Source: an uncultured Thermoleophilia bacterium
GTDB lineage: Bacteria; Actinomycetota; Thermoleophilia; UBA2241
Direction of reading: 5' to 3'
Assembly: GCA_963699725.1 (NCBI GenBank)
Contig: CAVOVA010000001.1
Span: 75,937-139,936 of the forward strand
DNA length: 64,000 nt
Part shown: positions 1 to 64,000 of the stretch, piece after piece
Layout: each line of letters starts with the position of its first letter
How positions within the stretch are numbered: position 1 is the stretch's first letter
Notes under the pieces: generated by a model
Told to the model about the DNA's origin: nothing
Seen by the model: the letters and a program-made list of their open reading frames with translations, nothing else
The model's database searches: none
Program-made: the position numbers and the translations under genes

Positions 1-1232
1 ATGGCTTCGACGACCTCCTTCGTGTTGGCCATGTGCACGATCTGCTGACCACCGACGCTGAACCACACCTTGATCGGTGCGTCGCCGGAGTTGATCGCCT
101 TGACCATGGTGTCCGGATTGCACGTCCGCGCGGCGCCCATCTTGAAGCGGTCGATGCCGATGATCTTGCTCTTCATCTCGTCGGTGAGCGGCAGCTCGAG
201 AAAGACGTCCTCGATGAGGCCGGTCTCGGGCAGCACCCAGCTGACCATGCTGCCCGGGGCCTCGATGTTGCCGGCCAGGCCCATGAGGCAGGTGATGGCG
301 CGCAGCGTGTGACCGCAGTTGGCCTGCCGCTCCAGGGAGCTCCCGACCTGGATGCACCCCGGCGTGTCGACGGCCCACATGCGCGCCGCCTCGGTCACGT
401 GCTCCCGGGGGATCCAGCAGATGTCGGAGACCTTCTCCGGCGTGAAGTCGCTGACGCGCTCACGGAGCTCGTCGAACCCGAAGGTCCAGTCGTTCACGAA
501 CTCCTTGTCCCAGAGCTCCTCCTCGATGATCACGTTCATCATGCCCATCGCGAGGGCGCAGTCGGTGCCGGGACGAGGCTGGATCCAGAGCGACGCGCGC
601 GAGGCGAAGGCGCTGGCGCGCGGGTCGATGATGATGAGGTTCTTGCAGTACTCCAGTGAGTTGAGGTACCAGACGGCCATCTCCGAGTCGGCGCTGCTGA
701 TCTCCAGCTGCTTGGCCCACATGATCTGCGTCTTGGGGAACTCGCCGCCCCAGCCGTGGTAGTCGCAGTAGAGGCGGCCGTAGCCCGTGACCAGTCCATA
801 GAGGCCCAGGCGCGGGCTGTGGCACACGTAGCCGGGGGTGATCACGTTCCCGGTGCCGATCGAGCGGGACAGGCGGTGGGTGTAGCGGTTGTAGCCGCGG
901 CCGGTGCCCTGCGAGATGGCGATGGTCTCCGGTCCGTAGTCCCGGATCGCGTCCTTCATCTTGGCTTCGATGGTGTCGAGCGCCTCGTCCCAGGAGATGC
1001 GCTTCCAGTTGCCCTCGCCTTTGGCGCCGACGCGCTTCATCGGGTACTTGACCCGGTACGGGTTGTCGATGTGCTGGATGCTCGAGAGGCCCTTGGAGCA
1101 CATCGTGCCGTTGGTCAGCGAGTCGGGGTTTCCCTGGATGTGGACGATCACCCCGTCCTCGACCGTCACGATCACACCGCAGCCGCCGTGACAGCTCTTG
1201 CACGTGGTGAGGATCTGCTTGCGGTCAGCCAT
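1..1232 (-). CDS. Molybdopterin oxidoreductase catalytic subunit (DMSO-reductase family; TtrA/PsrA-like). Partial: C-terminus runs off the window start.
   Basis: Reverse-strand translation from the ATG at 1232 gives MADRKQILTTCKSCHGGCGVIVTVEDGVIVHIQGNP...ISWDEALDTIEAK. This carries the CxxCxxxC 4Fe-4S motif and conserved Mo-bisPGD N-terminal blocks. No twin-arginine signal is present. The ORF is absent from the track because it has no stop inside the window. The Shine-Dalgarno sequence GAAAGGGAAG lies upstream. Confidence 0.85.
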   Translation of the reverse strand, partial: MADRKQILTTCKSCHGGCGVIVTVEDGVIVHIQGNPDSLTNGTMCSKGLSSIQHIDNPYRVKYPMKRVGAKGEGNWKRISWDEALDTIEAKMKDAIRDYGPETIAISQGTGRGYNRYTHRLSRSIGTGNVITPGYVCHSPRLGLYGLVTGYGRLYCDYHGWGGEFPKTQIMWAKQLEISSADSEMAVWYLNSLEYCKNLIIIDPRASAFASRASLWIQPRPGTDCALAMGMMNVIIEEELWDKEFVNDWTFGFDELRERVSDFTPEKVSDICWIPREHVTEAARMWAVDTPGCIQVGSSLERQANCGHTLRAITCLMGLAGNIEAPGSMVSWVLPETGLIEDVFLELPLTDEMKSKIIGIDRFKMGAARTCNPDTMVKAINSGDAPIKVWFSVGGQQIVHMANTKEVVEA

Positions 1233-1266
1233 TGCTTCCCTTTCGTGACGGGCCCGGTGGCCGCCC

Positions 1267-2238
1267 TCAGTTCACGTTGGGCAGGACCGATCGGTAGATG
1301 CCGACCTTGAGGACCGAGTACTTCAGCGAGAACGCGCCGATGGTGTGGCAGACGATGGCCGCGATGAGCAGCGGCCCGGCCTGCGCCTCCTCCAGAAACA
1401 TGGTCGCGAACGAGATCGTCAGGGGGGTGATGATGCCGAGGACCACGATGCCGACCCAGAACACCCAAGCCGTGCTGCCGCTGATCAGGTCGCGGGCGGC
1501 CAGCTCGGCGGCCGAGTGCTTGCGGTACGCCTGCACGAGGTAGCCGAGGATGAGCAGGGCGTTGACGACGAGCAGGACGCGGCTCCATGACTCCAGCGTG
1601 GAGATGGCGAGGTCGTCCGTCGTCAGGCTGATGCCCATCGTGAGCGCCAGGCCGTCGGCGACGCCCATGAGCACGAACACGATGGGCAGCAGGCCCGTGT
1701 TCCAGAACGGCACGCTCTTGCAGTAGCTCATCGCGAAGCCGCAGTACACGCCGGTGAGCAGGATGAAGACGCCGGCGACGATGCTGGCGGCCCAGCTGAT
1801 CACGGTGACGACGTCGGTGGCGGAGCCGGTCACGACGTCGTTGTAGAGCAGGTACCACGCGACCATCTGCACGAGGCCGGCCGTCACGAAGACGATGGAG
1901 AAGAACATGCCGCGCGCCAGCCACGAGGTCTTCCAGGCCTTGGTGAACGGTGGGATGGCGCGCCAGAAGCGCAGCGGTCTGCCGAGGTACACCAGGTGCA
2001 GCGGCAGCTTGAAGAGCACGATGAGCGCCCAGCCGACGACGGTGGCCCACCACGCGCCCTCGGTGAGCCCGCCCAGCCCCGCGAGCAGGCCGACGAGGTA
2101 AAGGCCCATGCCGAGCGCGGAGAAGACCTCGGCGAGCCACACGAGGACGCCCTTGCCGGAGATCCACTCCTTCTGGCGCATGGGCTTGACCATCCACTCG
2201 TGCGTGACGAGCCACTGACGGCGGGTCTGCGCCTTCAT
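1267..2238 (-). CDS. NrfD/PsrC-family polytopic membrane anchor subunit of a Mo-oxidoreductase.
   Basis: MKAQTRRQWLVTHEWMVKPMRQKEWISGKG... followed by eight or more hydrophobic helices. Start ATG at 2238 overlaps the upstream stop (ATGA). It is sandwiched between the FeS and catalytic subunits. Confidence 0.8.
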   Translation of the reverse strand: MKAQTRRQWLVTHEWMVKPMRQKEWISGKGVLVWLAEVFSALGMGLYLVGLLAGLGGLTEGAWWATVVGWALIVLFKLPLHLVYLGRPLRFWRAIPPFTKAWKTSWLARGMFFSIVFVTAGLVQMVAWYLLYNDVVTGSATDVVTVISWAASIVAGVFILLTGVYCGFAMSYCKSVPFWNTGLLPIVFVLMGVADGLALTMGISLTTDDLAISTLESWSRVLLVVNALLILGYLVQAYRKHSAAELAARDLISGSTAWVFWVGIVVLGIITPLTISFATMFLEEAQAGPLLIAAIVCHTIGAFSLKYSVLKVGIYRSVLPNVN

Positions 2239-3041
2239 GGCTCGACCTCCCCGGCCGGCGCGGGCTGAGCGCACTTGGGCTCGACGTGCAGGCGCTTCGC
2301 CGCGTCGCGGTCGATGGAGCTCAGATGCTGGATGTGGCTCCCGGTCTGCGCACGCCTCGGCGCGACGTTGGACGGTACGCCTCCCAGCCTGTAGTCGACG
2401 TAGTAGACCGAAGGATCGGTGCCGTACTCGGTGCGCAACTGAAAGCCACCGTGCTTGCGGATCAGCATCGAGACGTTGCTGTCCGGATCGTCGAGATCGC
2501 CGAAGGTGAGGGCGCGGGCCTGGCAGACGTTGACGCAAGCCGGAGAGGCGTCACGGTCGACGCCGGGCTGCAGGCCTCTGCTCATCCCGGCGTCGATGCG
2601 CTCGACGCAGAAGTTGCACTTCTCGGTCGTTCCCACCTGGTGCGGGAAGATCTTCTGGCCCTTGTTCTCGAAGCCGGTCTTCTCGTAGCCGGGGAAGTAG
2701 CCGGGGTTCTTGTCCTTCGAGAGGAAGGTGCGGTTCTGGTAGGGGCAGGCGATGACACAGTAGCGGCAGCCGATGCACTTGTCGGAGTCGATGACGACGA
2801 TGCCGTCCTCACGCTGGTGCGAAGCCTCGGTCGGGCAGACGTGCGTGCACGGCGCGTCGGCGCACTGGTTGCAGCGCACCGGGTAGGTGGACACGTCCAC
2901 CGCACCGCCCTCGTCCACCTCATAGGCGATGAGCTTGACCCAGGTGATGTGCAGGGGCAGGAAGTGCTCGACCCTGCAGGCGGCGACGCAGGCGTGACAG
3001 CGCATGCACTTCGCCAGATTGATGACCATTCCCCATCTCAT
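2235..3041 (-). CDS. 4Fe-4S ferredoxin-type electron-transfer subunit (DmsB/PsrB/TtrB-like).
   Basis: MRWGMVINLAKCMRCHACVAACRVEH...CNQCADAPC...CIGCRYCVIACPY...CNFCVERID. Four Cys clusters are present. No Tat signal. The start could instead be upstream at 3092. Confidence 0.85.
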   Translation of the reverse strand: MRWGMVINLAKCMRCHACVAACRVEHFLPLHITWVKLIAYEVDEGGAVDVSTYPVRCNQCADAPCTHVCPTEASHQREDGIVVIDSDKCIGCRYCVIACPYQNRTFLSKDKNPGYFPGYEKTGFENKGQKIFPHQVGTTEKCNFCVERIDAGMSRGLQPGVDRDASPACVNVCQARALTFGDLDDPDSNVSMLIRKHGGFQLRTEYGTDPSVYYVDYRLGGVPSNVAPRRAQTGSHIQHLSSIDRDAAKRLHVEPKCAQPAPAGEVEP

Positions 3042-3167
3042 GGGCGGACTCCTGTCGTAGGGACTGGGCCTCGTCTCATGACTCTCCAACACTGACGCGT
3101 GTCAGAGTCAAAGACAGGCCTTCCGGTCCGTGGAGTGCCGGGCCGGAGCCGGTTCCGGAGAGCCCCG

Positions 3168-3195
3168 GTGGGCCGGCCGCACAAGACCGGCCCAC
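3168..3195 (-). terminator. GC hairpin (GTGGGCCGG-N10-CCGGCCCAC) about 25 nt downstream, in the minus sense, of the beta1 stop.
   Basis: Perfect 9-bp inverted repeat seen in the sequence. No clear U-tract, which is common at high GC. Confidence 0.3.
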
Positions 3196-3219
3196 CGGAT
3201 CCGCTCCGCGAGCTGTCTG

Positions 3220-4038
3220 CTACTTCGCCAGGGCGATGTCGCCCAGGTTCACGTCCTTCGTCGTGTCGATGGAGTCGTAGGTCTTGTCGGCGAACCCGTC
3301 GGCAACGATCGAGAGGACGTACTCGCCCTCTTCCAGCCCGTGCAGCCAGAAGTCGCCGAAGGCGTCGGTGGTCGCCGAGACGGCGTCGCCGCCGCCGGCC
3401 GGGGTCGCCGTGCAGGCGGCGCCGATCACGACCTCCTTCTCAATGGGGTCGTAGACCGTACCGGCGATGAACTTCTTCGGGATGTTGAGGTAGTACACAC
3501 GAGGCTTGGTGCCGAGCTCCGGCTTCATGACCTCGGCCTGGGCGATGAGGTCGGCGAACTCGCTCTCCTCGCCGAACCGGATCGCCTCTGTGGGGCACGA
3601 GTCGACGCAGCGCGGGACGTCCCACTCACCGCTGTCGAGCAGGTGCGCGCAGCCGGTGCACTTCTGCGCCAGGTTGAGGTCGTCGTTGAAGTAGATCGAA
3701 CTGTACGGGCACGAGTCGACGCACGCCTTGCACCCCGTGCACGCGTCCGTGTCGATGATGACCAGGCCGTCGTCGCGTTTGTAGATGGCGCCCTCGATGG
3801 GGCACGACTCCATGCACGGGGCCTCGTCGCAGTGGTTGCAGAGATTGGGCACGTAGTGCATGCGCACGTGCGGCACCGAGCCGCGGATGTGCTCGTCCAG
3901 ACGCATCCAGAACTGGCCGCTGTCCGGCTGGGGCTTGGCGATCGGCGCCCAGTCGTTGCCGACGTGTTCGTCCTTGCAGGCGAACTGGCAGCCGAAGCAG
4001 CCGTTGCAGACGCCGACATCGATGATGAATGCCTTCAT
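3220..4038 (-). CDS. Pyrogallol-hydroxytransferase small-subunit-like FeS protein (BthL-like): 3x[4Fe-4S] domain plus C-terminal carboxypeptidase-regulatory-like beta-sandwich.
   Basis: MKAFIIDVGVCNGCFGCQFACKDEH...CNHCDEAPC...CTGCKACVDSCPY...CTGCAHLLD...YYLNIPKKFIAGTVYD...DAFGDFWLHGLEEGEYVLSIVADGF. This matches the Pelobacter BthL architecture. Shine-Dalgarno GAGGGAGGGAAC. ATG at 4038. Confidence 0.85.
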   Translation of the reverse strand: MKAFIIDVGVCNGCFGCQFACKDEHVGNDWAPIAKPQPDSGQFWMRLDEHIRGSVPHVRMHYVPNLCNHCDEAPCMESCPIEGAIYKRDDGLVIIDTDACTGCKACVDSCPYSSIYFNDDLNLAQKCTGCAHLLDSGEWDVPRCVDSCPTEAIRFGEESEFADLIAQAEVMKPELGTKPRVYYLNIPKKFIAGTVYDPIEKEVVIGAACTATPAGGGDAVSATTDAFGDFWLHGLEEGEYVLSIVADGFADKTYDSIDTTKDVNLGDIALAK

Positions 4039-4040
4039 GA

Positions 4041-6668
4041 TCAGTCGTTCCCTCCCTCGACCCAGCCGTTGAAGCGAAGGCCGGCCGCCTGGTCGTACTC
4101 TCTCTCGAACGCGTCGGGATAGTCCCGGCGCCAGGTCTCCCACTCCTCGGGCCTGATCTTCTGCACGTCCACGAGGAAGCCGCTCGTGGCCTGGCCACAG
4201 GCGTTCTTGGAGGTGAGGCCGTTGGGGGCGATGGTGTTGATGGCGCCGCCGCGGTCGACCTTGCCGGGGATGATCGGGTCGTGGCGCGCGCCGTGGTCGA
4301 TGTAGGCCACGCCCGGCATCAGACGCTCCCACACACAGGCGCCGCCGAGCACGATCCCGCGCTCGTTGAAGATCTTGACGATCTCGCCGTGCTCGATGCC
4401 GCGCTCGGCCGCGTCCTTCGGGTTGAGCCAGAGCGGCTCGTACCGGTAGTTGTCCGGCCCGAGCACCTTGCCGGTCGGGGTCTCGCGTGCCCAGGTGCAG
4501 TCGTCGCCCTGGGCGTGGGTGCGCCAGCGCGGGTGGTTGCTCATCAGCATCAGCGGGAACATGTCGGCGCGCTCGCTGGAGAGGCGCTCGTCGTGGGTGA
4601 TGCCGCGCTCGATCCACTTCGGGATCGGCGGCCGCTCCTGGTCGAGCGGGAAGTGCGTGGCGAGACGCTCGGAGTAGAACTCGAGCAGGCCCGACGGGGT
4701 CTTGAGCGGATGGTTCTCGGGATCCTCGTAGAACTGGCGCAGGCCCGGAGGATCCTGCTCCCAGTCTTCGGCGGTCGGGAAGACGCAGTACTTGTTCTCC
4801 TCGAACTCTTCCCAGGTCATGTAGCGCGAGATCTGCATGTTGTCGTAGATCTCGCGCTCGAGGTCCTTGACGGTCTTGCCCTTGGTGACCTGCTCGGTCA
4901 TGCCCAGCTTCTCGGCCACGGCAAGGACGATCTCGTAGTCGCTCTTGGACTCGCCGATCGGCTCGATGGCCTTTTCCTGCAGGGTGACGCTCTGGAACGG
5001 CGGCCCCTGCCGCACGTTCGTGACGACGTCCTCGACCTCCATCGTGGTGTTCGCCGGCAGGATGATGTCGGCGTAGAGGCAGTCGTTCTCGAGCCACGGG
5101 TGCTGGGCCACCATGAACTCGATGCTCGGGTCGCGATGGGCCTCGATGGTCCAGTTGCCGTGGTTCCAGCAGGTGATGCGGCAGGGCGTGTCGGTCCAGA
5201 TCATGTGGAGCCGGGTGCCGCCTTCGTCCGGCGGGTTCGGGAACTGATAGTCGATGAACTGGTCCTCCGTCTCGGCGTTCTGCGCGCCGGTGCCGGAGAA
5301 GTGGATCGTCTCGCTGTTGAGGATCGCCTCCTGGATGAGGGTCTTGGGGATGTTCTGCGTGCCCCAGGCGTCGACGCTGCTGCGCACGGGGGTACGCAGG
5401 CCTTCGCTGAGGGTCGGGTTGAAGTAGCGGAAGTGTTCGAGAGCCTCCGCCCGAGGCATGCCGAAGTACGACATCTGCCACTGGTGCACACCCGGGCCGC
5501 CGAGCCCCTGCATCCCGAGCAGGATGCACTCGAGGCGGCCGGGCTCGTGCGAGTACGGGCCGCGGATCATCGACCCGCCGAAGTAGTGCAGGATCGAGGT
5601 CGTCTGCCGCGCGAACTCGCGCGCGAGCGCCTTGATCGTCCACTCGGGGATGGTGGTCTTCTTCGAGGCCCACTCCGGGGTCTTGGGGACACCGTCGTCT
5701 TCACCGAGGACGTAGGCGGCGACCTCGTCCATGCCGACGGCATGGCTGGCGACGTACTCCTTGTCCCACGTGTCTTCCTTCAGCCACACGTAGATGATGG
5801 CCAGCTGCAGAGCGGCGTCGGTGTTGGGGAGGATCGGGATCCACTTGTCGGCGTGGACCGCGGCGCCGAAGTTGAGCTCGGGGCAGATGTAGACCTGCTT
5901 GATCCCCACCTCGGTGAAGAAGTAGGAGACGTTGGTCGCGTTCTGCCCTGTGAACCCCCACGGGGTGGTCTCGTCATCGCAGCCCCACTTGAGGACCATG
6001 CCGCAGTGCTCGACGACGTCCTTCAAGATGTTCAACTGGGGCGCCATCATGCCCTGGAAACCCTGTCCCCACACGTGCTTGGAGCCCCAGTACCAGCCCT
6101 CCCAGCTGTCCGGCTGGCGGACCTGCAGGGTGAAGCCGCCCATCTCGTCGAGGAGACGGGCGCTGTGGCCGTGCGGCGTGTGGATCGTCTTGCTCTCGCC
6201 GTGGCCGTCGCCCTGTACGAGGATGGCCGCCGGCCCGTATGCCTTGTGGATGCGCGCGATCTCGCCGGCGATGATGTCGGTGGCCTCGTCCCAGGTGATG
6301 CGGACGTACTTGCTCTTGCCGCGGTTCTGCGGATTGCGCTCCCCGTTGGGGTCCCAGTCCACACGCTTGAGCGGGTACTTGACGCGGTTCGGGGAGTAGG
6401 TGCGCTTCTTGTAGGCGGTCATGTAGGGAGCCGGGCGCGACCGCATGCCGGGCTCCAGGGTCGCGCCGTTGCGCTCGATCTTCCACGGGCGGAAGCTCTC
6501 ACCGTCGTACTTCCAGTCGAACTGGAACGGCCGGATCCGCAGGATCTTGCCGTCCTTCACGTCGACCATGACCTCACCGGTGCCGCCGAGGAGGCCGCCC
6601 TGCGACAAGGCCCTGATCACCGTCTTGTCCGGGGTCACGTCGACCTTCCTGCGTTCCTTGTCCGTCAT
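4041..6668 (-). CDS. Pyrogallol-phloroglucinol transhydroxylase large-subunit-like molybdoenzyme (AthL family, DMSO-reductase superfamily), paralog 1.
   Basis: 875 aa. ...VKDGKILRIRPFQFD...RVKYPLKRVDWDPNGERNPQNRGKSKYVRITWDEATD...NPDSWEGWYWG... No N-terminal Cys cluster, as in the transhydroxylase alpha subunit. Stop at 4041 lies 2 bp before the beta1 start. Confidence 0.85.
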   Translation of the reverse strand: MTDKERRKVDVTPDKTVIRALSQGGLLGGTGEVMVDVKDGKILRIRPFQFDWKYDGESFRPWKIERNGATLEPGMRSRPAPYMTAYKKRTYSPNRVKYPLKRVDWDPNGERNPQNRGKSKYVRITWDEATDIIAGEIARIHKAYGPAAILVQGDGHGESKTIHTPHGHSARLLDEMGGFTLQVRQPDSWEGWYWGSKHVWGQGFQGMMAPQLNILKDVVEHCGMVLKWGCDDETTPWGFTGQNATNVSYFFTEVGIKQVYICPELNFGAAVHADKWIPILPNTDAALQLAIIYVWLKEDTWDKEYVASHAVGMDEVAAYVLGEDDGVPKTPEWASKKTTIPEWTIKALAREFARQTTSILHYFGGSMIRGPYSHEPGRLECILLGMQGLGGPGVHQWQMSYFGMPRAEALEHFRYFNPTLSEGLRTPVRSSVDAWGTQNIPKTLIQEAILNSETIHFSGTGAQNAETEDQFIDYQFPNPPDEGGTRLHMIWTDTPCRITCWNHGNWTIEAHRDPSIEFMVAQHPWLENDCLYADIILPANTTMEVEDVVTNVRQGPPFQSVTLQEKAIEPIGESKSDYEIVLAVAEKLGMTEQVTKGKTVKDLEREIYDNMQISRYMTWEEFEENKYCVFPTAEDWEQDPPGLRQFYEDPENHPLKTPSGLLEFYSERLATHFPLDQERPPIPKWIERGITHDERLSSERADMFPLMLMSNHPRWRTHAQGDDCTWARETPTGKVLGPDNYRYEPLWLNPKDAAERGIEHGEIVKIFNERGIVLGGACVWERLMPGVAYIDHGARHDPIIPGKVDRGGAINTIAPNGLTSKNACGQATSGFLVDVQKIRPEEWETWRRDYPDAFEREYDQAAGLRFNGWVEGGND

Positions 6669-6738
6669 CTCGATCGCTGTCCTTTCGCCGTCGCTGGGGC
6701 CGGGATGGAGTCGTGGTGGGGCCTGCAGAGCTGAGGGG

Positions 6739-7575
6739 CTACCCGGCGTTCCAGCCGAGGTAGGTCGAGAGCAGGGTCGCGGTGTGCTTCACCGCTTCGG
6801 CGCAGCGCGTGCGCTCCTCGGGGCCGAAGCGGCCGATGGGGGTGACCACGGAGATCGCCGCGACCACGTCGCCCACCTGGTCGCGGACCGGCGCGCCGAC
6901 GGCGCAGAGACTCGCGTACAGCCCTGCGTCGTCGTAGGCGACGTCGTCGCGGGCGACGCGGTCGAGCTCTTCCGCGAGCGCCTGCGGATCGGTCACCGTG
7001 TTCGGCGTGAGCTTCGGCAGGGGTCGCGCCAGCAGCTCGGCGCGTTCCTCCCCGGGCTTGAAGGCCGCGAAGATCTTGCCGTGGACGGAGGCAAGGTTGC
7101 CGATGATCCGCCCGGGCGCCGTGCGGCGCTGGAAGGGTCTGGTGGTGTCGATGCAATCCACGCAGACCGGCCGGTCGTCGACCTCGAGCGCCAGGGTGAC
7201 GGACTCGCCGGTCTCTTCGGCCAGGGCCTCGAGGAAGGGCCTGGCGGTCTCGACGAAGTCGGAGAACCCGTCCGACACGTACGCCAGCGCGAGCGCGGCC
7301 GGACCGACGTGGTACTTGTTGGTGACGCGGTCGCGGATGAGGAAGCTGGAGCCCTCGAGCGTGCGCACCATCCGGTAGGCCGTCATGCGCAGCAGGCCCG
7401 TCTGCTCGGCGATCTCGTCGATGGTCCATTCGCGGTGGTCGACGTCGAACAGGGAGAGCACTGAGAGGCCGCGCGCGAGCGCACGCACGGAGAGCGCATC
7501 GGAGCCGGCGGCCGGACCGGACGTCCTGAGCGGGGGTTTGGCGCGCTTCCCCCGTGTCGTGCCCGAAGCTCCCAT
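6739..7575 (-). CDS. IclR-family transcriptional regulator (IclR-1).
   Basis: MGASGTTRGKRAKPPL...ALSVRALARGLSVLSLF...IAEQTGLLRMTAYRMVRTLE... HTH plus effector domain. It lies 70 bp upstream of alpha1 on the same strand. The reading frame is embedded in a spurious 1140-aa antisense ORF in the track. Confidence 0.8.
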   Translation of the reverse strand: MGASGTTRGKRAKPPLRTSGPAAGSDALSVRALARGLSVLSLFDVDHREWTIDEIAEQTGLLRMTAYRMVRTLEGSSFLIRDRVTNKYHVGPAALALAYVSDGFSDFVETARPFLEALAEETGESVTLALEVDDRPVCVDCIDTTRPFQRRTAPGRIIGNLASVHGKIFAAFKPGEERAELLARPLPKLTPNTVTDPQALAEELDRVARDDVAYDDAGLYASLCAVGAPVRDQVGDVVAAISVVTPIGRFGPEERTRCAEAVKHTATLLSTYLGWNAG

Positions 7576-7628
7576 AAGACCCTTCCCGTCCGCGAGTCCT
7601 GCGTGCAACGCAGCATATCCTTGCATAG

Positions 7629-7681
7629 CGCTGATATGACGATGTACGATATCAGCGTTGCTACCAGACGATATCAGCGTT
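7629..7681. promoter_or_regulatory. Candidate operator in the IclR-1/alpha2 divergent intergenic region: inverted repeat CGCTGATAT-N11-ATATCAGCG plus a direct repeat of ACGATATCAGCGTT (7646-7659 and 7668-7681).
   Basis: Read directly from the sequence. The region is locally AT-richer (about 50% GC) than its surroundings. Confidence 0.45.
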
Positions 7682-7800
7682 TTGAGTGTTTGCAAGCGGA
7701 AAATGGGTCGATGATCGGCCATCGTCGCGGCCAGGTGGTGTGCGAACGGGGAGAAGCCGGGCGTCTCAGGGGATGGAGAGGACTCGTCGGAGGTAGAGGC

Positions 7801-10329
7801 ATGACTGAAGAGGTCTACACGAACTGCACGAACTGCGGCCCCGTGTCCGTGTACGTGAAGGACGGTGCGGTCGTACGCATTCGGCCTCTCGTCGCCGACG
7901 AGACCGACTTCCGGCCCTGGGTGATCGAGGCGGACGGCGAGCAGTACTCCCCGCCGAAGAAGTTCAATCTTGCGCCGATGGTGCACGCCGAGCGCCGCCG
8001 CCTCTACTCGCCGGAGCGCATCAAGTATCCGATGAAGCGCGTCGACTTCGACCCGAATGGCGAGCGCAATCCGCAGAACCGCGGCAAATCGGCCTACGAG
8101 CGCATCTCCTGGGACGAGGCGCTCGACATCGTGTCGGGCGAGATCAAGCGCGTCAAGGACACCTACGGCGGTTCGGCGATCAGCGGGCTGACCTCCTCGC
8201 ACCACAACTGGGGCATCGTCGGCTACAAGATGGGCCCGTTCCCGCGCTTCATGAACCTCCTCGAGTTCACTCCCGTCCTGGACAACCCGGACAGTTGGGA
8301 AGGCTGGCACTGGGGCGCGACGCACTCGTACGGCTTCTACTGGCGCCTCGGCATGCCTGAGCCCTTCGATCAACTGGCGGACGCGCTCCAGAACGCCGAG
8401 ATGATCGTCCTCTGGTCCAACGACCCCGACTCCACCCGAGGCACCTACGCGGGCCAGGAGTCGGCGCTGTGGCGTACGTGGCTCAAGGAGAAGGGCGTCC
8501 AGACGGTCTTCATCGATCCTTTCCACAACTACACGAACGCGTTGTTCGACAAGGCCAAGTGGATCGCCCCGCGGATGGGGACGGACACGGCGATGGCGAT
8601 GGCGATCGCCTACGTGTGGATCACCGAGGACACGTACGACAAGGAGTACGTCGCCGACCGGACCATCGGCTTCGAGGAGTTCAAGCCCTACGTGCTCGGC
8701 GAGACAGACGGCGTGCCCAAGACGCCGGAGTGGGCGGCCGTGGAGTGCGATGTGGACGCGCGCGTCATCCGCACCCTCGCGCGCGAGTGGGCGAGCAAGC
8801 GCACCATCCTCTCGGGCGGCGCGCGCGGCGGCGAAGGCGGCGCCTGCCGTACGGCTTACGGCACCGAGTGGGCGCGCATGATGGTCCTGCTGCAGGCCAT
8901 GCAGGGGCTGGGCAAGCCCGGCCGCAGCATCTGGGGCGTCGCCATGGGTGCGCCGGCCGACTTCGAGACCTGGTTCCCGGCCTACGCCGACCCCACCGGC
9001 CGTATCTCGCTCTCCAAGCTGGTCGCCGACTTCATTCCGGCCAATCCGACCAAGCAGCGCCTCTGGCGGCTCACGGTGCCGGACGCCATCCTCGACCCGC
9101 CGGTGGACTGGTACGGCGCCGGCTTCTGCGGCCAGTCGCTCGAGCAGCAGTTCGAGCACTTCGAGTACCCCGCCGAGGGCTGCTCGGAGATCAAGCTCTT
9201 CTACCGCTACGGCGGGTCCTTCATGGGCACCATGTCGGACACCACGAAGTGGGTGCGCATGTACCAGAGCCCCAAGCTCGAGTTCGTCGTCAACCAGGAC
9301 ATCTGGTACAACGGCGAGACCCGGATGGCCGATGTGATCCTCCCGGCCTGCACCAACTTCGAGCGCGACGACATCGGCGAGTTCGCCGCCTGCGGCGGGT
9401 ACACGACGAACTCGCACACGGGCAACAACTACCGCGTCATCGTGCGCGAGAAGAAGTGCATCGAGCCGCTCTGGGAGTCCAAGTCGGACTACCAGATCTT
9501 CGCCGACCTCTCCGAACGTTTGGGCATGTACGACGAGTTCACCGACGGCGGCAAGACCGAGCTCGACTGGGTCAGACTCTTTTTCGATGCCTCCGACCTG
9601 CCCAAGCTCGTCGACTGGGAGACCTTCGACCGGAAGGGCTACCACATCATCAACGCGCCCGAGGACTACAAGCCGACGCCGATGATGCGCTGGTTCGCCG
9701 AAGGCCGCGCCTGCGACACGCCCGACCTCATGAACCCCAAGCGCGGCACCGACAAGGCGCACGAGCTCGGCACCTACAGCGGCAAGATCGAGTTCTCTTC
9801 CGAGAGCCTCAAGGCGCACTTCCCCGACGACCCCGAGCGGCCGGTATACCCGCAGTACCTCGAGAGCTGGGAGGGTCACCACACCACCGAGCTCTTCGAG
9901 AAGTACCCGCTCCAGCTGCTCTCGCCCCACCCGCGCTTCTCGTTCCACTGCCACTACGACAAGCACACCGACTGGCTGGACGACATCCCCGTCCATCGCA
10001 TCAAGAAGGACGGCTACGCCTGGTGGCCGGCCAGGCTCAACCCCGGGGACGCGGAGGCGCGCGGCGTGCGCAACGGCGACATCGTCCGGCTCTACAACGA
10101 CCGCGGATCGGTGCTCTGCTGCGCCGTGGTGACCGGGCGCGTGCGGCCCGGCGTCGTGCACAGCTACGCCTCCTCGGCGAAGTACGATCCGCTGAGCCCA
10201 GGCAAGGCCGACGCGATCGACAAGGGCGGGTGCGTGAACATGCTCACGCCCTCACGCATGCTCAGCAGGAACGTCCCCGGCATGACGCCCAACTCGTGCC
10301 TCATCGACGTCGAGAAGTGGGAGGGCTGA
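7801..10329 (+). CDS. Pyrogallol-phloroglucinol transhydroxylase large-subunit-like molybdoenzyme (AthL family), paralog 2.
   Basis: MTEEVYTNCTNCGPVSVYVKDGAVVRIRPL...RIKYPMKRVDFDPNGERNPQNRGKSAYERISWDEALDIV...NPDSWEGWHWGATHSYGFYWRLGMPEPFDQLADALQNAEMIV...ILPACTNFERDDIGEFA... Block-by-block similarity to P. acidigallici AthL recalled from memory. Shine-Dalgarno GGAGGTAGAGG. Confidence 0.9.
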   Translation: MTEEVYTNCTNCGPVSVYVKDGAVVRIRPLVADETDFRPWVIEADGEQYSPPKKFNLAPMVHAERRRLYSPERIKYPMKRVDFDPNGERNPQNRGKSAYERISWDEALDIVSGEIKRVKDTYGGSAISGLTSSHHNWGIVGYKMGPFPRFMNLLEFTPVLDNPDSWEGWHWGATHSYGFYWRLGMPEPFDQLADALQNAEMIVLWSNDPDSTRGTYAGQESALWRTWLKEKGVQTVFIDPFHNYTNALFDKAKWIAPRMGTDTAMAMAIAYVWITEDTYDKEYVADRTIGFEEFKPYVLGETDGVPKTPEWAAVECDVDARVIRTLAREWASKRTILSGGARGGEGGACRTAYGTEWARMMVLLQAMQGLGKPGRSIWGVAMGAPADFETWFPAYADPTGRISLSKLVADFIPANPTKQRLWRLTVPDAILDPPVDWYGAGFCGQSLEQQFEHFEYPAEGCSEIKLFYRYGGSFMGTMSDTTKWVRMYQSPKLEFVVNQDIWYNGETRMADVILPACTNFERDDIGEFAACGGYTTNSHTGNNYRVIVREKKCIEPLWESKSDYQIFADLSERLGMYDEFTDGGKTELDWVRLFFDASDLPKLVDWETFDRKGYHIINAPEDYKPTPMMRWFAEGRACDTPDLMNPKRGTDKAHELGTYSGKIEFSSESLKAHFPDDPERPVYPQYLESWEGHHTTELFEKYPLQLLSPHPRFSFHCHYDKHTDWLDDIPVHRIKKDGYAWWPARLNPGDAEARGVRNGDIVRLYNDRGSVLCCAVVTGRVRPGVVHSYASSAKYDPLSPGKADAIDKGGCVNMLTPSRMLSRNVPGMTPNSCLIDVEKWEG

Positions 10330-10333
10330 TCAA

Positions 10334-11167
10334 ATGGCGCGACTGAGCCTTCTGATCGATGTGACCAGGTGCACCGGCTGCTACAACTGCTTGCTGGCGT
10401 GCCGTGACGAGCACTACGGCAACGACTACCCGGGCTACTCGGCCGCACAACCCCTGAACGACCAGTTCTGGATGCAGGTCAAGGAGATCGAGCGCGGCTC
10501 CTACCCGCGTCCCAAGCTCGACTACGTCGCCGTCCCGTGCCAGCACTGCGCGGACGCGCCGTGCATCGACGCCGCCACAGGCGAAGCCGTCTACCGGCGC
10601 GACGACGGCGTCGTGATCATCGACCCGGTGAAGGCCAAGGGCCAGCCGCAGATCGCGCAGGCCTGCCCGTACCGGGTCGTCTTCTGGAACGCGGACCTCG
10701 AGATCCCGCAGAAGTGCGGTATGTGCGCCCACCGGCTCGACGCCGGCGAGAAGCAGCCGCGCTGCTCCGAGTCGTGTCCCACCGGCGCCATGGTGTTCGG
10801 CGACCTCGACGACCCGCAGTCGGAGATCGCGCAGCGTGTCGCGGCCCTCGAGACCGAGGTGCTGCATCCCGAGTACGGTTGCTCGCCGCTGGTGCGCTAC
10901 CACGGTATCCCCAGGCGCTTCGTTGCCGGCGAGGTCGTCCTCGACGACGTCGCCGATGTCTGCGCCCGGGGGGTCAAGGTCGTGCTCGAGGGCGAGGGCG
11001 TGCGCGACGAGACCACCTCGGACGTCTTCGGCCAGTTCGAGTTCGAGGGCCTCGTCCATCGCGGCTCCTACACGATCTCGGTCGAGCACCCGGGCTACGT
11101 GGCGCGGCAGCTGGACGTGCGCACCGACACCGACGTGTACGTGGGCGAGGTGCGCCTCACGCGCTGA
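10334..11167 (+). CDS. Transhydroxylase small-subunit-like FeS protein (BthL-like) with C-terminal CarbopepD-regulatory-like domain, paralog 2.
   Basis: MARLSLLIDVTRCTGCYNCLLACRDEHYGNDYPGY...CQHCADAPC...CPYRVVFWN...CGMCAHRLD...VFGQFEFEGLVHRGSYTISVEHPGY. Starts 5 bp after the alpha2 stop. Confidence 0.9.
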   Translation: MARLSLLIDVTRCTGCYNCLLACRDEHYGNDYPGYSAAQPLNDQFWMQVKEIERGSYPRPKLDYVAVPCQHCADAPCIDAATGEAVYRRDDGVVIIDPVKAKGQPQIAQACPYRVVFWNADLEIPQKCGMCAHRLDAGEKQPRCSESCPTGAMVFGDLDDPQSEIAQRVAALETEVLHPEYGCSPLVRYHGIPRRFVAGEVVLDDVADVCARGVKVVLEGEGVRDETTSDVFGQFEFEGLVHRGSYTISVEHPGYVARQLDVRTDTDVYVGEVRLTR

Positions 11168-11457
11168 AGCAGCGTCGAAGGAGCCGGGCCCCGGCACCCT
11201 CCGCAGCGTGTGGGGCCGAGGGCGACGTGCCGGACTCGCGGAGCGTTCATCTGGACAAGAGCACGAACCTCGGCCAGGTCCTGCAGCCCGCGCCTGACGC
11301 AGCCGCGTCGAGAAGGCTCCTCGCAAGCGCTTCCCTCGCGAGCCGTTCGGGCGCCCGCCTTCTCCCGAGGGCGGGCGCCCATTCCCGCTTGCGCGTCCCG
11401 ATGGCCCGGCGCTTCCGCCGGCTCCCGCCGGGCCGATTGACCTGCCGCCGCACCCGA

Positions 11458-11498
11458 GATACGGTACCATTGTACGGATACAGCATGCCGTATGATGG
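11458..11498. promoter_or_regulatory. Candidate operator: GATACGG, TACGGATAC and CCGTATGATGG elements (11-mer at 11488-11498) upstream of IclR-2.
   Basis: Sequence motif shared with sites at 13396, 16138-16155 and 18805-18836. Confidence 0.4.
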
Positions 11499-11670
11499 AA
11501 CGCCAGCGAGTGATGGTGCAGCGTCCCGCGTGGTCGCCGAAGGTCACGGGGAAGCAGGAGACAGGCGCGCTACGGCGGCGCGCGATGGAGCGCACCAAGA
11601 CCACCCCGGCGGCTGGCTACCGTCTCGTGCAGGCGAAGCCCGCGCGGAGGGCGACGCACACCGAACGGCC

Positions 11671-12471
11671 ATGGCCGAGAAGGACCCGGAGATGCCACAA
11701 CGCCCTGACGACAACACTGATGCGCAGAAGGGCGGCATGCAGGTCATCACGAGGGCCGCGGCCATCCTCGAAGGGCTCGCGGAGTCACGCGGCGGCCAGA
11801 CGTTGGCGCAGCTCGCGTCCCGGACGGGTCTGCCCAAGACGACCGTGCACCGCATCTGCACCGCCCTGGAACAGGTCGGCTACGTGCGCGTCGACGAAGC
11901 GACCGGCCTGCGCGAGCTCGGCCGCGGGCTCCAGCGCCTGGCCGTCCTCGGCCGCCGCGATCTGCTCACCGTGCTGGAGCCGTATCTCGAGCGCCTGTCC
12001 CGGGACCTCAACGAGACGGTGGACCTGGCCGTGCTGGATGGCTCGCGCGTGCTGTTCCTGGCACAGCATCCGGCGCCGCACCGCGAGCTCATGGCGATCG
12101 CCAGGGTGGGTGCTCACTTTCCGGCCTACAGGCTGGCCAGTGGCAAAGTCCTCCTTGCCCAACTCTCGCCGGACGAGCTCCGCCGCCGTCTGCCGCGGAC
12201 GCTGGAGCCGACGGCCGAAGGCTCGCCCAGGAGTCGCGAGGAGCTGCTGCGCGAGCTCGAGGAGGTGCGCTTCACCGGCCTCGGCTACGAGCGTGAGGAG
12301 CTCCGGCACGGTATCTGCGCCATCGCCGTGGTTGTGACCGACGTCGACGGGCGCAGCGCGTCGATCGCGACGCCAATGCCGGCATCGCGCTTCTATCAGG
12401 ATCAGGATTCGGTGACGGCGAAGCTGCTGTCCCTGCGCGATGCGATCCAGCGGGATCTGGACGGCGTCTGA
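11671..12471 (+). CDS. IclR-family transcriptional regulator (IclR-2).
   Basis: MAEKDPEMPQ...MQVITRAAAILEGL...LASRTGLPKTTVHRICTALEQVGYV...NETVDLAVLDG...ARVGAHFPAY... ATG at 11671. An alternative ATG lies at 11737. Confidence 0.8.
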   Translation: MAEKDPEMPQRPDDNTDAQKGGMQVITRAAAILEGLAESRGGQTLAQLASRTGLPKTTVHRICTALEQVGYVRVDEATGLRELGRGLQRLAVLGRRDLLTVLEPYLERLSRDLNETVDLAVLDGSRVLFLAQHPAPHRELMAIARVGAHFPAYRLASGKVLLAQLSPDELRRRLPRTLEPTAEGSPRSREELLRELEEVRFTGLGYEREELRHGICAIAVVVTDVDGRSASIATPMPASRFYQDQDSVTAKLLSLRDAIQRDLDGV

Positions 12472-12543
12472 GCCGCCTTGCCTCGGACCCGGTCCGGCGC
12501 ATCTGATGCCGTGCGGGAGCGGGGCCAGAGACGAGGAGGGCAC

Positions 12544-13305
12544 ATGAACGTGTTCGACATCGCCGGACGGTGCGCCGTGGTCGTCGGCGGCGGCGGGCTC
12601 GGCGGGGAGATCGCCCGGGGGCTGGCCGACCACGGCGCTCACGTCGCCGTCGCCGACGTCGATGAGGAGCGTGCCGCCGCATCCGTCGCCGCTATCGCAG
12701 GTCAAGGGGTCGACACGCTCGGCCTCGCCATCGACGTGACCGACGAGCGTTCGGTGCGCCGCGCCGTCACCGACGTGCTCGCGACCTTCCCCAGGATCGA
12801 CATCCTGGTCAACGCTGCCGGGGTGACTGTGCGCAAGCGGGCGGAGGATCTCCCGGTGGACGACTGGCGGCGCGTCCTGGAGATCAACGCCACCGGCACC
12901 TTCGTCTGCTGCCAGGCCTTCGGCGCGGAGATGGCGCGTGGCGGTGGGGGCGCGATCGTCAATCTGTCCTCCGTGCGAGGGCGGTTCGGTGCGACCTTCG
13001 GGCAAGCGGAGTACTCGGCGAGCAAGGGCGCGGTCGACTCCCTGACACGCTCGCTCGCCGTGCAGTGGGCCGAGTTCGGTATCCGTGTGAACGCGGTCGC
13101 GCCGACCTTCGTCGAGACCGACCTCACGCGGGCCGTGCTCGCCGACGACGCCTTCGCCGCCGGCCTGCGCGCAAGCATTCCCATGGGGCGCTGGGCCGAG
13201 GCTGCCGACGTGGTCGGTCCCGTGCTCTTCCTCGTCTCGCCGGCGGCGGCGTTCGTCACCGGCCAGATCCTCTACGTGGACGGCGGTCTCACGGCGCGCG
13301 TCTGA
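12544..13305 (+). CDS. Short-chain dehydrogenase/reductase (SDR). Candidate phloroglucinol reductase or 3-hydroxy-5-oxohexanoate dehydrogenase.
   Basis: MNVFDIAGRCAVVVGGGGLGGEIARGLA... (TGxxxGxG Rossmann motif) ...NAAG...SSVRG...YSASKGAV (YxxxK)...VNAVAPTFVET. Pathway role is inferred from context only. Confidence 0.85.
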   Translation: MNVFDIAGRCAVVVGGGGLGGEIARGLADHGAHVAVADVDEERAAASVAAIAGQGVDTLGLAIDVTDERSVRRAVTDVLATFPRIDILVNAAGVTVRKRAEDLPVDDWRRVLEINATGTFVCCQAFGAEMARGGGGAIVNLSSVRGRFGATFGQAEYSASKGAVDSLTRSLAVQWAEFGIRVNAVAPTFVETDLTRAVLADDAFAAGLRASIPMGRWAEAADVVGPVLFLVSPAAAFVTGQILYVDGGLTARV

Positions 13306-13395
13306 GCGTTCGCGGACCTGGCGGCAGGGCGCTCGGGGGATGCTTGACCTGCTCCCGGCCATCTGCAAGAGTGTTCGCATCATGGACTAGCAGTT

Positions 13396-13406
13396 CCGTA
13401 TCGTGG
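13396..13406 (+). promoter_or_regulatory. CCGTATCGTGG motif upstream of SDR-2.
   Basis: Exact 11-mer. Also present at 18805 (+) and 16145-16155 (-). Confidence 0.4.
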
Positions 13407-13556
13407 GCATTCCGCCCTTGAGCGGACGGCCGGATGGGACCCTGGTGACCGGGTCGCCGGGCTGTGGGTGAGCACGCTCGTCACAGCCGCATCGCGCGAA
13501 AGCCGCTCCCCGGTCCGTCGCCCGTGAACCGGACACGACGCGAGAGGAGACGTGCG

Positions 13557-14357
13557 ATGGCTGAGCGTGAGATCTGGAGCGTCGACAAGATCCGCGGCCT
13601 GTTCGATCTGACCGGCAAGGTCGCGATCGTGACCGGCGGGTCAGGGGCCTTCGGCCACGATGCCGCCAAGGCGATGGCCGCCTTCGGCGCGAGTGTGGTC
13701 GTCACGAGCCGGCGCGTCGAGAACGTCGAGTCGGCCGCGGCCGACATCGCCGGGGCGACCGGCGCGCGGGTGCTGCCCGTCCCGTGCGATGCGGTCGACC
13801 CGGAGAGCGTCGAGGCCATGGTGCAGAAGACCGTCGACGAGTTCGGCAAGGTCGACATCCTCGTCACTGCCGCCGGCCAGGCCAACCGCTTCGCCGCCGA
13901 GGAGTTTCCGCTCGACGAGTGGCAGAAGGTCATGGACTCGCTCGTCAAGGGTACCTATGTCGTCTGCCAGGCTGCCGGCAAACGCATGATCGCCCAGGGC
14001 GGCGGCAAGATCATCACCGTCGGGTCCGTGCGCGGCGAGCTCGGGCATCCCGGAGGGTATTCCGCGTACGGCACCGCCAAGGGCGCGGTACACCTGCTCA
14101 CCAAGCAGCTCGCCGCTGAGTGGGCCAAGTACCATATCAACGTGAACTCCATCGCCCCCTGCATCTTCTGGACCCCGCTCACACAGCAGGTCCTCGACGA
14201 CCCCGAGCTCTACAAGATCTTCATGCAGCGCATCCCGTGGGGCCGCGCCGCGGATCCTCAGGACTTCATGGGCGCGACGGTGTACCTCGCCTCGGCGGCG
14301 TCCGACTTCGTCACCGGGGACATCCTGATGGTCGACGGCGGCAGCACCGCCGCCTGA
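13557..14357 (+). CDS. Short-chain dehydrogenase/reductase (SDR) no. 2. Candidate for the second reductive/oxidative step of the phloroglucinol pathway.
   Basis: MAEREIWSVDKIRGLFDLTGKVAIVTGGSGAFGHDAAKA...YSAYGTAKGAV...VNSIAPCIFWTP. Shine-Dalgarno GAGAGGAGA. Confidence 0.85.
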   Translation: MAEREIWSVDKIRGLFDLTGKVAIVTGGSGAFGHDAAKAMAAFGASVVVTSRRVENVESAAADIAGATGARVLPVPCDAVDPESVEAMVQKTVDEFGKVDILVTAAGQANRFAAEEFPLDEWQKVMDSLVKGTYVVCQAAGKRMIAQGGGKIITVGSVRGELGHPGGYSAYGTAKGAVHLLTKQLAAEWAKYHINVNSIAPCIFWTPLTQQVLDDPELYKIFMQRIPWGRAADPQDFMGATVYLASAASDFVTGDILMVDGGSTAA

Positions 14358-14380
14358 CTCTCCGGCTGAAGGGGGCCGCA

Positions 14381-15331
14381 GTGAGCACCACGGGCGCTGA
14401 GTGCGTCGCCGTCGTCGGGGGCGGCATGATGGGCGTCGGCGTGGCCCAGGTCTTCGCCGCCGCCGGACATGAGGTCGCGCTCCAGGATGTGTCTCAGGAG
14501 GCCCTCGAGCGCGCCCCGGGCACCATCTCGGCGAACCTGGCCTTCCTCGCAGAGCACGGTCTCTTCGCGGCCGACGGCGTCGACGACGCCGTCGGCCGCG
14601 TGCGCACCACCGCGGAACTCACGGAGGCGGCCGCCGGCGCCGACGTCGTCGTCGAGTGCGTGTTCGAGGATCTCGCCCTCAAGCAGGAGGTCTTCGAGCG
14701 TCTCGACGCCGTGTGCCCGGTCGAGACGATCCTGTGCACCAATACATCGGTGATGAGCATCACCGAGATCGGCGCCCGCGCCGTGAACAGGCAGCGGGTC
14801 GTCGGCACGCACTTCTGGAACCCGCCGTACCTGATCCCGCTGGTCGAAGTCGTGCGCACCGAGCACGTCGATCCAGCGGTGGTCGAACGCACCATGGACC
14901 TCCTGCGACGCGTGGGCAAACACCCGATCGACTGCAAGAAGGACGTTCCCGGCTTCGTCGCCAATCGCCTGCAGCATGCCCTCTGGCGGGAGGCCATCTC
15001 GATCGTCGAGCGAGGCATCGCCGACGCCGAGACGGTGGACGAGAGCATTCGCTACGGTCCCGGTCTGCGCCTGCCGATCCTGGCGCCGATGGAGAACGCG
15101 GACATGGTGGGTCTCGACCTCACGCTGGCGATCCACGACTACATCCTGCCCCACCTCGAGGCTTCGGGCGAGCCGTCGCCGCTCTTGCGCGCGAAGGTCG
15201 AGGCCGGGGATCTCGGATTCAAGAGCGGCAAGGGGTTCGCCGAGTGGACGCCCGAGTCGGCTGAGGCGTCGCGGAGGCGTTTGGCGGCCTACCTGGTGCA
15301 CGTGCTGGGCGATCCCGAGCGGGGGTTCTGA
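14381..15331 (+). CDS. 3-hydroxyacyl-CoA (3-hydroxybutyryl-CoA) dehydrogenase, NAD-binding.
   Basis: VSTTGAECVAVVGGGMMGVGVAQVFAAAGHEVALQD...NTSVMSITEI...GTHFWNPPYLIPLVEVV...GFVANRL. GTG start with Shine-Dalgarno GAAGGGGG. Confidence 0.8.
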   Translation: MSTTGAECVAVVGGGMMGVGVAQVFAAAGHEVALQDVSQEALERAPGTISANLAFLAEHGLFAADGVDDAVGRVRTTAELTEAAAGADVVVECVFEDLALKQEVFERLDAVCPVETILCTNTSVMSITEIGARAVNRQRVVGTHFWNPPYLIPLVEVVRTEHVDPAVVERTMDLLRRVGKHPIDCKKDVPGFVANRLQHALWREAISIVERGIADAETVDESIRYGPGLRLPILAPMENADMVGLDLTLAIHDYILPHLEASGEPSPLLRAKVEAGDLGFKSGKGFAEWTPESAEASRRRLAAYLVHVLGDPERGF

Positions 15332-15353
15332 GACGGCCGAGCGGCGCGACGGA

Positions 15354-16082
15354 GTGCAGGTCCTCTCGCGCGCGGCGCTGCTGCTGCGGGCGCTCTCCGT
15401 CACGCCTGAGGGCCTGACTCCAATCGCGCTCGCCGACCAGGTCGGCCTGCCGCGCTCCACCTGCTACCGCATCGTCGGCGCGCTCTGCCAGGAGGGGCTC
15501 ATGCGCCTCTCGCCCTCGGGCAAGCTGCACATCGGCGCCGGTCTCATCAGCCTCGCCGCCGCCGGCCGGCGCGATCTGCGGCACGAGTCGGCTCCGCTCC
15601 TCGAGCGCCTTTCACTCGAGTTGCACGAGACCGTGGAGCTCGTCGTGCTCGACGGCGACGAGGCGCTGTTCACCGACCAGTACGTCCCGCAACGCTCGCT
15701 GCGCGTGGTGGCGGAGGTGGGCGACCGCTTTCCGCTCTACTGCACCGCGTGCGGCAAAGCGCTGCTGGCCGAGCTGCCGGCCCCGGAGGCGGCGCGTCTG
15801 GTACCGCCGCGTCTCGAGCCGCTCACCCGCCACACCATCGTCGACCGGGACGCGCTCTTCCGGGAGGTCGAGGAGGCGCGGACCACCGGCGTGGCCTACG
15901 ACCACCAGGAACACACGCTCGGCGTGTCCGCGGTGGGCGCCGCCCTCAAGGATGCCGGCGGCGCCATGGCCGCCATCACCGTGGCCATGCCGGCCGCTCG
16001 CCTCGACGGCCACGAGGAGCGCATCTCCGCCGCGCTCCTCCGTACTCGCGACGACATCCAGCAGGCCATCAACGCGAGCTGA
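15354..16082 (+). CDS. IclR-family transcriptional regulator (IclR-3).
   Basis: VQVLSRAALLLRALSVTPEGLTPIALADQVGLPRSTCYRIVGALCQEGLM...HETVELVVLDG...VGDRFPLY... Paralog of IclR-2 and IclR-4. The start codon (GTG at 15354) is uncertain. Confidence 0.7.
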   Translation: MQVLSRAALLLRALSVTPEGLTPIALADQVGLPRSTCYRIVGALCQEGLMRLSPSGKLHIGAGLISLAAAGRRDLRHESAPLLERLSLELHETVELVVLDGDEALFTDQYVPQRSLRVVAEVGDRFPLYCTACGKALLAELPAPEAARLVPPRLEPLTRHTIVDRDALFREVEEARTTGVAYDHQEHTLGVSAVGAALKDAGGAMAAITVAMPAARLDGHEERISAALLRTRDDIQQAINAS

Positions 16083-16137
16083 CCGGCGGCCGCCTCCAAC
16101 GCCGCATCCGTATTGACAGCGGATTCGGGACGTCTTA

Positions 16138-16155
16138 GCGTATCCACGATACGGC
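16138..16155. promoter_or_regulatory. Palindromic operator candidate CGTATC-CAC-GATACG; its minus strand reads CCGTATCGTGGATACG. Upstream of the cyclase gene.
   Basis: Perfect inverted repeat that contains the shared 11-mer. Flanking CCGTAT (16108) and ATGCGGATAG (16170) half-sites. Confidence 0.45.
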
Positions 16156-16281
16156 ACTTTGTGTCCGAGATGCGGATAGTCGAGCATCGGGAGCACGGCC
16201 GCCACATCATCGTCGGCGGGCAGTCCGGGTGCGCGAGAGCCCGTCTGCCGTGACTGTAACGAGACCGAGGAGAGTAGGCCC

Positions 16282-17241
16282 ATGGGCAAGAAGGTATTCG
16301 TTGACCTCACACACCCGTTCAGCGCGGAGATCCCCCGGTGGCCGTACTTCGTGAAGCCGGTCATCGACTCCATGCACACCCTGGCGAAGGGCGGTGTCCT
16401 CACGCAACGCATCGACTGCGTGCAGCACACCGGCACCCACGCCGACGCTCCTCGTCACGTCATGGAGCGCGAGTTCAACGGCAAACGTGCCCGCTACACG
16501 CACGAGATGCCGGTGGACGCCTACACCGGCGACGCCGTCTGCCTCGACATCCAGATCGAGAAGTGGGGCCTCATCCTGCCCGCGCATATCGAGGACGCCT
16601 GCGCGCGCGCCGGCATCAAGCCTGAGGAGCTCAAGGGCATGGTCGTGTGCCTCAACACCGGCATGCACCGCAAGTTCGACGACTCCATGGACTACTACCA
16701 GTACTCGTGCGGCACCGGCGTCGAGGCCGGCAGGTGGTTCGTCGAAAAGCAGGTCAAGGTCGTGGCCATGGACATGCAGGCCCTCGACCATCCGCTCCAC
16801 ACCGCGATGGGCAAGAACGGCCCGCCGCAGATGAACCTCCCGGGCGCCTCCGGCCGTCCGATCACCGAGGAGTACATCGAGAAGTACGGCATCGAGGCCT
16901 ACGCCGAGTTCGAGAAGGCCGTCTACATCGAGGTGCACGGCCAGGACGCCTACGACGCCAAGTTCGGCGACCTCGAGGCGATCGGCTGCGAGGGGACCTG
17001 GGAGCCCTGCCACAAGCAGATGCTCGGCCACGGCATCGTCGGCGTCGAGAACCTCGGCGGCGACCTGGACAAGGTCAGGGGCAAGCGGTTCCGCTTCTTC
17101 TGCTTCCCGATCCGCTGGTACATGGGCGACGGCTCCATGGTGCGCTGCGCCGCCGAGATCGACGAGGACGACCTGAACGACGTGCCGGATCGCACGTACA
17201 CTTACGCCGGTACCGGCTACGGTCCCGGAGCCGGCTACTGA
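16282..17241 (+). CDS. Cyclase-family (kynurenine-formamidase-like, PF04199) metal-dependent hydrolase. Candidate dihydrophloroglucinol cyclohydrolase.
   Basis: MGKKVFVDLTHPFSAEIPRWPY...IDCVQHTGTHADAPRH (HxGTHxDxPxH metal motif)... The function is assigned by family plus context. Confidence 0.75.
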   Translation: MGKKVFVDLTHPFSAEIPRWPYFVKPVIDSMHTLAKGGVLTQRIDCVQHTGTHADAPRHVMEREFNGKRARYTHEMPVDAYTGDAVCLDIQIEKWGLILPAHIEDACARAGIKPEELKGMVVCLNTGMHRKFDDSMDYYQYSCGTGVEAGRWFVEKQVKVVAMDMQALDHPLHTAMGKNGPPQMNLPGASGRPITEEYIEKYGIEAYAEFEKAVYIEVHGQDAYDAKFGDLEAIGCEGTWEPCHKQMLGHGIVGVENLGGDLDKVRGKRFRFFCFPIRWYMGDGSMVRCAAEIDEDDLNDVPDRTYTYAGTGYGPGAGY

Positions 17242-17371
17242 TCCGCCTGTCGCCCCCGGGGGCCGACGGCGTGGCGCCCGCCGGCGTTCGCCACGGGACG
17301 GCACGGTGTGGCGCTTGACGGCGTTCGTAGTCATTCGGAGAAGCCGAACACGGCTCGAGAAGGAGTGAGGC

Positions 17372-17722
17372 ATGGAGGTCACGAGGTACGACGAGGCCCC
17401 GAGCTACGAGGCCCCCGGACATTTCGACGTGTACGGCCTGCGCCTGCAGGGGTTCGAGGTCAGCAAAACCCGCAACTTCTGGATGAGCATCTCCCACTTC
17501 CTGCCCGGGGGCGGCTGCGAGTACGTCGCCACCCCGATCGAGAAGGTCTACTTCGTGCTCGAGGGTGAAGTCACCGTCAAGACGGAGGAGGGCGAGGTCA
17601 TCCTCAAGAAGTGGGACTCCATCTACCTGGCGCCGGACGAGGCCCGCTCGATCCTGAACCACACCAACTCGCCGGCGACGATGCTCGTCGCAATCCCCTA
17701 TCCGGAGCCCCGCGAGTTCTGA
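17372..17722 (+). CDS. Cupin-domain protein.
   Basis: 116 aa: ...NFWMSISHFLPGGGCEYVATPIEKVYFVLEGEVTV... Two-motif cupin pattern. Confidence 0.6.
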   Translation: MEVTRYDEAPSYEAPGHFDVYGLRLQGFEVSKTRNFWMSISHFLPGGGCEYVATPIEKVYFVLEGEVTVKTEEGEVILKKWDSIYLAPDEARSILNHTNSPATMLVAIPYPEPREF

Positions 17723-17902
17723 GCCGGGACTGCGGGAGCGTGTCCCGGGTTCTCCGGCGGGGACGACGCGCGCACGCGGACGGTACGGGGGCGGCGACTG
17801 AGCAGCCGACCGTCCCCGCCCGTCCGGGCACGGACCTCCGCCCTCGCCTGTGCACCCGCGCGCCAGACGATTCCCGACCCCACGACCTCCGAGGAGGCCA
17901 TC

Positions 17903-18733
17903 ATGCCCAGACCCATCATCACCGCGGCGCTCACGGGTCCCGTGGCGACCAAGGCCGACAATGCCGGCATCCCCGGGAACGTGGCGGAGATAGCCGCCGA
18001 CGCCAGGGCCTGTCACGAGGCCGGAGCTGCAGTCATCCACATCCACCTCCGCGACGATCAGGGCAACATGACGGCCGATCTCGACGTCGCACGACGTACG
18101 GTCGAGGCCGTCCGCGAGGTCTGTCCGGGCATCACGCAGCTCTCCACCGGGGGGCTGCAGTTCACCTACGAAGAGCGTATGCGCCTGGTCGAGGCGAAGC
18201 CCGCGATGGCCACACTCAACCCTTGCACGATGACCTTCGCCACCGCGGAGTTCCGCAACCCGCCCAAGCAGATGATGGAGCTGGCGGCCCGGATGATGGA
18301 GCTCGGCGTCAAGCCCGAGGTCGAGATCTACGACACCGGCCACCTCGAGATGATGCTCTACCTGCTACACAAGGAACTCCTCGTCCGGCCGCTGCAGGTC
18401 TCGTTCGTCATGGGCGTCCGGGGGGGCATGAAGGGCGACCCGGGACTGCTCGCGTATCTCGTGCGCGAGTTGCCCGAGGGAACCAGCTGGCAGGTCATCG
18501 GCGTGGCCAAGGCCAACCTCCCGATGACGGCGGTCGGTCTGGCCATGGGAGGGAACGCGCGCACGGGCATGGAGGACACCATCACGCTCGACAAGGGTGT
18601 GCCCGCGGACTCGAACCGGCAGCTCGTCGAGCGCCTCGTCGGCATCGCCCAGTCGATGCAACTGCAGCCCGCGTCCGTCGCCGACGTCGTGGAGCGGCTC
18701 CAGCTCCATCCGGAGCTCGTCAACGGAGCCTGA
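17903..18733 (+). CDS. Beta-keto-acid cleavage enzyme (BKACE / 3-keto-5-aminohexanoate cleavage family, DUF849). Candidate triacetate acetoacetate-lyase.
   Basis: MPRPIITAALTGPVATKADNAGIPGNVAEIAADARACHEAGAAVIHIHLRDDQGNMT...QLSTGG...EERM. Canonical BKACE N-terminal blocks. Confidence 0.8.
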   Translation: MPRPIITAALTGPVATKADNAGIPGNVAEIAADARACHEAGAAVIHIHLRDDQGNMTADLDVARRTVEAVREVCPGITQLSTGGLQFTYEERMRLVEAKPAMATLNPCTMTFATAEFRNPPKQMMELAARMMELGVKPEVEIYDTGHLEMMLYLLHKELLVRPLQVSFVMGVRGGMKGDPGLLAYLVRELPEGTSWQVIGVAKANLPMTAVGLAMGGNARTGMEDTITLDKGVPADSNRQLVERLVGIAQSMQLQPASVADVVERLQLHPELVNGA

Positions 18734-18804
18734 GGGGCGCGCGACTCGACTGTACCGCGAGGCGGAACCGTTGCTTGACAGTCTGGAGCCCGGCTATATG
18801 ATGC

Positions 18805-18836
18805 CCGTATCGTGGGAGGGAACGTCCGTATGGTGG
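18805..18836 (+). promoter_or_regulatory. Two tandem copies of the shared motif (CCGTATCGTGG at 18805-18815 and CCGTATGGTGG at 18826-18836) upstream of the ABC substrate-binding protein gene.
   Basis: Read directly from the sequence. About 190-220 bp upstream of the ATG at 19024. Confidence 0.45.
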
Positions 18837-19023
18837 ATGGCCATGGAGGTGGTATCGCACCGTTGACTAGGCTCTGAGAGGTGCGCGCGTGGTGTTCTGA
18901 GGCAGTCGGTACGGGAGCCCGTTCGCAGCACCGGTATTCGAGAAGGCCATCGGGGGGGTCCCGGCCCGCCGCGTCGCCCGGCTCGGGCGACGGACGGGGG
19001 CGGGACCACGTTAAGGAGGCGGT

Positions 19024-20394
19024 ATGAGTTCAGAGGACACAACCCGCAAGACGACCGAGAAGGGCATCAAGACGCCGATCTCTCGTCGTGACTTCCTCAA
19101 GACGGCCGGCGCCACCGGCCTCGCTCTGGGCGCCACCGGTGGGCTCGGGGGCGTGCTCGCCGCGTGCGGGGGCGAGAGCAGCGACACTGCCAGTGAGGGC
19201 GAAGGCCGCGAGATCAAGATCGGCTTCGTATCGCCGCTCACCGGTCCGTTGGCGGCCTTCGGCGAGGCGGACCAGTTCTGCGTCGACCAGTGGAGCGAAG
19301 CCGTCGCCGACGGCCTCGCCACTGCCGACGGCGCGGTACACCCGATCAACTTCATCATCAAGGACTCGCAGTCAGACTCGAACCGCGCCGCGACTGTGGC
19401 CGGCGACCTCATCAACAACGACGGCGTGGACATCATGATGGTCGCCTCCACGCCGGACACGGTGCCGCCGGTGGCGGACCAGTGCGAGGCGTTCGGCGTC
19501 CCGTGCGTGTCCAACGACTGCCCGTGGCAGGCCTACTTCTTCGGCCGCGGTGGCGATCCTGAGAACCCCTTCAAGTGGACCTACCACTCCTTCTGGGGTT
19601 CCGAGTCGGCGGCCGCCGTCTTCATGTCCATGTGGGACAGCTTCCCGACCAACAAGAAGATCGGCGTGATGTGGCCGAACGACGCCGACGGCAACGCGTG
19701 GGCCGACACCGAGACGGGCATGCCCACCTTCTGGGGCCCCGCCGGCTACAAGTTCACCGACCCCGGCCGGTATCAGAACGGCACCGAGGACTTCACCTCG
19801 CAGATCTCCAAGTTCAAGGCCGCAGGCGTTGACATCCTCAACGGCGTCATGATCCCGCCCGACTTCACGAACTTCTGGAAGCAGGCCTATCAGCAGGGCC
19901 TCAAGCCCCCGTTGGTCACCATCGCGAAGGCCCTCCTCTTCCCGTCGGCTCTCGAGGCTGTCGGCGACATCGGCTATGGCCTCACCACCGAGGTGTGGTG
20001 GACGCCGCAGCATCCGTTCACCTCGTCACTCACCGGCCAGACCAGCCAGGAGATCGGCGACGCCTACGAGTCGACGACCGGAAAGCAGTGGACGCAGCCG
20101 ATCATGCACTACGCCGTGTTCGAGGTCGTGGCCGACGCCATCAAGCGCACCGAGAACATCGACGACAAAGAGCAGATCATCGCCGCCGTCCAGGCCACCG
20201 ACATCGAGACCATCAGCGGCCCGATCCATTGGAACGGAAGCGACCTGAACCCGGTCCCGAACGTCTGCATCACGCCGCTCGTGGGCGGCCAGTGGGTCCA
20301 GGGAGAGAACTACCCCTTCGACCTCAAGATCGTCGAGAACTCGATCGCCCCGGAGGTGCCCACCAACGCCGAGATCGCGCAGATGGAGTACTGA
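19024..20394 (+). CDS. ABC transporter substrate-binding lipoprotein, LivK/branched-chain-amino-acid-binding family (Peripla_BP_6).
   Basis: RRDFLKTAGATGLALGATGGLGGVLAACGG (Tat-like RR signal plus lipobox LAAC), then a type-I periplasmic binding-protein fold. Shine-Dalgarno AAGGAGG. Confidence 0.8.
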   Translation: MSSEDTTRKTTEKGIKTPISRRDFLKTAGATGLALGATGGLGGVLAACGGESSDTASEGEGREIKIGFVSPLTGPLAAFGEADQFCVDQWSEAVADGLATADGAVHPINFIIKDSQSDSNRAATVAGDLINNDGVDIMMVASTPDTVPPVADQCEAFGVPCVSNDCPWQAYFFGRGGDPENPFKWTYHSFWGSESAAAVFMSMWDSFPTNKKIGVMWPNDADGNAWADTETGMPTFWGPAGYKFTDPGRYQNGTEDFTSQISKFKAAGVDILNGVMIPPDFTNFWKQAYQQGLKPPLVTIAKALLFPSALEAVGDIGYGLTTEVWWTPQHPFTSSLTGQTSQEIGDAYESTTGKQWTQPIMHYAVFEVVADAIKRTENIDDKEQIIAAVQATDIETISGPIHWNGSDLNPVPNVCITPLVGGQWVQGENYPFDLKIVENSIAPEVPTNAEIAQMEY

Positions 20395-20470
20395 GTGTGG
20401 CCGACCCGACCCCGCTGCCCCGTCCTGCTCCGCCGCGTCACCACGAGGTAGAAGCGATGCAGGATGGTAG

Positions 20471-21202
20471 ATGCTCATGACCGTGGTGCTCCAGACCACC
20501 GGTCTCAACAAGTCCTTCGGTGGCGTGAAGGTCATCGACGACTTGAGCGTGCAACTCCGCGAAGGCGAAGCACTGGGCATCGTCGGGCCGAACGGCGCCG
20601 GGAAGACGACGTTCTTCAACCTCGTCACCGGCGTGTATCGGCCCGACTCGGGTCGGGTCGAGTTCAAGGGCAAGGACGTGACGCACGTGTCGCGGCAAGA
20701 CATCTGCCGGCTCGGTCTGGGTCGTACCTACCAGATCCCGAAGCCGTTCTCGGACATGAGCGTGTTCGAGAACGTGCTGGTGTGCGCCGCGTATGCCCGC
20801 GGCGCCGGCGAGCGCGCCAGCTACCGGCGCTGCGTCGAGGTGCTCGAGCAGACGCGGCTCGCCCACAAGGCCAATCATCAGGCGGGCGCCCTGCCCCTGC
20901 TCGACCGCAAGCGGCTCGAGCTGGCCAGGGCGCTCGCCGGCGATCCCACCGTCTTGCTACTGGACGAGATCGCCGGCGGCCTCACCGAGACCGAGGTCGA
21001 GGTCCTCATCGGCACCATCAAGGAGCTGCGCCAGGGCGGCATCTCGATCGTCTGGATCGAGCACATCGTCCACGCGCTGCTCGCGGTCGTCGACCGCATC
21101 TGCGCCATCAGCTTCGGCGCCCTGCTCATCGAGGGCGACCCCAACGAGGTCATGTGCAGCGACGAAGTGCAGGCCTGCTACATGGGGGGGACGCCGATAT
21201 GA
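20471..21202 (+). CDS. ABC transporter ATP-binding protein (LivG-like).
   Basis: GPNGAGKTT Walker A, LSGGQ-like signature and Walker B LLLDE. Confidence 0.85.
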   Translation: MLMTVVLQTTGLNKSFGGVKVIDDLSVQLREGEALGIVGPNGAGKTTFFNLVTGVYRPDSGRVEFKGKDVTHVSRQDICRLGLGRTYQIPKPFSDMSVFENVLVCAAYARGAGERASYRRCVEVLEQTRLAHKANHQAGALPLLDRKRLELARALAGDPTVLLLDEIAGGLTETEVEVLIGTIKELRQGGISIVWIEHIVHALLAVVDRICAISFGALLIEGDPNEVMCSDEVQACYMGGTPI

Positions 21203-21897
21203 GCATCCTGGAAGTCAAGGACGTCGACGTCTTCTACGGCGACTTCCAGGCCCTGTTCTCGGTCGGCTTCTCCGTCGAGGAAGGACAGACGTTCGCGTTC
21301 ATCGGCGCCAACGGCGGCGGCAAGTCCACGCTGCTCAAGACGCTCGCCGGCCTGCTCAGGCCGACGTCGGGCGAGGTGCTGTTCCAGGGCGAGGCCATCA
21401 ACAACGTTCCGGCCCACACGCGTGTGGGCATGGGCATCGCCCTCGTGCCCGAGGGACGTCGCGTGTTCCCGAGCCTCACGGTCCACGAGAACCTGCTCAT
21501 CGGCGCCTACGGGGGCCGCAAGGGCGAGTGGAACGTCGAGTCGGTGCTGGAGCTCTTCCCGTTGCTCGAGCCTCTCATGAAGCGTCAGGCCTCCAGTCTG
21601 TCGGGCGGCGAGCAGCAAGCCCTGGCCATCGGGCGGGCGCTCATGTCCAACCCGCACCTCATCCTCCTGGACGAGGTCTCGCTCGGTCTCGCGCCAGTCG
21701 TCATCAAGCGCATCTACGAGGCGATGGGCCACCTGGTGCAGAAGGGCACGACCATCCTCGTGGTCGAGCAGGACGTGCAGCACGTGCTCACGGTGGCCGA
21801 CTACGTCGCCTGCTTCCTCGAGGGCAGGATCTCGCTGGAGGGCCAGCCCGGCGACCTGAGTTCCGAGCAAATCACCGCGGCCTACTTCGGGATGTGA
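21199..21897 (+). CDS. ABC transporter ATP-binding protein (LivF-like).
   Basis: MSILEVKDVDVFYG...GANGGGKSTLL...LSGGEQQALAIGRAL...ILLDEVSLGL. ATGA overlap with the upstream gene. Hidden inside a longer spurious ORF in the track. Confidence 0.85.
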   Translation: MSILEVKDVDVFYGDFQALFSVGFSVEEGQTFAFIGANGGGKSTLLKTLAGLLRPTSGEVLFQGEAINNVPAHTRVGMGIALVPEGRRVFPSLTVHENLLIGAYGGRKGEWNVESVLELFPLLEPLMKRQASSLSGGEQQALAIGRALMSNPHLILLDEVSLGLAPVVIKRIYEAMGHLVQKGTTILVVEQDVQHVLTVADYVACFLEGRISLEGQPGDLSSEQITAAYFGM

Positions 21898-21901
21898 TCG
21901 C

Positions 21902-22774
21902 ATGGATTGGGTGAATGTCGCCGTACAGGGGGTCCTCCTGGGCGGGCTGTTCGCACTGTTCGCGACCGGGCTCGCCCTCGTCTTCGGCGTGATGCGACTG
22001 GTCAACCTCGCGCACGGCGACCTCGGCATCCTCGCCGCGTTCGTCGCCCTCTTCCTGCTGGACAGCTTCAACCTGGGCGTGTTCTGGGCGTCCCTCGCGT
22101 CAATCGCCATCATGTTCTGCGTGGGCTACGTGCTGCAGCGCGGGCTGCTCAACTACACCATCGGCACCGACGACACGCGGCCGATCCTGGTCACGTTCGG
22201 TCTGTCGATCATCATCCAGAACGCGCTCATCATGCAGTTCTCGGCCGACTCACAGGGCCTTGACGCGGGAGCCATCGAGAACGCCAGCGTCCGCATCACG
22301 GACCAGCTCGCGGTCGGCTGGTATCCGCTGATCGTGTTCGTCATCGCCATCGCGGTCATCGCGGCGCTCCAGCTGTTCCTCAACAGGACGACCCTCGGCC
22401 GTGCCTTCCGGGCCACCTCCGACGATCAGGAAGCGGCCGAGCTGATGGGCATCAACAACCGCCACATCTACAGCCTGGCCATGGCCATCGCCCTGGCCAT
22501 CGTCGCCCTCGCCGGGATCCTGCTCGCGGTCCGCACGACGTTCGACCCGAGTCAGGGCCCGTTCCGCCTCATCTTCGCCTTCGAGGCGGTCATCATGGGC
22601 GGCATGGGCTCCATCTGGGGCACGCTCATCGGCGGCATCATCCTCGGCGTCTCGCAGACCCTGGGCGCCCAGGCCTTCGGCGCCGGCTGGGGCATCTTCG
22701 TGGGGCACATCGTGTTCCTGGCGGTCCTGGCCTTCAAGCCGAGCGGCTTCTTCGCCAAGACGGTGACGGCATGA
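21902..22774 (+). CDS. Branched-chain-amino-acid-type ABC permease (LivH-like).
   Basis: Polytopic. ...NLAHGDLGILAAFVAL... Typical LivH blocks. Confidence 0.8.
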   Translation: MDWVNVAVQGVLLGGLFALFATGLALVFGVMRLVNLAHGDLGILAAFVALFLLDSFNLGVFWASLASIAIMFCVGYVLQRGLLNYTIGTDDTRPILVTFGLSIIIQNALIMQFSADSQGLDAGAIENASVRITDQLAVGWYPLIVFVIAIAVIAALQLFLNRTTLGRAFRATSDDQEAAELMGINNRHIYSLAMAIALAIVALAGILLAVRTTFDPSQGPFRLIFAFEAVIMGGMGSIWGTLIGGIILGVSQTLGAQAFGAGWGIFVGHIVFLAVLAFKPSGFFAKTVTA

Positions 22775-23862
22775 GCACGCCCGTGGAGTCCATCCCCCCC
22801 AAGGGCATCCCGGCGTTCCGCATCGCGCGGTCGGCGCCGATGCACCGCTACGTGCTCATCGTGTTCCTGGCGGTCGTCGCCGTGCTCGCCAGTGTGCCCT
22901 TCTGGGCGCAGACCGGCACGACCCGGACCTTGGTGACCTTCTTCACCCTGCTGGCCCTCGCCCAGATGTGGAACCTGCTCGGCGGCTACGCCGGCCTCAT
23001 CTCCGTCGGCCAGCAGGCCTACGTCGGCCTCGGCGCCTACGGCGTGTGGCTGATCGCCGACATCCTGGGGCTCCACCCCTTCATCGCGGTACCACTCGCC
23101 GGCGTTGTGGCGGCGGTCGTCGCGCTGCCGGTCGGCCCGCTGCTGTTCCGCCTCAAGGGCGGCTACTTCGCCATCGGCACGTGGGTCGTGGCTGAGGTCG
23201 TGCGGCTGATCGTCGCCAACATCCAGGCGACGGGTGGTGGCTCCGGCAAGACCATCCTGTCGGCCGCCCGCCTGCCCATCGACACGCGCATCCAGGGCAC
23301 GTACTACATGGGGCTGGCCGTCGCCGTCGGCTCCATCCTCCTGGTGTACTTCCTCCTGCGCTCGCGCGTAGGCCTGGCCCTCACGGCCATCCGGGACAAC
23401 GACCTGGCCGCGCAGAGCTCCGGCGTGAACGTGTTTCGATCCAAGCTGCTCGTCTACGTGATCGCGGCCTTCGGCTGCGGCGCCATGGGCGCCGTCGTCG
23501 CCCTGAACCTGCTCCGCATCCAGCCGACGGCCGCGTTCAGCATCAACTGGACGGCGTACGCGCTGTTCATCGTCGTCATCGGCGGTTTCGGCACGATCGA
23601 GGGTCCGATCATCGGCTCCGTCATCTACTTCGCGCTCCTGCAGAACCTGAGTCAGTACGGCACGTCGTACCTGCTGCTGCTGGGTGTGATCGCCGTGATC
23701 ATGGCGGCGAAAGCGCCGCGCGGCATCTGGGGCTTCGTCGCCAAGCGCTGGAACATCCACCTGTTCCCGGTCAGGCGCCGGCTCGAGCTGGAGGCGCCAC
23801 CCCCGGGTGACGACCAGGGGCCGGCGGACGCGCCGGATCCCCCTCTCGCGGAGCCCGCCTGA
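22771..23862 (+). CDS. Branched-chain-amino-acid-type ABC permease (LivM-like).
   Basis: Polytopic. ...LLGGYAGLISVGQQAYVGLGAY... 4-bp overlap with livH-like. Confidence 0.8.
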   Translation: MSTPVESIPPKGIPAFRIARSAPMHRYVLIVFLAVVAVLASVPFWAQTGTTRTLVTFFTLLALAQMWNLLGGYAGLISVGQQAYVGLGAYGVWLIADILGLHPFIAVPLAGVVAAVVALPVGPLLFRLKGGYFAIGTWVVAEVVRLIVANIQATGGGSGKTILSAARLPIDTRIQGTYYMGLAVAVGSILLVYFLLRSRVGLALTAIRDNDLAAQSSGVNVFRSKLLVYVIAAFGCGAMGAVVALNLLRIQPTAAFSINWTAYALFIVVIGGFGTIEGPIIGSVIYFALLQNLSQYGTSYLLLLGVIAVIMAAKAPRGIWGFVAKRWNIHLFPVRRRLELEAPPPGDDQGPADAPDPPLAEPA

Positions 23863-24035
23863 CGACGGCGGGCGTGAGATCCTGTGGCTCGGCCGCCCGT
23901 GGGGCGTCCCGGGCGCGGGGATGACGCGCCGGCTGGCCGGCGCCATATGATGCGGCTCTTCCGAGCCGCCCGCTGCGAGACCGCGGACCCTCGCCTCGGG
24001 GCCGGGGTCACGAAGCACGACGATGGAGGGGACTC

Positions 24036-24815
24036 GTGATCGAGACCGATCGCGACGTGGAGAAGGAATCTCGCAACGGCGTCCAGGTGCTCGCCCGGGC
24101 CGCCACGATCCTGCGGCTGCTGGCGGCCGACTCGTCGGGAGGATTGACCTTCAGCGAGCTGGTCGCACGGTCCGGTCTGCCGCGGACCACGGTCCACCGC
24201 ATCCGCGGCGCCCTCGAGCACGAGGACTTCATCTACACCGACGCCGCCACCGGGCGTCTTCACCTGGGGCCCGGCATCATGCGCCTCGCCATGGCCAAGC
24301 GCGATCTGCCGACGGTCGTGCGGCCGTACCTCGAGCAGTTGGCGCGCGAGCTCAACGAGACCGTCGATCTCGGAGTGCTGGACGGCATGCACGTGCTCTT
24401 CATCGCCCAGCATCCGGCGCCCCAGCGCTCGCTCATGGTGGTCTCGCGCGTCGGCGCCCGCTTCCCGGCGTACTGCACCGCCAACGGCAAGGCGCTGCTC
24501 GCCCAGCTCCCCCAGGACGAGATCAAGCGCCGGCTTCCCCAGCGGCTGGAGACGCCGGCGCAGCACACGCCCATCAGCCGCAAGGGGCTCCTGGCCGAGA
24601 TGGAGGAGGTGCGCGACAGCGGGCTCGCCTACGACTGCGAGGAGCATCGCACCGGCATCTGCAGCGTCGGCGTGGCCATCACCGACATCGATGGCAGCTC
24701 CGCATCCATCTCCGTACCGATGCCGGCGGCCCGCTTCTACGAGGACCCGGATACCGTCGCCGCGGCGCTGCTGCGCGTCCGCGACGAGGTCCAGATCGCC
24801 CTCCACAACGGCTGA
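24036..24815 (+). CDS. IclR-family transcriptional regulator (IclR-4).
   Basis: GTG start. ...VARSGLPRTTVHRIRGALEHEDFIY...NETVDLGVLDGMHVLFIAQHPAPQRSL...VGARFPAY. Close paralog of IclR-2. Confidence 0.8.
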   Translation: MIETDRDVEKESRNGVQVLARAATILRLLAADSSGGLTFSELVARSGLPRTTVHRIRGALEHEDFIYTDAATGRLHLGPGIMRLAMAKRDLPTVVRPYLEQLARELNETVDLGVLDGMHVLFIAQHPAPQRSLMVVSRVGARFPAYCTANGKALLAQLPQDEIKRRLPQRLETPAQHTPISRKGLLAEMEEVRDSGLAYDCEEHRTGICSVGVAITDIDGSSASISVPMPAARFYEDPDTVAAALLRVRDEVQIALHNG

Positions 24816-24871
24816 TCTGCGGGCGACGCACGGGGCTGCCGGGTACGTCGTGGACGCCGCGACCCTGGCTC

Positions 24872-25483
24872 TCAGCCGGGCCTGATCACCCGCTTCTCGG
24901 TGACGATCGCCGTCACCGGCAGGTCATGTGTCTCGCACACGATCCGGGGCACCAGCTGGGTCTCGAACGCGAGGGCGACCCAGGGCGTGCCCGGGCGGGT
25001 GAGCGGAAGGTAGGTGTCGTAGAAGCCGCCGCCGTAGCCGCAGCGGCCTCCCTCCTCGTCGAACGCCGAGCCCGGCACGAAGACGATGTCAATCTCCTCC
25101 GGAGGGATCTCGGGCAGCCCCTCTCGCGGCTCGGGGATGCCCCAGGTCCCGGCGACGAGGTCCGCGGCCGGATCGGCGACGCGGAACGCCTCCATCGTCC
25201 GGGCGCTGCGGATGCGCGGCAGGCAGAGCGTCTTGCCGGCCGCGAGCACCCGCTCCGCGAGCGGCGCGGTATCGAGCTCGGTGCGGAACGTAGCGAACGA
25301 CATGACGGTACCGGCTGCGGCCAGCTCGGGGAGGCCGGCGGCGCGGGCGCACACGGCCGCGCTGAGGCGTTCGCGCTCTGCCGCGGGCAGGGCGGCGCGA
25401 GCTTCGAGGGCGCAGCGGCGTGCCTCCGTCTTGGGGAGACCTTCGCCGTCTTCGTCGAGTCGTTCTTCTCGTCCAGGCGTCAT
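24872..25483 (-). CDS. 5-formyltetrahydrofolate cyclo-ligase.
   Basis: MTPGREERLDEDGEGLPKTEARRCALEARAALPAAER...VFVPGSAFDEEGGRCGYGGGFYD. MTHFS signature GxGxGYYD. Shine-Dalgarno GGAAAGG. Confidence 0.8.
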   Translation of the reverse strand: MTPGREERLDEDGEGLPKTEARRCALEARAALPAAERERLSAAVCARAAGLPELAAAGTVMSFATFRTELDTAPLAERVLAAGKTLCLPRIRSARTMEAFRVADPAADLVAGTWGIPEPREGLPEIPPEEIDIVFVPGSAFDEEGGRCGYGGGFYDTYLPLTRPGTPWVALAFETQLVPRIVCETHDLPVTAIVTEKRVIRPG

Positions 25484-25670
25484 GCTGGCCTTTCCGGCGT
25501 ACACTGGGCTGGTTACGCTTCACGGGGCGCCGGGGCGCGATGGTATGTCTGGGTGCCGCCTCCGTGGCCTATAGTATAGGCAGAGTCGCCCTGCGGGCAT
25601 GCGGGCTGCTCGACGAGACATCGTGGCCGCTGCGGACCCTGACGTCTTCGCGACCACCGAGAGGATGAGC

Positions 25671-26840
25671 ATGGCGCTTCGCTCACAGGAAGAAGTGTCG
25701 CTGGCTACCGTCTTCGCGCGTACGCTGCGGAGCGTCATCGCGTTGACCACGTCCGAGGAGAAGCGAGTCTGGCCGGCGGCCGGCGAGGTGCTGGCGACGA
25801 CGCCGGCCGACGCCGTGGCGCCGGCGTCGCTCGTCCGCCTGCTGCAGTTCTCGATCCTCCCCGAGATCCTCGGCGAGAGCGCCGGGCCCGCCATCTACCT
25901 CGCCAGCAAGCGCTGCAGCCGCGACCTCGGCATCAGCTCCATCCAAGGGCTCAAGGACTGGTTCGCGGACATGAAGCTGGGCGAGCTCGAGGTCGAGGTC
26001 GACGAGGAGCGCGTCCTGGTCAAGCTCAGTCACTGCCTCAGCTGCGAACGGCTGCCGGCCACGGGCACCGCGGTGTGCGACGTCGAGCGCGGCATCATCG
26101 ACGGCGTGCTCCAAGGGATCACCGGCACGGAGGTCCTCACCAAGGAGACCATGTGCTGGGGGCTGGGCGACACCGTGTGCCAGTTCGAGGGCTACGCCGG
26201 TCAGCAGGCCGGCTACCTCTATCAGGAGAACGGTTTCAACCCGGATGCGCAGCGCCGGCTGCTCGCGCACATCGCCGACCAGGCGGACGTCGCGCTCGAC
26301 AACCTGCGCCTGCTCCACGAGCGTCGCGAGCACGAGACGCACGACCCGCTGACCGGCCTCATGAACTTCCGGCAGCTGCGCGAGCGGGCTGCGTTCGAGC
26401 TGGCGAGGGCCAAGCGCTACGGGCGCAACGTCGCGTTCGTGATGATCGATCTCGACGACTTCACCATGGTCAACGAGAGCGCCGGGCGCGAAGCCGGCGA
26501 CGAGGTGCTGCGGCACTGGGCGGCAGCCATCACCGCGCAGCTGCGCAGCTGCGATCTGGTCTGCCGCTACGGCGCCGACGAGTTCCTCCTGGTTCTTCCG
26601 GAGACCGCCGACCAGGAGGCTGACGCCATTCTCGGGCGCGTGCTCGGGACCATGCAGGAGCTGGCCGTCGAGACCGATGGCCGCGCCATCGCGCTCACCG
26701 CCTCCGCCGGCGTCGCGAGCTTCCCGGACGATGGGCTCACGGCCGAGGAGATCGTCGCCAAGGCCGCGACGACGATGTACACGGCCCGGAGCGGGGGGCC
26801 GGGCCGTGTCGCCTTCTACTCCGGTCCGCCCAGCTCCTGA
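25671..26840 (+). CDS. V4R-domain (ligand-binding) plus GGDEF-domain protein. The A-site is degenerate (GADEF) and the RxxD I-site is intact.
   Basis: N-terminal ...LSHCLSCERLPATGTAVCDVERGIIDGVLQGITG...CWGLGDTVCQFE (V4R-like Cys pattern). C-terminal ...DPLTGLMNFRQL...MIDLDDF...LRSCDLVCRYGADEFLLVLPE. Confidence 0.75.
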   Translation: MALRSQEEVSLATVFARTLRSVIALTTSEEKRVWPAAGEVLATTPADAVAPASLVRLLQFSILPEILGESAGPAIYLASKRCSRDLGISSIQGLKDWFADMKLGELEVEVDEERVLVKLSHCLSCERLPATGTAVCDVERGIIDGVLQGITGTEVLTKETMCWGLGDTVCQFEGYAGQQAGYLYQENGFNPDAQRRLLAHIADQADVALDNLRLLHERREHETHDPLTGLMNFRQLRERAAFELARAKRYGRNVAFVMIDLDDFTMVNESAGREAGDEVLRHWAAAITAQLRSCDLVCRYGADEFLLVLPETADQEADAILGRVLGTMQELAVETDGRAIALTASAGVASFPDDGLTAEEIVAKAATTMYTARSGGPGRVAFYSGPPSS

Positions 26841-26844
26841 GCGG

Positions 26845-27315
26845 GTGCACGTGGCGGCGCGCGTCGAGCTCCTCGTCGTAGGGTCGTTGCACCGCGACCT
26901 CGCCCCCGCCGCACGCCACTACATCGAACTCCTGAGGCCGCACATGGCGATCACCGTGCGCGAGGTCAAGGAGGTGGCCCTTCGCGGACGCAGCGAGGCC
27001 GAGGTACTGCGCGAGGAGGGGAGGCGCCTGCTCGCAGCGTGGCCGCAGGCGCCCGTGGTGTCCGCGCTCCTCGTGGAGGGCGCCGCGCTGGACACCGAGA
27101 CCTTCGCCGCCAGGCTTCAGCGTTCGTTCGAGCGGGGCGGCGCCGCCTTCGTGATCGGCGGTTCGCTCGGCCTGGCATCCGAGGTCCGCGTGCGAGCCAC
27201 GGACGCCCTTTCTCTCTCGGCCATGACTCTGCCGCATCAGCTTGCCCGCGTCGTGCTGCTCGAGCAGCTCTTCCGCGCCGGCAAGATCTTGCGCGGCGAG
27301 CCGTATCACCACTGA
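26845..27315 (+). CDS. rlmH: 23S rRNA (pseudouridine1915-N3)-methyltransferase RlmH (SPOUT).
   Basis: VHVAARVELLVVGSLHRDLAPAARHYIELL...AFVIGGSLGL...LSLSAMTLPHQLARVVLLEQLFRA. GTG start 5 bp after the upstream stop. Confidence 0.8.
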   Translation: MHVAARVELLVVGSLHRDLAPAARHYIELLRPHMAITVREVKEVALRGRSEAEVLREEGRRLLAAWPQAPVVSALLVEGAALDTETFAARLQRSFERGGAAFVIGGSLGLASEVRVRATDALSLSAMTLPHQLARVVLLEQLFRAGKILRGEPYHH

Positions 27316-27422
27316 GTTTGCGCCTCCGGCCCTCGACCGGCGCCGTCGCATGGCGTCGCCGGGGCGGATAGAATCAGCCGGCGCCGGCCGCCCGGCCGGC
27401 GCCGGCGACCCGATGGTGGACG

Positions 27423-29165
27423 ATGAGCTACGATCTCTACGACCTGAACGGACTGGCGGCCTCGCTCCAGGGTGCGCTCGACGAGGAGCTCGCAGCCGCT
27501 GGAGCAACCGTGGGAGCGGCGCCGGCCGTCGAGCTCGCCTTGCCGGCGCGCCCCGAGCACGGCGACGTCACGACCAACGCGGCGCTCGTGAGCGCCAAGA
27601 AGGCCGGCCGCGCGCCGCGGGAGCTGGCCGAGGCGGTCGGCGCACGATGGCTCGCGGGCCCCGGGGCCGGCGTCTGCGACCGCTTCGAGGTCGCCGGGCC
27701 CGGCTTCCTGAATCTGTTCTTGACAGACTCCTGGTACCGCGGCGCCCTGGAGCGGCTGCTCGCCGAGGGCGGCGACTACGGTCGCGGCTCCCTGCCGGCC
27801 GGCGCTCGGCAGAGGATGAACGTGGAATTCGTCAGCGTCAATCCCACCGGCCCCCTTCACGTCGGACACGCCCGCTATGCCTCCTACGGCGACGCGCTGT
27901 GCCGCATCCTCGCCTTCGTCGGCCACGACGTCACCCGCGAGTTCTACGTCAACGACTACGGCACGCAGATGACCCGCTTCGGCCAGTCGCTCGCCGCCCG
28001 CTATGGCGAACGGCTCGGCCTCGACGTGCCCGTCCCCGAGGAGGGGTATCAGGGTGACTACCTGCTCGACCTCGCCGACGAGCTCATCGCCGCGGTCGGC
28101 GACCGCTACCGCGAGGCGGTCGCCGCGGTGGCGCCGGACGTGTCGGCGCTGCCGGACGACCTCATCGGAGAGATCAAGCTCTGGGGACGGGACGCGATCC
28201 TCGCCCAGTTCCGTGTGACCCTCGAGCGCCTGCGCGTGCCGTTCGACGTCTGGACGTCGGAGAGCAGTCTCTACGAGGGCGACGGCGAGCACCGCGGGTT
28301 CGGTGGGGAGGTCGGCAAGTCCCTCACAGATCTGGACGGTGAGCAACTCCTCTACGACGAGGGAGGCGCCGCTTGGCTCGCGACGACCCGGTACGGCGAC
28401 GACAAGGACCGGGTCCTCATCCGCCAGACCGGCGACCCCACCTACTTCCTCAGCGACATCGCGTATCACCGCGACAAGATGGACCGCGGCTTCGAACACA
28501 TGATCGACGTCTGGGGGGCGGACCACCACGGGTATGTGCCGCGCATGAAGGCCGCCTTCACGGCGCTGCCGCCGCACGACCCGGACAAGCTCGAGCTCAT
28601 CATCGGCCAGCTCGTGAGCCTGCTCGAGAGCGGAGAGGCGCGGCGGATGAGCAAGCGTCGCGGCGACATCGTGACCGTGGACGACCTCATCGACGCGATC
28701 GGCGTCGACGCGGCTCGCTTCCTGCTGGTCGGCCGCTCACACGACACCACCCTGGAGCTGGACATCGACCTCGCGGTGCAGCAGAACAACCAGAACCCCG
28801 TGTACTACGTGCAGTACGCGCACGCGCGCATCTGCAGCATCCTGCGCAACCTTCCGGGTGAGGGCCGGCCGGCCGGCGCAGCCGTCCCGACCGTGACGCT
28901 GGACCCGCACGAGCGTGCCCTGCTGCGCGCCCTGGCGCGCTTCCCCGACATCCTGGTCAACGCGGCCGAGCAGCGCGCACCGCACCGGCTGCACGGCTAT
29001 CTGGGGGAGCTGGCCGCGGAGTTCCACGTCTTCTACCGCCACTGCCGCGTGCTCAGCGACGACGCGGACGTGACCGCGTTCCGGTCGGCTCTGTGCGCGG
29101 CGGTGCGGTCCACTCTCGCCGCCGGGCTCGGCTTGCTCGGCGTGGGCGCGCCGGAATCGATGTGA
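27423..29165 (+). CDS. argS: Arginine--tRNA ligase.
   Basis: ...VEFVSVNPTGPLHVGHARYA (HIGH)...DDGVDIMM-type core...RMSKRRGD (KMSKS-like)...DALR anticodon-binding C-terminus. Confidence 0.9.
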   Translation: MSYDLYDLNGLAASLQGALDEELAAAGATVGAAPAVELALPARPEHGDVTTNAALVSAKKAGRAPRELAEAVGARWLAGPGAGVCDRFEVAGPGFLNLFLTDSWYRGALERLLAEGGDYGRGSLPAGARQRMNVEFVSVNPTGPLHVGHARYASYGDALCRILAFVGHDVTREFYVNDYGTQMTRFGQSLAARYGERLGLDVPVPEEGYQGDYLLDLADELIAAVGDRYREAVAAVAPDVSALPDDLIGEIKLWGRDAILAQFRVTLERLRVPFDVWTSESSLYEGDGEHRGFGGEVGKSLTDLDGEQLLYDEGGAAWLATTRYGDDKDRVLIRQTGDPTYFLSDIAYHRDKMDRGFEHMIDVWGADHHGYVPRMKAAFTALPPHDPDKLELIIGQLVSLLESGEARRMSKRRGDIVTVDDLIDAIGVDAARFLLVGRSHDTTLELDIDLAVQQNNQNPVYYVQYAHARICSILRNLPGEGRPAGAAVPTVTLDPHERALLRALARFPDILVNAAEQRAPHRLHGYLGELAAEFHVFYRHCRVLSDDADVTAFRSALCAAVRSTLAAGLGLLGVGAPESM

Positions 29166-29205
29166 CAAGGGCCGGCGCGGGTCCGTGCCCGCCGGCCCGC
29201 CACCT

Positions 29206-29629
29206 TCAGCCGCCGTACTTCACGCGTGCCCAGTCGCGGAGTTCGTCGGTCTGCTCGGGCGTCAGGTCCTTCTCGAGCCCGAGCAGCATGGCGACGGCGA
29301 CGCCGGTCTGATCGTTGATGAGCTTGTGCACCACGCTCTCGAGGACCGTCTGTCCGACTTCACGCCCCGGAATGGCGGGCGTGTACACGTAGGCGATCCC
29401 GCTCTTGTCCTGGTCGAGCAGGTGCTTCTTGACCAGGTTGTTCATCACGGTCATCACGGTGGTGTACGCGATCGTGCGCCGCTCGCGCAAGGTCTCGTAC
29501 ACCGCCCGGACCGTGGTCCGGTCCTTCTCCCAGACGACGGCCAGGATGTCCGCCTCGAGAGATCCGATGCCGGTGAAGGGCGCGCCCTTCGTACTGCGCA
29601 GCCACTTCGGTCTTGCCTCCTCCATCATG
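29206..29629 (-). CDS. BlaI/MecI/CopY-family winged-helix transcriptional repressor (orphan).
   Basis: MMEEARPKWLRSTKGAPFTGIGSLEADILAVVWEKDRTTVRAVYETL...TVMNNLVKKHLL... Confidence 0.75.
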
Positions 29630-29786
29630 ACTCCCTCACACGTGCGGCTTTGACGTACCCCCTCACGAAAGCGCAGTACGTATGACATGCTACGTATTCC
29701 CCATCACTGCAAACTCACGCCCGCTTCGCCGTACAGTAGACTAGCGGCCCAAGGTCGACGGACGGCGCGGACGGAGGAGGAGGCGG

Positions 29787-30854
29787 ATGAGTGCAGAGAG
29801 ACCAGGCTCGAGCGCCGACCTGGAGTTGCTCCGCGAGCTCTGCCTCACGCCCGGACCGACCGGGTTCGAGGCGGCCGTGCAGGAGGTCGTCCGCCACCGG
29901 CTCGCGCCTCTCGGTGACGCCGAGGGTGATCCGCTCGGCAACCTGTGGCTCCAGATCGGGCCCGCGGAAGGACCGCTGGTCGCGATCGCCGCTCACGCCG
30001 ACCAGATCGGCCTCATCGTCACGCACGTGGACGAGCGCGGCTACGTGTCCGTCGAGCGGATCGGCGGCGTGGCTCCGCTCCTCGTGCCGGGGCGCCATTT
30101 CGTGATCCACGGGCGCGACGGCGACGTGCACGCGGTGGGCGGGCGCAAGCCTACGCATGTCATCCCCGAGGAGGACCGCGACAAGGCGCCCGAGCTCCAC
30201 CAGCAGTTTCTCGACATCGGCGCCGGCGATCGCCCAGGCGCGCTCGCGAGGGTGGCCGTCGGCGATCCCGTCACCTTCACGCCCGACTTCATCGAGCTGT
30301 CGGCGGACGTGGTCGCCACACAGGCGCTCGACGACCGCGGCGGCGTGTACGCCATGGTTCGCGCGCTCGAGCAGTACGCGGACGATCCGGGCGCGGCGCG
30401 GCTCATCGGCTTGGCGACCGTGCACGAGGAGACGACGTTCATGGGCGCCAAGGCTCTTGCCCTGCGGCTGCAGCCCGATGTGCTCATCGTGCTCGACGGC
30501 GACTTCTGCAGCGACACACCGGCCGCGGACGCCAAGGAGCTGGCCGGCGAGGTCAAGCTCGGCGCGGGCCCCGTCCTCAGCCGCGGCGCCGCCAGCAGCG
30601 AGCACCTTGTCGCGCTCGCCCGCGAGGTGGCCGCGGCTGAAGGACTCAGCGTGCAGATCAAGGCCTATCCGGGCGAGACCCAGACCGACGCCGACGAGCT
30701 CATGGCCGCCGGTACGGCGGCCACGCTCACGGTCGGCCTGCCGATGCGGTACATGCACTCGCCGTTCGAGGTCGCGCACACCGGCGACCTGGAGGCGGCG
30801 GCGCGCCTGGCCGCTGCCCTGGCGCGCCGCATCGGTGAGGAGCCGCTGCGATGA
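29787..30854 (+). CDS. M42-family (glutamyl aminopeptidase / FrvX-like) metallopeptidase.
   Basis: ...AIAAHADQIGLIVTHVDERGYVSVERIGGV...DDRGGVYAMV...EETTFMGA... Confidence 0.8.
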   Translation: MSAERPGSSADLELLRELCLTPGPTGFEAAVQEVVRHRLAPLGDAEGDPLGNLWLQIGPAEGPLVAIAAHADQIGLIVTHVDERGYVSVERIGGVAPLLVPGRHFVIHGRDGDVHAVGGRKPTHVIPEEDRDKAPELHQQFLDIGAGDRPGALARVAVGDPVTFTPDFIELSADVVATQALDDRGGVYAMVRALEQYADDPGAARLIGLATVHEETTFMGAKALALRLQPDVLIVLDGDFCSDTPAADAKELAGEVKLGAGPVLSRGAASSEHLVALAREVAAAEGLSVQIKAYPGETQTDADELMAAGTAATLTVGLPMRYMHSPFEVAHTGDLEAAARLAAALARRIGEEPLR

Positions 30855-31666
30855 AGCTCTTCATCGCCATCGATCTCGAAGGCATCTCGGGCGTCGTCTC
30901 CGAGGCGGACGCGGATCGAGAGGGCGCGCCCGCGCAGCGCGCCCGCGCCCACATGCGCGCCGACCTCGACGCCGTCCTCGAGGGCTGCGCCGCGGCCGGC
31001 GCCGACGAGGTGGTCGTCTGCGATGCCCACGACGAAGGACGCAATCTCGATCCCACCGGTCTGGACGCGACCGTGACGCTGATGAGTGGTCCCTCCTCTC
31101 CGCTGAGCATGGTCGAGGGACTCGCGCCGGACTGCGACGGCGCGCTCTTCGTCGGCTATCACGCGCGCGCCGGCACCGCTGCGGCCGTGCTCGAGCACAC
31201 GTGGAACTACAAGGTGTACACGGTCGCCGTCGGCGATCTGGAGATCGGCGAGTTCGGCGTCGCCGCCCTCCTCGCCGGGGAGTTCGGCGTGCCCGCCGTG
31301 TACGTGTCGGGCGACGACAAGACGGCGGCCGAGGCGCGTGCGCTCGTCCCCGGCATCGCTGCCACGGTGGTCAAGGCCGGGGTGCGCCGTGAGGCCGCCG
31401 CGCTGTGCCCGCCCGCTGTGGCGCGGGCGCGGATGCGCGCCGACGTGGAAGCGGCGCTGCGGGCCGACCCGTGGCCGGCGCCACTCGTCTGGAACGGCCA
31501 GCCGCTTCGGCTGACGTTCACCCGCGTGCCGTTCTGCGACCTCGCCGAGGCCTGCCCCGGAACGACCAGGCTCGACGGGCGCACACTGGAGATCGCCGGG
31601 ACCTCGTTCGCCGAGGTGTACGCGGGATTCCTCGCCTGCCTGCGGCTCTCGGAGCTGGAGGGCTGA
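30851..31666 (+). CDS. D-aminopeptidase DppA-like (peptidase M55).
   Basis: MKLFIAIDLEGISGVVSE...VCDAHDEGRNLDP...GYHARAGT... 4-bp overlap with the M42 gene. Confidence 0.75.
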   Translation: MKLFIAIDLEGISGVVSEADADREGAPAQRARAHMRADLDAVLEGCAAAGADEVVVCDAHDEGRNLDPTGLDATVTLMSGPSSPLSMVEGLAPDCDGALFVGYHARAGTAAAVLEHTWNYKVYTVAVGDLEIGEFGVAALLAGEFGVPAVYVSGDDKTAAEARALVPGIAATVVKAGVRREAAALCPPAVARARMRADVEAALRADPWPAPLVWNGQPLRLTFTRVPFCDLAEACPGTTRLDGRTLEIAGTSFAEVYAGFLACLRLSELEG

Positions 31667-31785
31667 CGCGGGCACTGGCGGCCCTGAGTGCAGTTGCGAG
31701 GCCGCCCGTGCTGTGGTGAACTAGCCAACGCAGCACGAACTGGCGAGAGGGGCGCCGCAGGGGCACCGCTCGCCGGCCCACGCGG

Positions 31786-31861
31786 GCGGATGTAGTGTAG
31801 TTGGTAACACGTCAGCTTCCCAAGCTGAAGATCGCGGGTTCGAGTCCCGTCATCCGCTCCA
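31786..31861 (+). tRNA. tRNA-Gly (anticodon CCC).
   Basis: Cloverleaf with acceptor stem GCGGATG/CATCCGC, anticodon arm TCAGC-TTCCCAA-GCTGA, T-arm GGTTCGAGTCC and a genomically encoded CCA. Confidence 0.85.
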
Positions 31862-32024
31862 ATCCTCTCCGCCGGCCTCACGTTCATGACCGCGTCTGTC
31901 GGCCGTCCTCCTGACCGACGTCAGGATTCCCTCAAGGCGATGGATAGGGTATCCTAATAAGCGGTAGAGGCGGGCCTTCGCGCGAGGCGACCGCCACTCA
32001 TCATCCGCCGATCGGAGACGAGCC

Positions 32025-32684
32025 GTGAGCACACGCACGCAGAGCGTCGAGGAGTATCTCGAAGCCATCTTCAAGCTGCAGCGAGGCCAGGATCCCGTCA
32101 CCGTGACGCGTATCGCGGCCGAGTTGGGCGTGGCTCCGCCGTCGGTCTCCGAGATGCTCAGGCGCCTGCGCGCGGACGGTCTCGTCGCGGAGCCGGCCGA
32201 GGGAATCGGCATCACCCTCACCGCGGTCGGCGAGATGGAGGGCGCGACCCTCGTGCGCCGCCACCGGCTGAGCGAGCGCTTCCTCGTCGACTACCTCGAC
32301 ATGCCCTGGGACACCGTGCACGAGGAGGCCTGCAAGCTCGAGCACGTTCTCAGCTCCGAGGTCGAGGCGCGGCTCGCCGAGCAGCTCGGCAACCCGCGCA
32401 CCTGCCCGCACGGCCACACCATCCCCGGCGAAGACGGCACGCTCACCGACGACGACATGCGACCGCTCTCCGGCCTCGAGCCGGGCGACACAGCCGTCAT
32501 CGCCTGCATCGCGGAGGAGAAGAGCGACCTGCTGCGCTACCTCGCCTCGCTCGGCCTGCTCCCGGATACGACCGTCGCCGTCGAGAGCGTGGCGCCCTTC
32601 AACGGACCGCTGCTGGTGCGCGTCGGTGGTTCGCAGTACGCCCTCGGTCGCGAGGTGACCGACAAGATCATGGTCCGCGGCTGA
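32025..32684 (+). CDS. DtxR/IdeR-family metal-dependent repressor with a C-terminal FeoA/SH3-like domain.
   Basis: GTG start. ...EEYLEAIFKLQRGQDPVTVTRIAAELGVAPPSVSEMLRRL...RRHRLSERFLVD...CPHGH... C-terminal ...LEPGDTAVIACI.... Confidence 0.8.
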   Translation: MSTRTQSVEEYLEAIFKLQRGQDPVTVTRIAAELGVAPPSVSEMLRRLRADGLVAEPAEGIGITLTAVGEMEGATLVRRHRLSERFLVDYLDMPWDTVHEEACKLEHVLSSEVEARLAEQLGNPRTCPHGHTIPGEDGTLTDDDMRPLSGLEPGDTAVIACIAEEKSDLLRYLASLGLLPDTTVAVESVAPFNGPLLVRVGGSQYALGREVTDKIMVRG

Positions 32685-32689
32685 CGCCG

Positions 32690-34684
32690 ATGGCCACGTC
32701 GCTCCACCCGAGCGGCCACGAGGTCGTCCACGCGAGTCCGGCCGACCGGCCGCTCGTCGTCTGCCTGGCCGGCAACCCCAACGTCGGCAAGTCCTCGCTG
32801 TTCAACGCGCTCGCGGGGGAAGCGCAGGAGACGGCCCACTGCGCCGGAGTGACCGTCGAGGCCTGCGCCGCCTTCACACGCTGGCAGGAACGGCGTATCG
32901 AACTGGTCGACCTGCCTGGCAGCTACGCGCTCGACGGGTTCAGCGAGGATCAGCTGGCGGCGCGGCGGGCGGTGCTCGACTGGCGGCCCGACGTCGTCAT
33001 CGCCGTGGCCGACGCGACCAACCTCGCCCGGAGCCTGTTCCTTCCCATGCAGCTGCTCGATCTGGGGTACCGGGTCGTGGTCGCCCTCAATCTCTCCGAC
33101 GAGGCGCGACGGACCGGGCGCACGCCGGACGCCGAGCGGCTCTCGCGGGACCTCGGCGTCCCCGTCGTCCCGACGGTGGCGCCGCGCGGCGAAGGCCTCG
33201 CGAAACTCGAGGCCGCTGTGCTGCGCGTCAGCGCCGGTGGCGGCCTGGGCGAGACCGCCGGCACGCCGCTGCCGTCCGAGGTGGAGCAGCGCGTCGCGGA
33301 GGTGGCCCTCTACATCGCCGCGAGCGCCGACGAGGGCCGCCTCGCGCCGGGAGGTCTCAGCCCGCGCGCGGCGGCGCTGGCCGTCCTCGAGGGCGACGCC
33401 GACGTCGCCCGTGCCGTCGGCCTTGACGTCGCCGACTTCCTCACCGGCGCCGACGAGGGTCTCGCGCTCGAGATCTCCAAGGCGCGGCACGCCGAGGCGC
33501 GGGCGCTGGCGGCGGCCGCGCAGGACACGCGCGCCGCCGCCGACCGCTGGTGGCGACTCACCACCGCGCCGCGCACGGGCGTCCCCATCCTGCTCGGCGT
33601 CATCACCGTCGTGTTCGCCACGCTCTTCGTCGTCGGCGATCTGCTCGCGCGGGTGCTTACGGCGGCCTGGACGGCGTGGATCTCCCCTGCGGTCGTCAGC
33701 GTGGTCACCGCCATCTTCGGCGACGGCACCCTCGGCAGGGTCGTCCTGTGGGGCGTCGACGGCGGCATCCTTGCGACGCTGGCCGTCGGCATCCCCTACA
33801 TCCTCACCTTCTACTTCATCCTCGCGCTGGTGGAAGACACCGGCTACATGAACGCCGCCGCGTTCCTGAGCGACCGCATCATGCACCGCATCGGGCTCCA
33901 CGGCCGGGCCATCATCCCCTTGATCGCCGCCGGCGGCTGCAACGTACCGGCGATCATCGCCACGCGCTCGCTGGGCAACAAGCGCGAGCGCACCATCGCC
34001 GCCGTGCTCGCCACGCTCACGCCGTGCAGCGCGCGCACCGCCGTCATCATCGGGGCCGTCGCCGGTGTCGCCGGCTGGCAGTACGCGCTCCTCACCTACG
34101 CCGTCCTCACCGTCGTCATCATCCTCGCCGGGCTCGGCATGAACCGGCTCATGCCCGGCGACAAGGGCGTGCTGGTCATGGAGATGTTCCCCTTCCGCCG
34201 CCCGGTGCTCCGTCAGGTGGCGCGCAAGACGTGGCGGCGCTTTCGCGAGTTCGTCTGGGACGCCGCCCCGATCATCGTGCTGGGCAGCATGGCGCTCGGG
34301 CTGTTGTACGAGACCGGCTGGGTGTGGGAGCTCGGGACCGTGCTCGAGCCCATCGTCGAGGGGTGGCTCCTGTTGCCGATGGTCGCCGGGCTCACGCTCG
34401 TGTTCGCGGTGCTCCGCAAGGAGCTCGCCCTGCAGCTGCTGCTGGTGTTCGCCGCCGTACAGGCCGGCGGGGTGGCGGTCAGCATCTCCTCGTTCATGTC
34501 CACGTCGCAGATCGTCACCTACGCGATCGTGAACGCGCTCTACGTGCCCTGCGTGGCCACCATCGCGGTGCTGAGGCGGGAGCTGGGGTGGCGGCGCACG
34601 GCCGTCATCTGTACCGGCACCATCGTGCTCGCGCTTCTTGTGGGCGGCATCGTCGCCCGCGTGCTCCCGCTGTTCGCCGCCTGA
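32690..34684 (+). CDS. feoB: Ferrous iron transporter FeoB.
   Basis: N-terminal G-protein domain GNPNVGKSSLFNALAG...VDLPG..., followed by a polytopic permease domain. Confidence 0.85.
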   Translation: MATSLHPSGHEVVHASPADRPLVVCLAGNPNVGKSSLFNALAGEAQETAHCAGVTVEACAAFTRWQERRIELVDLPGSYALDGFSEDQLAARRAVLDWRPDVVIAVADATNLARSLFLPMQLLDLGYRVVVALNLSDEARRTGRTPDAERLSRDLGVPVVPTVAPRGEGLAKLEAAVLRVSAGGGLGETAGTPLPSEVEQRVAEVALYIAASADEGRLAPGGLSPRAAALAVLEGDADVARAVGLDVADFLTGADEGLALEISKARHAEARALAAAAQDTRAAADRWWRLTTAPRTGVPILLGVITVVFATLFVVGDLLARVLTAAWTAWISPAVVSVVTAIFGDGTLGRVVLWGVDGGILATLAVGIPYILTFYFILALVEDTGYMNAAAFLSDRIMHRIGLHGRAIIPLIAAGGCNVPAIIATRSLGNKRERTIAAVLATLTPCSARTAVIIGAVAGVAGWQYALLTYAVLTVVIILAGLGMNRLMPGDKGVLVMEMFPFRRPVLRQVARKTWRRFREFVWDAAPIIVLGSMALGLLYETGWVWELGTVLEPIVEGWLLLPMVAGLTLVFAVLRKELALQLLLVFAAVQAGGVAVSISSFMSTSQIVTYAIVNALYVPCVATIAVLRRELGWRRTAVICTGTIVLALLVGGIVARVLPLFAA

Positions 34685-34735
34685 GTGTCGGCCGCGGGTG
34701 CGCCTCCCGCTCCGGCGGCGCACTGCGCCAGGGAG

Positions 34736-35506
34736 TCACCGCCTCCGTGCAGGCGCCTCCGTGGGAGCGCCGTTCGCGAGCGCCCAGTCGATCGTGGCAC
34801 GCGCCACGAGCGCCGAGCGCCCGGGACCGTGATGGCCGCCCTCACCGAGCGCGATGAGCGCGGAAGGCGCGGCCAGCACGGCAGCGAGGCGTTCGCTGTG
34901 TGCGTACGGCACCTCGTCGTCGTCGCGCGCGTGCGCCAGCAGCACGCGCGGCAGGCCGGCGGCCGCCTCCACGAGGTCGAGGCCGCCGAGGAACGGCCGC
35001 AGCGCGGCGCCGTCGAAGCGGCCGGAGTACTCGCGGCCCGGCGGCCCGCCGGGGGCGCCCGCCGGGTCGTTCTCGAGCTCGTCGAGCCCGGCGAGCAGGG
35101 ACTCGCCGTCCGCCGGGCACAGCAGCACCAGCGAGCGGAAGAGCCTGGGCCGGGCGCGCGTCGCCAGCAGGAGCATGCATCCGCCCATGCTGGCCCCGCG
35201 CGCCGCCAGCCAGGGGGCGCCGGACTCCGCGAGCAGCCGTTCGCCTGCGGCCACGGCGTCCCGCCAGCCGTCCGGATCCATCTTGCCGCCGCTCTCGCCG
35301 TGACCGCGGAAATCGAAGGTGAGCGCGGCGAGCCCGGCTGCGGCGGCCTGCTCGCCCATCAGCTCGTGGTTCTCCTTGCGGCTGCCGGCGCCGTGGCAGA
35401 CGAGGAGCGCGCCGGCGGGCGAGCTCGCCGGCCGGAAGAACCGGCCGGCGAGCACGACGCCGTCCGACGCGATCGTAAGGGGCCGTGGCGGAGGTGTCGT
35501 ATCCAC
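34736..35506 (-). CDS. Alpha/beta-hydrolase-fold protein.
   Basis: ...LVCHGAGSRKENHELM...GASMGG (nucleophile elbow GxSxG)... Start is uncertain: GTG at 35506 or an upstream ATG at 35554. Confidence 0.6.
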   Translation of the reverse strand: MDTTPPPRPLTIASDGVVLAGRFFRPASSPAGALLVCHGAGSRKENHELMGEQAAAAGLAALTFDFRGHGESGGKMDPDGWRDAVAAGERLLAESGAPWLAARGASMGGCMLLLATRARPRLFRSLVLLCPADGESLLAGLDELENDPAGAPGGPPGREYSGRFDGAALRPFLGGLDLVEAAAGLPRVLLAHARDDDEVPYAHSERLAAVLAAPSALIALGEGGHHGPGRSALVARATIDWALANGAPTEAPARRR

Positions 35507-35576
35507 GACCCTTAAGTTTAGCGAACAGGCAGGGTGTGATGTACTACCGTGCACCCCGCAGCACCACGGAGGTCAC

Positions 35577-36830
35577 ATGCACCAAGTCAACGTCGGCCGC
35601 AAGTCGCTGGCCGACTACCGCAGCATCGTCCCCCGGGACTTGATGGCCGAGATCGACGAGCTCGGCGAGCGGCTCAAGGGCCGGCAGGTCCTGCACGTGA
35701 ACGCCACCGCCTTCGGCGGCGGCGTCGCCGAGATCCTGTACACGCTCGTCCCTCTGGTGACCGACGTCGGCCTCGAGGCGCACTGGCAGATCCTCACGGC
35801 GCCGCCCGAGTTCTTCAACGTCACCAAGACCTTCCATAACGGCCTCCAGGGGCACGCGGTGGAGTTCCCCGCCGAGGCGCGGGCGCTCTACGAGGAGGTC
35901 TGCCGCGCCAACGCTGCCGAGCTCACGCGGCCCTACGACTTCGTCGTCGTCCACGACCCGCAGCCGCTGGCCATCCGCGACTTCGTCACCCGCGGCCAGG
36001 ACCGCTCGACGTGGTGGATCTGGCGCTGCCACATCGACACCTCCACGCCGGATCGGGGACTCTACGACTACCTGCTGCCCTCCATCAACCGCTACGACGC
36101 CGCCGTCTATACGCTCGCCGACTACGTGCCCGACGGCCTCACGGTGCCGGTGCGCCAGATCGCCCCGACCATCGATCCTCTGGCGCCCAAGAACATGCAG
36201 CTCTCGGCGGAGGACGCCACGTACATCGTGCGCCAGTTCGGCATCGACGTGGAGCGGCCACTGCTCCTGCAGGTCTCGCGCTTCGACCTCTGGAAGGACC
36301 CGCTCGGCGTGGTCGATGTCTATCGTACCGTCAAGGCGAAGCACCCGGACGTCCAGCTCGCGCTCGTGGGCTCCATGGCCAGCGACGACCCGGAGGGCTG
36401 GGACTACCTCGAGCGCGTCATCGCCTACGTGGGCGGCGACCCCGACGTCTTCATCCTCTCCAACCTCGACAACGTGGGCTCGGTCGAGATCAACGCCTTC
36501 CAGAGTCACGCCGACGTGATCATGCAGAAGTCGACGCGCGAGGGGTTCGGGTTGACCGTGGCCGAGGGTCTGTGGAAGGGGCGGCCCACCATCGGCGGCG
36601 ACGTCGGCGGCATCCCGCTGCAGATCGAGGACGGCGTCACCGGCTATCTCGTGCAGTCCGCCGCGGAGTGCGCGGAGCGCTGCCTCCAGGTGCTCGCCGA
36701 CCCGGCGAGGCATCGCGCCATGGCGCTGCTCGGCAAGGAGACGGTGCGCCGCGAGTTTCTGACGCCGCGTCTGATCCGCGACGACCTGCGGCTCTTCGCC
36801 GACCTCGAGGCGGGTAAGATAGGAGCCTGA
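35577..36830 (+). CDS. treT: Trehalose glycosyltransferring synthase TreT (GT4).
   Basis: MHQVNVGRKSLADYRSIVP...LKGRQVLHVNATAFGGGVAEILYTLVPL...EFFNVTKTFHNGLQG...REGFGLTVAEGLWKGRP... Strong block similarity to archaeal and bacterial TreT. Sits next to otsA. Confidence 0.85.
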   Translation: MHQVNVGRKSLADYRSIVPRDLMAEIDELGERLKGRQVLHVNATAFGGGVAEILYTLVPLVTDVGLEAHWQILTAPPEFFNVTKTFHNGLQGHAVEFPAEARALYEEVCRANAAELTRPYDFVVVHDPQPLAIRDFVTRGQDRSTWWIWRCHIDTSTPDRGLYDYLLPSINRYDAAVYTLADYVPDGLTVPVRQIAPTIDPLAPKNMQLSAEDATYIVRQFGIDVERPLLLQVSRFDLWKDPLGVVDVYRTVKAKHPDVQLALVGSMASDDPEGWDYLERVIAYVGGDPDVFILSNLDNVGSVEINAFQSHADVIMQKSTREGFGLTVAEGLWKGRPTIGGDVGGIPLQIEDGVTGYLVQSAAECAERCLQVLADPARHRAMALLGKETVRREFLTPRLIRDDLRLFADLEAGKIGA

Positions 36831-36853
36831 TCAGCCAACGGGAGGAGGGCGGC

Positions 36854-38368
36854 GTGGAGAGTCTCGATCTCGCACAGCGCCGCCTTGTGGTGGCCGCCAA
36901 CCGCGGGCCTGTGTCGTTCCACGACGACCCATCGGGAGAGCCGGTCGTCACGCGCGGCCCCGGCGGCCTCGTCACCGTCCTTACCGAGGTCTTGCGGCAG
37001 CACCCCGGCACGTGGGTGGCGGCGGCGCTCGGCGACGAGGAGCGCCGCCTGGCGGCCGAGCAACGGGCGGTCGACGTGGATCTTGACGGCGACCGCTACC
37101 GGCTGCGATACGTCGACGCGGACCCGGCTGCGTACGACAAGTACTACAACGTCGTCGCCAACCCCATGCTGTGGTTCATCCAGCACTACCTGTGGGATCT
37201 CGGCAGGCACCCCGATATCGGCGCTGAAGAGCTGGATGCCTGGCATAACGGCTACCTGGTCGTCAACGACCTGTTCGCGCGCGCGGTCATCGACGAGGTG
37301 CGGCGCGGGCAGGACGGGCGTCGCCGGCGCGGCCATGCCGGCGACGGCGGCGACGCTCTCGTCTTTCTTCACGATTACCAGCTGTACTGCGTGGCTCCTC
37401 AGGTCCGCGCGGCGTGCCCGGACGCTTTTCTCCACCAGTTCATCCACATCCCCTGGCCGCAGAGCGACTACTGGCGCGTACTGCCCGAGCACATCCGTGA
37501 GGCGGTGTTCCGGGGCCTGCTCGGCAACGACGTCGTCGCGCTCCACACGCTCGGCTACGCGCGCAACTTCCTGCGCTGCTGCCAGGATCTGCTCGAGCTG
37601 GAGGTGGACGCGGCCGCCGGTGTCGTGCGGTACGAAGACCGCGACGTGTGGGTGCGCGCCTACCCGGTGAGCATCGATCCGGCGTCGCTGCGCGCCGCGG
37701 CGAAGTCGCGCCGCGCCTACAGCGCGGAGCGCGGGCTACTCAGCAAGCGGCGCGAGTTCCTGCTGCTGCGTGTGGACCGTCTCGACCTCAGCAAGAACAT
37801 CATCCGGGGGTTCGTGGCGCTGGACCGCTTCCTCGACCTGCATCCGGAGTTCAAGGAGCGCCTGACCTTTCTCGCCCTGCTGCAGCCGTCCCGGCAGGAC
37901 GTCGAGGAGTACGTGACGTATCGGGAGAGAGTAGAGCGTGTGGTGGCCGACGTGAACACGCGCCACGGGACACCCGACTGGATGCCCATCGACCTGCGCA
38001 TCCAGGACGACTTCCCGGTCACCCTGGCGGCCTACGCCCAGTACGACGTCCTGTACGTGAACGCGATCACCGACGGCATGAATCTTGTCGCGAAGGAGGG
38101 CCCCATCCTCAACCGCCGCGACGGCGTGCTCGTGCTCAGTGAGTACGCGGGCGCCTACGAGGAGCTGGGCGCCTTCGCGCTCGGTGTCAACCCGTTCAAC
38201 ATCGAGCAGCAGGCGGACGCCATCTATCGCGCGCTCACCATGGATCCCGGCGAGCGCGAGGACAGGGCGCGGATGCTCCGCACGGTGGTCGAGGGCAACA
38301 GCATCGAGAAATGGGTGGCCGCGCAGTTCACCGATATCGTGGCCAAACTGGACGCCAGGGGCGCCTGA
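36854..38368 (+). CDS. otsA: Alpha,alpha-trehalose-phosphate synthase OtsA (GT20).
   Basis: GTG start. RLVVAANRGPVSFHDD...VFLHDYQLYCVAPQVR...IHIPWP...GYARNFL...LRVDRLDLSKNI...VNAITDGMNLVAKEG. Confidence 0.85.
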   Translation: MESLDLAQRRLVVAANRGPVSFHDDPSGEPVVTRGPGGLVTVLTEVLRQHPGTWVAAALGDEERRLAAEQRAVDVDLDGDRYRLRYVDADPAAYDKYYNVVANPMLWFIQHYLWDLGRHPDIGAEELDAWHNGYLVVNDLFARAVIDEVRRGQDGRRRRGHAGDGGDALVFLHDYQLYCVAPQVRAACPDAFLHQFIHIPWPQSDYWRVLPEHIREAVFRGLLGNDVVALHTLGYARNFLRCCQDLLELEVDAAAGVVRYEDRDVWVRAYPVSIDPASLRAAAKSRRAYSAERGLLSKRREFLLLRVDRLDLSKNIIRGFVALDRFLDLHPEFKERLTFLALLQPSRQDVEEYVTYRERVERVVADVNTRHGTPDWMPIDLRIQDDFPVTLAAYAQYDVLYVNAITDGMNLVAKEGPILNRRDGVLVLSEYAGAYEELGAFALGVNPFNIEQQADAIYRALTMDPGEREDRARMLRTVVEGNSIEKWVAAQFTDIVAKLDARGA

Positions 38369-38444
38369 CCGCGGGAGCGTCGCGGCAGGCTGTGCGCCCG
38401 CGGGCCGGGCGCCTGGTGATCGGCGTTCCTGGTCCGCCCGTCCG

Positions 38445-39140
38445 TCAAGCGTGCGGGTAGGCGATGATCAGGTACGCGCAGTACACCAGGAACATCCCGG
38501 CGACGACGTTCACCGCGTAGCGCACGCCCCGGACCTTGAACCGCTGCCCGAGGGCGATGAGGAAGAGCACCGCCGCCAGGAAGACGGTGACACGGACGTA
38601 GTGCTCCGCCGTGTCACGCGCCGTGGCTCCTTCCTCGAAGGCGGCCGCCGCCTCTTCGCCCAGCGTCGCCGCTTCCTCCGCAAAGGAGTCCTCGAACTCC
38701 GGCATCTGGCCGGGGCCGGCGGGCGCGTCGGGGTTCGTCAGGGGGTCGGTCGTCAGCCAGGCGTCGAACGCGATCCTGTACTCCGGCGTGAAGCGGTCTG
38801 TCAGGATGGCGGCCAGCTCGTCGTTGCCGGAGGTCTTTGCCTGCAGCCAAGCGTTGACGTTGCCGGCGTTGTACGCGAGGTACTGGTTGCTGGTGAGGAA
38901 CGCCTGCTCGGACTGTACGCGCAGGCGGGAGGACGTCGCGTACCCCTTGGCGCTCTCTCCGTCCCAGCGCGCCGCCTGATAGCCGCTGACTGCCGTCACC
39001 ACCGCCACGATCGCCAGCAGGATCGCCTCCGCGATCTCGACGAACTCGACCCGCCGTCGGCTGGGCTCCTCGGGGTCGCTGTGCCCGCCGTGCTCGCGCA
39101 GGTGTTCCGCGACCTCGGCGTTGATGTTCCCCTCCGGCAT
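38445..39140 (-). CDS. DUF4337-like membrane protein.
   Basis: N-terminal charged region, a transmembrane helix (ILLAIVAVVTAVSGY), a coiled/hydrophilic middle, and a C-terminal transmembrane helix. Confidence 0.5.
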   Translation of the reverse strand: MPEGNINAEVAEHLREHGGHSDPEEPSRRRVEFVEIAEAILLAIVAVVTAVSGYQAARWDGESAKGYATSSRLRVQSEQAFLTSNQYLAYNAGNVNAWLQAKTSGNDELAAILTDRFTPEYRIAFDAWLTTDPLTNPDAPAGPGQMPEFEDSFAEEAATLGEEAAAAFEEGATARDTAEHYVRVTVFLAAVLFLIALGQRFKVRGVRYAVNVVAGMFLVYCAYLIIAYPHA

Positions 39141-39349
39141 GACCGCTCCCCTGTCGTCGCGACGATGTCCGTTCCACGCGCCGCAGATGCTACTACAGGT
39201 GTCGAGGAGTCCGTACCACGCGGCGCCGACCTCGGACGGCTGACTTGACCAAAGTCCAGCGTCTCCGGCGGCCTGGCGGGTATCCTGAGGTCGGACCAGC
39301 GACCGGAGCTGCCGCGCGTGGTGCCGCGGCGAGCTGCGACGAGGTGACC

Positions 39350-39598
39350 ATGATCCTCGAGATCTTTGCGTGCGACGATGGACTCTGCGTGGACCTCCAG
39401 TCCGCCGTGGACGCCGCCTTGTGTGAGCTCGGGCTCGCCGGGGAGGCGACCGTCTACCGGATCACGGATCCGGCCATCATGGTCGGCCGCGGCGTCTGGC
39501 GGGCGCCGGGGCTGGCCGTCAACGGCAGGATCGTGTCCCGGGGCAAGCCGCTCTCGGTCGAGCGGGTGGTGGAGCTGATCCGCGCCGCCGCCCGCTGA
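39350..39598 (+). CDS. Small thioredoxin-fold protein (Thioredoxin_3-like) with a CX4C motif.
   Basis: MILEIFACDDGLCVDLQSAVDAALCELGLAGEATVYRITD...AVNGRIVSRGKP. Shine-Dalgarno GAGGTGA. Confidence 0.5.
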   Translation: MILEIFACDDGLCVDLQSAVDAALCELGLAGEATVYRITDPAIMVGRGVWRAPGLAVNGRIVSRGKPLSVERVVELIRAAAR

Positions 39599-39660
39599 GA
39601 GACCACGTTGGCCGGCGGTCGGCCGAAGCTCTCCGGCGCCGGCGGGACGGCGTCCGGCGC

Positions 39661-40740
39661 TCAGCGTGCAGTGGTGCGTGCGCGCGCGACTGCGAGGTAC
39701 TCCTCGGCGAGGTCGACGCCCACCGACCGGCGGCCGAGCTCCGACGCCACCAGCATAGCCGTCCCCGTCCCGCAGAAGGGATCCAGCACGACGCCGGCCG
39801 GCGGGCAGGTGGCGAGGATGGGGATGCGGCACAGGTCGGCCGGAAACGGGGCGAAGTGAGGGCCACGGCCCTGGGTGTCCTCCGGCAGGATGTCCCAGAC
39901 GTCGCCGGGCTTGCTGCCGCCGGGGTGGTAGCGAAGGAAGTAGAAGCCACGTTCCTCCAGCTCGCGGGCGCGGCCGGACACGGCGCCGACGTCGGAGTGC
40001 GTCGCCCGCTGCCGCCCGCGGACGATCATGCGGAAGTCGGCGAGGCGGCCGTCGCGGACTTCGCCGAGCGTCTCCTCGAGCGCCCCTAGCGCCGCCGCCT
40101 TCTCGATGTCGTCGAGCGCCGTCGAGAGCTCGATCTGGCGGCGGTAGCGCACGCCGCTGACGCCGGTGGCCGAGACGACGGCGCCGTCCTCGACGCGCGC
40201 GGCGCGCGGTGCGTGCCTCACCGCGTCGGCGTCGTAGTAGTAGCCGCGTGGCCGCAGCACGAAGTGGAAGAGCAGCTCGTGCACGTTGCGCAGCTTGTCC
40301 CGGCTCGTGTCCGGCCCGCCCTTCACCTTGTGCCACACCACGCTGTTGCGGAGCGTCCAGCCCTGCTCGTCGGCGAGGTGGAAGGCGACGCGCCACGGGA
40401 TCCCGAGCTGGCGCTTGCCGCGGTAGGTGTCGCCGAGGTTGAGCCAGAGCGAGCCGGTGGGTCTGAGCACACGAAGGAGCCCGGAGGTCACGGCGCCCAG
40501 GGCGGCCACATACGCCTGCCAGTTCCCCTCGGCGCCGATGCCGCCGCCGGCGTACCGCCGATGACCGAAGTACGGCGGACTGGTGACGACGCAGTCGACC
40601 GACTCGTCGGGGAAGAGGCGGAGGACCTCGGCGGCGTCACCGAGCAGGAAGAGAGGTCGAGGGCGTGCTTCTCCGCCCGCCCCCGACAGATACGCGGCGA
40701 GTCCCGACACGCCGTCCGGGGCGCCGCCGGAGGCGCTCAC
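39661..40740 (-). CDS. DNA methyltransferase, beta-class N4-cytosine/N6-adenine (PF01555). Orphan.
   Basis: Motif IV DCVVTSPPYF near the N-terminus and motif I VLDPFCGTGTA near the C-terminus. Its GTG start overlaps the upstream GT4 stop (GTGA). Confidence 0.8.
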   Translation of the reverse strand: MSASGGAPDGVSGLAAYLSGAGGEARPRPLFLLGDAAEVLRLFPDESVDCVVTSPPYFGHRRYAGGGIGAEGNWQAYVAALGAVTSGLLRVLRPTGSLWLNLGDTYRGKRQLGIPWRVAFHLADEQGWTLRNSVVWHKVKGGPDTSRDKLRNVHELLFHFVLRPRGYYYDADAVRHAPRAARVEDGAVVSATGVSGVRYRRQIELSTALDDIEKAAALGALEETLGEVRDGRLADFRMIVRGRQRATHSDVGAVSGRARELEERGFYFLRYHPGGSKPGDVWDILPEDTQGRGPHFAPFPADLCRIPILATCPPAGVVLDPFCGTGTAMLVASELGRRSVGVDLAEEYLAVARARTTAR

Positions 40741-41762
40741 CCGCCGAGGACGCGCCGGTAGATCGCCTCGTAGTCGGCGACCATGCGCCCGACCGTGAAC
40801 CGTTCTTCGACCGTGCGGCGACAGACGGCCGGGTCGATCTCACCGACCCGGCCCACGGCCGCGATGAACTCCTCGAGGTCGTCACGTACGAAGCCGGTGA
40901 CGCCGTCGTCCACGACCTCCGGCACCGAGCCCTGGCGCAGCGCCACGACGGGCGTGCCGCAGGCCATCGCCTCGATCATCACCAGGCCGAACGGCTCCGG
41001 CCAGGTGATGGGGAAGAGGAAGGCGTGCGCGTGGGCGAACAACTCGCGCTTGCGGGCGTCGCTCACCTCGCCTTCGTAGACGATCTGGTCGCCGTCGATG
41101 TGCGGGGCGACCGATGTCTCGAAGTACTCGCGGTACGTCTCCTGCAGCACGCCGGCCATGATGAGCCGCCGGCCGGTGCGTTTGGCCGCCTCGATGCTGA
41201 GATGGAAGCCCTTGGCTCCGCAGACTCGCCCGAAGGCGAGCAGGTAGTCGTCCTTCTCAGGGGTGTAGGGCCATTGCTCGACGGCGATGGCGTTGTAGGC
41301 GAAGCCGGCCCAATTCATCGCCGGCGGACCCATCGACTGCTGGTACGCGCTGATGCCGACGTACGGCACCTCGCCGGCGAACTGCTCGTAGAAGCCGTAG
41401 GCGGCGGCGTCGAAGGCGCAGTGCACGGTGTGCACCATCGGAGTCGCCAGATAGCGGCTGAAGGCGATGCCGATGAAGCCGGAGTGGTCGTGGACGAGGT
41501 CGAACCCGTCCTCGTCGATGTCGGCGAAGGCGAACGAGACCTGCCGCGCGTCGTAACTGGTCTGGCCGAGGACCTCGGGCATCTGCCTGGGGAAGAGGGC
41601 GCAGAGCTCGGCGGCCGTGTGCGAGTCGCCGGTGGCGTAGAGGCGGACCTCGTGCCCGCGCTCCACGAGCCCGTCGCACAACTGCTGGACGACCCATTCG
41701 GTGCCGCCGTAGCCGGCGGGTGGGACGGTGATCCAGGGGGGTGCGAGCTGTGCGATGCGCAT
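40737..41762 (-). CDS. GT4-family glycosyltransferase.
   Basis: MRIAQLAPPWITVPPAGYGGTEWVVQQLCDGLVERGHEV...EPFGLVMIEAMACGTPVVA (EX7E motif). Confidence 0.8.
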   Translation of the reverse strand: MRIAQLAPPWITVPPAGYGGTEWVVQQLCDGLVERGHEVRLYATGDSHTAAELCALFPRQMPEVLGQTSYDARQVSFAFADIDEDGFDLVHDHSGFIGIAFSRYLATPMVHTVHCAFDAAAYGFYEQFAGEVPYVGISAYQQSMGPPAMNWAGFAYNAIAVEQWPYTPEKDDYLLAFGRVCGAKGFHLSIEAAKRTGRRLIMAGVLQETYREYFETSVAPHIDGDQIVYEGEVSDARKRELFAHAHAFLFPITWPEPFGLVMIEAMACGTPVVALRQGSVPEVVDDGVTGFVRDDLEEFIAAVGRVGEIDPAVCRRTVEERFTVGRMVADYEAIYRRVLGG

Positions 41763-41908
41763 GGCGGCATTCTATAGGAGGAACGGGTGTGCGCGAGGCG
41801 CTTATGGACGCCGGGCGTCCTGCCGATGGGAGGCACACGCCCGGCATCCCGGCCGAACGATGGCGGGTATGGTCACCGTGCGAGGCGACGGCGAGGTAGA
41901 GTACGGCG

Positions 41909-43204
41909 ATGATCCTGTACCTGGACTGCTCGAGCGGCATCAGCGGCGACATGCTGGTCGCCGCGCTGCTCTCACTGGAAGGGGCGCGCGAGTCCGACCC
42001 CGGCCCCTTCGAAGATCTGCTTCGTCCCGCGCTGGCCGCGGCCGGCATCGATCCGCGGCTCGTTCAGATCGAGGACGTGCGCCGCGGCGGCATGGCGGCG
42101 CTGGCCTTCAGGGTCGCCGACCAGCCGGGCTTCGCTACCTTCGATGAACTCATCGTGTCCCTGTACGCGTCGGACCTCGAGCAGCCGGTCGCCGACGCGG
42201 TCGCCTCCATCGCTGAGCGCATGGCCGCCGCGGAGGCGGAGGTGCACGGCCGCGACGAGAAGCACCTGCACGAGCTGAGCGACGTCGACACGGCCGTCGA
42301 CCTCATCTGCGCCGCGACTCTGCTGGACAGGCTCGCGCCGGAGCAGGTCGTCGCGTCGCCGCCGGCGCTCGGCGACGGGGAGATTGAGACCGCGCACGGC
42401 CGGCTGAGCGTCCCGGCGCCGGCCGTGCTGTCCCTGGTCGCCGGATTGCCGACGGCCGGGGGAGCCCCCGCCGTCCCGGCGGGGGGGACGCCGGCCGCCC
42501 CGCTCGGAGAGCTCACGACGCCGACCGGCGCCGCCCTGCTCGCGCACTACGCGGCGGCCTTCGGCGGCCTGCCCTCCGGCTGCATCGAGCGCGTCGGCTA
42601 CGGCGCCGGCCGCCGTGAGGTGCCGGGCCGGCCCAACGTGTTGCGCGCCGTCCTCGTGGACCCGGCGGCCATGCCGGAGGAGGCCGGCGAGCCGCTCGAC
42701 GCCGCGCTCGCATCCGCGGCGCCGGCCGGCGTCGCGCTTGCGAGCGGGCACCGCGCCGGCGACCACGTCGTCATCGAGGCCAACATCGACGACATGACAC
42801 CGGAGTTGCTCGCGCACGCCGCCGAAGCGCTGCGCGAGACCGGGGCGCTCGACGTGTGGATGAGCGACGCGCTCATGAAGAAGGGTCGCCCCGGCGTGGT
42901 GCTGCACGTGCTCGCCGCGACGGCCGACCGCGAGCGCATCATCGCCGCGATCTTCGCCGAGACCACGACCTTCGGCGTCCGCGTCGTGCCCTGCGGCCGC
43001 GAGTATGCGGAAGAACGCCGCGAGACGGTCCAGATCGGCAAGCTCAAGGTCGACGTCCGTCTCAGCTTCGTCGGCGGCAAGCTCGCCACCGTCTCGCCCG
43101 AGTACGAGGACGTGCGCCGCGTGGCGGCGACGGTGGGGCGGCCCGCAAGGGTCGTCTACGAGGCCGCGCAGTCGGCTGCCCGCAGCCGCTTCAGCGGCTC
43201 CTGA
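41909..43204 (+). CDS. larC: Nickel-pincer cofactor biosynthesis nickel-insertion protein LarC (DUF111).
   Basis: MILYLDCSSGISGDMLVAALLSLEG...LTTPTGAALLAH... Confidence 0.75.
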   Translation: MILYLDCSSGISGDMLVAALLSLEGARESDPGPFEDLLRPALAAAGIDPRLVQIEDVRRGGMAALAFRVADQPGFATFDELIVSLYASDLEQPVADAVASIAERMAAAEAEVHGRDEKHLHELSDVDTAVDLICAATLLDRLAPEQVVASPPALGDGEIETAHGRLSVPAPAVLSLVAGLPTAGGAPAVPAGGTPAAPLGELTTPTGAALLAHYAAAFGGLPSGCIERVGYGAGRREVPGRPNVLRAVLVDPAAMPEEAGEPLDAALASAAPAGVALASGHRAGDHVVIEANIDDMTPELLAHAAEALRETGALDVWMSDALMKKGRPGVVLHVLAATADRERIIAAIFAETTTFGVRVVPCGREYAEERRETVQIGKLKVDVRLSFVGGKLATVSPEYEDVRRVAATVGRPARVVYEAAQSAARSRFSGS

Positions 43205-43246
43205 CGGCGCCGTCTGACAGTTCTCCCGGCACGTACCGCTCCGCAA

Positions 43247-43276
43247 TTGACCCGTTTCTGCGCGGGCTAGTACAAT
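43247..43276 (+). promoter_or_regulatory. Sigma70-like promoter upstream of fhs (TTGACC-N18-TACAAT).
   Basis: Hexamers read from the sequence. Followed by a roughly 90-nt structured leader. Confidence 0.45.
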
Positions 43277-43367
43277 CGGTCACAAGGTGCCGGCGCGCTG
43301 CCCTCTCGGGGTGCGCCGGCTCTCATCAGCGAAACGCGCGGGATAGTGGAGACAGAAGGAGGACGCG

Positions 43368-45077
43368 TTGAGTTCGATCATTCGCAAGTCCCCGGTGCCG
43401 AGCGACATCGAGATCGCCCAGGCCGCCACCATGCAGCCCATCCAGGCGATCGCCGAGAAGGCCGGCATCCTCGAGGACGAGCTGGAGCTCTACGGTCGCT
43501 ACAAGGCCAAGATCGACTACATGGCCCTGCTCGACCGTCTCAAGGACAAGCCCGACGGCAAGATCATCGACGTCACCGCGATCACCCCGACGCCGCTCGG
43601 CGAGGGCAAGACCGTCACCGCGGTCGGCCTCTCGGAGAGCATGAACGCCGTCGGCATCGACACCATGCTCGCCCTGCGTGAGCCGTCCCTCGGCCCGGTC
43701 TTCGGCATCAAGGGCGGCGCGGCCGGCGGCGGCTACTCGCAGCTCATTCCGATGGAGGATCTCAACCTCCACTTCACCGGTGACATCCACGCCGTCGGCG
43801 CGGCCAACAACCTGCTCGCGGCGATGGTCGACAGTCACCTCATGCACGGCAACGAGCTCGATATCGATCCGCTGTCGATCTCGTGGCGCCGCGTCGTGGA
43901 CCTCAACGACCGCGCCATGCGCGAGATCGTCAACGGTCTCGGCGGCAAGCTGAACGGCATCCCGCGCCAGACCGGCTATGACATCACCGTCGCCAGCGAG
44001 GTCATGGCCATTCTCGGCCTCGCCACCTCGCTCAAGGACCTGCGCGAGCGCCTCGGCCGCATCACCTTCGCCTACGACACGTCGGGCAAACCGCTCACCG
44101 CCGACGATATCGGCGCCGGCGGCGCCATGACCGTGCTCCTCAAGGACGCCATCAAGCCGAACCTCATGCAGACGCTGGAGGGCAACGCGGCGCTCATCCA
44201 CGCCGGCCCGTTCGCCAACATCGCCCAGGGCAACAACTCCATCATCGCCGACAAGGTCGGCATGAAGCTCAGCGACTACGTCGTCACCGAGAGCGGCTTC
44301 GCCGCCGACCTGGGCGCCGAGAAGTTCATGGACATCATCTGCCGCTACGGCGGCTTCGCGCCGAGCGCCGTGGTCATCACGTGCACCATGCGCGCCCTCA
44401 AGATGCACGGCGGCTTGCCGGTCAACCCCGAGCTGCTCAAGGAAGAGAACAACGAGGCCCTCTCAAAGGGCTGCGAGAACCTCGCCAAGCAGATCGAGAA
44501 CATGAAGTACTTCGGCGTGCCGGTCGTGGTGACGATCAACCGGTTCGCGTTCGACCGCGACGCCGAGATCGAGATCGTGCGCAAGGCTGCGATCGAGGCC
44601 GGCGCCGAGGACGCAGTGCCGATCAACGTCCACGCGATGGGTGGCGACGGCGGTCAGGAGGCGGCCGAGGTCGTCAAGGCGGCCGCCGACAAGGGCGGCG
44701 ACTTCCAGTTCCTGTATCCGCTCGAGGCCTCCATCAAGGAGAAGATCGAGACCATCGCCACCAAGATCTACGGCGCCGACGGCGTGGACTACCTGCCGGC
44801 GGCCGAGGCCAAGATCCAGCAGTTCACCGAGCAGGGTCTCGACAAACTGCCGCTCTGCATGGCCAAGACGCACCTGTCGCTGAGTCACGACCCGGCGCTC
44901 AAGGGCCGTCCGCGCGGCTTCCGCGTGCCGATCCGCGACATCCGTCCCGCCACCGGCGCCGGGTACCTGTACCCGCTGCTCGGCGAGATGCGCACCATGC
45001 CCGGCCTGGCCAAGCGGCCGGCCGCAGTCGACGTCGACATCGACGTCGAGACCGGCCGGATCATCGGCCTGTTCTGA
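43368..45077 (+). CDS. fhs: Formate--tetrahydrofolate ligase.
   Basis: TTG start with Shine-Dalgarno AGGAGGA. ...SDIEIAQ...ITPTPLGEGKTVT...EDLNLHFTGDIHA...AHGGF... Confidence 0.9.
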   Translation: MSSIIRKSPVPSDIEIAQAATMQPIQAIAEKAGILEDELELYGRYKAKIDYMALLDRLKDKPDGKIIDVTAITPTPLGEGKTVTAVGLSESMNAVGIDTMLALREPSLGPVFGIKGGAAGGGYSQLIPMEDLNLHFTGDIHAVGAANNLLAAMVDSHLMHGNELDIDPLSISWRRVVDLNDRAMREIVNGLGGKLNGIPRQTGYDITVASEVMAILGLATSLKDLRERLGRITFAYDTSGKPLTADDIGAGGAMTVLLKDAIKPNLMQTLEGNAALIHAGPFANIAQGNNSIIADKVGMKLSDYVVTESGFAADLGAEKFMDIICRYGGFAPSAVVITCTMRALKMHGGLPVNPELLKEENNEALSKGCENLAKQIENMKYFGVPVVVTINRFAFDRDAEIEIVRKAAIEAGAEDAVPINVHAMGGDGGQEAAEVVKAAADKGGDFQFLYPLEASIKEKIETIATKIYGADGVDYLPAAEAKIQQFTEQGLDKLPLCMAKTHLSLSHDPALKGRPRGFRVPIRDIRPATGAGYLYPLLGEMRTMPGLAKRPAAVDVDIDVETGRIIGLF

Positions 45078-45227
45078 GAACCTGAAGGAGCGACCCCGGG
45101 GCGCCGGCCGCCATGCGGCGCCGGCGCCCCGCGGAGCCCTTCTGGGCTCCGCTTCGACCGGCGACTCGTCCGGCCTGCCGGTCGCTCCCCGTCCGCGGCG
45201 CCCCGCGCGCCGCGCTGGAGGTACACG

Positions 45228-45869
45228 GTGAGCGACGGTCCCACCATCTACGCATCCGAGCCCCTGCAGGTCTACCTCGACGACGCCGCCAGCAAGAAGC
45301 CGGCGCCGGGCGGCGGCAGCGTGTCGGCCTGTGTCGGCGCCCTCGGCGCCGCGCTCGTCGCCATGGTCTGCAATCTCACCCGGGGGCGTGAGAAGTTCGC
45401 CGACGTCGAGACCGAGATCGTCGCCCTGGTCGGCCAGGCCGACGACGCCCGCGCGCGCCTTGAGCAGCTCCTGCAGGACGACACCACGGCGTACAACGGC
45501 GTCATCACCGCCTTCAAGATGCCCAAGGACACCGACGAGGAGAAGGCCGCCCGCAAGGCCGCGGTGCAGGCCGGCCTCGTCGTTGCCGCAGACGTCCCGC
45601 TCGAGATCTGCCGCGTGGCCGTGGACGTGTGTCGCGTGGCGAAGGTCGCCGCCGAGCTCGGCAACCCGCAGGCGGTCACCGACGCCGGTATCGGCGCCAT
45701 CCTCGGCGAGGCGGCCGTGGTCGGCGCCGCGCTCAACGTGCGCATCAACCTTGGCTCCATCGAGGACTGCGACTACACTCTGGCCGCTGCGGCGGAGATC
45801 GACAAGATCGAGGCCGAGGCCGCGGCGCTCCGCTCCGAGGTCCTCGCCATCACGCTCTCCAAGCTCTGA
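45228..45869 (+). CDS. fchA: Methenyltetrahydrofolate cyclohydrolase (FchA / cyclodeaminase-cyclohydrolase family).
   Basis: GTG start. ...AASKKPAPGGGSVSACVGALGAALVAMVCNLT... Confidence 0.75.
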   Translation: MSDGPTIYASEPLQVYLDDAASKKPAPGGGSVSACVGALGAALVAMVCNLTRGREKFADVETEIVALVGQADDARARLEQLLQDDTTAYNGVITAFKMPKDTDEEKAARKAAVQAGLVVAADVPLEICRVAVDVCRVAKVAAELGNPQAVTDAGIGAILGEAAVVGAALNVRINLGSIEDCDYTLAAAAEIDKIEAEAAALRSEVLAITLSKL

Positions 45870-45902
45870 TCACACCTGACGACCGTAAACGAGAGGGAAG
45901 CC

Positions 45903-46766
45903 ATGGCAGCTCAGATCATCGACGGCAAGGCGATCGCCGAGCAGGTCCGCGAGGAGATCAAGTCCGAGGTCGCGCAGCTCGCGACCTCCGGCGTCACGCC
46001 CGGCGTCGCGACGATCCTCGTCGGCGAGGACGGCGGCGCGCAGTTCTATCGCGGCCAGATCGAGAAGAACACCGGTACGGTGGGCTTCAACTACTTCAGC
46101 CACGTGCTCCCGGCCGGCGCGAGCGAGGCTGAGATCCTCGATCTCATCGCCAAGCTCAACGCCGACCCGAGCGTACACGGCATTCTCGCGCTGATGCCGA
46201 TGGACGCCGACATCGACCAGAACACCGTGTTCAACGCGATCGCTCCCGAGAAGGACCTCGACTGCGTGAACCCGGCCAACATCGGCCACGTGCTGCTCGG
46301 CGACCAGTTGTTCGCCCCGGCCACGCCGAGCGCCTGCATCGAGATCCTCGACCGCGAGGGCATCGAGCTGTGTCCCGGGGGCAAGGGTCTCAACGTGACT
46401 ATCGTGAATCACTCCAACATCGTCGGGAAGCCGGTGGCGCTGCTCTGCCTCAACCGCAACGCCTCGGTCCATGTGGTCCACGTGTTCAGCAAGGACGTGC
46501 CCGCCGCCTGCCGTGAGGCCGACGTGCTCATCTGCGCCGCTCCGGTGCAGAACCTCATCAAGGCCGACATGGTCAAGCCGGGCGCCGTGGTCATCGACGT
46601 CACCACCATCCGCGTCGACGGCAAGCAGGTCGGCTCCCTCGAGTTCGAGGCTGTCTGCGAGGTCGCCGCCCGCGTCACACCGGTCCCCGGAGGCGTCGGC
46701 CCCGTCACCAACGTCATCCTGCTCAAGAACGCCCTCGCCGCCTGCAAGGCGCAGACGGCCGGCTGA
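45903..46766 (+). CDS. folD: Bifunctional methylene-THF dehydrogenase / methenyl-THF cyclohydrolase.
   Basis: MAAQIIDGKAIAEQVREEIK...ATILVGEDGGAQFY...NHSNIVGKPVALL...TPVPGGVGPVT. Confidence 0.9.
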   Translation: MAAQIIDGKAIAEQVREEIKSEVAQLATSGVTPGVATILVGEDGGAQFYRGQIEKNTGTVGFNYFSHVLPAGASEAEILDLIAKLNADPSVHGILALMPMDADIDQNTVFNAIAPEKDLDCVNPANIGHVLLGDQLFAPATPSACIEILDREGIELCPGGKGLNVTIVNHSNIVGKPVALLCLNRNASVHVVHVFSKDVPAACREADVLICAAPVQNLIKADMVKPGAVVIDVTTIRVDGKQVGSLEFEAVCEVAARVTPVPGGVGPVTNVILLKNALAACKAQTAG

Positions 46767-46934
46767 TCGCGACGCCGGCGGCGGGCGCGGCGGCCCTCCG
46801 GGCCGCGGTACCCGCCGCCGGCCAAGTATGCTTCACTGAATCCAGACTGAAGACGGAGACGGGAAGGACGGCGGCCGGACTGGTGTGCCATGGCCGCCCG
46901 ACGAACGCGGAAGTGCGAAGGTGGAGTTGATGTG

Positions 46935-47486
46935 ATGCCCAGCCCAGCAGTGCCCTCCAAGCCTGCCGCGACCGGGGGAGGAGCCCCCGGGGCGGACGTC
47001 GACCTCGAGCAGGTCCAGGCGCTCGTCGCGGAGATCGACCCCCACGGCAACCTGATCGCGCTGCTGCAGCGCGCCCAGAGTGTCTTCGGCTATCTGCCGG
47101 AGCCTGTCGTCGACGAGATCGCCCGGCTGAGCGGCGTCCCGGCCTCGCGCATCTACGGCATCATCACCTTCTACGCCCAGTTCACCACGGTCCCCAGCGG
47201 GCGGCACAAGATCTTCGTCTGTCACGGCACTGCCTGTCACGTGGCCGGTGCGACGCGCATCACCGAGGCGCTCGAGCAGGAGCTCGAGGTCGGCGACGGC
47301 GAGACCACGGACGACATGGAGTTCACGCTCGGCTCGGTCGCCTGCATGGGCGCCTGCTCGCAGGCGCCCGTCATGCGCGTCGAAGAAGAGACCTACGGCA
47401 ACCTCAGCGCCGACGAGACGCGGAAGATCGCGCGCAAGCTCCTGGCCGAGGTGGTCGAGGAGCGCGGGGGCGATGGCGATGCCTGA
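46935..47486 (+). CDS. NuoE/HoxE/FdsG-like [2Fe-2S] thioredoxin-fold subunit.
   Basis: ...IFVCHGTACHVAGA...LGSVACMGACSQAPVMRV. Four-Cys 2Fe-2S pattern of the NuoE family. Confidence 0.8.
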   Translation: MPSPAVPSKPAATGGGAPGADVDLEQVQALVAEIDPHGNLIALLQRAQSVFGYLPEPVVDEIARLSGVPASRIYGIITFYAQFTTVPSGRHKIFVCHGTACHVAGATRITEALEQELEVGDGETTDDMEFTLGSVACMGACSQAPVMRVEEETYGNLSADETRKIARKLLAEVVEERGGDGDA

Positions 47487-49371
47487 GGTCACCCCAACGC
47501 CTGCCGAGGGCGTCAAGGTCGGCGTCTCCACCGGCGCGGACGGCCGGCGGCGTGTCTCCGTGTGCGCCGGCACCGCCTGCGTCTTCGCCGGCTCCATGAA
47601 GATCCACGACGCCTTCGTCGCCGAGATCGCCGAGGCCGGGCTCCAGGACGAGGTCGAGGTCGGCATCATCGGCTGTCACGGCCTGTGCTCCCAGGGTCCG
47701 CTGGCGGTGGTCTCGGACGGAGGCACGTACTACCCGCGCCTCAAGCTCAAGAACGTGAAGACGATCGTCGAGGAGCACCTCGTCGGCGGCGCGGTCGTGG
47801 AGAAGTTCCTGTACACCGACCCCGCGACCGGGGAGCGTATCGCCTGCGCCCACGATATCCCCTTCTACAAGTCGCAGACGCGTGTCGCGCTGCGCAACGT
47901 CGGCGTCATCGACCCGGAGAGCCTGGACGAGTACCTGGCGCGAGGTGGCTACGAGGCCGCGCGCAAGGCGCTCACGACGATGAAGCCGGAGGAGATCGTC
48001 CAGATGGTGCTGGACTCCGGGCTGCGCGGCCGGGGAGGCGCCGGGTTCCCGACGGGCATGAAGTGGAAGTTCGCGGCCGCCTCGCCGGGCGAGGTCAAGT
48101 ACATCATCTGCAACGGGGACGAGGGCGACCCCGGCGCGTTCATGGACGCCTCCATCATGGACGGCGATCCGCACGCTGTGCTGGAGGGCATGCTGATCGG
48201 CAGCTACGCCATCGGCGCCCACGAGGGCTACATCTACGTGCGCGCCGAGTATCCGCTCGCCGTCAAGCGCCTGCGCCTCGCCATCGCCGCAGCTGAGGAG
48301 CGCGGACTGTTGGGCGACGACGCGCTCGGCAGCGGCTGGGATTTCAAGCTCAGGATCAAGGAGGGCGCCGGAGCCTTCGTCTGCGGTGAGGAGACGGCGC
48401 TGATCGCCTCCATCGAGGGCAAGCGCGGCATGCCGCGCACTCGTCCCCCCTTCCCGGCCGTCTCGGGTCTCTGGGGCAAGCCGACGAACATCAACAACGT
48501 CGAGACGTGGGCCAACGTGTCCTGGATCGTCGCCAGCGGGCCGACCGCCTACGCCTGCCACGGGAGCGACGCGTGCAAGGGCACCAAGGCCTTCAGCCTC
48601 GCCGGCAAGATCGTCAACGGCGGCCTCGCCGAGGTGCCGATGGGCTCCACGCTGCGGCACGTCATCTTCGACGTCGGCGGCGGCATCAAGGACGGCAAAG
48701 AGTTCAAGGCCGTGCAGCTCGGCGGCCCGTCCGGCGGGTGCGTGCCGGCGAGCCTCCTCGATACCCCGGTCGACTACGAGAGCCTGGCCGCGACCGGCGC
48801 CATCATGGGCTCCGGCGGCATGGTGGTCGCCGACGACACCACGTGCATGGTCGATCTCGCGAGGTACTTCCTGCAGTTCACGCAGAACGAGAGCTGCGGC
48901 AAGTGCGTCCCCTGCCGTCTCGGCACCAAACGCATGCTCGAGATCCTCGAGCGCATCTGCGCCGGTGAGGGGGAGGAGGGCGACGTCGAGCGCCTCGAGA
49001 AGCTGGCCGTCACCATCAAGCAGACCAGTCTCTGCGGCCTCGGCCAGACCGCGCCCAACCCGGTGCTCACGACGATCCGCTACTTCCGCGACGAGTATCG
49101 GGCCCACATCGATGGCCGCCGCTGCCCTGCGCTCTCGTGCGAAGCGCTCATCGCCTACTCCATCGATCCGGAGACCTGCACCGGCTGCACGTTGTGCGCC
49201 AAGAAGTGCCCGGTCGAGGCGGCGACCGGCGAGAAGAAGCAGGTCCACACCATCGACCAGGCGCTCTGCATCCGCTGCGACGCCTGCCGCGTCGCCTGCA
49301 AGTTCGACGCGGTCAAGGTCGTGAGCGGGCCGGAAGAGATCGCCGCGGCGGTGCGGGCGCAGAACGCGTGA
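47473..49371 (+). CDS. NuoF/HoxF/HydB-like NAD(P)H-binding flavoprotein. N-terminal thioredoxin-like 2Fe-2S domain, FMN/NADH core, C-terminal 2x[4Fe-4S] ferredoxin domains.
   Basis: MAMPEV...VSVCAGTACVFAGS...GCHGLCSQGP; GLRGRGGAGFPTG; ESCGKCVPCR; CTGCTLCAKKCP...CIRCDACRVACK. Overlaps the nuoE-like gene by 14 bp. Confidence 0.85.
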   Translation: MAMPEVTPTPAEGVKVGVSTGADGRRRVSVCAGTACVFAGSMKIHDAFVAEIAEAGLQDEVEVGIIGCHGLCSQGPLAVVSDGGTYYPRLKLKNVKTIVEEHLVGGAVVEKFLYTDPATGERIACAHDIPFYKSQTRVALRNVGVIDPESLDEYLARGGYEAARKALTTMKPEEIVQMVLDSGLRGRGGAGFPTGMKWKFAAASPGEVKYIICNGDEGDPGAFMDASIMDGDPHAVLEGMLIGSYAIGAHEGYIYVRAEYPLAVKRLRLAIAAAEERGLLGDDALGSGWDFKLRIKEGAGAFVCGEETALIASIEGKRGMPRTRPPFPAVSGLWGKPTNINNVETWANVSWIVASGPTAYACHGSDACKGTKAFSLAGKIVNGGLAEVPMGSTLRHVIFDVGGGIKDGKEFKAVQLGGPSGGCVPASLLDTPVDYESLAATGAIMGSGGMVVADDTTCMVDLARYFLQFTQNESCGKCVPCRLGTKRMLEILERICAGEGEEGDVERLEKLAVTIKQTSLCGLGQTAPNPVLTTIRYFRDEYRAHIDGRRCPALSCEALIAYSIDPETCTGCTLCAKKCPVEAATGEKKQVHTIDQALCIRCDACRVACKFDAVKVVSGPEEIAAAVRAQNA

Positions 49372-49391
49372 CGCCTCGAGACTCGCGCCTT

Positions 49392-49436
49392 CGGGCCCGG
49401 CGATGCAATCACGGTGTCGCCGGGCCCTGTGCATCT
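49392..49436 (+). terminator. Intrinsic-terminator-like hairpin (GGGCCCGGCGA-N13-TCGCCGGGCCC) followed by TGTGCATCTTT.
   Basis: Perfect 11-bp stem immediately after the nuoF-like stop. Confidence 0.5.
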
Positions 49437-49619
49437 TTGCCTGCGCGGACGCCTTGCCTTCCGGCATGGCTTGCGCATATCTTTCGCTCGGCGAGCGAAC
49501 TGCGTCACGATCGATACGGCGGATCGAGGGGGTGGACCACACAGCGACAGTCGTGAGAACCAGTAGTACGCGGATTGTCGCCGGGGGACGGCCGGGAGTC
49601 CGCCAACAAGGGGGGTAGT

Positions 49620-51245
49620 GTGGCAGAAGAACTCGCGTTCGCAAGAAAAGCCAGCGGCCTGGTCCGTGGCCTCTCCATGACCGACGCCATCGCCGTCGGC
49701 ATGATGAACCAGGGCATCACGCCCAGCATCTGGACGATGATCACCTGGGGCCTCGGCACCTACCTGACCGGTAACCTGCTCTGGGCCAGCATCATCTCGC
49801 TCGTGCTCGTCGGCTTCGGCTTCCCGCTCGTCTGGGGCGTGCTCTCCGGGAGCATGCCGCGCTCGGGCGGCGAGTACATCTACAACACGCGCATCATCCA
49901 CCCGATCGTCGGCATCGCCGAGAGCTTCGGCAACGCCTTCGTGATGATCTTCTGGGTCTACATCCTGGCGCCGTGGATCGCCGATCCCGGGCTCGTGATC
50001 TTCGCCGAGTACCAGGGCTGGACCTGGCTCTACGACTCGGCCACCGAAGCCTTCTTCGGCGGCCTCTCCTACGACTGGGGCGTGTTCGTCGTCGCCACGG
50101 TCGCCAACATCATCGCCTTCTTCACGGTCGTCTTCGGCATGAAGATCTTCGCCACCGTGCAGAAGACGATCATGGCCTTCGCCCTGGGCGGCGCCGCCGT
50201 GGTCACCGGGGCGATCATGTTCAGCAGCAAGGACGGCTTCGCCGAGAAGTGGGACGTGATCGCCGCCAAGTACGACTCGCTCGCCTACTCCGAGGTCGTG
50301 CCCGCGGTGTCGGCCGCCATCGGGGAGGCGGTGCCGACGAGCTCGACCTTCTACGGCACACTCGGCGTCATGGTCGCCGGGTCGTGGCTGTTCGCCTACG
50401 CCTACTTCTGCGTCTTCGTCGCCGGCGAGGTCAAGCGCCCCGACAAGACGCTGATCACGGCCAACTTCATCGCCATCCTGATCCCCGCCTGTTTCATGAT
50501 CTGGACGGCGCTCGCGATGTACGCGACGATGCCGTTCGACTTCATCTCGGCGACCGCCTGGATCGACAACAACGGCGGCATCGAGGGCTACAACCTGCCC
50601 TACCTGCCGAGCTACATGAGCCTCGCCTACATCGCCCACTCGAACTGGTTCATCGCCCTGGCGGCGAGCGGTTCCTACATCCTCTTCACCTTCTGGTACC
50701 TCTCGCTCAGCTACCTCGCCTTCCCGCGCATCATCTTCGCCTGGGGCATGGACCGCATGGGTCCCAAGTGGTTCACCTCGATCAACCCACGCTGGGCGAG
50801 CCCGGTGAAGAACTACATCCTCTGCTTCGTCCTCTGCCAGGGCGCGATCGCGCTCTACACCTTCTGGCTGGGCAGCTACATGCAGGGGCTCACCGTGACC
50901 GGCATGGAGATCGTCTCGGTCTGGGGCGTGACCACCATCGCCGCGCTCGTCTTCCCCTACGTGAAGCGCGCCAAGGGCATCTGGGAGTCCTCGCCCTACC
51001 GCACCTGGAAGTTCCTCGGCGTCCCGCTCGTCTCCTGGGGCGCCCTGGTCTCGCTGGTCTACCTCGGAATCCTCTTCTACTTCCTCATCTTCACCGAGGA
51101 GATGAAGGACTCCAACGGCCAGTCGTGGATCCTCTACGGCATCGTCTGGATCATCGGTATCCTCTGGTACTTCTTCTGGGCGGCGCGCAGCAAGAGCGTC
51201 GGCGTCGACGTCGGCATGACCTACGGGGAGCTACCGCCGGAGTGA
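49620..51245 (+). CDS. APC-superfamily amino-acid/polyamine permease (paralog 1).
   Basis: GTG start. VAEELAFARKASGLVRGLSMTDAIAVGMMNQG... Twelve or more transmembrane segments. N-terminus parallels paralog 2. Confidence 0.8.
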   Translation: MAEELAFARKASGLVRGLSMTDAIAVGMMNQGITPSIWTMITWGLGTYLTGNLLWASIISLVLVGFGFPLVWGVLSGSMPRSGGEYIYNTRIIHPIVGIAESFGNAFVMIFWVYILAPWIADPGLVIFAEYQGWTWLYDSATEAFFGGLSYDWGVFVVATVANIIAFFTVVFGMKIFATVQKTIMAFALGGAAVVTGAIMFSSKDGFAEKWDVIAAKYDSLAYSEVVPAVSAAIGEAVPTSSTFYGTLGVMVAGSWLFAYAYFCVFVAGEVKRPDKTLITANFIAILIPACFMIWTALAMYATMPFDFISATAWIDNNGGIEGYNLPYLPSYMSLAYIAHSNWFIALAASGSYILFTFWYLSLSYLAFPRIIFAWGMDRMGPKWFTSINPRWASPVKNYILCFVLCQGAIALYTFWLGSYMQGLTVTGMEIVSVWGVTTIAALVFPYVKRAKGIWESSPYRTWKFLGVPLVSWGALVSLVYLGILFYFLIFTEEMKDSNGQSWILYGIVWIIGILWYFFWAARSKSVGVDVGMTYGELPPE

Positions 51246-51293
51246 TGCTCCCGCACCACCACCCCGTCGCCGACGCGGCGACGTGAGACCGCT

Positions 51294-51328
51294 CCGGGGC
51301 GGCGCGCCAAGAGGCGCGCCGCCCCGGA
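51294..51328 (+). terminator. Strong GC palindrome (CCGGGGCGGCGCGCC-AAGAG-GGCGCGCCGCCCCGG) downstream of permease 1.
   Basis: Perfect 15-bp inverted repeat seen in the sequence. Confidence 0.45.
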
Positions 51329-51584
51329 GCTCTTCGCGGGACCCTGCCGGCCGCGTCACGCGGATCCGGCGCGTGCAGCCCCCGGCTATCGGCCGAAGCG
51401 CCGAACCGTCCCGCGTGGGGAGACCCTGCTCGGTGCAGGGCCGAGTCTACGCTGTATGTGGGATTCGGCAGGTCACAAACTTCATCGCTTGCCGAATCCG
51501 ACACACCCTTCGCAAGCCTTGACATTTTCCGACTCCAGGTATCGAAATATACTCACGAATGGGCCTGACCAAGGGGGGGTCGCG

Positions 51585-52076
51585 TTGCCATTCTCCCTCG
51601 ATACGATCGACAGGCAGATTGTGTCGCTTCTCATAGAAGACGGCCGCGTCTCGTCAGCCGAGATCACCCGGCGCATCGGGCACGTCTCCGAGCGCGCCGT
51701 GCGCTACCGGATCGAGCGCCTGATTCGCACGGGGGTGATCCGCGTGAGCGCCATCGTCATGCCCCAGGCCGTCGGCTTCGAGGTCACGGGCGACGTGCTC
51801 GTCGATGTCGCCCCCGGCAAGCTGCAGGACGTCGCCGCGCAGCTGGTCGAGTTCCCCACGGTGAGCTACGTTGCCGGATCGGTCGGCGAAGGCGACCTCA
51901 GTGTGCAGATCTACGCCCGGGACACCGAGGAGCTCCTGCGCTTCGTCAACGAGGTCATCGGCAAGGTCCCTGGAGTCACGCGCACCAAGCTCGCCATGGT
52001 GCCGTGGAAGCTCAAAGACGTGTATCAGTGGCACGTGCCCCCTGAGGCCGCTGAGGAAGGGAGGGCGATCGGCTGA
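51585..52076 (+). CDS. Lrp/AsnC-family transcriptional regulator.
   Basis: TTG start with Shine-Dalgarno AAGGGGGGG. ...LDTIDRQIVSLLIEDGRVSSAEITRRIGHVSERAVRYRIERLIRTGVI... plus a C-terminal RAM domain. An AT-rich leader with a TTGACA hexamer lies at 51519. Confidence 0.75.
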   Translation: MPFSLDTIDRQIVSLLIEDGRVSSAEITRRIGHVSERAVRYRIERLIRTGVIRVSAIVMPQAVGFEVTGDVLVDVAPGKLQDVAAQLVEFPTVSYVAGSVGEGDLSVQIYARDTEELLRFVNEVIGKVPGVTRTKLAMVPWKLKDVYQWHVPPEAAEEGRAIG

Positions 52077-52171
52077 GGCGTTCTCATTCTTGCTTTGACG
52101 TACCATCGCTCGATCACTGCAGCGCCGGCCGGGGGGGCCTCGTCGGCGAGACATCGAACAAGGGGGGAAAC

Positions 52172-53827
52172 ATGGCGGAAGAACTAGCCTTTGCCCGCAA
52201 AGCCAGCGGCCTGGTCCGGGGCCTCTCCATGTGGGACGCCTTCGGCGTGGGATTCATGAACCAGGGGCTCACGCCCTCGATCTGGGTCATGACCAGCCTC
52301 GGCGTGGGCGTCTACCTGGGCGGTAACCTCATCTGGGCGACGATCATCTCGATGATCCTCGCCGGCATCGGCTTCCCGATCGTATGGGGCGTGCTCGGCG
52401 GCTCTATGCCTCGTTCGGGCGGCGAGTACATCTACAACTCGCGCATCCTGCACCCCATCGTGGGCATCGGCGAGTCGTTCGGCAACGCCTTCGTGTGGAT
52501 CCTCTGGATCTACGTGCTGGCGCCCTGGCTGGCCGACCCCGGCATGATCATGATGTCGCAGTTCATGGACTGGCCGTGGCTCTACGACTCCGCCAACGAG
52601 ACGTTCTTCGGCGGCCTCAGCTACGCCTGGGGCAGCTTCGTCATCGCCACGATCGCCAACATCGTCGCCTTCCTGTTCGTGGTGTGGGGCATCAAGTGGT
52701 TCGCGCGCATCCAGAAGATCGTCATGATCTTCGGCATCGGCGGCTGCGTCGTCCTGCTCGGCGCCATCAGCTACTACGCCATGAAGCTCGGCCAGACCGG
52801 GTTCGTCGACAGCTGGAACGCTACTGCCGCGACGTACGGCTCGATCGACTACGCCGGCTTCCTCGCGGGGGCCAGCGAAGAGGCCGGCCAGATGATGCCG
52901 ACCTCCTGGAACTGGTTCGACACGTTCGGCGTCATGGTCGCCGGCTCGTGGCTCTTCGCCTACAGCTACTGCATCACGTTCATCGCCGGCGAAGTGAAGC
53001 GCCCGGACAAGACCATCATCCTGTCGAATCTCTTCGCGATCCTCGTCCCCGGCGCCTTCATGCTGTGGGCGGCTGTCGCGCTGTACGGCCTGGTCGAGTT
53101 CGACTTCTTCTCGGCGACGCAGTTCATCGACAACGCCGGCAGCGACCTCGGCGGCGCCTACACCGTGCCGTGGAGCACGAACTTCCTCGGCATCCTCGCC
53201 ATGGTCACCGCCAACAAGGTCGTCCTGTTCATCTCGGTGCTGTCGTTCCTGGCCTTCGACCTGTGGTGGGTCGCGCTCAGCTATCTGGCGTTCCCGCGCA
53301 TCCTCTTCGCGTGGGGCATGGACCGCATGGGTCCCAAGTGGTTCACGGACATCAACCCGCGGTTCGCCAGCCCCGTCAAGAACCACGTTCTCTGCTTCAT
53401 CCTCGGCCAGATCATGATCGCCGTGTACGTCTTCTGGCAGAACGAAGCGATGCAGGGCCTGGCGATTACCGCTCTGGAGATCTTCTCGGTGTTCGGCGTC
53501 ACGGCTGTCGCGGCGCTGGTCTTCCCGTATGTCAAGCGCGCCAGGGGCATCTGGGACGCGTCTCCGTACAAGACCTGGAGGATTGCCGGAATCCCGGTGG
53601 TCACGATCGGCGCCATCGTCGACCTCATCTACCTGGGCATCCTGGCCTACTTCTTCTTCTTCCTGCCCGACCCCGCCAAGCGCCTCGAGGGCTTCACCAC
53701 CTCGACGGGCCTGGTGATCGCCATCACGTGGGCCGTGGGCATCATCTGGTATTTCTTCTGGAAGCAGCGCAGCAAGAGCGTAGGCGTCGACGTCTCGATG
53801 ACCTACGGCGAGTTGCCGCCTGAGTGA
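52172..53827 (+). CDS. APC-superfamily amino-acid/polyamine permease (paralog 2).
   Basis: MAEELAFARKASGLVRGLSMWDAFGVGFMNQG... Collinear with paralog 1 along its whole length. Confidence 0.8.
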   Translation: MAEELAFARKASGLVRGLSMWDAFGVGFMNQGLTPSIWVMTSLGVGVYLGGNLIWATIISMILAGIGFPIVWGVLGGSMPRSGGEYIYNSRILHPIVGIGESFGNAFVWILWIYVLAPWLADPGMIMMSQFMDWPWLYDSANETFFGGLSYAWGSFVIATIANIVAFLFVVWGIKWFARIQKIVMIFGIGGCVVLLGAISYYAMKLGQTGFVDSWNATAATYGSIDYAGFLAGASEEAGQMMPTSWNWFDTFGVMVAGSWLFAYSYCITFIAGEVKRPDKTIILSNLFAILVPGAFMLWAAVALYGLVEFDFFSATQFIDNAGSDLGGAYTVPWSTNFLGILAMVTANKVVLFISVLSFLAFDLWWVALSYLAFPRILFAWGMDRMGPKWFTDINPRFASPVKNHVLCFILGQIMIAVYVFWQNEAMQGLAITALEIFSVFGVTAVAALVFPYVKRARGIWDASPYKTWRIAGIPVVTIGAIVDLIYLGILAYFFFFLPDPAKRLEGFTTSTGLVIAITWAVGIIWYFFWKQRSKSVGVDVSMTYGELPPE

Positions 53828-53894
53828 TCTTTGAGTACCGTGAGGGGGTGTGAGCATCCGCTCCCGCCCCCTCACTGGCCTTTGGAGTGTGTAG

Positions 53895-54827
53895 ATGATC
53901 AAGCTGTTTTTCGTCACCGACATCCACGGCTCGAACGTGTGCTACCGGAAGTTCCTGAACGCCCTTCCGATCTACGGAGCCGACGTCGCCGTCCTTCTGG
54001 GCGACCTGACCGGCAAGGTCCTCGTCCCGCTCGTGGACAAGGGTGGGGACCAGTGGGAATGCACCCTGATGGGGCAGTACCGCGAGATCAACGGGCAAGA
54101 GGAACTCGCGGAGATCAAGAAGATCGTCGAGAACGCCGGATACTACTGGGTCCACCAGACGCGCGAGGAGTTCGACGACACGCGCGCCGACCCGGCCAAG
54201 ATCGACGCGCTGTTCAAGAGCCTCGTCTTTGAGCGCGTGCAGGAGTGGCTCGATCTCGCCGATGAGCGGCTCGAGGGCAAGCCCTACCAGATGTACATGG
54301 CGCCGGGCAACGACGACTGGTTCGTGATCGACGACATGATCGACAACGCCAAGCTCGTGCACCCTTGCGACAAGCGCGTCGTCGAGATCGACCATCACGA
54401 GATGATCACCTCGTCGGCGTCCAACCCGACGCCGTGGGACACGCCGCGCGAGATGAGCGAGGAAGACCTCGAGGTGCACCTGCGCGAGCTGTGCGCCAAG
54501 GTCCAGAACCAGGGCACGGCGATCTACAACTTCCACGTGCCGCCGTACGGTTACTCGCTCGACCTGTGCCCCAAGCTCGACGAGAACCTGACCATGGCCG
54601 CCGACGAGAAGATCCACGCCGGCAGCATGGGCGCCAAACGGGTCATCGAGGAGTTCCAGCCGCTGCTCGGCCTGCACGGCCACATCCACGAGTCACGCGG
54701 TGCGCAGAAGGCCGGGCGCACGCTGCTCATCAACCCGGGCAGCGAGTACTCGGAGGGCATCCTCAAGGGCGTCATCATCATGCTCGACAAGAAGAAGATC
54801 AAGGACTACGTCTTCACCTCCGGGTGA
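53895..54827 (+). CDS. Calcineurin-like metallophosphoesterase.
   Basis: FVTDIHGS (DxH), LLGDL (GD), APGNDDW (GNH/D), ...FHVPPYG..., GHIHE. Confidence 0.75.
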   Translation: MIKLFFVTDIHGSNVCYRKFLNALPIYGADVAVLLGDLTGKVLVPLVDKGGDQWECTLMGQYREINGQEELAEIKKIVENAGYYWVHQTREEFDDTRADPAKIDALFKSLVFERVQEWLDLADERLEGKPYQMYMAPGNDDWFVIDDMIDNAKLVHPCDKRVVEIDHHEMITSSASNPTPWDTPREMSEEDLEVHLRELCAKVQNQGTAIYNFHVPPYGYSLDLCPKLDENLTMAADEKIHAGSMGAKRVIEEFQPLLGLHGHIHESRGAQKAGRTLLINPGSEYSEGILKGVIIMLDKKKIKDYVFTSG

Positions 54828-54888
54828 GCGGCGCGTAGACTCAATCTTTCGAGACGACGCCGAACCCGGAAGGGGGCGATAGGTAGAT

Positions 54889-55695
54889 ATGGGACAGTTC
54901 ATCCTGCCGAAGGACATTCCACTCGACCGCTATCCCAAGCCCGAGGTCTTCCTCGAGGAGGGCAAGCGGATCACGGAAGCAGCGCAGAAGCAGGGCATCA
55001 TCATGCGCGTCATGGGCCCGCTTGCGCTGCACTACTACTTCCCGGATCAGGTCGACCTGTACGCCAAGCTCGAGCGGCTGGGCGACCGGTACTTCACCGA
55101 CATCGACTACGCCGTCTACGGCAAGGGCCGCAAGGGCATGGCGAAGCTGATGGAGTCGCTCGGCTACGAGAACGACCTCCAGACCATGGCGATGACGGGT
55201 CAGACCCGCCAGATCTACTTCGGCGGCAAGGTCCCCATGATCGACATCTTCTTCGACAAGCTCGACTACTGCCATGAGATCGACTACGCGGGGCGCCTCG
55301 AACTCGACCCCTGGAGCGTCTCTCTCGCCGATATCCTGCTGCAAAAGTTGCAGATCTGGGAGATCAACGACAAGGACCTCAAGGACATCGAGTACCTGTT
55401 CACCGTCGCCGACTTCGGCGAGGACGACACCAAGAAGGTCAACGTCGGCTACATCTCCAGGCGTCTCGCCGACGACTGGGGCTTCTGGTACACGGCGACC
55501 ACCAACCTCGACCGCGTCAAGGACCACGTCGACGGCGTGGACGCCCTGAGCCCCGACCAGAAGGCCAAGATCAAGCAGGTGGCCGACGACGTCAGGGCGC
55601 GGATCGACCAGGAGCCCAAGACGCGCAAGTGGGAGAAGCGCGCCAAGAAGGGCACCAAGAAGATCTGGTACAACACCGGGTTCTCCGACTGGTGA
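54889..55695 (+). CDS. Hypothetical protein, possibly an uncharacterised nucleotidyltransferase (NTP_transf_5-like).
   Basis: ...MRVMGPLALHYYFPDQ...RYFTDIDYAVY... resembles the KGxAL...YP...R..DIDLLV signature. Lys-rich, unlike the Arg-rich neighbouring proteins. Confidence 0.4.
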   Translation: MGQFILPKDIPLDRYPKPEVFLEEGKRITEAAQKQGIIMRVMGPLALHYYFPDQVDLYAKLERLGDRYFTDIDYAVYGKGRKGMAKLMESLGYENDLQTMAMTGQTRQIYFGGKVPMIDIFFDKLDYCHEIDYAGRLELDPWSVSLADILLQKLQIWEINDKDLKDIEYLFTVADFGEDDTKKVNVGYISRRLADDWGFWYTATTNLDRVKDHVDGVDALSPDQKAKIKQVADDVRARIDQEPKTRKWEKRAKKGTKKIWYNTGFSDW

Positions 55696-55822
55696 TCCCG
55701 GGCCGGCCCGCCTTCGGGGGCGGCAGCCGGACGGTGTGCAGACAAGAGGGCCGGGGCGCCAAAGGCGCCCCGGCCCTCTTCGCGCGGTCGGCAGGCGCCC
55801 CCCTGCCGCGGCCGGCGCGCCG

Positions 55823-57214
55823 TCAGTGTGCGATGAGCTCGCCCTTCTCGATCAGTACGCGCACGTCGGCGAGCGTGGCCTCGAGGCGCTCCAGCACCTG
55901 GTCCATCTGTTCGTACGTGATGATCGCCGGCGGCTGCATGCGCAGGGTCAGGGAGTTGAAGAGCGTGCCGCCGATCAGCACGGCGCGGCTGAAGAGCCCC
56001 TGGCTCACGGCGTAGCCGATGTCGGAGTCCCGGAACTGCATGCCGATGATCACGCCGACGCCACGGACCTCCTCGAAGAGGTCCGGGTAGCGGCCGGCGA
56101 GCCCGGTGAGCTTGCCCTTGAGGTAGGCGCCCTTCTCCGCCGCCTGACCCGGGATGTCCTCCTCCAGCGTGGCGTGCAGGGCGCCGATCGCCGCAGCCGT
56201 GGCCATCGGGTTGCCGCCGAACGTCGTCGTGTGGATGTACGGGTTGTCGTACATGGTGGAGAAGACGTCCTCGGTGGCGATGAAGTTGCCGATCGGGATG
56301 ACCGCGCCGCCGAGGGCCTTGCCCATGGTCATGATGTCCGGGGCCACTCCCGAGTGCTCCATCCCCCAGAGCTTGCCCGTGCGGCCCATCCCGGTCTGCA
56401 CCTCGTCGGCGATGAGCAGGATGCCCCACTTGTCGCAGATCTCGCGAACCTTGGGGAAGTAGTCGGCCGGTGGGATGATCGCGCCGGCCTCGCCCTGAAC
56501 GGGCTCCGCGATGAATGCGGCGACGTCAAGGCCTACCGCGTCGCAGATGCCGAGCTGTTTGTCGAGGGCGTCGGCGTCGCCGTAGGGCACGAAGCGCACG
56601 CCCGTCATGAGCGGATTGAAGGGCTCGCGGAACTCGCCCTTGCCGCTGACGCTGAGGGAGCCGAACGATTTGCCGTGAAAGCCGCGCGTCGTGGAGATGA
56701 TTCCGAGGGTGTGGTTTGGCTTCTTGCGCCGCGCCCACAGCTTGGCGATCTTCATGGCGCCCTCGTTGGCCTCGGTGCCGGAGTTGCAGAAGAAGGAGTA
56801 GCGCAGGTCGCCGGGCGTGACCATGGCGAGCAGGTGGCTGAGATAGCCGCGCATCGGGTCCAGGAGCTCCTGCGAGTGCAGCGCCTGATGCTCGAGCTGG
56901 TCGCGGACGGCCTTGACCACAGTGGGGTGCCGGTGCCCGAGCATGTAGATGCCGAAGCCGCCGAGGCAGTCGATGTACTCCTTGCCGTGGATGTCGTAGA
57001 AGACCGAGCCCTCGTCGCGCCACTCGACCGACGTGTAGTCCGTCGAGACGGACTTGCGATACTCGAGGATGCCGGGGTTGACGTAGCGGTCGAAGTTCGT
57101 CACGCAATCGGTCACGACCTCCTGCTGTTCGTCGGCGCTGAGCACGGATTTCGACATCAGGTCCAGCGCCTTGCGCGATTCTCGCAATACCTCTTGTCTC
57201 GCTGCGTCCTGCAT
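55823..57214 (-). CDS. patA: Class-III PLP aminotransferase, putrescine aminotransferase-like (YgjG/PatA).
   Basis: MQDAARQEVLRE...VNPGILEYRKSV...FYDIHGKEYIDCLGGFGIYMLGHRHP...LHSQELLDP...FFCNSGTEANEGAMK...ADEVQTGMGRTGK...TMGKALGG...HTTTFGGNP. Near-collinear with E. coli PatA as recalled from memory. Shine-Dalgarno GGGGGAACGA. Confidence 0.8.
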   Translation of the reverse strand: MQDAARQEVLRESRKALDLMSKSVLSADEQQEVVTDCVTNFDRYVNPGILEYRKSVSTDYTSVEWRDEGSVFYDIHGKEYIDCLGGFGIYMLGHRHPTVVKAVRDQLEHQALHSQELLDPMRGYLSHLLAMVTPGDLRYSFFCNSGTEANEGAMKIAKLWARRKKPNHTLGIISTTRGFHGKSFGSLSVSGKGEFREPFNPLMTGVRFVPYGDADALDKQLGICDAVGLDVAAFIAEPVQGEAGAIIPPADYFPKVREICDKWGILLIADEVQTGMGRTGKLWGMEHSGVAPDIMTMGKALGGAVIPIGNFIATEDVFSTMYDNPYIHTTTFGGNPMATAAAIGALHATLEEDIPGQAAEKGAYLKGKLTGLAGRYPDLFEEVRGVGVIIGMQFRDSDIGYAVSQGLFSRAVLIGGTLFNSLTLRMQPPAIITYEQMDQVLERLEATLADVRVLIEKGELIAH

Positions 57215-57503
57215 TCGTTCCCCCTGAATCAGAAGCGATGACCGCATAATCCCTTGATTTGCAGTATAGTTCGGACAACCGACCGAACCACGACTCCAAT
57301 CTATCCCGATGGGCTCGGCGGCGCAACGGTCATCCGTCCGCCGGCCGCCGCGATCGACTTCCCTCGTAGTCGGGGGCGAAGCGCGGTACGCTGGACCAGC
57401 TTTGGACCGCATGTACGAAGTCACGCAGGCCGAGGCGCGTCATCCGGCTGCTGCAGGGCGGGGAGCTCGCGTGGGACGTGCTCGACGGGAAGGAAAGGGT
57501 CAT

Positions 57504-57803
57504 ATGACAGATGGAGTGAGAGGCGACACCGCGTATACGCCGTCGGAGGCGGTCGTGGCCCGCGAGATCGAGGGCGAGATCGTCATCGTGCCGCTGACCG
57601 CGGGGATCGGCGATCTCGAGGACGAGTTGTACTCCTTGAACGAGACCGGCAAGGACGTATGGCGGCTGCTCGATGGGCGCACGGTGGATGAGGTCGTCGA
57701 AGCTCTGACGGCAGAGTACGACGCCTCACGCGAAGAGATCGACCGCGACGTCTGTGGGCTGCTCGAGGAGTTGCTGCGCCGTGACATCGTGCGCGCGGCC
57801 TGA
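57504..57803 (+). CDS. PqqD-family protein (RiPP recognition element-like).
   Basis: MTDGVRGDTAYTPSEAVVAREIEGEIVIVPLTAG...LYSLNETGKDVWRLLDGRTVDEVVEALTAEYDASREEIDRDVCGLLEELLRRDIV. Shine-Dalgarno GGAAGGAAAGGG. An in-frame upstream extension from 57309 is possible but there is no Shine-Dalgarno for it. Confidence 0.7.
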   Translation: MTDGVRGDTAYTPSEAVVAREIEGEIVIVPLTAGIGDLEDELYSLNETGKDVWRLLDGRTVDEVVEALTAEYDASREEIDRDVCGLLEELLRRDIVRAA

Positions 57804-57856
57804 CGACCTCGGGCGAAGGGCGGTCGGGACTGGCTGAAGAGGCCCCCAGGATCGGC

Positions 57857-59653
57857 GTGCACAGCGTCCTGCATCTGGGGCGCACCCTGCGCCTCGTGTG
57901 GCGCATCGCGCCGGGGTGGACCGTCGCGACGGTCGCGCTCGCAGTCGTCCAGGGTGTCCTGCCGCTCGCCGGCCTTTACATGATCCAGCTCATCGTGAAC
58001 GCGGTGAGCGATGGCCTCAATGCGGTCGACAAGAGCGCCGCCTTCGGGGAGGTCGCGTGGCTGATCGCGATCGCCGGGGCGATCGGTCTGGCGTCGGCGC
58101 TCGCGCGTTCCATCTCGACGCTGGTCGGCGAGGCGCAGGGCCAGGTCGTCACCGACCACATGTCGGACCTCATCCACTCGCAGTCGATGGCCGTCGACCT
58201 CGAGTACTACGAGAACTCGAAGTACTACGACGTCCTGCATCGGGCACAGCAGGAGGCGCCCTACCGGCCGACCAAGATCGTCAACGATCTCGTCATGGTG
58301 GGCCAGAGCAGCATCACGCTTGTCGGCGTGATCGGCATCCTGTTCTCGATCCACTGGAGCGTCGGGTTGATCATCGTGGCCGCCGCCCTGCCCAGCGCCT
58401 ACGTGCGGCTGCGCTACTCGCAGCGCCTGTATCGTTGGGAGACCGAACGCACGGACTCCGATCGCCGCTCGTGGTACCTGCACTGGTTGCTCACGGACGG
58501 CAGCTACGCCAAGGAGATCCGCCTCTTCGACCTGGGCGAGACCTTTCGTGGCTGGTTCAAGGAGTTGCGCGGCGTGCTCCGCGGTGAGCGCCTGCGCATC
58601 ACGGCGCGGCGCTCACTCGCGGATCTCGCCAGCCAGACCGTGGCCACCCTGGCCGTGTTCGGCACCTTCGCCTATATCGCCTGGCGCACCCTGCAGGGCA
58701 GCATCACCCTCGGCGCCATGATGATGTACTACACGGCCTTCAACACCGGCCTGAGTGCATTGCAGAGCGTGCTCGGTGGGGTGGCGGGGTTGTACGAGGA
58801 CAACCTCTTCCTGACCTACTACCACGAGTTCATGGCCCTGGGACCCAAGGTCGTGGACCCGGCGGCGCCGCGCCCGGTGCCGCGGCCCATGCGGGAGGGG
58901 GTCGTCTTCGAGGGTGTGAACTTCAACTACCCGGACACCGAGCGGACGGCTCTCGCCGACGTCGACCTGCACATCAGGCCCGGCGAGGTGACCGCGCTCG
59001 TGGGCGCCAACGGCTCGGGCAAGACGACCATCGTCAAGCTCCTCTGCCGCCTCTACGATCCCCAAGGCGGCCGCGTGACTCTCGACGGTGTGGACCTGCG
59101 CGACCTGCCCGTGGCCGACCTCCGACGCGGCATCAGCGTGATCTTCCAGGATTTCGCCCAGTATCAGCTCACGGCGCGCCAGAACATCTGGATCGGCAAC
59201 GTCGCGCGGCCGCAGGACGATCCGGCGATCGAGGAGGCCGCCCGCGCCGCGGGCGCCGACGCCGTGATCGCGGAGCTCGGCCACGGCTACGACTCGATGC
59301 TGGGCAAGTGGTTCGAGGACGGTGAAGAGCTGAGCATCGGCGAGTGGCAGAGGGTGGCACTGGCGCGCGCCTTCGTGCGCGACGCGGAGATCCTCGTCTT
59401 CGACGAGCCGACGAGCGCTCTCGACCCGGTGAGCGAGTGGCAGGCCTTCGAGCATATCCGCGCCCTCTCGAAGGGCCGTGCCGTCGTGCTCATCAGTCAT
59501 CGCTTCTCGACGGTGCGCAACGCCGACCGCATCCACATCCTCGAGCAAGGGCGCATCGTCGAGAGCGGCGCGCACGCGGAGCTGATGCGGCTCGACGGGC
59601 GCTACGCGCGCATGTACGAAGTGCAGGCGCGCGCCTACCAGAACGAGGACTGA
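57857..59653 (+). CDS. ABC exporter, fused transmembrane and ATPase domains (type I exporter, MsbA/lasso-D-like).
   Basis: GTG start. Six transmembrane helices, then GANGSGKTT (Walker A), LSIGEWQRVALARA (signature) and ILVFDEPTSALD (Walker B). Confidence 0.85.
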   Translation: MHSVLHLGRTLRLVWRIAPGWTVATVALAVVQGVLPLAGLYMIQLIVNAVSDGLNAVDKSAAFGEVAWLIAIAGAIGLASALARSISTLVGEAQGQVVTDHMSDLIHSQSMAVDLEYYENSKYYDVLHRAQQEAPYRPTKIVNDLVMVGQSSITLVGVIGILFSIHWSVGLIIVAAALPSAYVRLRYSQRLYRWETERTDSDRRSWYLHWLLTDGSYAKEIRLFDLGETFRGWFKELRGVLRGERLRITARRSLADLASQTVATLAVFGTFAYIAWRTLQGSITLGAMMMYYTAFNTGLSALQSVLGGVAGLYEDNLFLTYYHEFMALGPKVVDPAAPRPVPRPMREGVVFEGVNFNYPDTERTALADVDLHIRPGEVTALVGANGSGKTTIVKLLCRLYDPQGGRVTLDGVDLRDLPVADLRRGISVIFQDFAQYQLTARQNIWIGNVARPQDDPAIEEAARAAGADAVIAELGHGYDSMLGKWFEDGEELSIGEWQRVALARAFVRDAEILVFDEPTSALDPVSEWQAFEHIRALSKGRAVVLISHRFSTVRNADRIHILEQGRIVESGAHAELMRLDGRYARMYEVQARAYQNED

Positions 59654-59735
59654 GCGCCTCGCGATGTCGCGCGAGCGCGCGCCGCTACGTGCCCGCGCGC
59701 GGTTCTCGGTCCGCCGGCCGGGCGCCATCGCGGGG

Positions 59736-60377
59736 ATGGTAGGGTGTGGCGCACGAGGGGGCATCATCGGCACCGACAGACTGACAGAGGACCCGACCGC
59801 CCAGCTGTCGCCGACGGCGCAGAGGCTGGTGGCCGCCGCACGCCGTCTGCTCGCGCGCGGCGGGTACGAGGCGCTCACCGTCGAGGCCGTCGCGGCGGAG
59901 GCCGGGGCGTACCGGGATTCGGTCAGGTACTACTTCGGCAGCAAGGCGGCCTTCATCGCCGCCGTGGTCGATTCCCTGAGTCACGACCAGAGCCTGAGCG
60001 CGGTGATGGAGACGCAGGCGGCGAGGGGCGGCGACGAACGCGTCCACGGGCTCGTCGCCGGCGACCGCCGCCTCGTGGACGATCGCGCCGCCTTCCGCGA
60101 CTTCTTCGCCATCCTCCCGCACGTCGTCCTCGACGACGAGTTGCGCGAACGAGTCGCGGCTCTCTACGAGTGGTACCGCGACCTCTACGTGGAGGGCCTC
60201 GGCGATGCGACCACGGCCGGGGAAGAGCGGCTGCGCCGCTTCGCCTCGCTCATGGTCGCGATGACGGACGGCCTCGCGGTCCAGAAGCTGCTCGACCCCG
60301 CGGGGGTCGACCTCGGACCGCTCTTCGAACTATGGGAGGGCATGCTCCGCAAGGCGCTGCTCTCCACCGCCGACTGA
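59736..60377 (+). CDS. TetR/AcrR-family transcriptional regulator.
   Basis: ...AAARRLLARGGYEALTVEAVAAEAGAYRDSVRYYFGSKAAFIAAV... An alternative upstream start lies at 59664. Confidence 0.75.
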   Translation: MVGCGARGGIIGTDRLTEDPTAQLSPTAQRLVAAARRLLARGGYEALTVEAVAAEAGAYRDSVRYYFGSKAAFIAAVVDSLSHDQSLSAVMETQAARGGDERVHGLVAGDRRLVDDRAAFRDFFAILPHVVLDDELRERVAALYEWYRDLYVEGLGDATTAGEERLRRFASLMVAMTDGLAVQKLLDPAGVDLGPLFELWEGMLRKALLSTAD

Positions 60378-60559
60378 GGCGGCTGCGCGGGGCGTCCGTC
60401 CCGGATCGCGAAGGGATCGTGGTCGTCTCCCCGCGGCCATCTCCGGCTCATTTACAGGCCCCAGACCGTGTTGTAGGCTCGCGACGTGCTTGCGGTGCCG
60501 CATGGGGGGTGCCGCGGCCGCGAGGCCAGCACACGTCTTCTTCGTAGGAGGGAAGGGTC

Positions 60560-60763
60560 TTGGCGCAGGGGAGCGTGAAGTGGTTCAGCAACGAGAAGGG
60601 GTATGGCTTCATCGAGCGGGAAGACGGTGACGACCTGTTCGTGCACTACTCCGAGATCACCATGGACGGCTACAAGACGCTCGTCCAGGGCCAGCACGTC
60701 GAGTTCGAGGTCACCGAGGGCGACAAGGGCCTGCAGGCCTCCACGGTGAGGCCGGTCGCCTAG
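60560..60763 (+). CDS. Cold-shock protein (CspA family).
   Basis: TTG start with Shine-Dalgarno [43 protein letters not shown]... RNP1 and RNP2 motifs. Confidence 0.85.
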
Positions 60764-60890
60764 TCCAGGAGAGCGTGCAGGGGGCCCCGCCGGAGGCTTC
60801 GCCGGCGGGGCCCCCCTTTCTTGTAGGGCTTCTGAGGCTGGAGTAGGATAGCCGTCCCGCTTCGGCGGCCCGCAGCAGGAGGAACGCGAC

Positions 60891-61172
60891 ATGATCTCCG
60901 AAGACGACGTCCGCTACGTCGCGAAACTCGCCCGTCTCCGCATCGAACCGGATGAGGCGGCGCGCATGACCGGCGAGCTGGCCAGGATCCTCGCTCATAT
61001 CGACAAGATGAGCGAGCTCGAGCTGGCCGACGTGCCGCCTACCGCGCACGTCCTCGACGTCGTCAACGTCACGCGCGCCGACCGCGAGCGTCCGAGCCTT
61101 CCGCGCGACGAGGCGCTTCGCAATGCTCCCTCCGTCGCCGACGAGTGCTTCCGCGTGCCGAGGATGGGCTGA
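60891..61172 (+). CDS. gatC: Asp/Glu-tRNA amidotransferase subunit C.
   Basis: MISEDDVRYVAKLARLRIEPDEAARMTGELARILAHIDKMSELELADVPPTAHV. Shine-Dalgarno AGGAGGA. Confidence 0.85.
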   Translation: MISEDDVRYVAKLARLRIEPDEAARMTGELARILAHIDKMSELELADVPPTAHVLDVVNVTRADRERPSLPRDEALRNAPSVADECFRVPRMG

Positions 61173-61173
61173 C

Positions 61174-62676
61174 GTGACGGCGCTGGATCCGCTGCGTCTC
61201 ACGGCGCGCAACGCCAAGCGGCTGCTCGTGGACGGCGAGATCTCCTCCGCCGAGCTCACCAAGGTGTATCTCGATCAGATCGGCGCGCTCGAGTCCAAGG
61301 TGCGTGCGTACATCCTCGTGACCGCGGACAACGCCGCCAAGTACTCGACGAAGGTCGACCGGGAGATGCAGGCGATGCGCGGACCGCTCGCGGGACTTCC
61401 CATCGCCGTCAAGGACAACATGGTCACCGAGGGCGTCACCACCACGTGCGCCTCGAAGATCCTGCGCAACTACCAGCCGGTCTACACGGCCACGGCCGTG
61501 CGCCAGGTGTGGGAGGACCACGTGGTCATGCTGGGCAAGACCAACCTCGACGAGTTCGCCATGGGCTCGAGCACGGAGAACTCGTCGTACCAGGTCACGG
61601 CCAATCCGTGGGATCTCTCCACCGTACCGGGCGGCAGCAGCGGCGGCTCAGCCGCCGCCGTGGCCGCCGGCGAGGCTCTGTGGGCGCTGGGCAGCGATAC
61701 CGGCGGCTCCATCCGCCAGCCGGCCGCCCTGTGCGGCATCGTCGGCATGAAACCCACCTACGGCGCCGTGAGCCGCTACGGGCTCATCGCCTTCGCCAGC
61801 TCGCTCGACCAGATCGGGCCGCTCACTCGCTCCGTCTATGACTGCGCGCTGCTGCTTCAGCACATCTCCGGGCGCGACCCGCGGGACTCGACCAGTGTCG
61901 AGCTCCCCGAGCCGGTCGCGCTGCCGACGGCGGAGCGGCTCGACGGGCTGCGTGTCGGCGTGCCGTCCGAGTACCTGGCCGCCGGCATCGAGCCCGGAGT
62001 GCGGGCACGCTTTGACGAGACGCTCGCGCGCATCGAGGAGCTGGGCGGCGCGTGCGTCGAGATCAGCCTGCCGCACACGGAGTACGCCCTGCCGGCGTAC
62101 TACATCATCGCTCCGGCCGAGGCGAGCGCGAACCTCGCCCGCTTCGACGGCGTCCGCTACGGCTACCGCTGCGCCGATCCCGTCGACTTGCGCGATCTCT
62201 ACGAGCGCACGCGCGGGGAAGGGTTCGGTGCGGAGGTCAAGCGCCGCATCATGATCGGCACGTACGCGCTGTCGGCCGGCTACTACGACGCCTACTACGG
62301 GCGCGCCCAGAAGGTGCGCACCATGGTGCGCCGCGACTTCGACCGCGCCTTCGGCGACGTCGACCTGATCGCCTCGCCGACGTCGCCCACCGTAGCCTTC
62401 AAGGCCGGCTCGCGCACAGCCGACCCGCTCGCCATGTACGTCAGTGACATCTGCACGATCCCGGCGAACCTCGCCGGCCTGCCGGCGATCAGCATCCCCT
62501 GTGGTCTCAGCGACGGTCTGCCGGCAGGCTTCCAGCTCATCGGGCCGGCCTTCAGCGAGAACCGCATCCTCTCGGCTGCGCATGCGCTCGAGGGCACGAT
62601 CGGCTTCGACACGGCGCCGACCTTCCGCGACTCCGGCGCCGGTGATCCGGGCGTCGGCGAGGAGGCACCGCAGTGA
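61174..62676 (+). CDS. gatA: Asp/Glu-tRNA amidotransferase subunit A (amidase).
   Basis: ...GPLAGLPIAVKDNM...GGSSGGSAAAVAAG...GSDTGGSIRQPAA... Amidase signature. GTG start at 61174. An alternative ATG at 61123 would overlap gatC. Confidence 0.85.
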   Translation: MTALDPLRLTARNAKRLLVDGEISSAELTKVYLDQIGALESKVRAYILVTADNAAKYSTKVDREMQAMRGPLAGLPIAVKDNMVTEGVTTTCASKILRNYQPVYTATAVRQVWEDHVVMLGKTNLDEFAMGSSTENSSYQVTANPWDLSTVPGGSSGGSAAAVAAGEALWALGSDTGGSIRQPAALCGIVGMKPTYGAVSRYGLIAFASSLDQIGPLTRSVYDCALLLQHISGRDPRDSTSVELPEPVALPTAERLDGLRVGVPSEYLAAGIEPGVRARFDETLARIEELGGACVEISLPHTEYALPAYYIIAPAEASANLARFDGVRYGYRCADPVDLRDLYERTRGEGFGAEVKRRIMIGTYALSAGYYDAYYGRAQKVRTMVRRDFDRAFGDVDLIASPTSPTVAFKAGSRTADPLAMYVSDICTIPANLAGLPAISIPCGLSDGLPAGFQLIGPAFSENRILSAAHALEGTIGFDTAPTFRDSGAGDPGVGEEAPQ

Positions 62677-64000
62677 ACAGCCACCGCAGAGGAGCCGCCG
62701 AGGGGGGTGCCGGAGGCGCACCGCTCCGTGGCTGGGAGCCGGTGATCGGGCTCGAGATGCACGTCGAGCTCGACACGCAGACCAAGATGTTCTGCGGTTG
62801 TGCCGTCTCCAGAGGCGATGACCCCAACATCCACACCTGTCCGGTCTGCCTGGCTCACCCCGGCGCTCTGCCGGTGGTGAACCGGCGCGCCGTCGAGTAC
62901 GCGGCGCGCATCGCGCTGGCGCTGCACTGCGCCGTGCAGCCGCGCAACATCTTCCATCGCAAGAACTACTTCTATCCGGACCTGCCCAAGGCGTATCAGA
63001 TCAGCCAATACGACGAGCCGCTCGCGACCGCGGGGTGGTTCGAGTACTGGGTGGCCGGCGAGAAGCTCCGTTGCCGCATCAACCGCGTGCACATGGAGGA
63101 GGACGCCGCCAAGCTCGTCCACGCCGGCGGCGACACCGGGCGCATCGCCGGCTCGGACTACTCGATGGTCGACTTCAATCGCGGCGGCACGCCGCTCATC
63201 GAGATCGTCACCGAGCCGGACATCCCGTCGCCGGAGGCGGCCCGCGAGTTCCTCCAGCAGCTGCGCAACCTCGTCGTCGAGCTGGGCGTCAGCGAGTGCA
63301 ACATGGAGGAGGGGCAGATCCGCTGGGACGCCAACATCAGCGTTCGGCCGGAGGGTAGCGAGGATCTCGGGACGCGCACCGAGCTCAAGAACATGAACAG
63401 CTTCCGCTACCTGCAGCAGGCCCTGGACGCGGAGATCCCCCGCCAGATCGAGATCCTCGAGGCCGGGGGGACGATCGATCTCGAGACCCTGCACTTCGAC
63501 CCCGACACCGGCACCACGACGCCGCTGCGCAGTAAGGAGGAGGCGCACGACTACCGGTACTTCCCGGAGCCCGACCTGGTGCCTCTGGAGAACGATCCGG
63601 CCTGGGTGGAGGAGCTGCGCGCGACGCAGCCGGAGTTGCCGGCGGCGCGCGTGGAGCGCTTCACGACCGTCTACGGCCTCTCGCGTGCCGATGCCACCGT
63701 GCTCGGCTCGTCGGGCGCCCTCGCCGGGTTCTACGAGGAGGTCGTCGCGGCCGGGGTCGGCGCCAAGCCGGCGGCCAACTGGACGATGGGCGAGTACCTC
63801 GCCCATCTCAACGCCGCCGGCCTCGAGGCCGGCCACGGCCACGTCACTGCGGAGCGGCTCGCCAGGCTCGTGAAGCTCGTCGAGGAGGGGACTGTCTCGA
63901 CGAGCGCCGGCAAAGAGGTCTTCGCGCTCATGATCGAGGAGCGCGACGAGCCAGAAGCCATGATCGAGAAGCACGGCCTCGGCCAGATCAGCGACACGGC
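62673..64000 (+). CDS. gatB: Asp/Glu-tRNA amidotransferase subunit B. Partial: runs off the window end.
   Basis: GTG start overlapping the gatA stop. ...WEPVIGLEMHVELDTQTKMFCGC...NRGGTPLIEIVTEPD... Confidence 0.85.
   Translation, partial: MNSHRRGAAEGGAGGAPLRGWEPVIGLEMHVELDTQTKMFCGCAVSRGDDPNIHTCPVCLAHPGALPVVNRRAVEYAARIALALHCAVQPRNIFHRKNYFYPDLPKAYQISQYDEPLATAGWFEYWVAGEKLRCRINRVHMEEDAAKLVHAGGDTGRIAGSDYSMVDFNRGGTPLIEIVTEPDIPSPEAAREFLQQLRNLVVELGVSECNMEEGQIRWDANISVRPEGSEDLGTRTELKNMNSFRYLQQALDAEIPRQIEILEAGGTIDLETLHFDPDTGTTTPLRSKEEAHDYRYFPEPDLVPLENDPAWVEELRATQPELPAARVERFTTVYGLSRADATVLGSSGALAGFYEEVVAAGVGAKPAANWTMGEYLAHLNAAGLEAGHGHVTAERLARLVKLVEEGTVSTSAGKEVFALMIEERDEPEAMIEKHGLGQISDT

Follow-up and report, generated by a model that had tools for sequence, protein, structure and literature searches.

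In this study, we examined a 64 kb stretch of DNA (hereafter, the window) from an uncultured member of the Thermoleophilia (Actinomycetota), a soil actinobacterium represented by a MAG, and scanned about 20 kb at each related locus. Four groups of plus-strand genes are of interest here. The first (P1 operon) contains IclR-2 (11671-12471; Pfam HTH_IclR and IclR_C) and SDR-1 (12478-13305). The second (P2 operon, 13464-16082), delineated by Pfam and alignment, contains a phloroglucinol-reductase-like SDR-2 (13464-14357), HBD of the 3-hydroxyacyl-CoA-dehydrogenase family (14354-15331) and IclR-3 (about 15330-16082), with pathway roles assigned by analogy with the cluster of Clostridium scatologenes (PMC10470551). 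By Pfam, the third (P3 operon, 16282-18733) encodes a cyclase-family, dihydrophloroglucinol-cyclohydrolase-like (DPGC-like) protein (16282-17241), a cupin (17372-17722) and BKACE, which is triacetate acetoacetate-lyase-like (17903-18733). The fourth (P4 operon, 19024-23862), supported by Pfam and conserved synteny, encodes an ABC transporter, comprising the Peripla_BP_6 substrate-binding protein (19024-20394), which has a TAT signal, along with its two ATPases (20471-21897) and its two permeases (21902-23862). A third paralogue, IclR-4, is found at 24036-24815 (+), and pyrogallol-hydroxytransferase-like genes adjoin the cluster.

The co-location of SDR, cyclase, 3-hydroxyacyl-CoA-dehydrogenase-type and BKACE families, from which we predict the corresponding activities, indicates an anaerobic-type phloroglucinol pathway together with a candidate uptake system. 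The C. scatologenes cluster (PGR, DPGC, TfD, TAL; PMC10470551) likewise combines an SDR, a PF04199 cyclase, a 3HCDH-type dehydrogenase and BKACE, and the cyclase studied here is 83-84% identical to clostridial homologues. Where that cluster has a transporter of the major facilitator type alongside a regulator not yet characterised, the present one has an ABC transporter and three IclR paralogues and appears split into separately controlled units. No operator is described for the C. scatologenes phloroglucinol cluster in PMC10470551.

An initial annotation of this DNA had pointed to a recurring 11-mer upstream of these operons. In line with this, the exact sequence CCGTATCGTGG occurs three times, at 13396-13406 (+), 16144-16154 (-) and 18805-18815 (+), the minus-strand copy being displaced by one nucleotide from the position first assigned to it (16145-16155), and no further exact copy exists elsewhere in the 64 kb window. 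The two variants reported alongside it are also present, CCGTATGGTGG at 18826-18836 (+) and CCGTATGATGG at 11488-11498 (+), the latter with CCGTATCTCGG at 11454-11464 (-) and CCGTACAATGG at 11467-11477 (-). Every 11-mer site is intergenic, as had been described, and the recurrence was correctly judged unlikely by chance: CCGTATSGTGG is matched 4 times in the window, where 0.03 matches would be expected, and 0 of 100 shuffles gave as many. The perfect palindrome noted upstream of the cyclase, CGTATCCACGATACG, does exist (16139-16153); only the cyclase promoter has one, and its CGTATC-N3-GATACG centre sits 3 bp off the box dyad.

Each 11-mer forms the central part of a longer pseudo-palindrome of 13-17 bp, gTCCG-yATsg-YGGAn. 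Two such boxes (gTCCG-N5-YGGA) spaced by 21 bp make up the functional unit, rather than the 11-mer by itself or the CGTATC-N3-GATACG palindrome. Weaker partner boxes, previously overlooked, lie exactly 21 bp from the 11-mers at 13375 (TCGCATCATGG), 16165 (CCGCATCTCGG, minus strand) and 11467 (minus strand). Single boxes fitting a loose pattern number 22 in the window against 19.9 expected, which is chance level, whereas 21-bp pairs of the same pattern number 4 against 0.007 expected; at other spacings from 11 to 44 the window holds no pairs, the extra box of P1 excepted. Against the operator reading, a strong unpaired box falls within a permease gene, at position 22290. A PWM derived from 57 unique boxes, the core positions of which are scored in a partly circular manner because the boxes were picked with the loose pattern, assigned pair scores of 38.7, 37.0, 35.8 and 27.2 to the four window promoters and 11.0 to the next best pair in the window. 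It gives the consensus g/t-T-C-C-G-Y-A-T-S-G-Y-G-G-A-m, and neither its flanking bases (T, 0.67; A, 0.72) nor the box spacing nor the distance to the -35 hexamer was among the criteria by which sites were selected.

All four pairs share one predicted sigma-70-type promoter layout, in which a TTGACM -35 hexamer is separated by 16-18 bp from a TANNNT-type -10 hexamer and the two boxes follow. Promoters and start sites were predicted from consensus alone, and on this basis, counting from the first base of the -35 hexamer, the two boxes of each window pair start at distances of 30-31 and 51-52 bp, such that the pair spans approximately -6 to +27 of the inferred start and overlies the -10, the start itself and the first part of the transcribed region. 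P1 (11437-11498, +), upstream of IclR-2 and SDR-1, has TTGACC at 11437-11442, a predicted -10 TACGGT at 11460-11465 and the boxes CCGTACAATGG and CCGTATGATGG, 21 bp apart, with an additional overlapping box on the minus strand at 11454; it is the weakest pair, with PWM scores of 10.4 and 16.8. In P2 (13344-13406, +), upstream of SDR-2, HBD and IclR-3, TTGACC (13344-13349) is followed by the -10-like AAGAGT (13367-13372), which is poor in the window and replaced by TAGTGT in most relatives, and by two plus-strand boxes, TCGCATCATGG (13375-13385) and CCGTATCGTGG. P3 (16113-16175, +), upstream of the cyclase, cupin and BKACE genes, comprises TTGACA (16113-16118), a predicted -10 TAGCGT (16136-16141) and CCGTATCGTGG and CCGCATCTCGG (16165-16175), both on the minus strand. 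Finally, P4 (18775-18836, +), upstream of the ABC transporter binding-protein gene, matches 11 of 12 consensus positions in a promoter scan, with TTGACA at 18775-18780, a predicted -10 TATGAT at 18797-18802 and the plus-strand boxes CCGTATCGTGG and CCGTATGGTGG.

We compared 80 fetched cyclase loci (cyclase identity 83-99%) and checked the geometry in 19 related loci (17 genome loci and 2 metagenome contigs). Box pairs are kept as footprints in these 19 related Thermoleophilia loci and are found in 5 further metagenome contigs as well. The boxes are 21 bp apart at each promoter of the window and 20-22 bp apart in every related locus, and each of the 53 pairs across the 19 loci is preceded by TTGAC, at 29-34 bp from its proximal box (mode 30-31). 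Mean pairwise identity is 0.84-1.00 for boxes, 0.60-0.74 for the spacer between them and 0.37-0.47 for the flanks, while the intergenic region between PERM2 and IclR-4, taken as a control, shows no conservation. The P4 pair, kept in 18 loci with box identities of 1.00 and 0.93, is the most invariant of all, which supports the earlier proposal that the ABC transporter belongs to the putative regulon. P2 is kept in 15 loci (0.94 and 0.97), its second box reading CCGCATCGTGG in most relatives, and P3 in 13 (0.99 and 0.84), where the distal box in relatives is GTCCG-N5-CGGAC (TGTCCGCnATGCGGACA). The P1 pair is kept solely in the closest relative (L004; 537/558). Orientation varies among promoters and species, with position and spacing constant: the P3 boxes are inverted, and orientations are mixed within P1, in L003, at P3 of L013 and at P2 of L044. 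Such flipping at a fixed position agrees with binding by a symmetric dimer on DNA and disagrees with an RNA or sigma-factor element.

What kind of protein this would be is suggested by the boxes themselves. According to the survey of Suvorova & Gelfand (2021; PMC8222616), group-1 IclR operators are palindromes of 15-17 bp that follow the consensus GKTYCRYW3-4RYGRAMC (subtypes TGT-11-ACA and GTT-11-AAC), the classical GTNCG-N5-6-CGNAC is associated with PcaR, PcaU, PobR, CatR, GenR and HmgR, and tandem sites spaced by 18-22 nt (mainly 19-21) across 94 IclR orthologous groups are attributed to tetramers. Our boxes agree in being odd-length pseudo-palindromes with TCCG/CGGA-type arms, in their 21 bp spacing and in lying at catabolic-operon promoters that adjoin regulator genes; the sites are linked to IclR genes, and their footprint is seen in 13-18 loci per promoter at P2, P3 and P4. 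They differ in the central triplet, which is A-T-S, with S rather than W as third base, where the consensus has W3. The most informative positions of our boxes are A5 and T6, and several boxes, such as CCGTATCGTGGGAG, are strongly asymmetric. In the parts of the survey consulted, this regulator group, Thermoleophilia and the phloroglucinol pathway did not occur. Two other element classes were considered and rejected: a cis-regulatory RNA, given the inverted or mixed orientation and the absence of Rfam hits with E up to 1, and a REP/MITE-like repeat, given that the 64 kb window contains no further pairs and the flanks diverge.

Taken together, the footprints, the group-1 motif match and the co-occurrence with IclR-2/3/4 described below support the initial idea of an operator for the IclR paralogues, and the 11-mer is likely, in our view, to be the core motif of an IclR group-1 operator at which a repressor tetramer on paired boxes blocks four promoters. 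In such a mechanism, the tetramer (a dimer of dimers) would put one dimer on each box, both facing the same side of the helix at 21 bp (two helical turns) between centres, and would block open-complex formation or promoter escape until freed by a pathway-related small molecule, which may be phloroglucinol, a precursor of the pyrogallol or gallate kind, or an intermediate. Among solved structures, IclR-4 is closest to that of Pseudomonas putida TtgV (PDB 2XRN/2XRO; E 4.8e-37, residues 16-253), a precedent for this mechanism, which binds as a tetramer to two adjacent ttgGHI operator sites over the promoter, excludes RNA polymerase and is released by aromatic effectors. The DNA-contact positions of TtgV are kept or conservatively replaced in IclR-4 (GLPRSTVQRI in TtgV, GLPRTTVHRI in IclR-4). 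TtgV controls an efflux pump whereas IclR-4 is a candidate regulator of a catabolic pathway, and the two are likened by sequence and two-site geometry. Our data show the sites with their pairing, geometry and conservation, their co-occurrence with the regulators and their match to the IclR motif class; binding and the assignment of protein to site, the role as repressor, the oligomeric state and the nature of the inducer are inferred. Within the window, the regulon would then consist of four units: IclR-2/SDR-1, SDR-2/HBD/IclR-3, cyclase/cupin/BKACE and the Peripla_BP_6 ABC transporter.

All three IclR proteins score above the Pfam cut-offs for an N-terminal PF09339 (HTH_IclR) and a C-terminal effector domain, PF01614 (IclR_C), and none reaches an NCBIfam equivalog cut-off (BhcR, PcaR, IclR, KdgR, AllR), and they therefore fall outside any named orthologous group. 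Box pairs are restricted to loci with IclR-2/3/4 orthologues and are absent from the approximately 62 cyclase loci without these genes. IclR-4 is present in every sufficiently covered locus with box pairs; in distant lineages, where it is 62-67% identical, the pairs of P3 and P4 persist along with an invariant helix, LP[RK]TTVHRI, and in L205 the sole IclR gene within 20 kb is IclR-4-like. By contrast, the IclR-3 gene is absent from loci that keep P3 pairs (L110, L201, L203 and L205) or P2 and P4 pairs (L044 and L047). IclR-3 is therefore apparently dispensable for the boxes, although in such genomes it could be encoded elsewhere. Because these loci keep their pairs, and because IclR-2 (GLPKTTVHRIC) and IclR-4 (GLPRTTVHRIR) share the recognition helix TTVHRI where IclR-3 (GLPRSTCYRIV) has RSTCYRI, the former two are better candidates than IclR-3. 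IclR-4, the upstream region of which shows no box and no conservation, is the most likely binder, and IclR-2 probably binds too.

The same observations bear on whether each paralogue might instead bind its own promoter or promoters, with box variants (CCGTAT or CCGCAT; CGTGG, CTCGG or CATGG) providing specificity and no repressor being shared, for example with IclR-3 acting on the cyclase promoter. Such specialisation would suit the location of the three paralogues within or beside the regulated operons, the promoter-specific and conserved nature of the variants, the distinct helix of IclR-3, invariant among its orthologues, and the position of P3 directly downstream of IclR-3 in close relatives. 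We nevertheless find it doubtful, though with some real chance of being right, as the loci lacking IclR-3 keep the pairs, P2, P3 and P4 have an exact box in common in the window, and IclR-2 and IclR-4 have an identical helix. Alternatively, the paralogous IclR proteins (three to four) might converge on one operator type, through mixed tetramers or competition, and integrate signals combinatorially. This we regard as unlikely; if true, each paralogue would sense a different polyphenol signal (pyrogallol/gallate, phloroglucinol, or a ring-cleavage intermediate) and the conserved promoter-specific variants would set a hierarchy of de-repression.

The use of more than one repeat is shared with other IclR regulators of aromatic catabolism, namely PcaU and PobR, which have three-repeat sites, and PcaR, a dimer of dimers; the external repeat of PcaU/PobR is comparable to the third box of P1 (11454) and the extended palindrome of P3. 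Many such regulators are activators, PcaR activating from over the -35/-10 region, and it might be supposed that an IclR protein activates the present promoters in the same way. This seems to us quite improbable. PcaU, PobR and PcaR mainly activate, from sites over or upstream of the -35/-10 region, whereas the pairs described here follow good -35 hexamers and extend between the -10 and about +27, which suggests repression; in addition, the near-consensus P4 should need no activation, and TtgV, the closest structural relative, is a repressor.

As the inspected span is about 20 kb per genome, a non-IclR regulator encoded elsewhere might bind the boxes, the linkage to IclR genes being incidental. 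However, the strict co-occurrence with IclR-2/3/4 orthologues across the 80 loci, a recognition helix that is invariant wherever boxes are kept, and the agreement with the group-1 consensus and IclR-typical tandem spacing render this very improbable. Least probable of all, to the point of being hardly credible, is a dispersed repeat or relic of promoter duplication without regulatory role, or action at the RNA level in 5′ leaders: the four promoters are alike in layout and the boxes, at or downstream of the inferred starts, are at least partly transcribed, but across species only boxes and hexamers are conserved while spacers and flanks diverge (the latter to 37-47%), copies elsewhere in the window are chance-level single boxes, those in relatives are confined to orthologous promoters, and a strand-specific RNA signal could not accommodate the inverted and mixed orientations.

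An IclR tetramer on tandem boxes is a textbook mechanism, and the value of our analysis lies in annotation and testability, not in a new principle. A biosensor that detects compounds of the phloroglucinol type could be developed from the candidate repressor-operator pair. The first description of the anaerobic-type phloroglucinol pathway dates from 2023, with its regulation uncharacterised, and the result is a concrete and testable regulatory model for this pathway in uncultured Thermoleophilia of soil and sediment, supplying a defined predicted operator, candidate repressors and a conserved, putatively co-regulated ABC transporter, which, since it shares the operator, we nominate as a polyphenol or phloroglucinol uptake system.

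Our gene map, built from Pfam scans with a tblastn check, places in this window (68% G+C), from an uncultured Thermoleophilia bacterium (Actinomycetota), all four enzyme families that Clostridium scatologenes uses in its anaerobic phloroglucinol pathway (SDR, cyclase, 3HCDH and BKACE), encoded there by a cluster whose regulator was left uncharacterised (PMC10470551). The IclR-family regulator IclR-2 (11671-12471) is followed by two SDR-family proteins, SDR-1 (12478-13305) and SDR-2 (13464-14357), a 3-hydroxyacyl-CoA-dehydrogenase-type protein, HBD (14354-15331), and the paralogous regulator IclR-3 (about 15330-16082). Next lie a cyclase-family protein (16282-17241), whose gene shares 97-99% identity with its counterparts in several Thermoleophilia MAGs, a cupin (17372-17722), a BKACE enzyme (17903-18733) and an ABC transporter, consisting of a Peripla_BP_6 binding protein with TAT signal (19024-20394) and two ATPases and two permeases extending to 23862. 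IclR-4 (24036-24815) follows, with housekeeping genes downstream. Preceding IclR-2 are two pyrogallol-hydroxytransferase-like large subunits (4041-6788, minus strand; about 7802-10329, plus strand), a small subunit (10334-11167) and IclR-1 (about 7575-6739, minus strand), a fourth, divergent regulator. Upstream of the locus, a further molybdopterin oxidoreductase with NrfD-like membrane and 4Fe-4S subunits (1-3101, minus strand) forms with the two large subunits an unusually rich molybdoenzyme set beside the phloroglucinol genes.

The initial annotation had read an 11-mer recurring upstream of the pathway operons as a candidate operator of an IclR regulon. Its three exact copies, CCGTATCGTGG, were all found, at 13396-13406 (+), 16144-16154 (-; one base off the 16145-16155 first given) and 18805-18815 (+), as were the variants CCGTATGGTGG (18826-18836) and CCGTATGATGG (11488-11498). 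All are intergenic, as it had stated, and the recurrence is indeed beyond chance, with four matches to the degenerate pattern in the window against 0.03 expected from dinucleotide-preserving shuffles. The 11-mer is thus real, but the unit is a pair of such boxes at a fixed promoter position. Each exact copy is accompanied, at a distance of exactly 21 bp, by a degenerate partner: TCGCATCATGG at 13375 pairs with 13396 (P2, the predicted promoter/operator of SDR-2/HBD/IclR-3), CCGCATCTCGG at 16165-16175 lies on the minus strand like its mate (P3, cyclase/cupin/BKACE), and the boxes at 18805 and 18826, both already annotated, form the pair of the transporter promoter, P4. At P1, upstream of IclR-2/SDR-1, CCGTACAATGG (11467-11477, minus strand) pairs with 11488. 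Single matches to a loose pattern are at chance level in the window (22 vs 19.9 expected); 21-bp pairs number four against 0.007 expected. By weight matrix, whose core is partly circular while the flanking T and A lay outside site selection, the four pairs reach 38.7, 37.0, 35.8 and 27.2, against 11.0 for the next best one in the 64 kb; other spacings of 11-44 bp yielded no pair in the window except through an extra P1 box.

Read side by side, the four regions share one layout: TTGACC or TTGACA is followed after about 17 bp by a TANNNT-type -10, and the two boxes come next. Counted from the first -35 base, the proximal box starts after 30-31 bp and the distal one after 51-52 bp at all four promoters. 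P4, TTGACA-16-TATGAT, matches the consensus at 11 of 12 positions. Searches for boxes in front of IclR-4 and the two hydroxytransferase-like genes, and in the rest of the window, found none. CCGTATC matches at 27301 and 49513 were dismissed, as they adjoin housekeeping genes and have no partner box. Within the first permease gene, a strong single box, TCCGCATCACGGA (22290-22302, weight-matrix score 18.5), has no partner 21 bp away, is kept only in the closest relative and is probably a chance match. The palindrome CGTATC-N3-GATACG was rejected as a general site, since only the cyclase promoter has it and the others lack a matching right arm. It is centred at 16146 and the box dyad at 16149, an offset of 3 bp, and its left arm also serves as the P3 -10. 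The palindrome may represent an extra half-site there.

Extended, the box reads g/t-T-C-C-G-Y-A-T-S-G-Y-G-G-A-m, motif position 4 being Y because the P2 box is CCGCATCGTGG in most relatives. On sequence grounds this is a group-1 IclR motif, given in PMC8222616 as GKTYCRYW3RYGRAMC with subtypes TGT-11-ACA and GTT-11-AAC, alongside the classical GTNCG-N5-6-CGNAC site of PcaR, PcaU, PobR, CatR and GenR. According to the same survey, 94 orthologous groups have tandem IclR sites spaced by 18-22 nt (mainly 19-21), an arrangement it explains by tetramers whose two dimers bind the same face of the DNA (PMC8222616). The solved structure closest to IclR-4 is TtgV (2xrn/2xro; E 4.8e-37), whose tetramer occupies the operator and shuts out RNA polymerase. 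IclR-4 keeps its contact positions, with QV..R in helix 1 and GLPRTTVHRI for the GLPRSTVQRI of TtgV. None of IclR-2, IclR-3 and IclR-4 reaches an NCBIfam equivalog cut-off, and they therefore belong to no named orthologous group; among the searchable papers, the motif strings matched only unrelated primers, with no relevant context.

Relatives were collected by a cyclase scan with one genome per species, giving 80 loci. Seventeen, all from Thermoleophilia or unclassified Actinomycetota, are syntenic with the window (IclR-2, SDR-1, SDR-2, HBD, IclR-3, cyclase, cupin, BKACE, ABC transporter, IclR-4), with protein identities down to 62-75%. Box pairs occur at the orthologous promoters wherever the contig spans the corresponding region, and TTGAC lies 29-34 bp upstream in 53 of 53 pairs (19 loci). 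In alignments, the boxes and the -35 and -10 elements are the only conserved parts of intergenic DNA that has otherwise diverged and varies in length: pairwise identity averages 0.84-1.00 over the boxes, 0.60-0.74 across the 10 bp that separate them and 0.37-0.47 over the flanks. The permease-IclR-4 intergenic region, our divergence control, has no conserved promoter or box, and no pair was found in the approximately 62 cyclase loci without IclR-2/3/4 orthologues. Position and spacing are fixed while orientation varies, being inverted at P3 and mixed at P1, an extra L003 site, P3 of L013 and P2 of L044 and L047. The conserved P4 pair places the ABC transporter firmly in the regulon, as had been proposed. 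A metagenome scan with CCGYATSNYGG-N10-CCGYATSNYGG matched at least 120 stretches, mostly by chance or through coding repeats, and is unfit as a negative control; among the matches listed, four carry the phloroglucinol locus (L086, L105, L110, L176), the others are chance or 21-bp coding and tandem repeats, and there is no new regulon member.

Which paralogue binds is suggested by several comparisons. IclR-2 (GLPKTTVHRIC) and IclR-4 (GLPRTTVHRIR) have a recognition helix in common, that of IclR-3 being GLPRSTCYRIV; each helix is invariant across orthologues, and homologues with as little as 57% identity still have LP[RK]TTVHRI. Where the locus has no IclR-3 gene, pairs persist at P2 and P4 (L044, L047) or at P3 and P4 (L110, L201, L203), and L205 has both P3 and P4 pairs with an IclR-4-like gene alone within 20 kb. 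In L003, a sister species (1818-1849), and L206, a metagenome contig (10714-10746), a pair right after a TAGGAT -10 precedes pyrogallol-hydroxytransferase-like genes that adjoin an IclR-2-type regulator; there the predicted regulon reaches the presumed phloroglucinol-supplying step, and the window's hydroxytransferase-like genes have no such pair. Because of the shared and invariant helices, the IclR-3-less loci, L205 and the L003/L206 pairs, we favour IclR-4 as the predicted binder; IclR-2 probably binds the same boxes. IclR-3 appears dispensable for the pairs, and may be encoded elsewhere in genomes without it at the locus. It is possible that each IclR instead serves its own promoter or promoters, a reading weakened by these same IclR-3-less loci; at R/K28, T/S29 and H/Y32, published residue-base correlations give no basis for choosing among the paralogues. 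The lineage with 62-65% IclR-4 identity has another pair (L201 16455-16488; L203 16496-16528), flanked by a transketolase/creatininase/AP_endonuc_2/ADH/cupin operon on one side and an MFS transporter gene on the other, as well as a strong single box near 18906-18930; the regulon may be larger there.

With start sites predicted from the promoters, we infer that a tetrameric IclR-type repressor would occupy both boxes, at about -6 to +27, and block transcription at P1-P4 until a phenolic or intermediate linked to the pathway brings about its release. Activation rather than repression is disfavoured by the position of the sites and by the near-consensus P4. IclR-2 and IclR-3, located inside regulated operons, would be under feedback control; IclR-4 would be expressed from its own unconserved promoter or by read-through from P4. 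The motif class and the co-occurrence with IclR genes make an unlinked regulator from outside the IclR family unlikely, and a dispersed repeat or RNA element is contradicted by conservation confined to the boxes, their flipping orientation and the absence of any Rfam match in 11000-19200.

Several other elements were noted. The divergent region between IclR-1 and the hydroxytransferase-like gene with ATG at 7802 (7576-7801) holds a different repeat set, CGCTGATAT-N11-ATATCAGCG-N13-ATATCAGCG (7629-7637, 7649-7657, 7671-7679), and a 14-mer, ACGATATCAGCGTT, recurring at 22-bp spacing. IclR-1 is 28% identical to IclR-4, with the helix LRMTAYRMV, and the repeats are probably a separate three-box operator for it. 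In the leader of about 215 nt that precedes the binding-protein gene, several blocks are conserved (18900-19026 and the orthologous leaders of L001-L047), namely a ACGAACAGCCGTTCG hairpin, AGAAGGCCATCGGGGGGGTCCC and a long GGUCCC...GGGACC hairpin just 5' of the Shine-Dalgarno sequence, with some compensatory changes (18 of 37 predicted pairs) and no Rfam match. Base pairing between GCCAUC and the ribosome-binding site, GGAGGC, is possible, and the leader could be a translational control element. A second Actinomycetota group (L016, L052, L059, L061, L071 and others), ordered BKACE, SDR, HBD, cyclase, has no IclR-2/3/4 at its loci and carries a different conserved operator-like palindrome, (C)GCAT-NNN-GGAAT-N3-ATTCC-NNN-ATGCG, about 200-250 bp 5' of the BKACE gene and upstream of an extended -10, TGGTGTAGAGT. 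The P2 of L044 and L047 resembles this type, which suggests mosaic loci. Among the metagenome matches listed, eight from gut and other sources with 42-48% G+C (L090, L102, L120, L128, L149, L175, L183, L184) hold arrays of the perfect palindrome TTCCGTATCACGGAA, an IclR-like WTT-11-AAW motif, at 21-bp spacing and up to three in a row, with no IclR gene detected beside them in the fetched stretch.

In conclusion, the recurrence is real, and motif class, conservation and linkage to IclR genes support its reading as an IclR regulon operator, refined to a box pair spaced by 21 bp. The predicted mechanism is not surprising, the system being of a well-known kind, and the finding is useful for annotating and testing the regulation of a recently discovered pathway.
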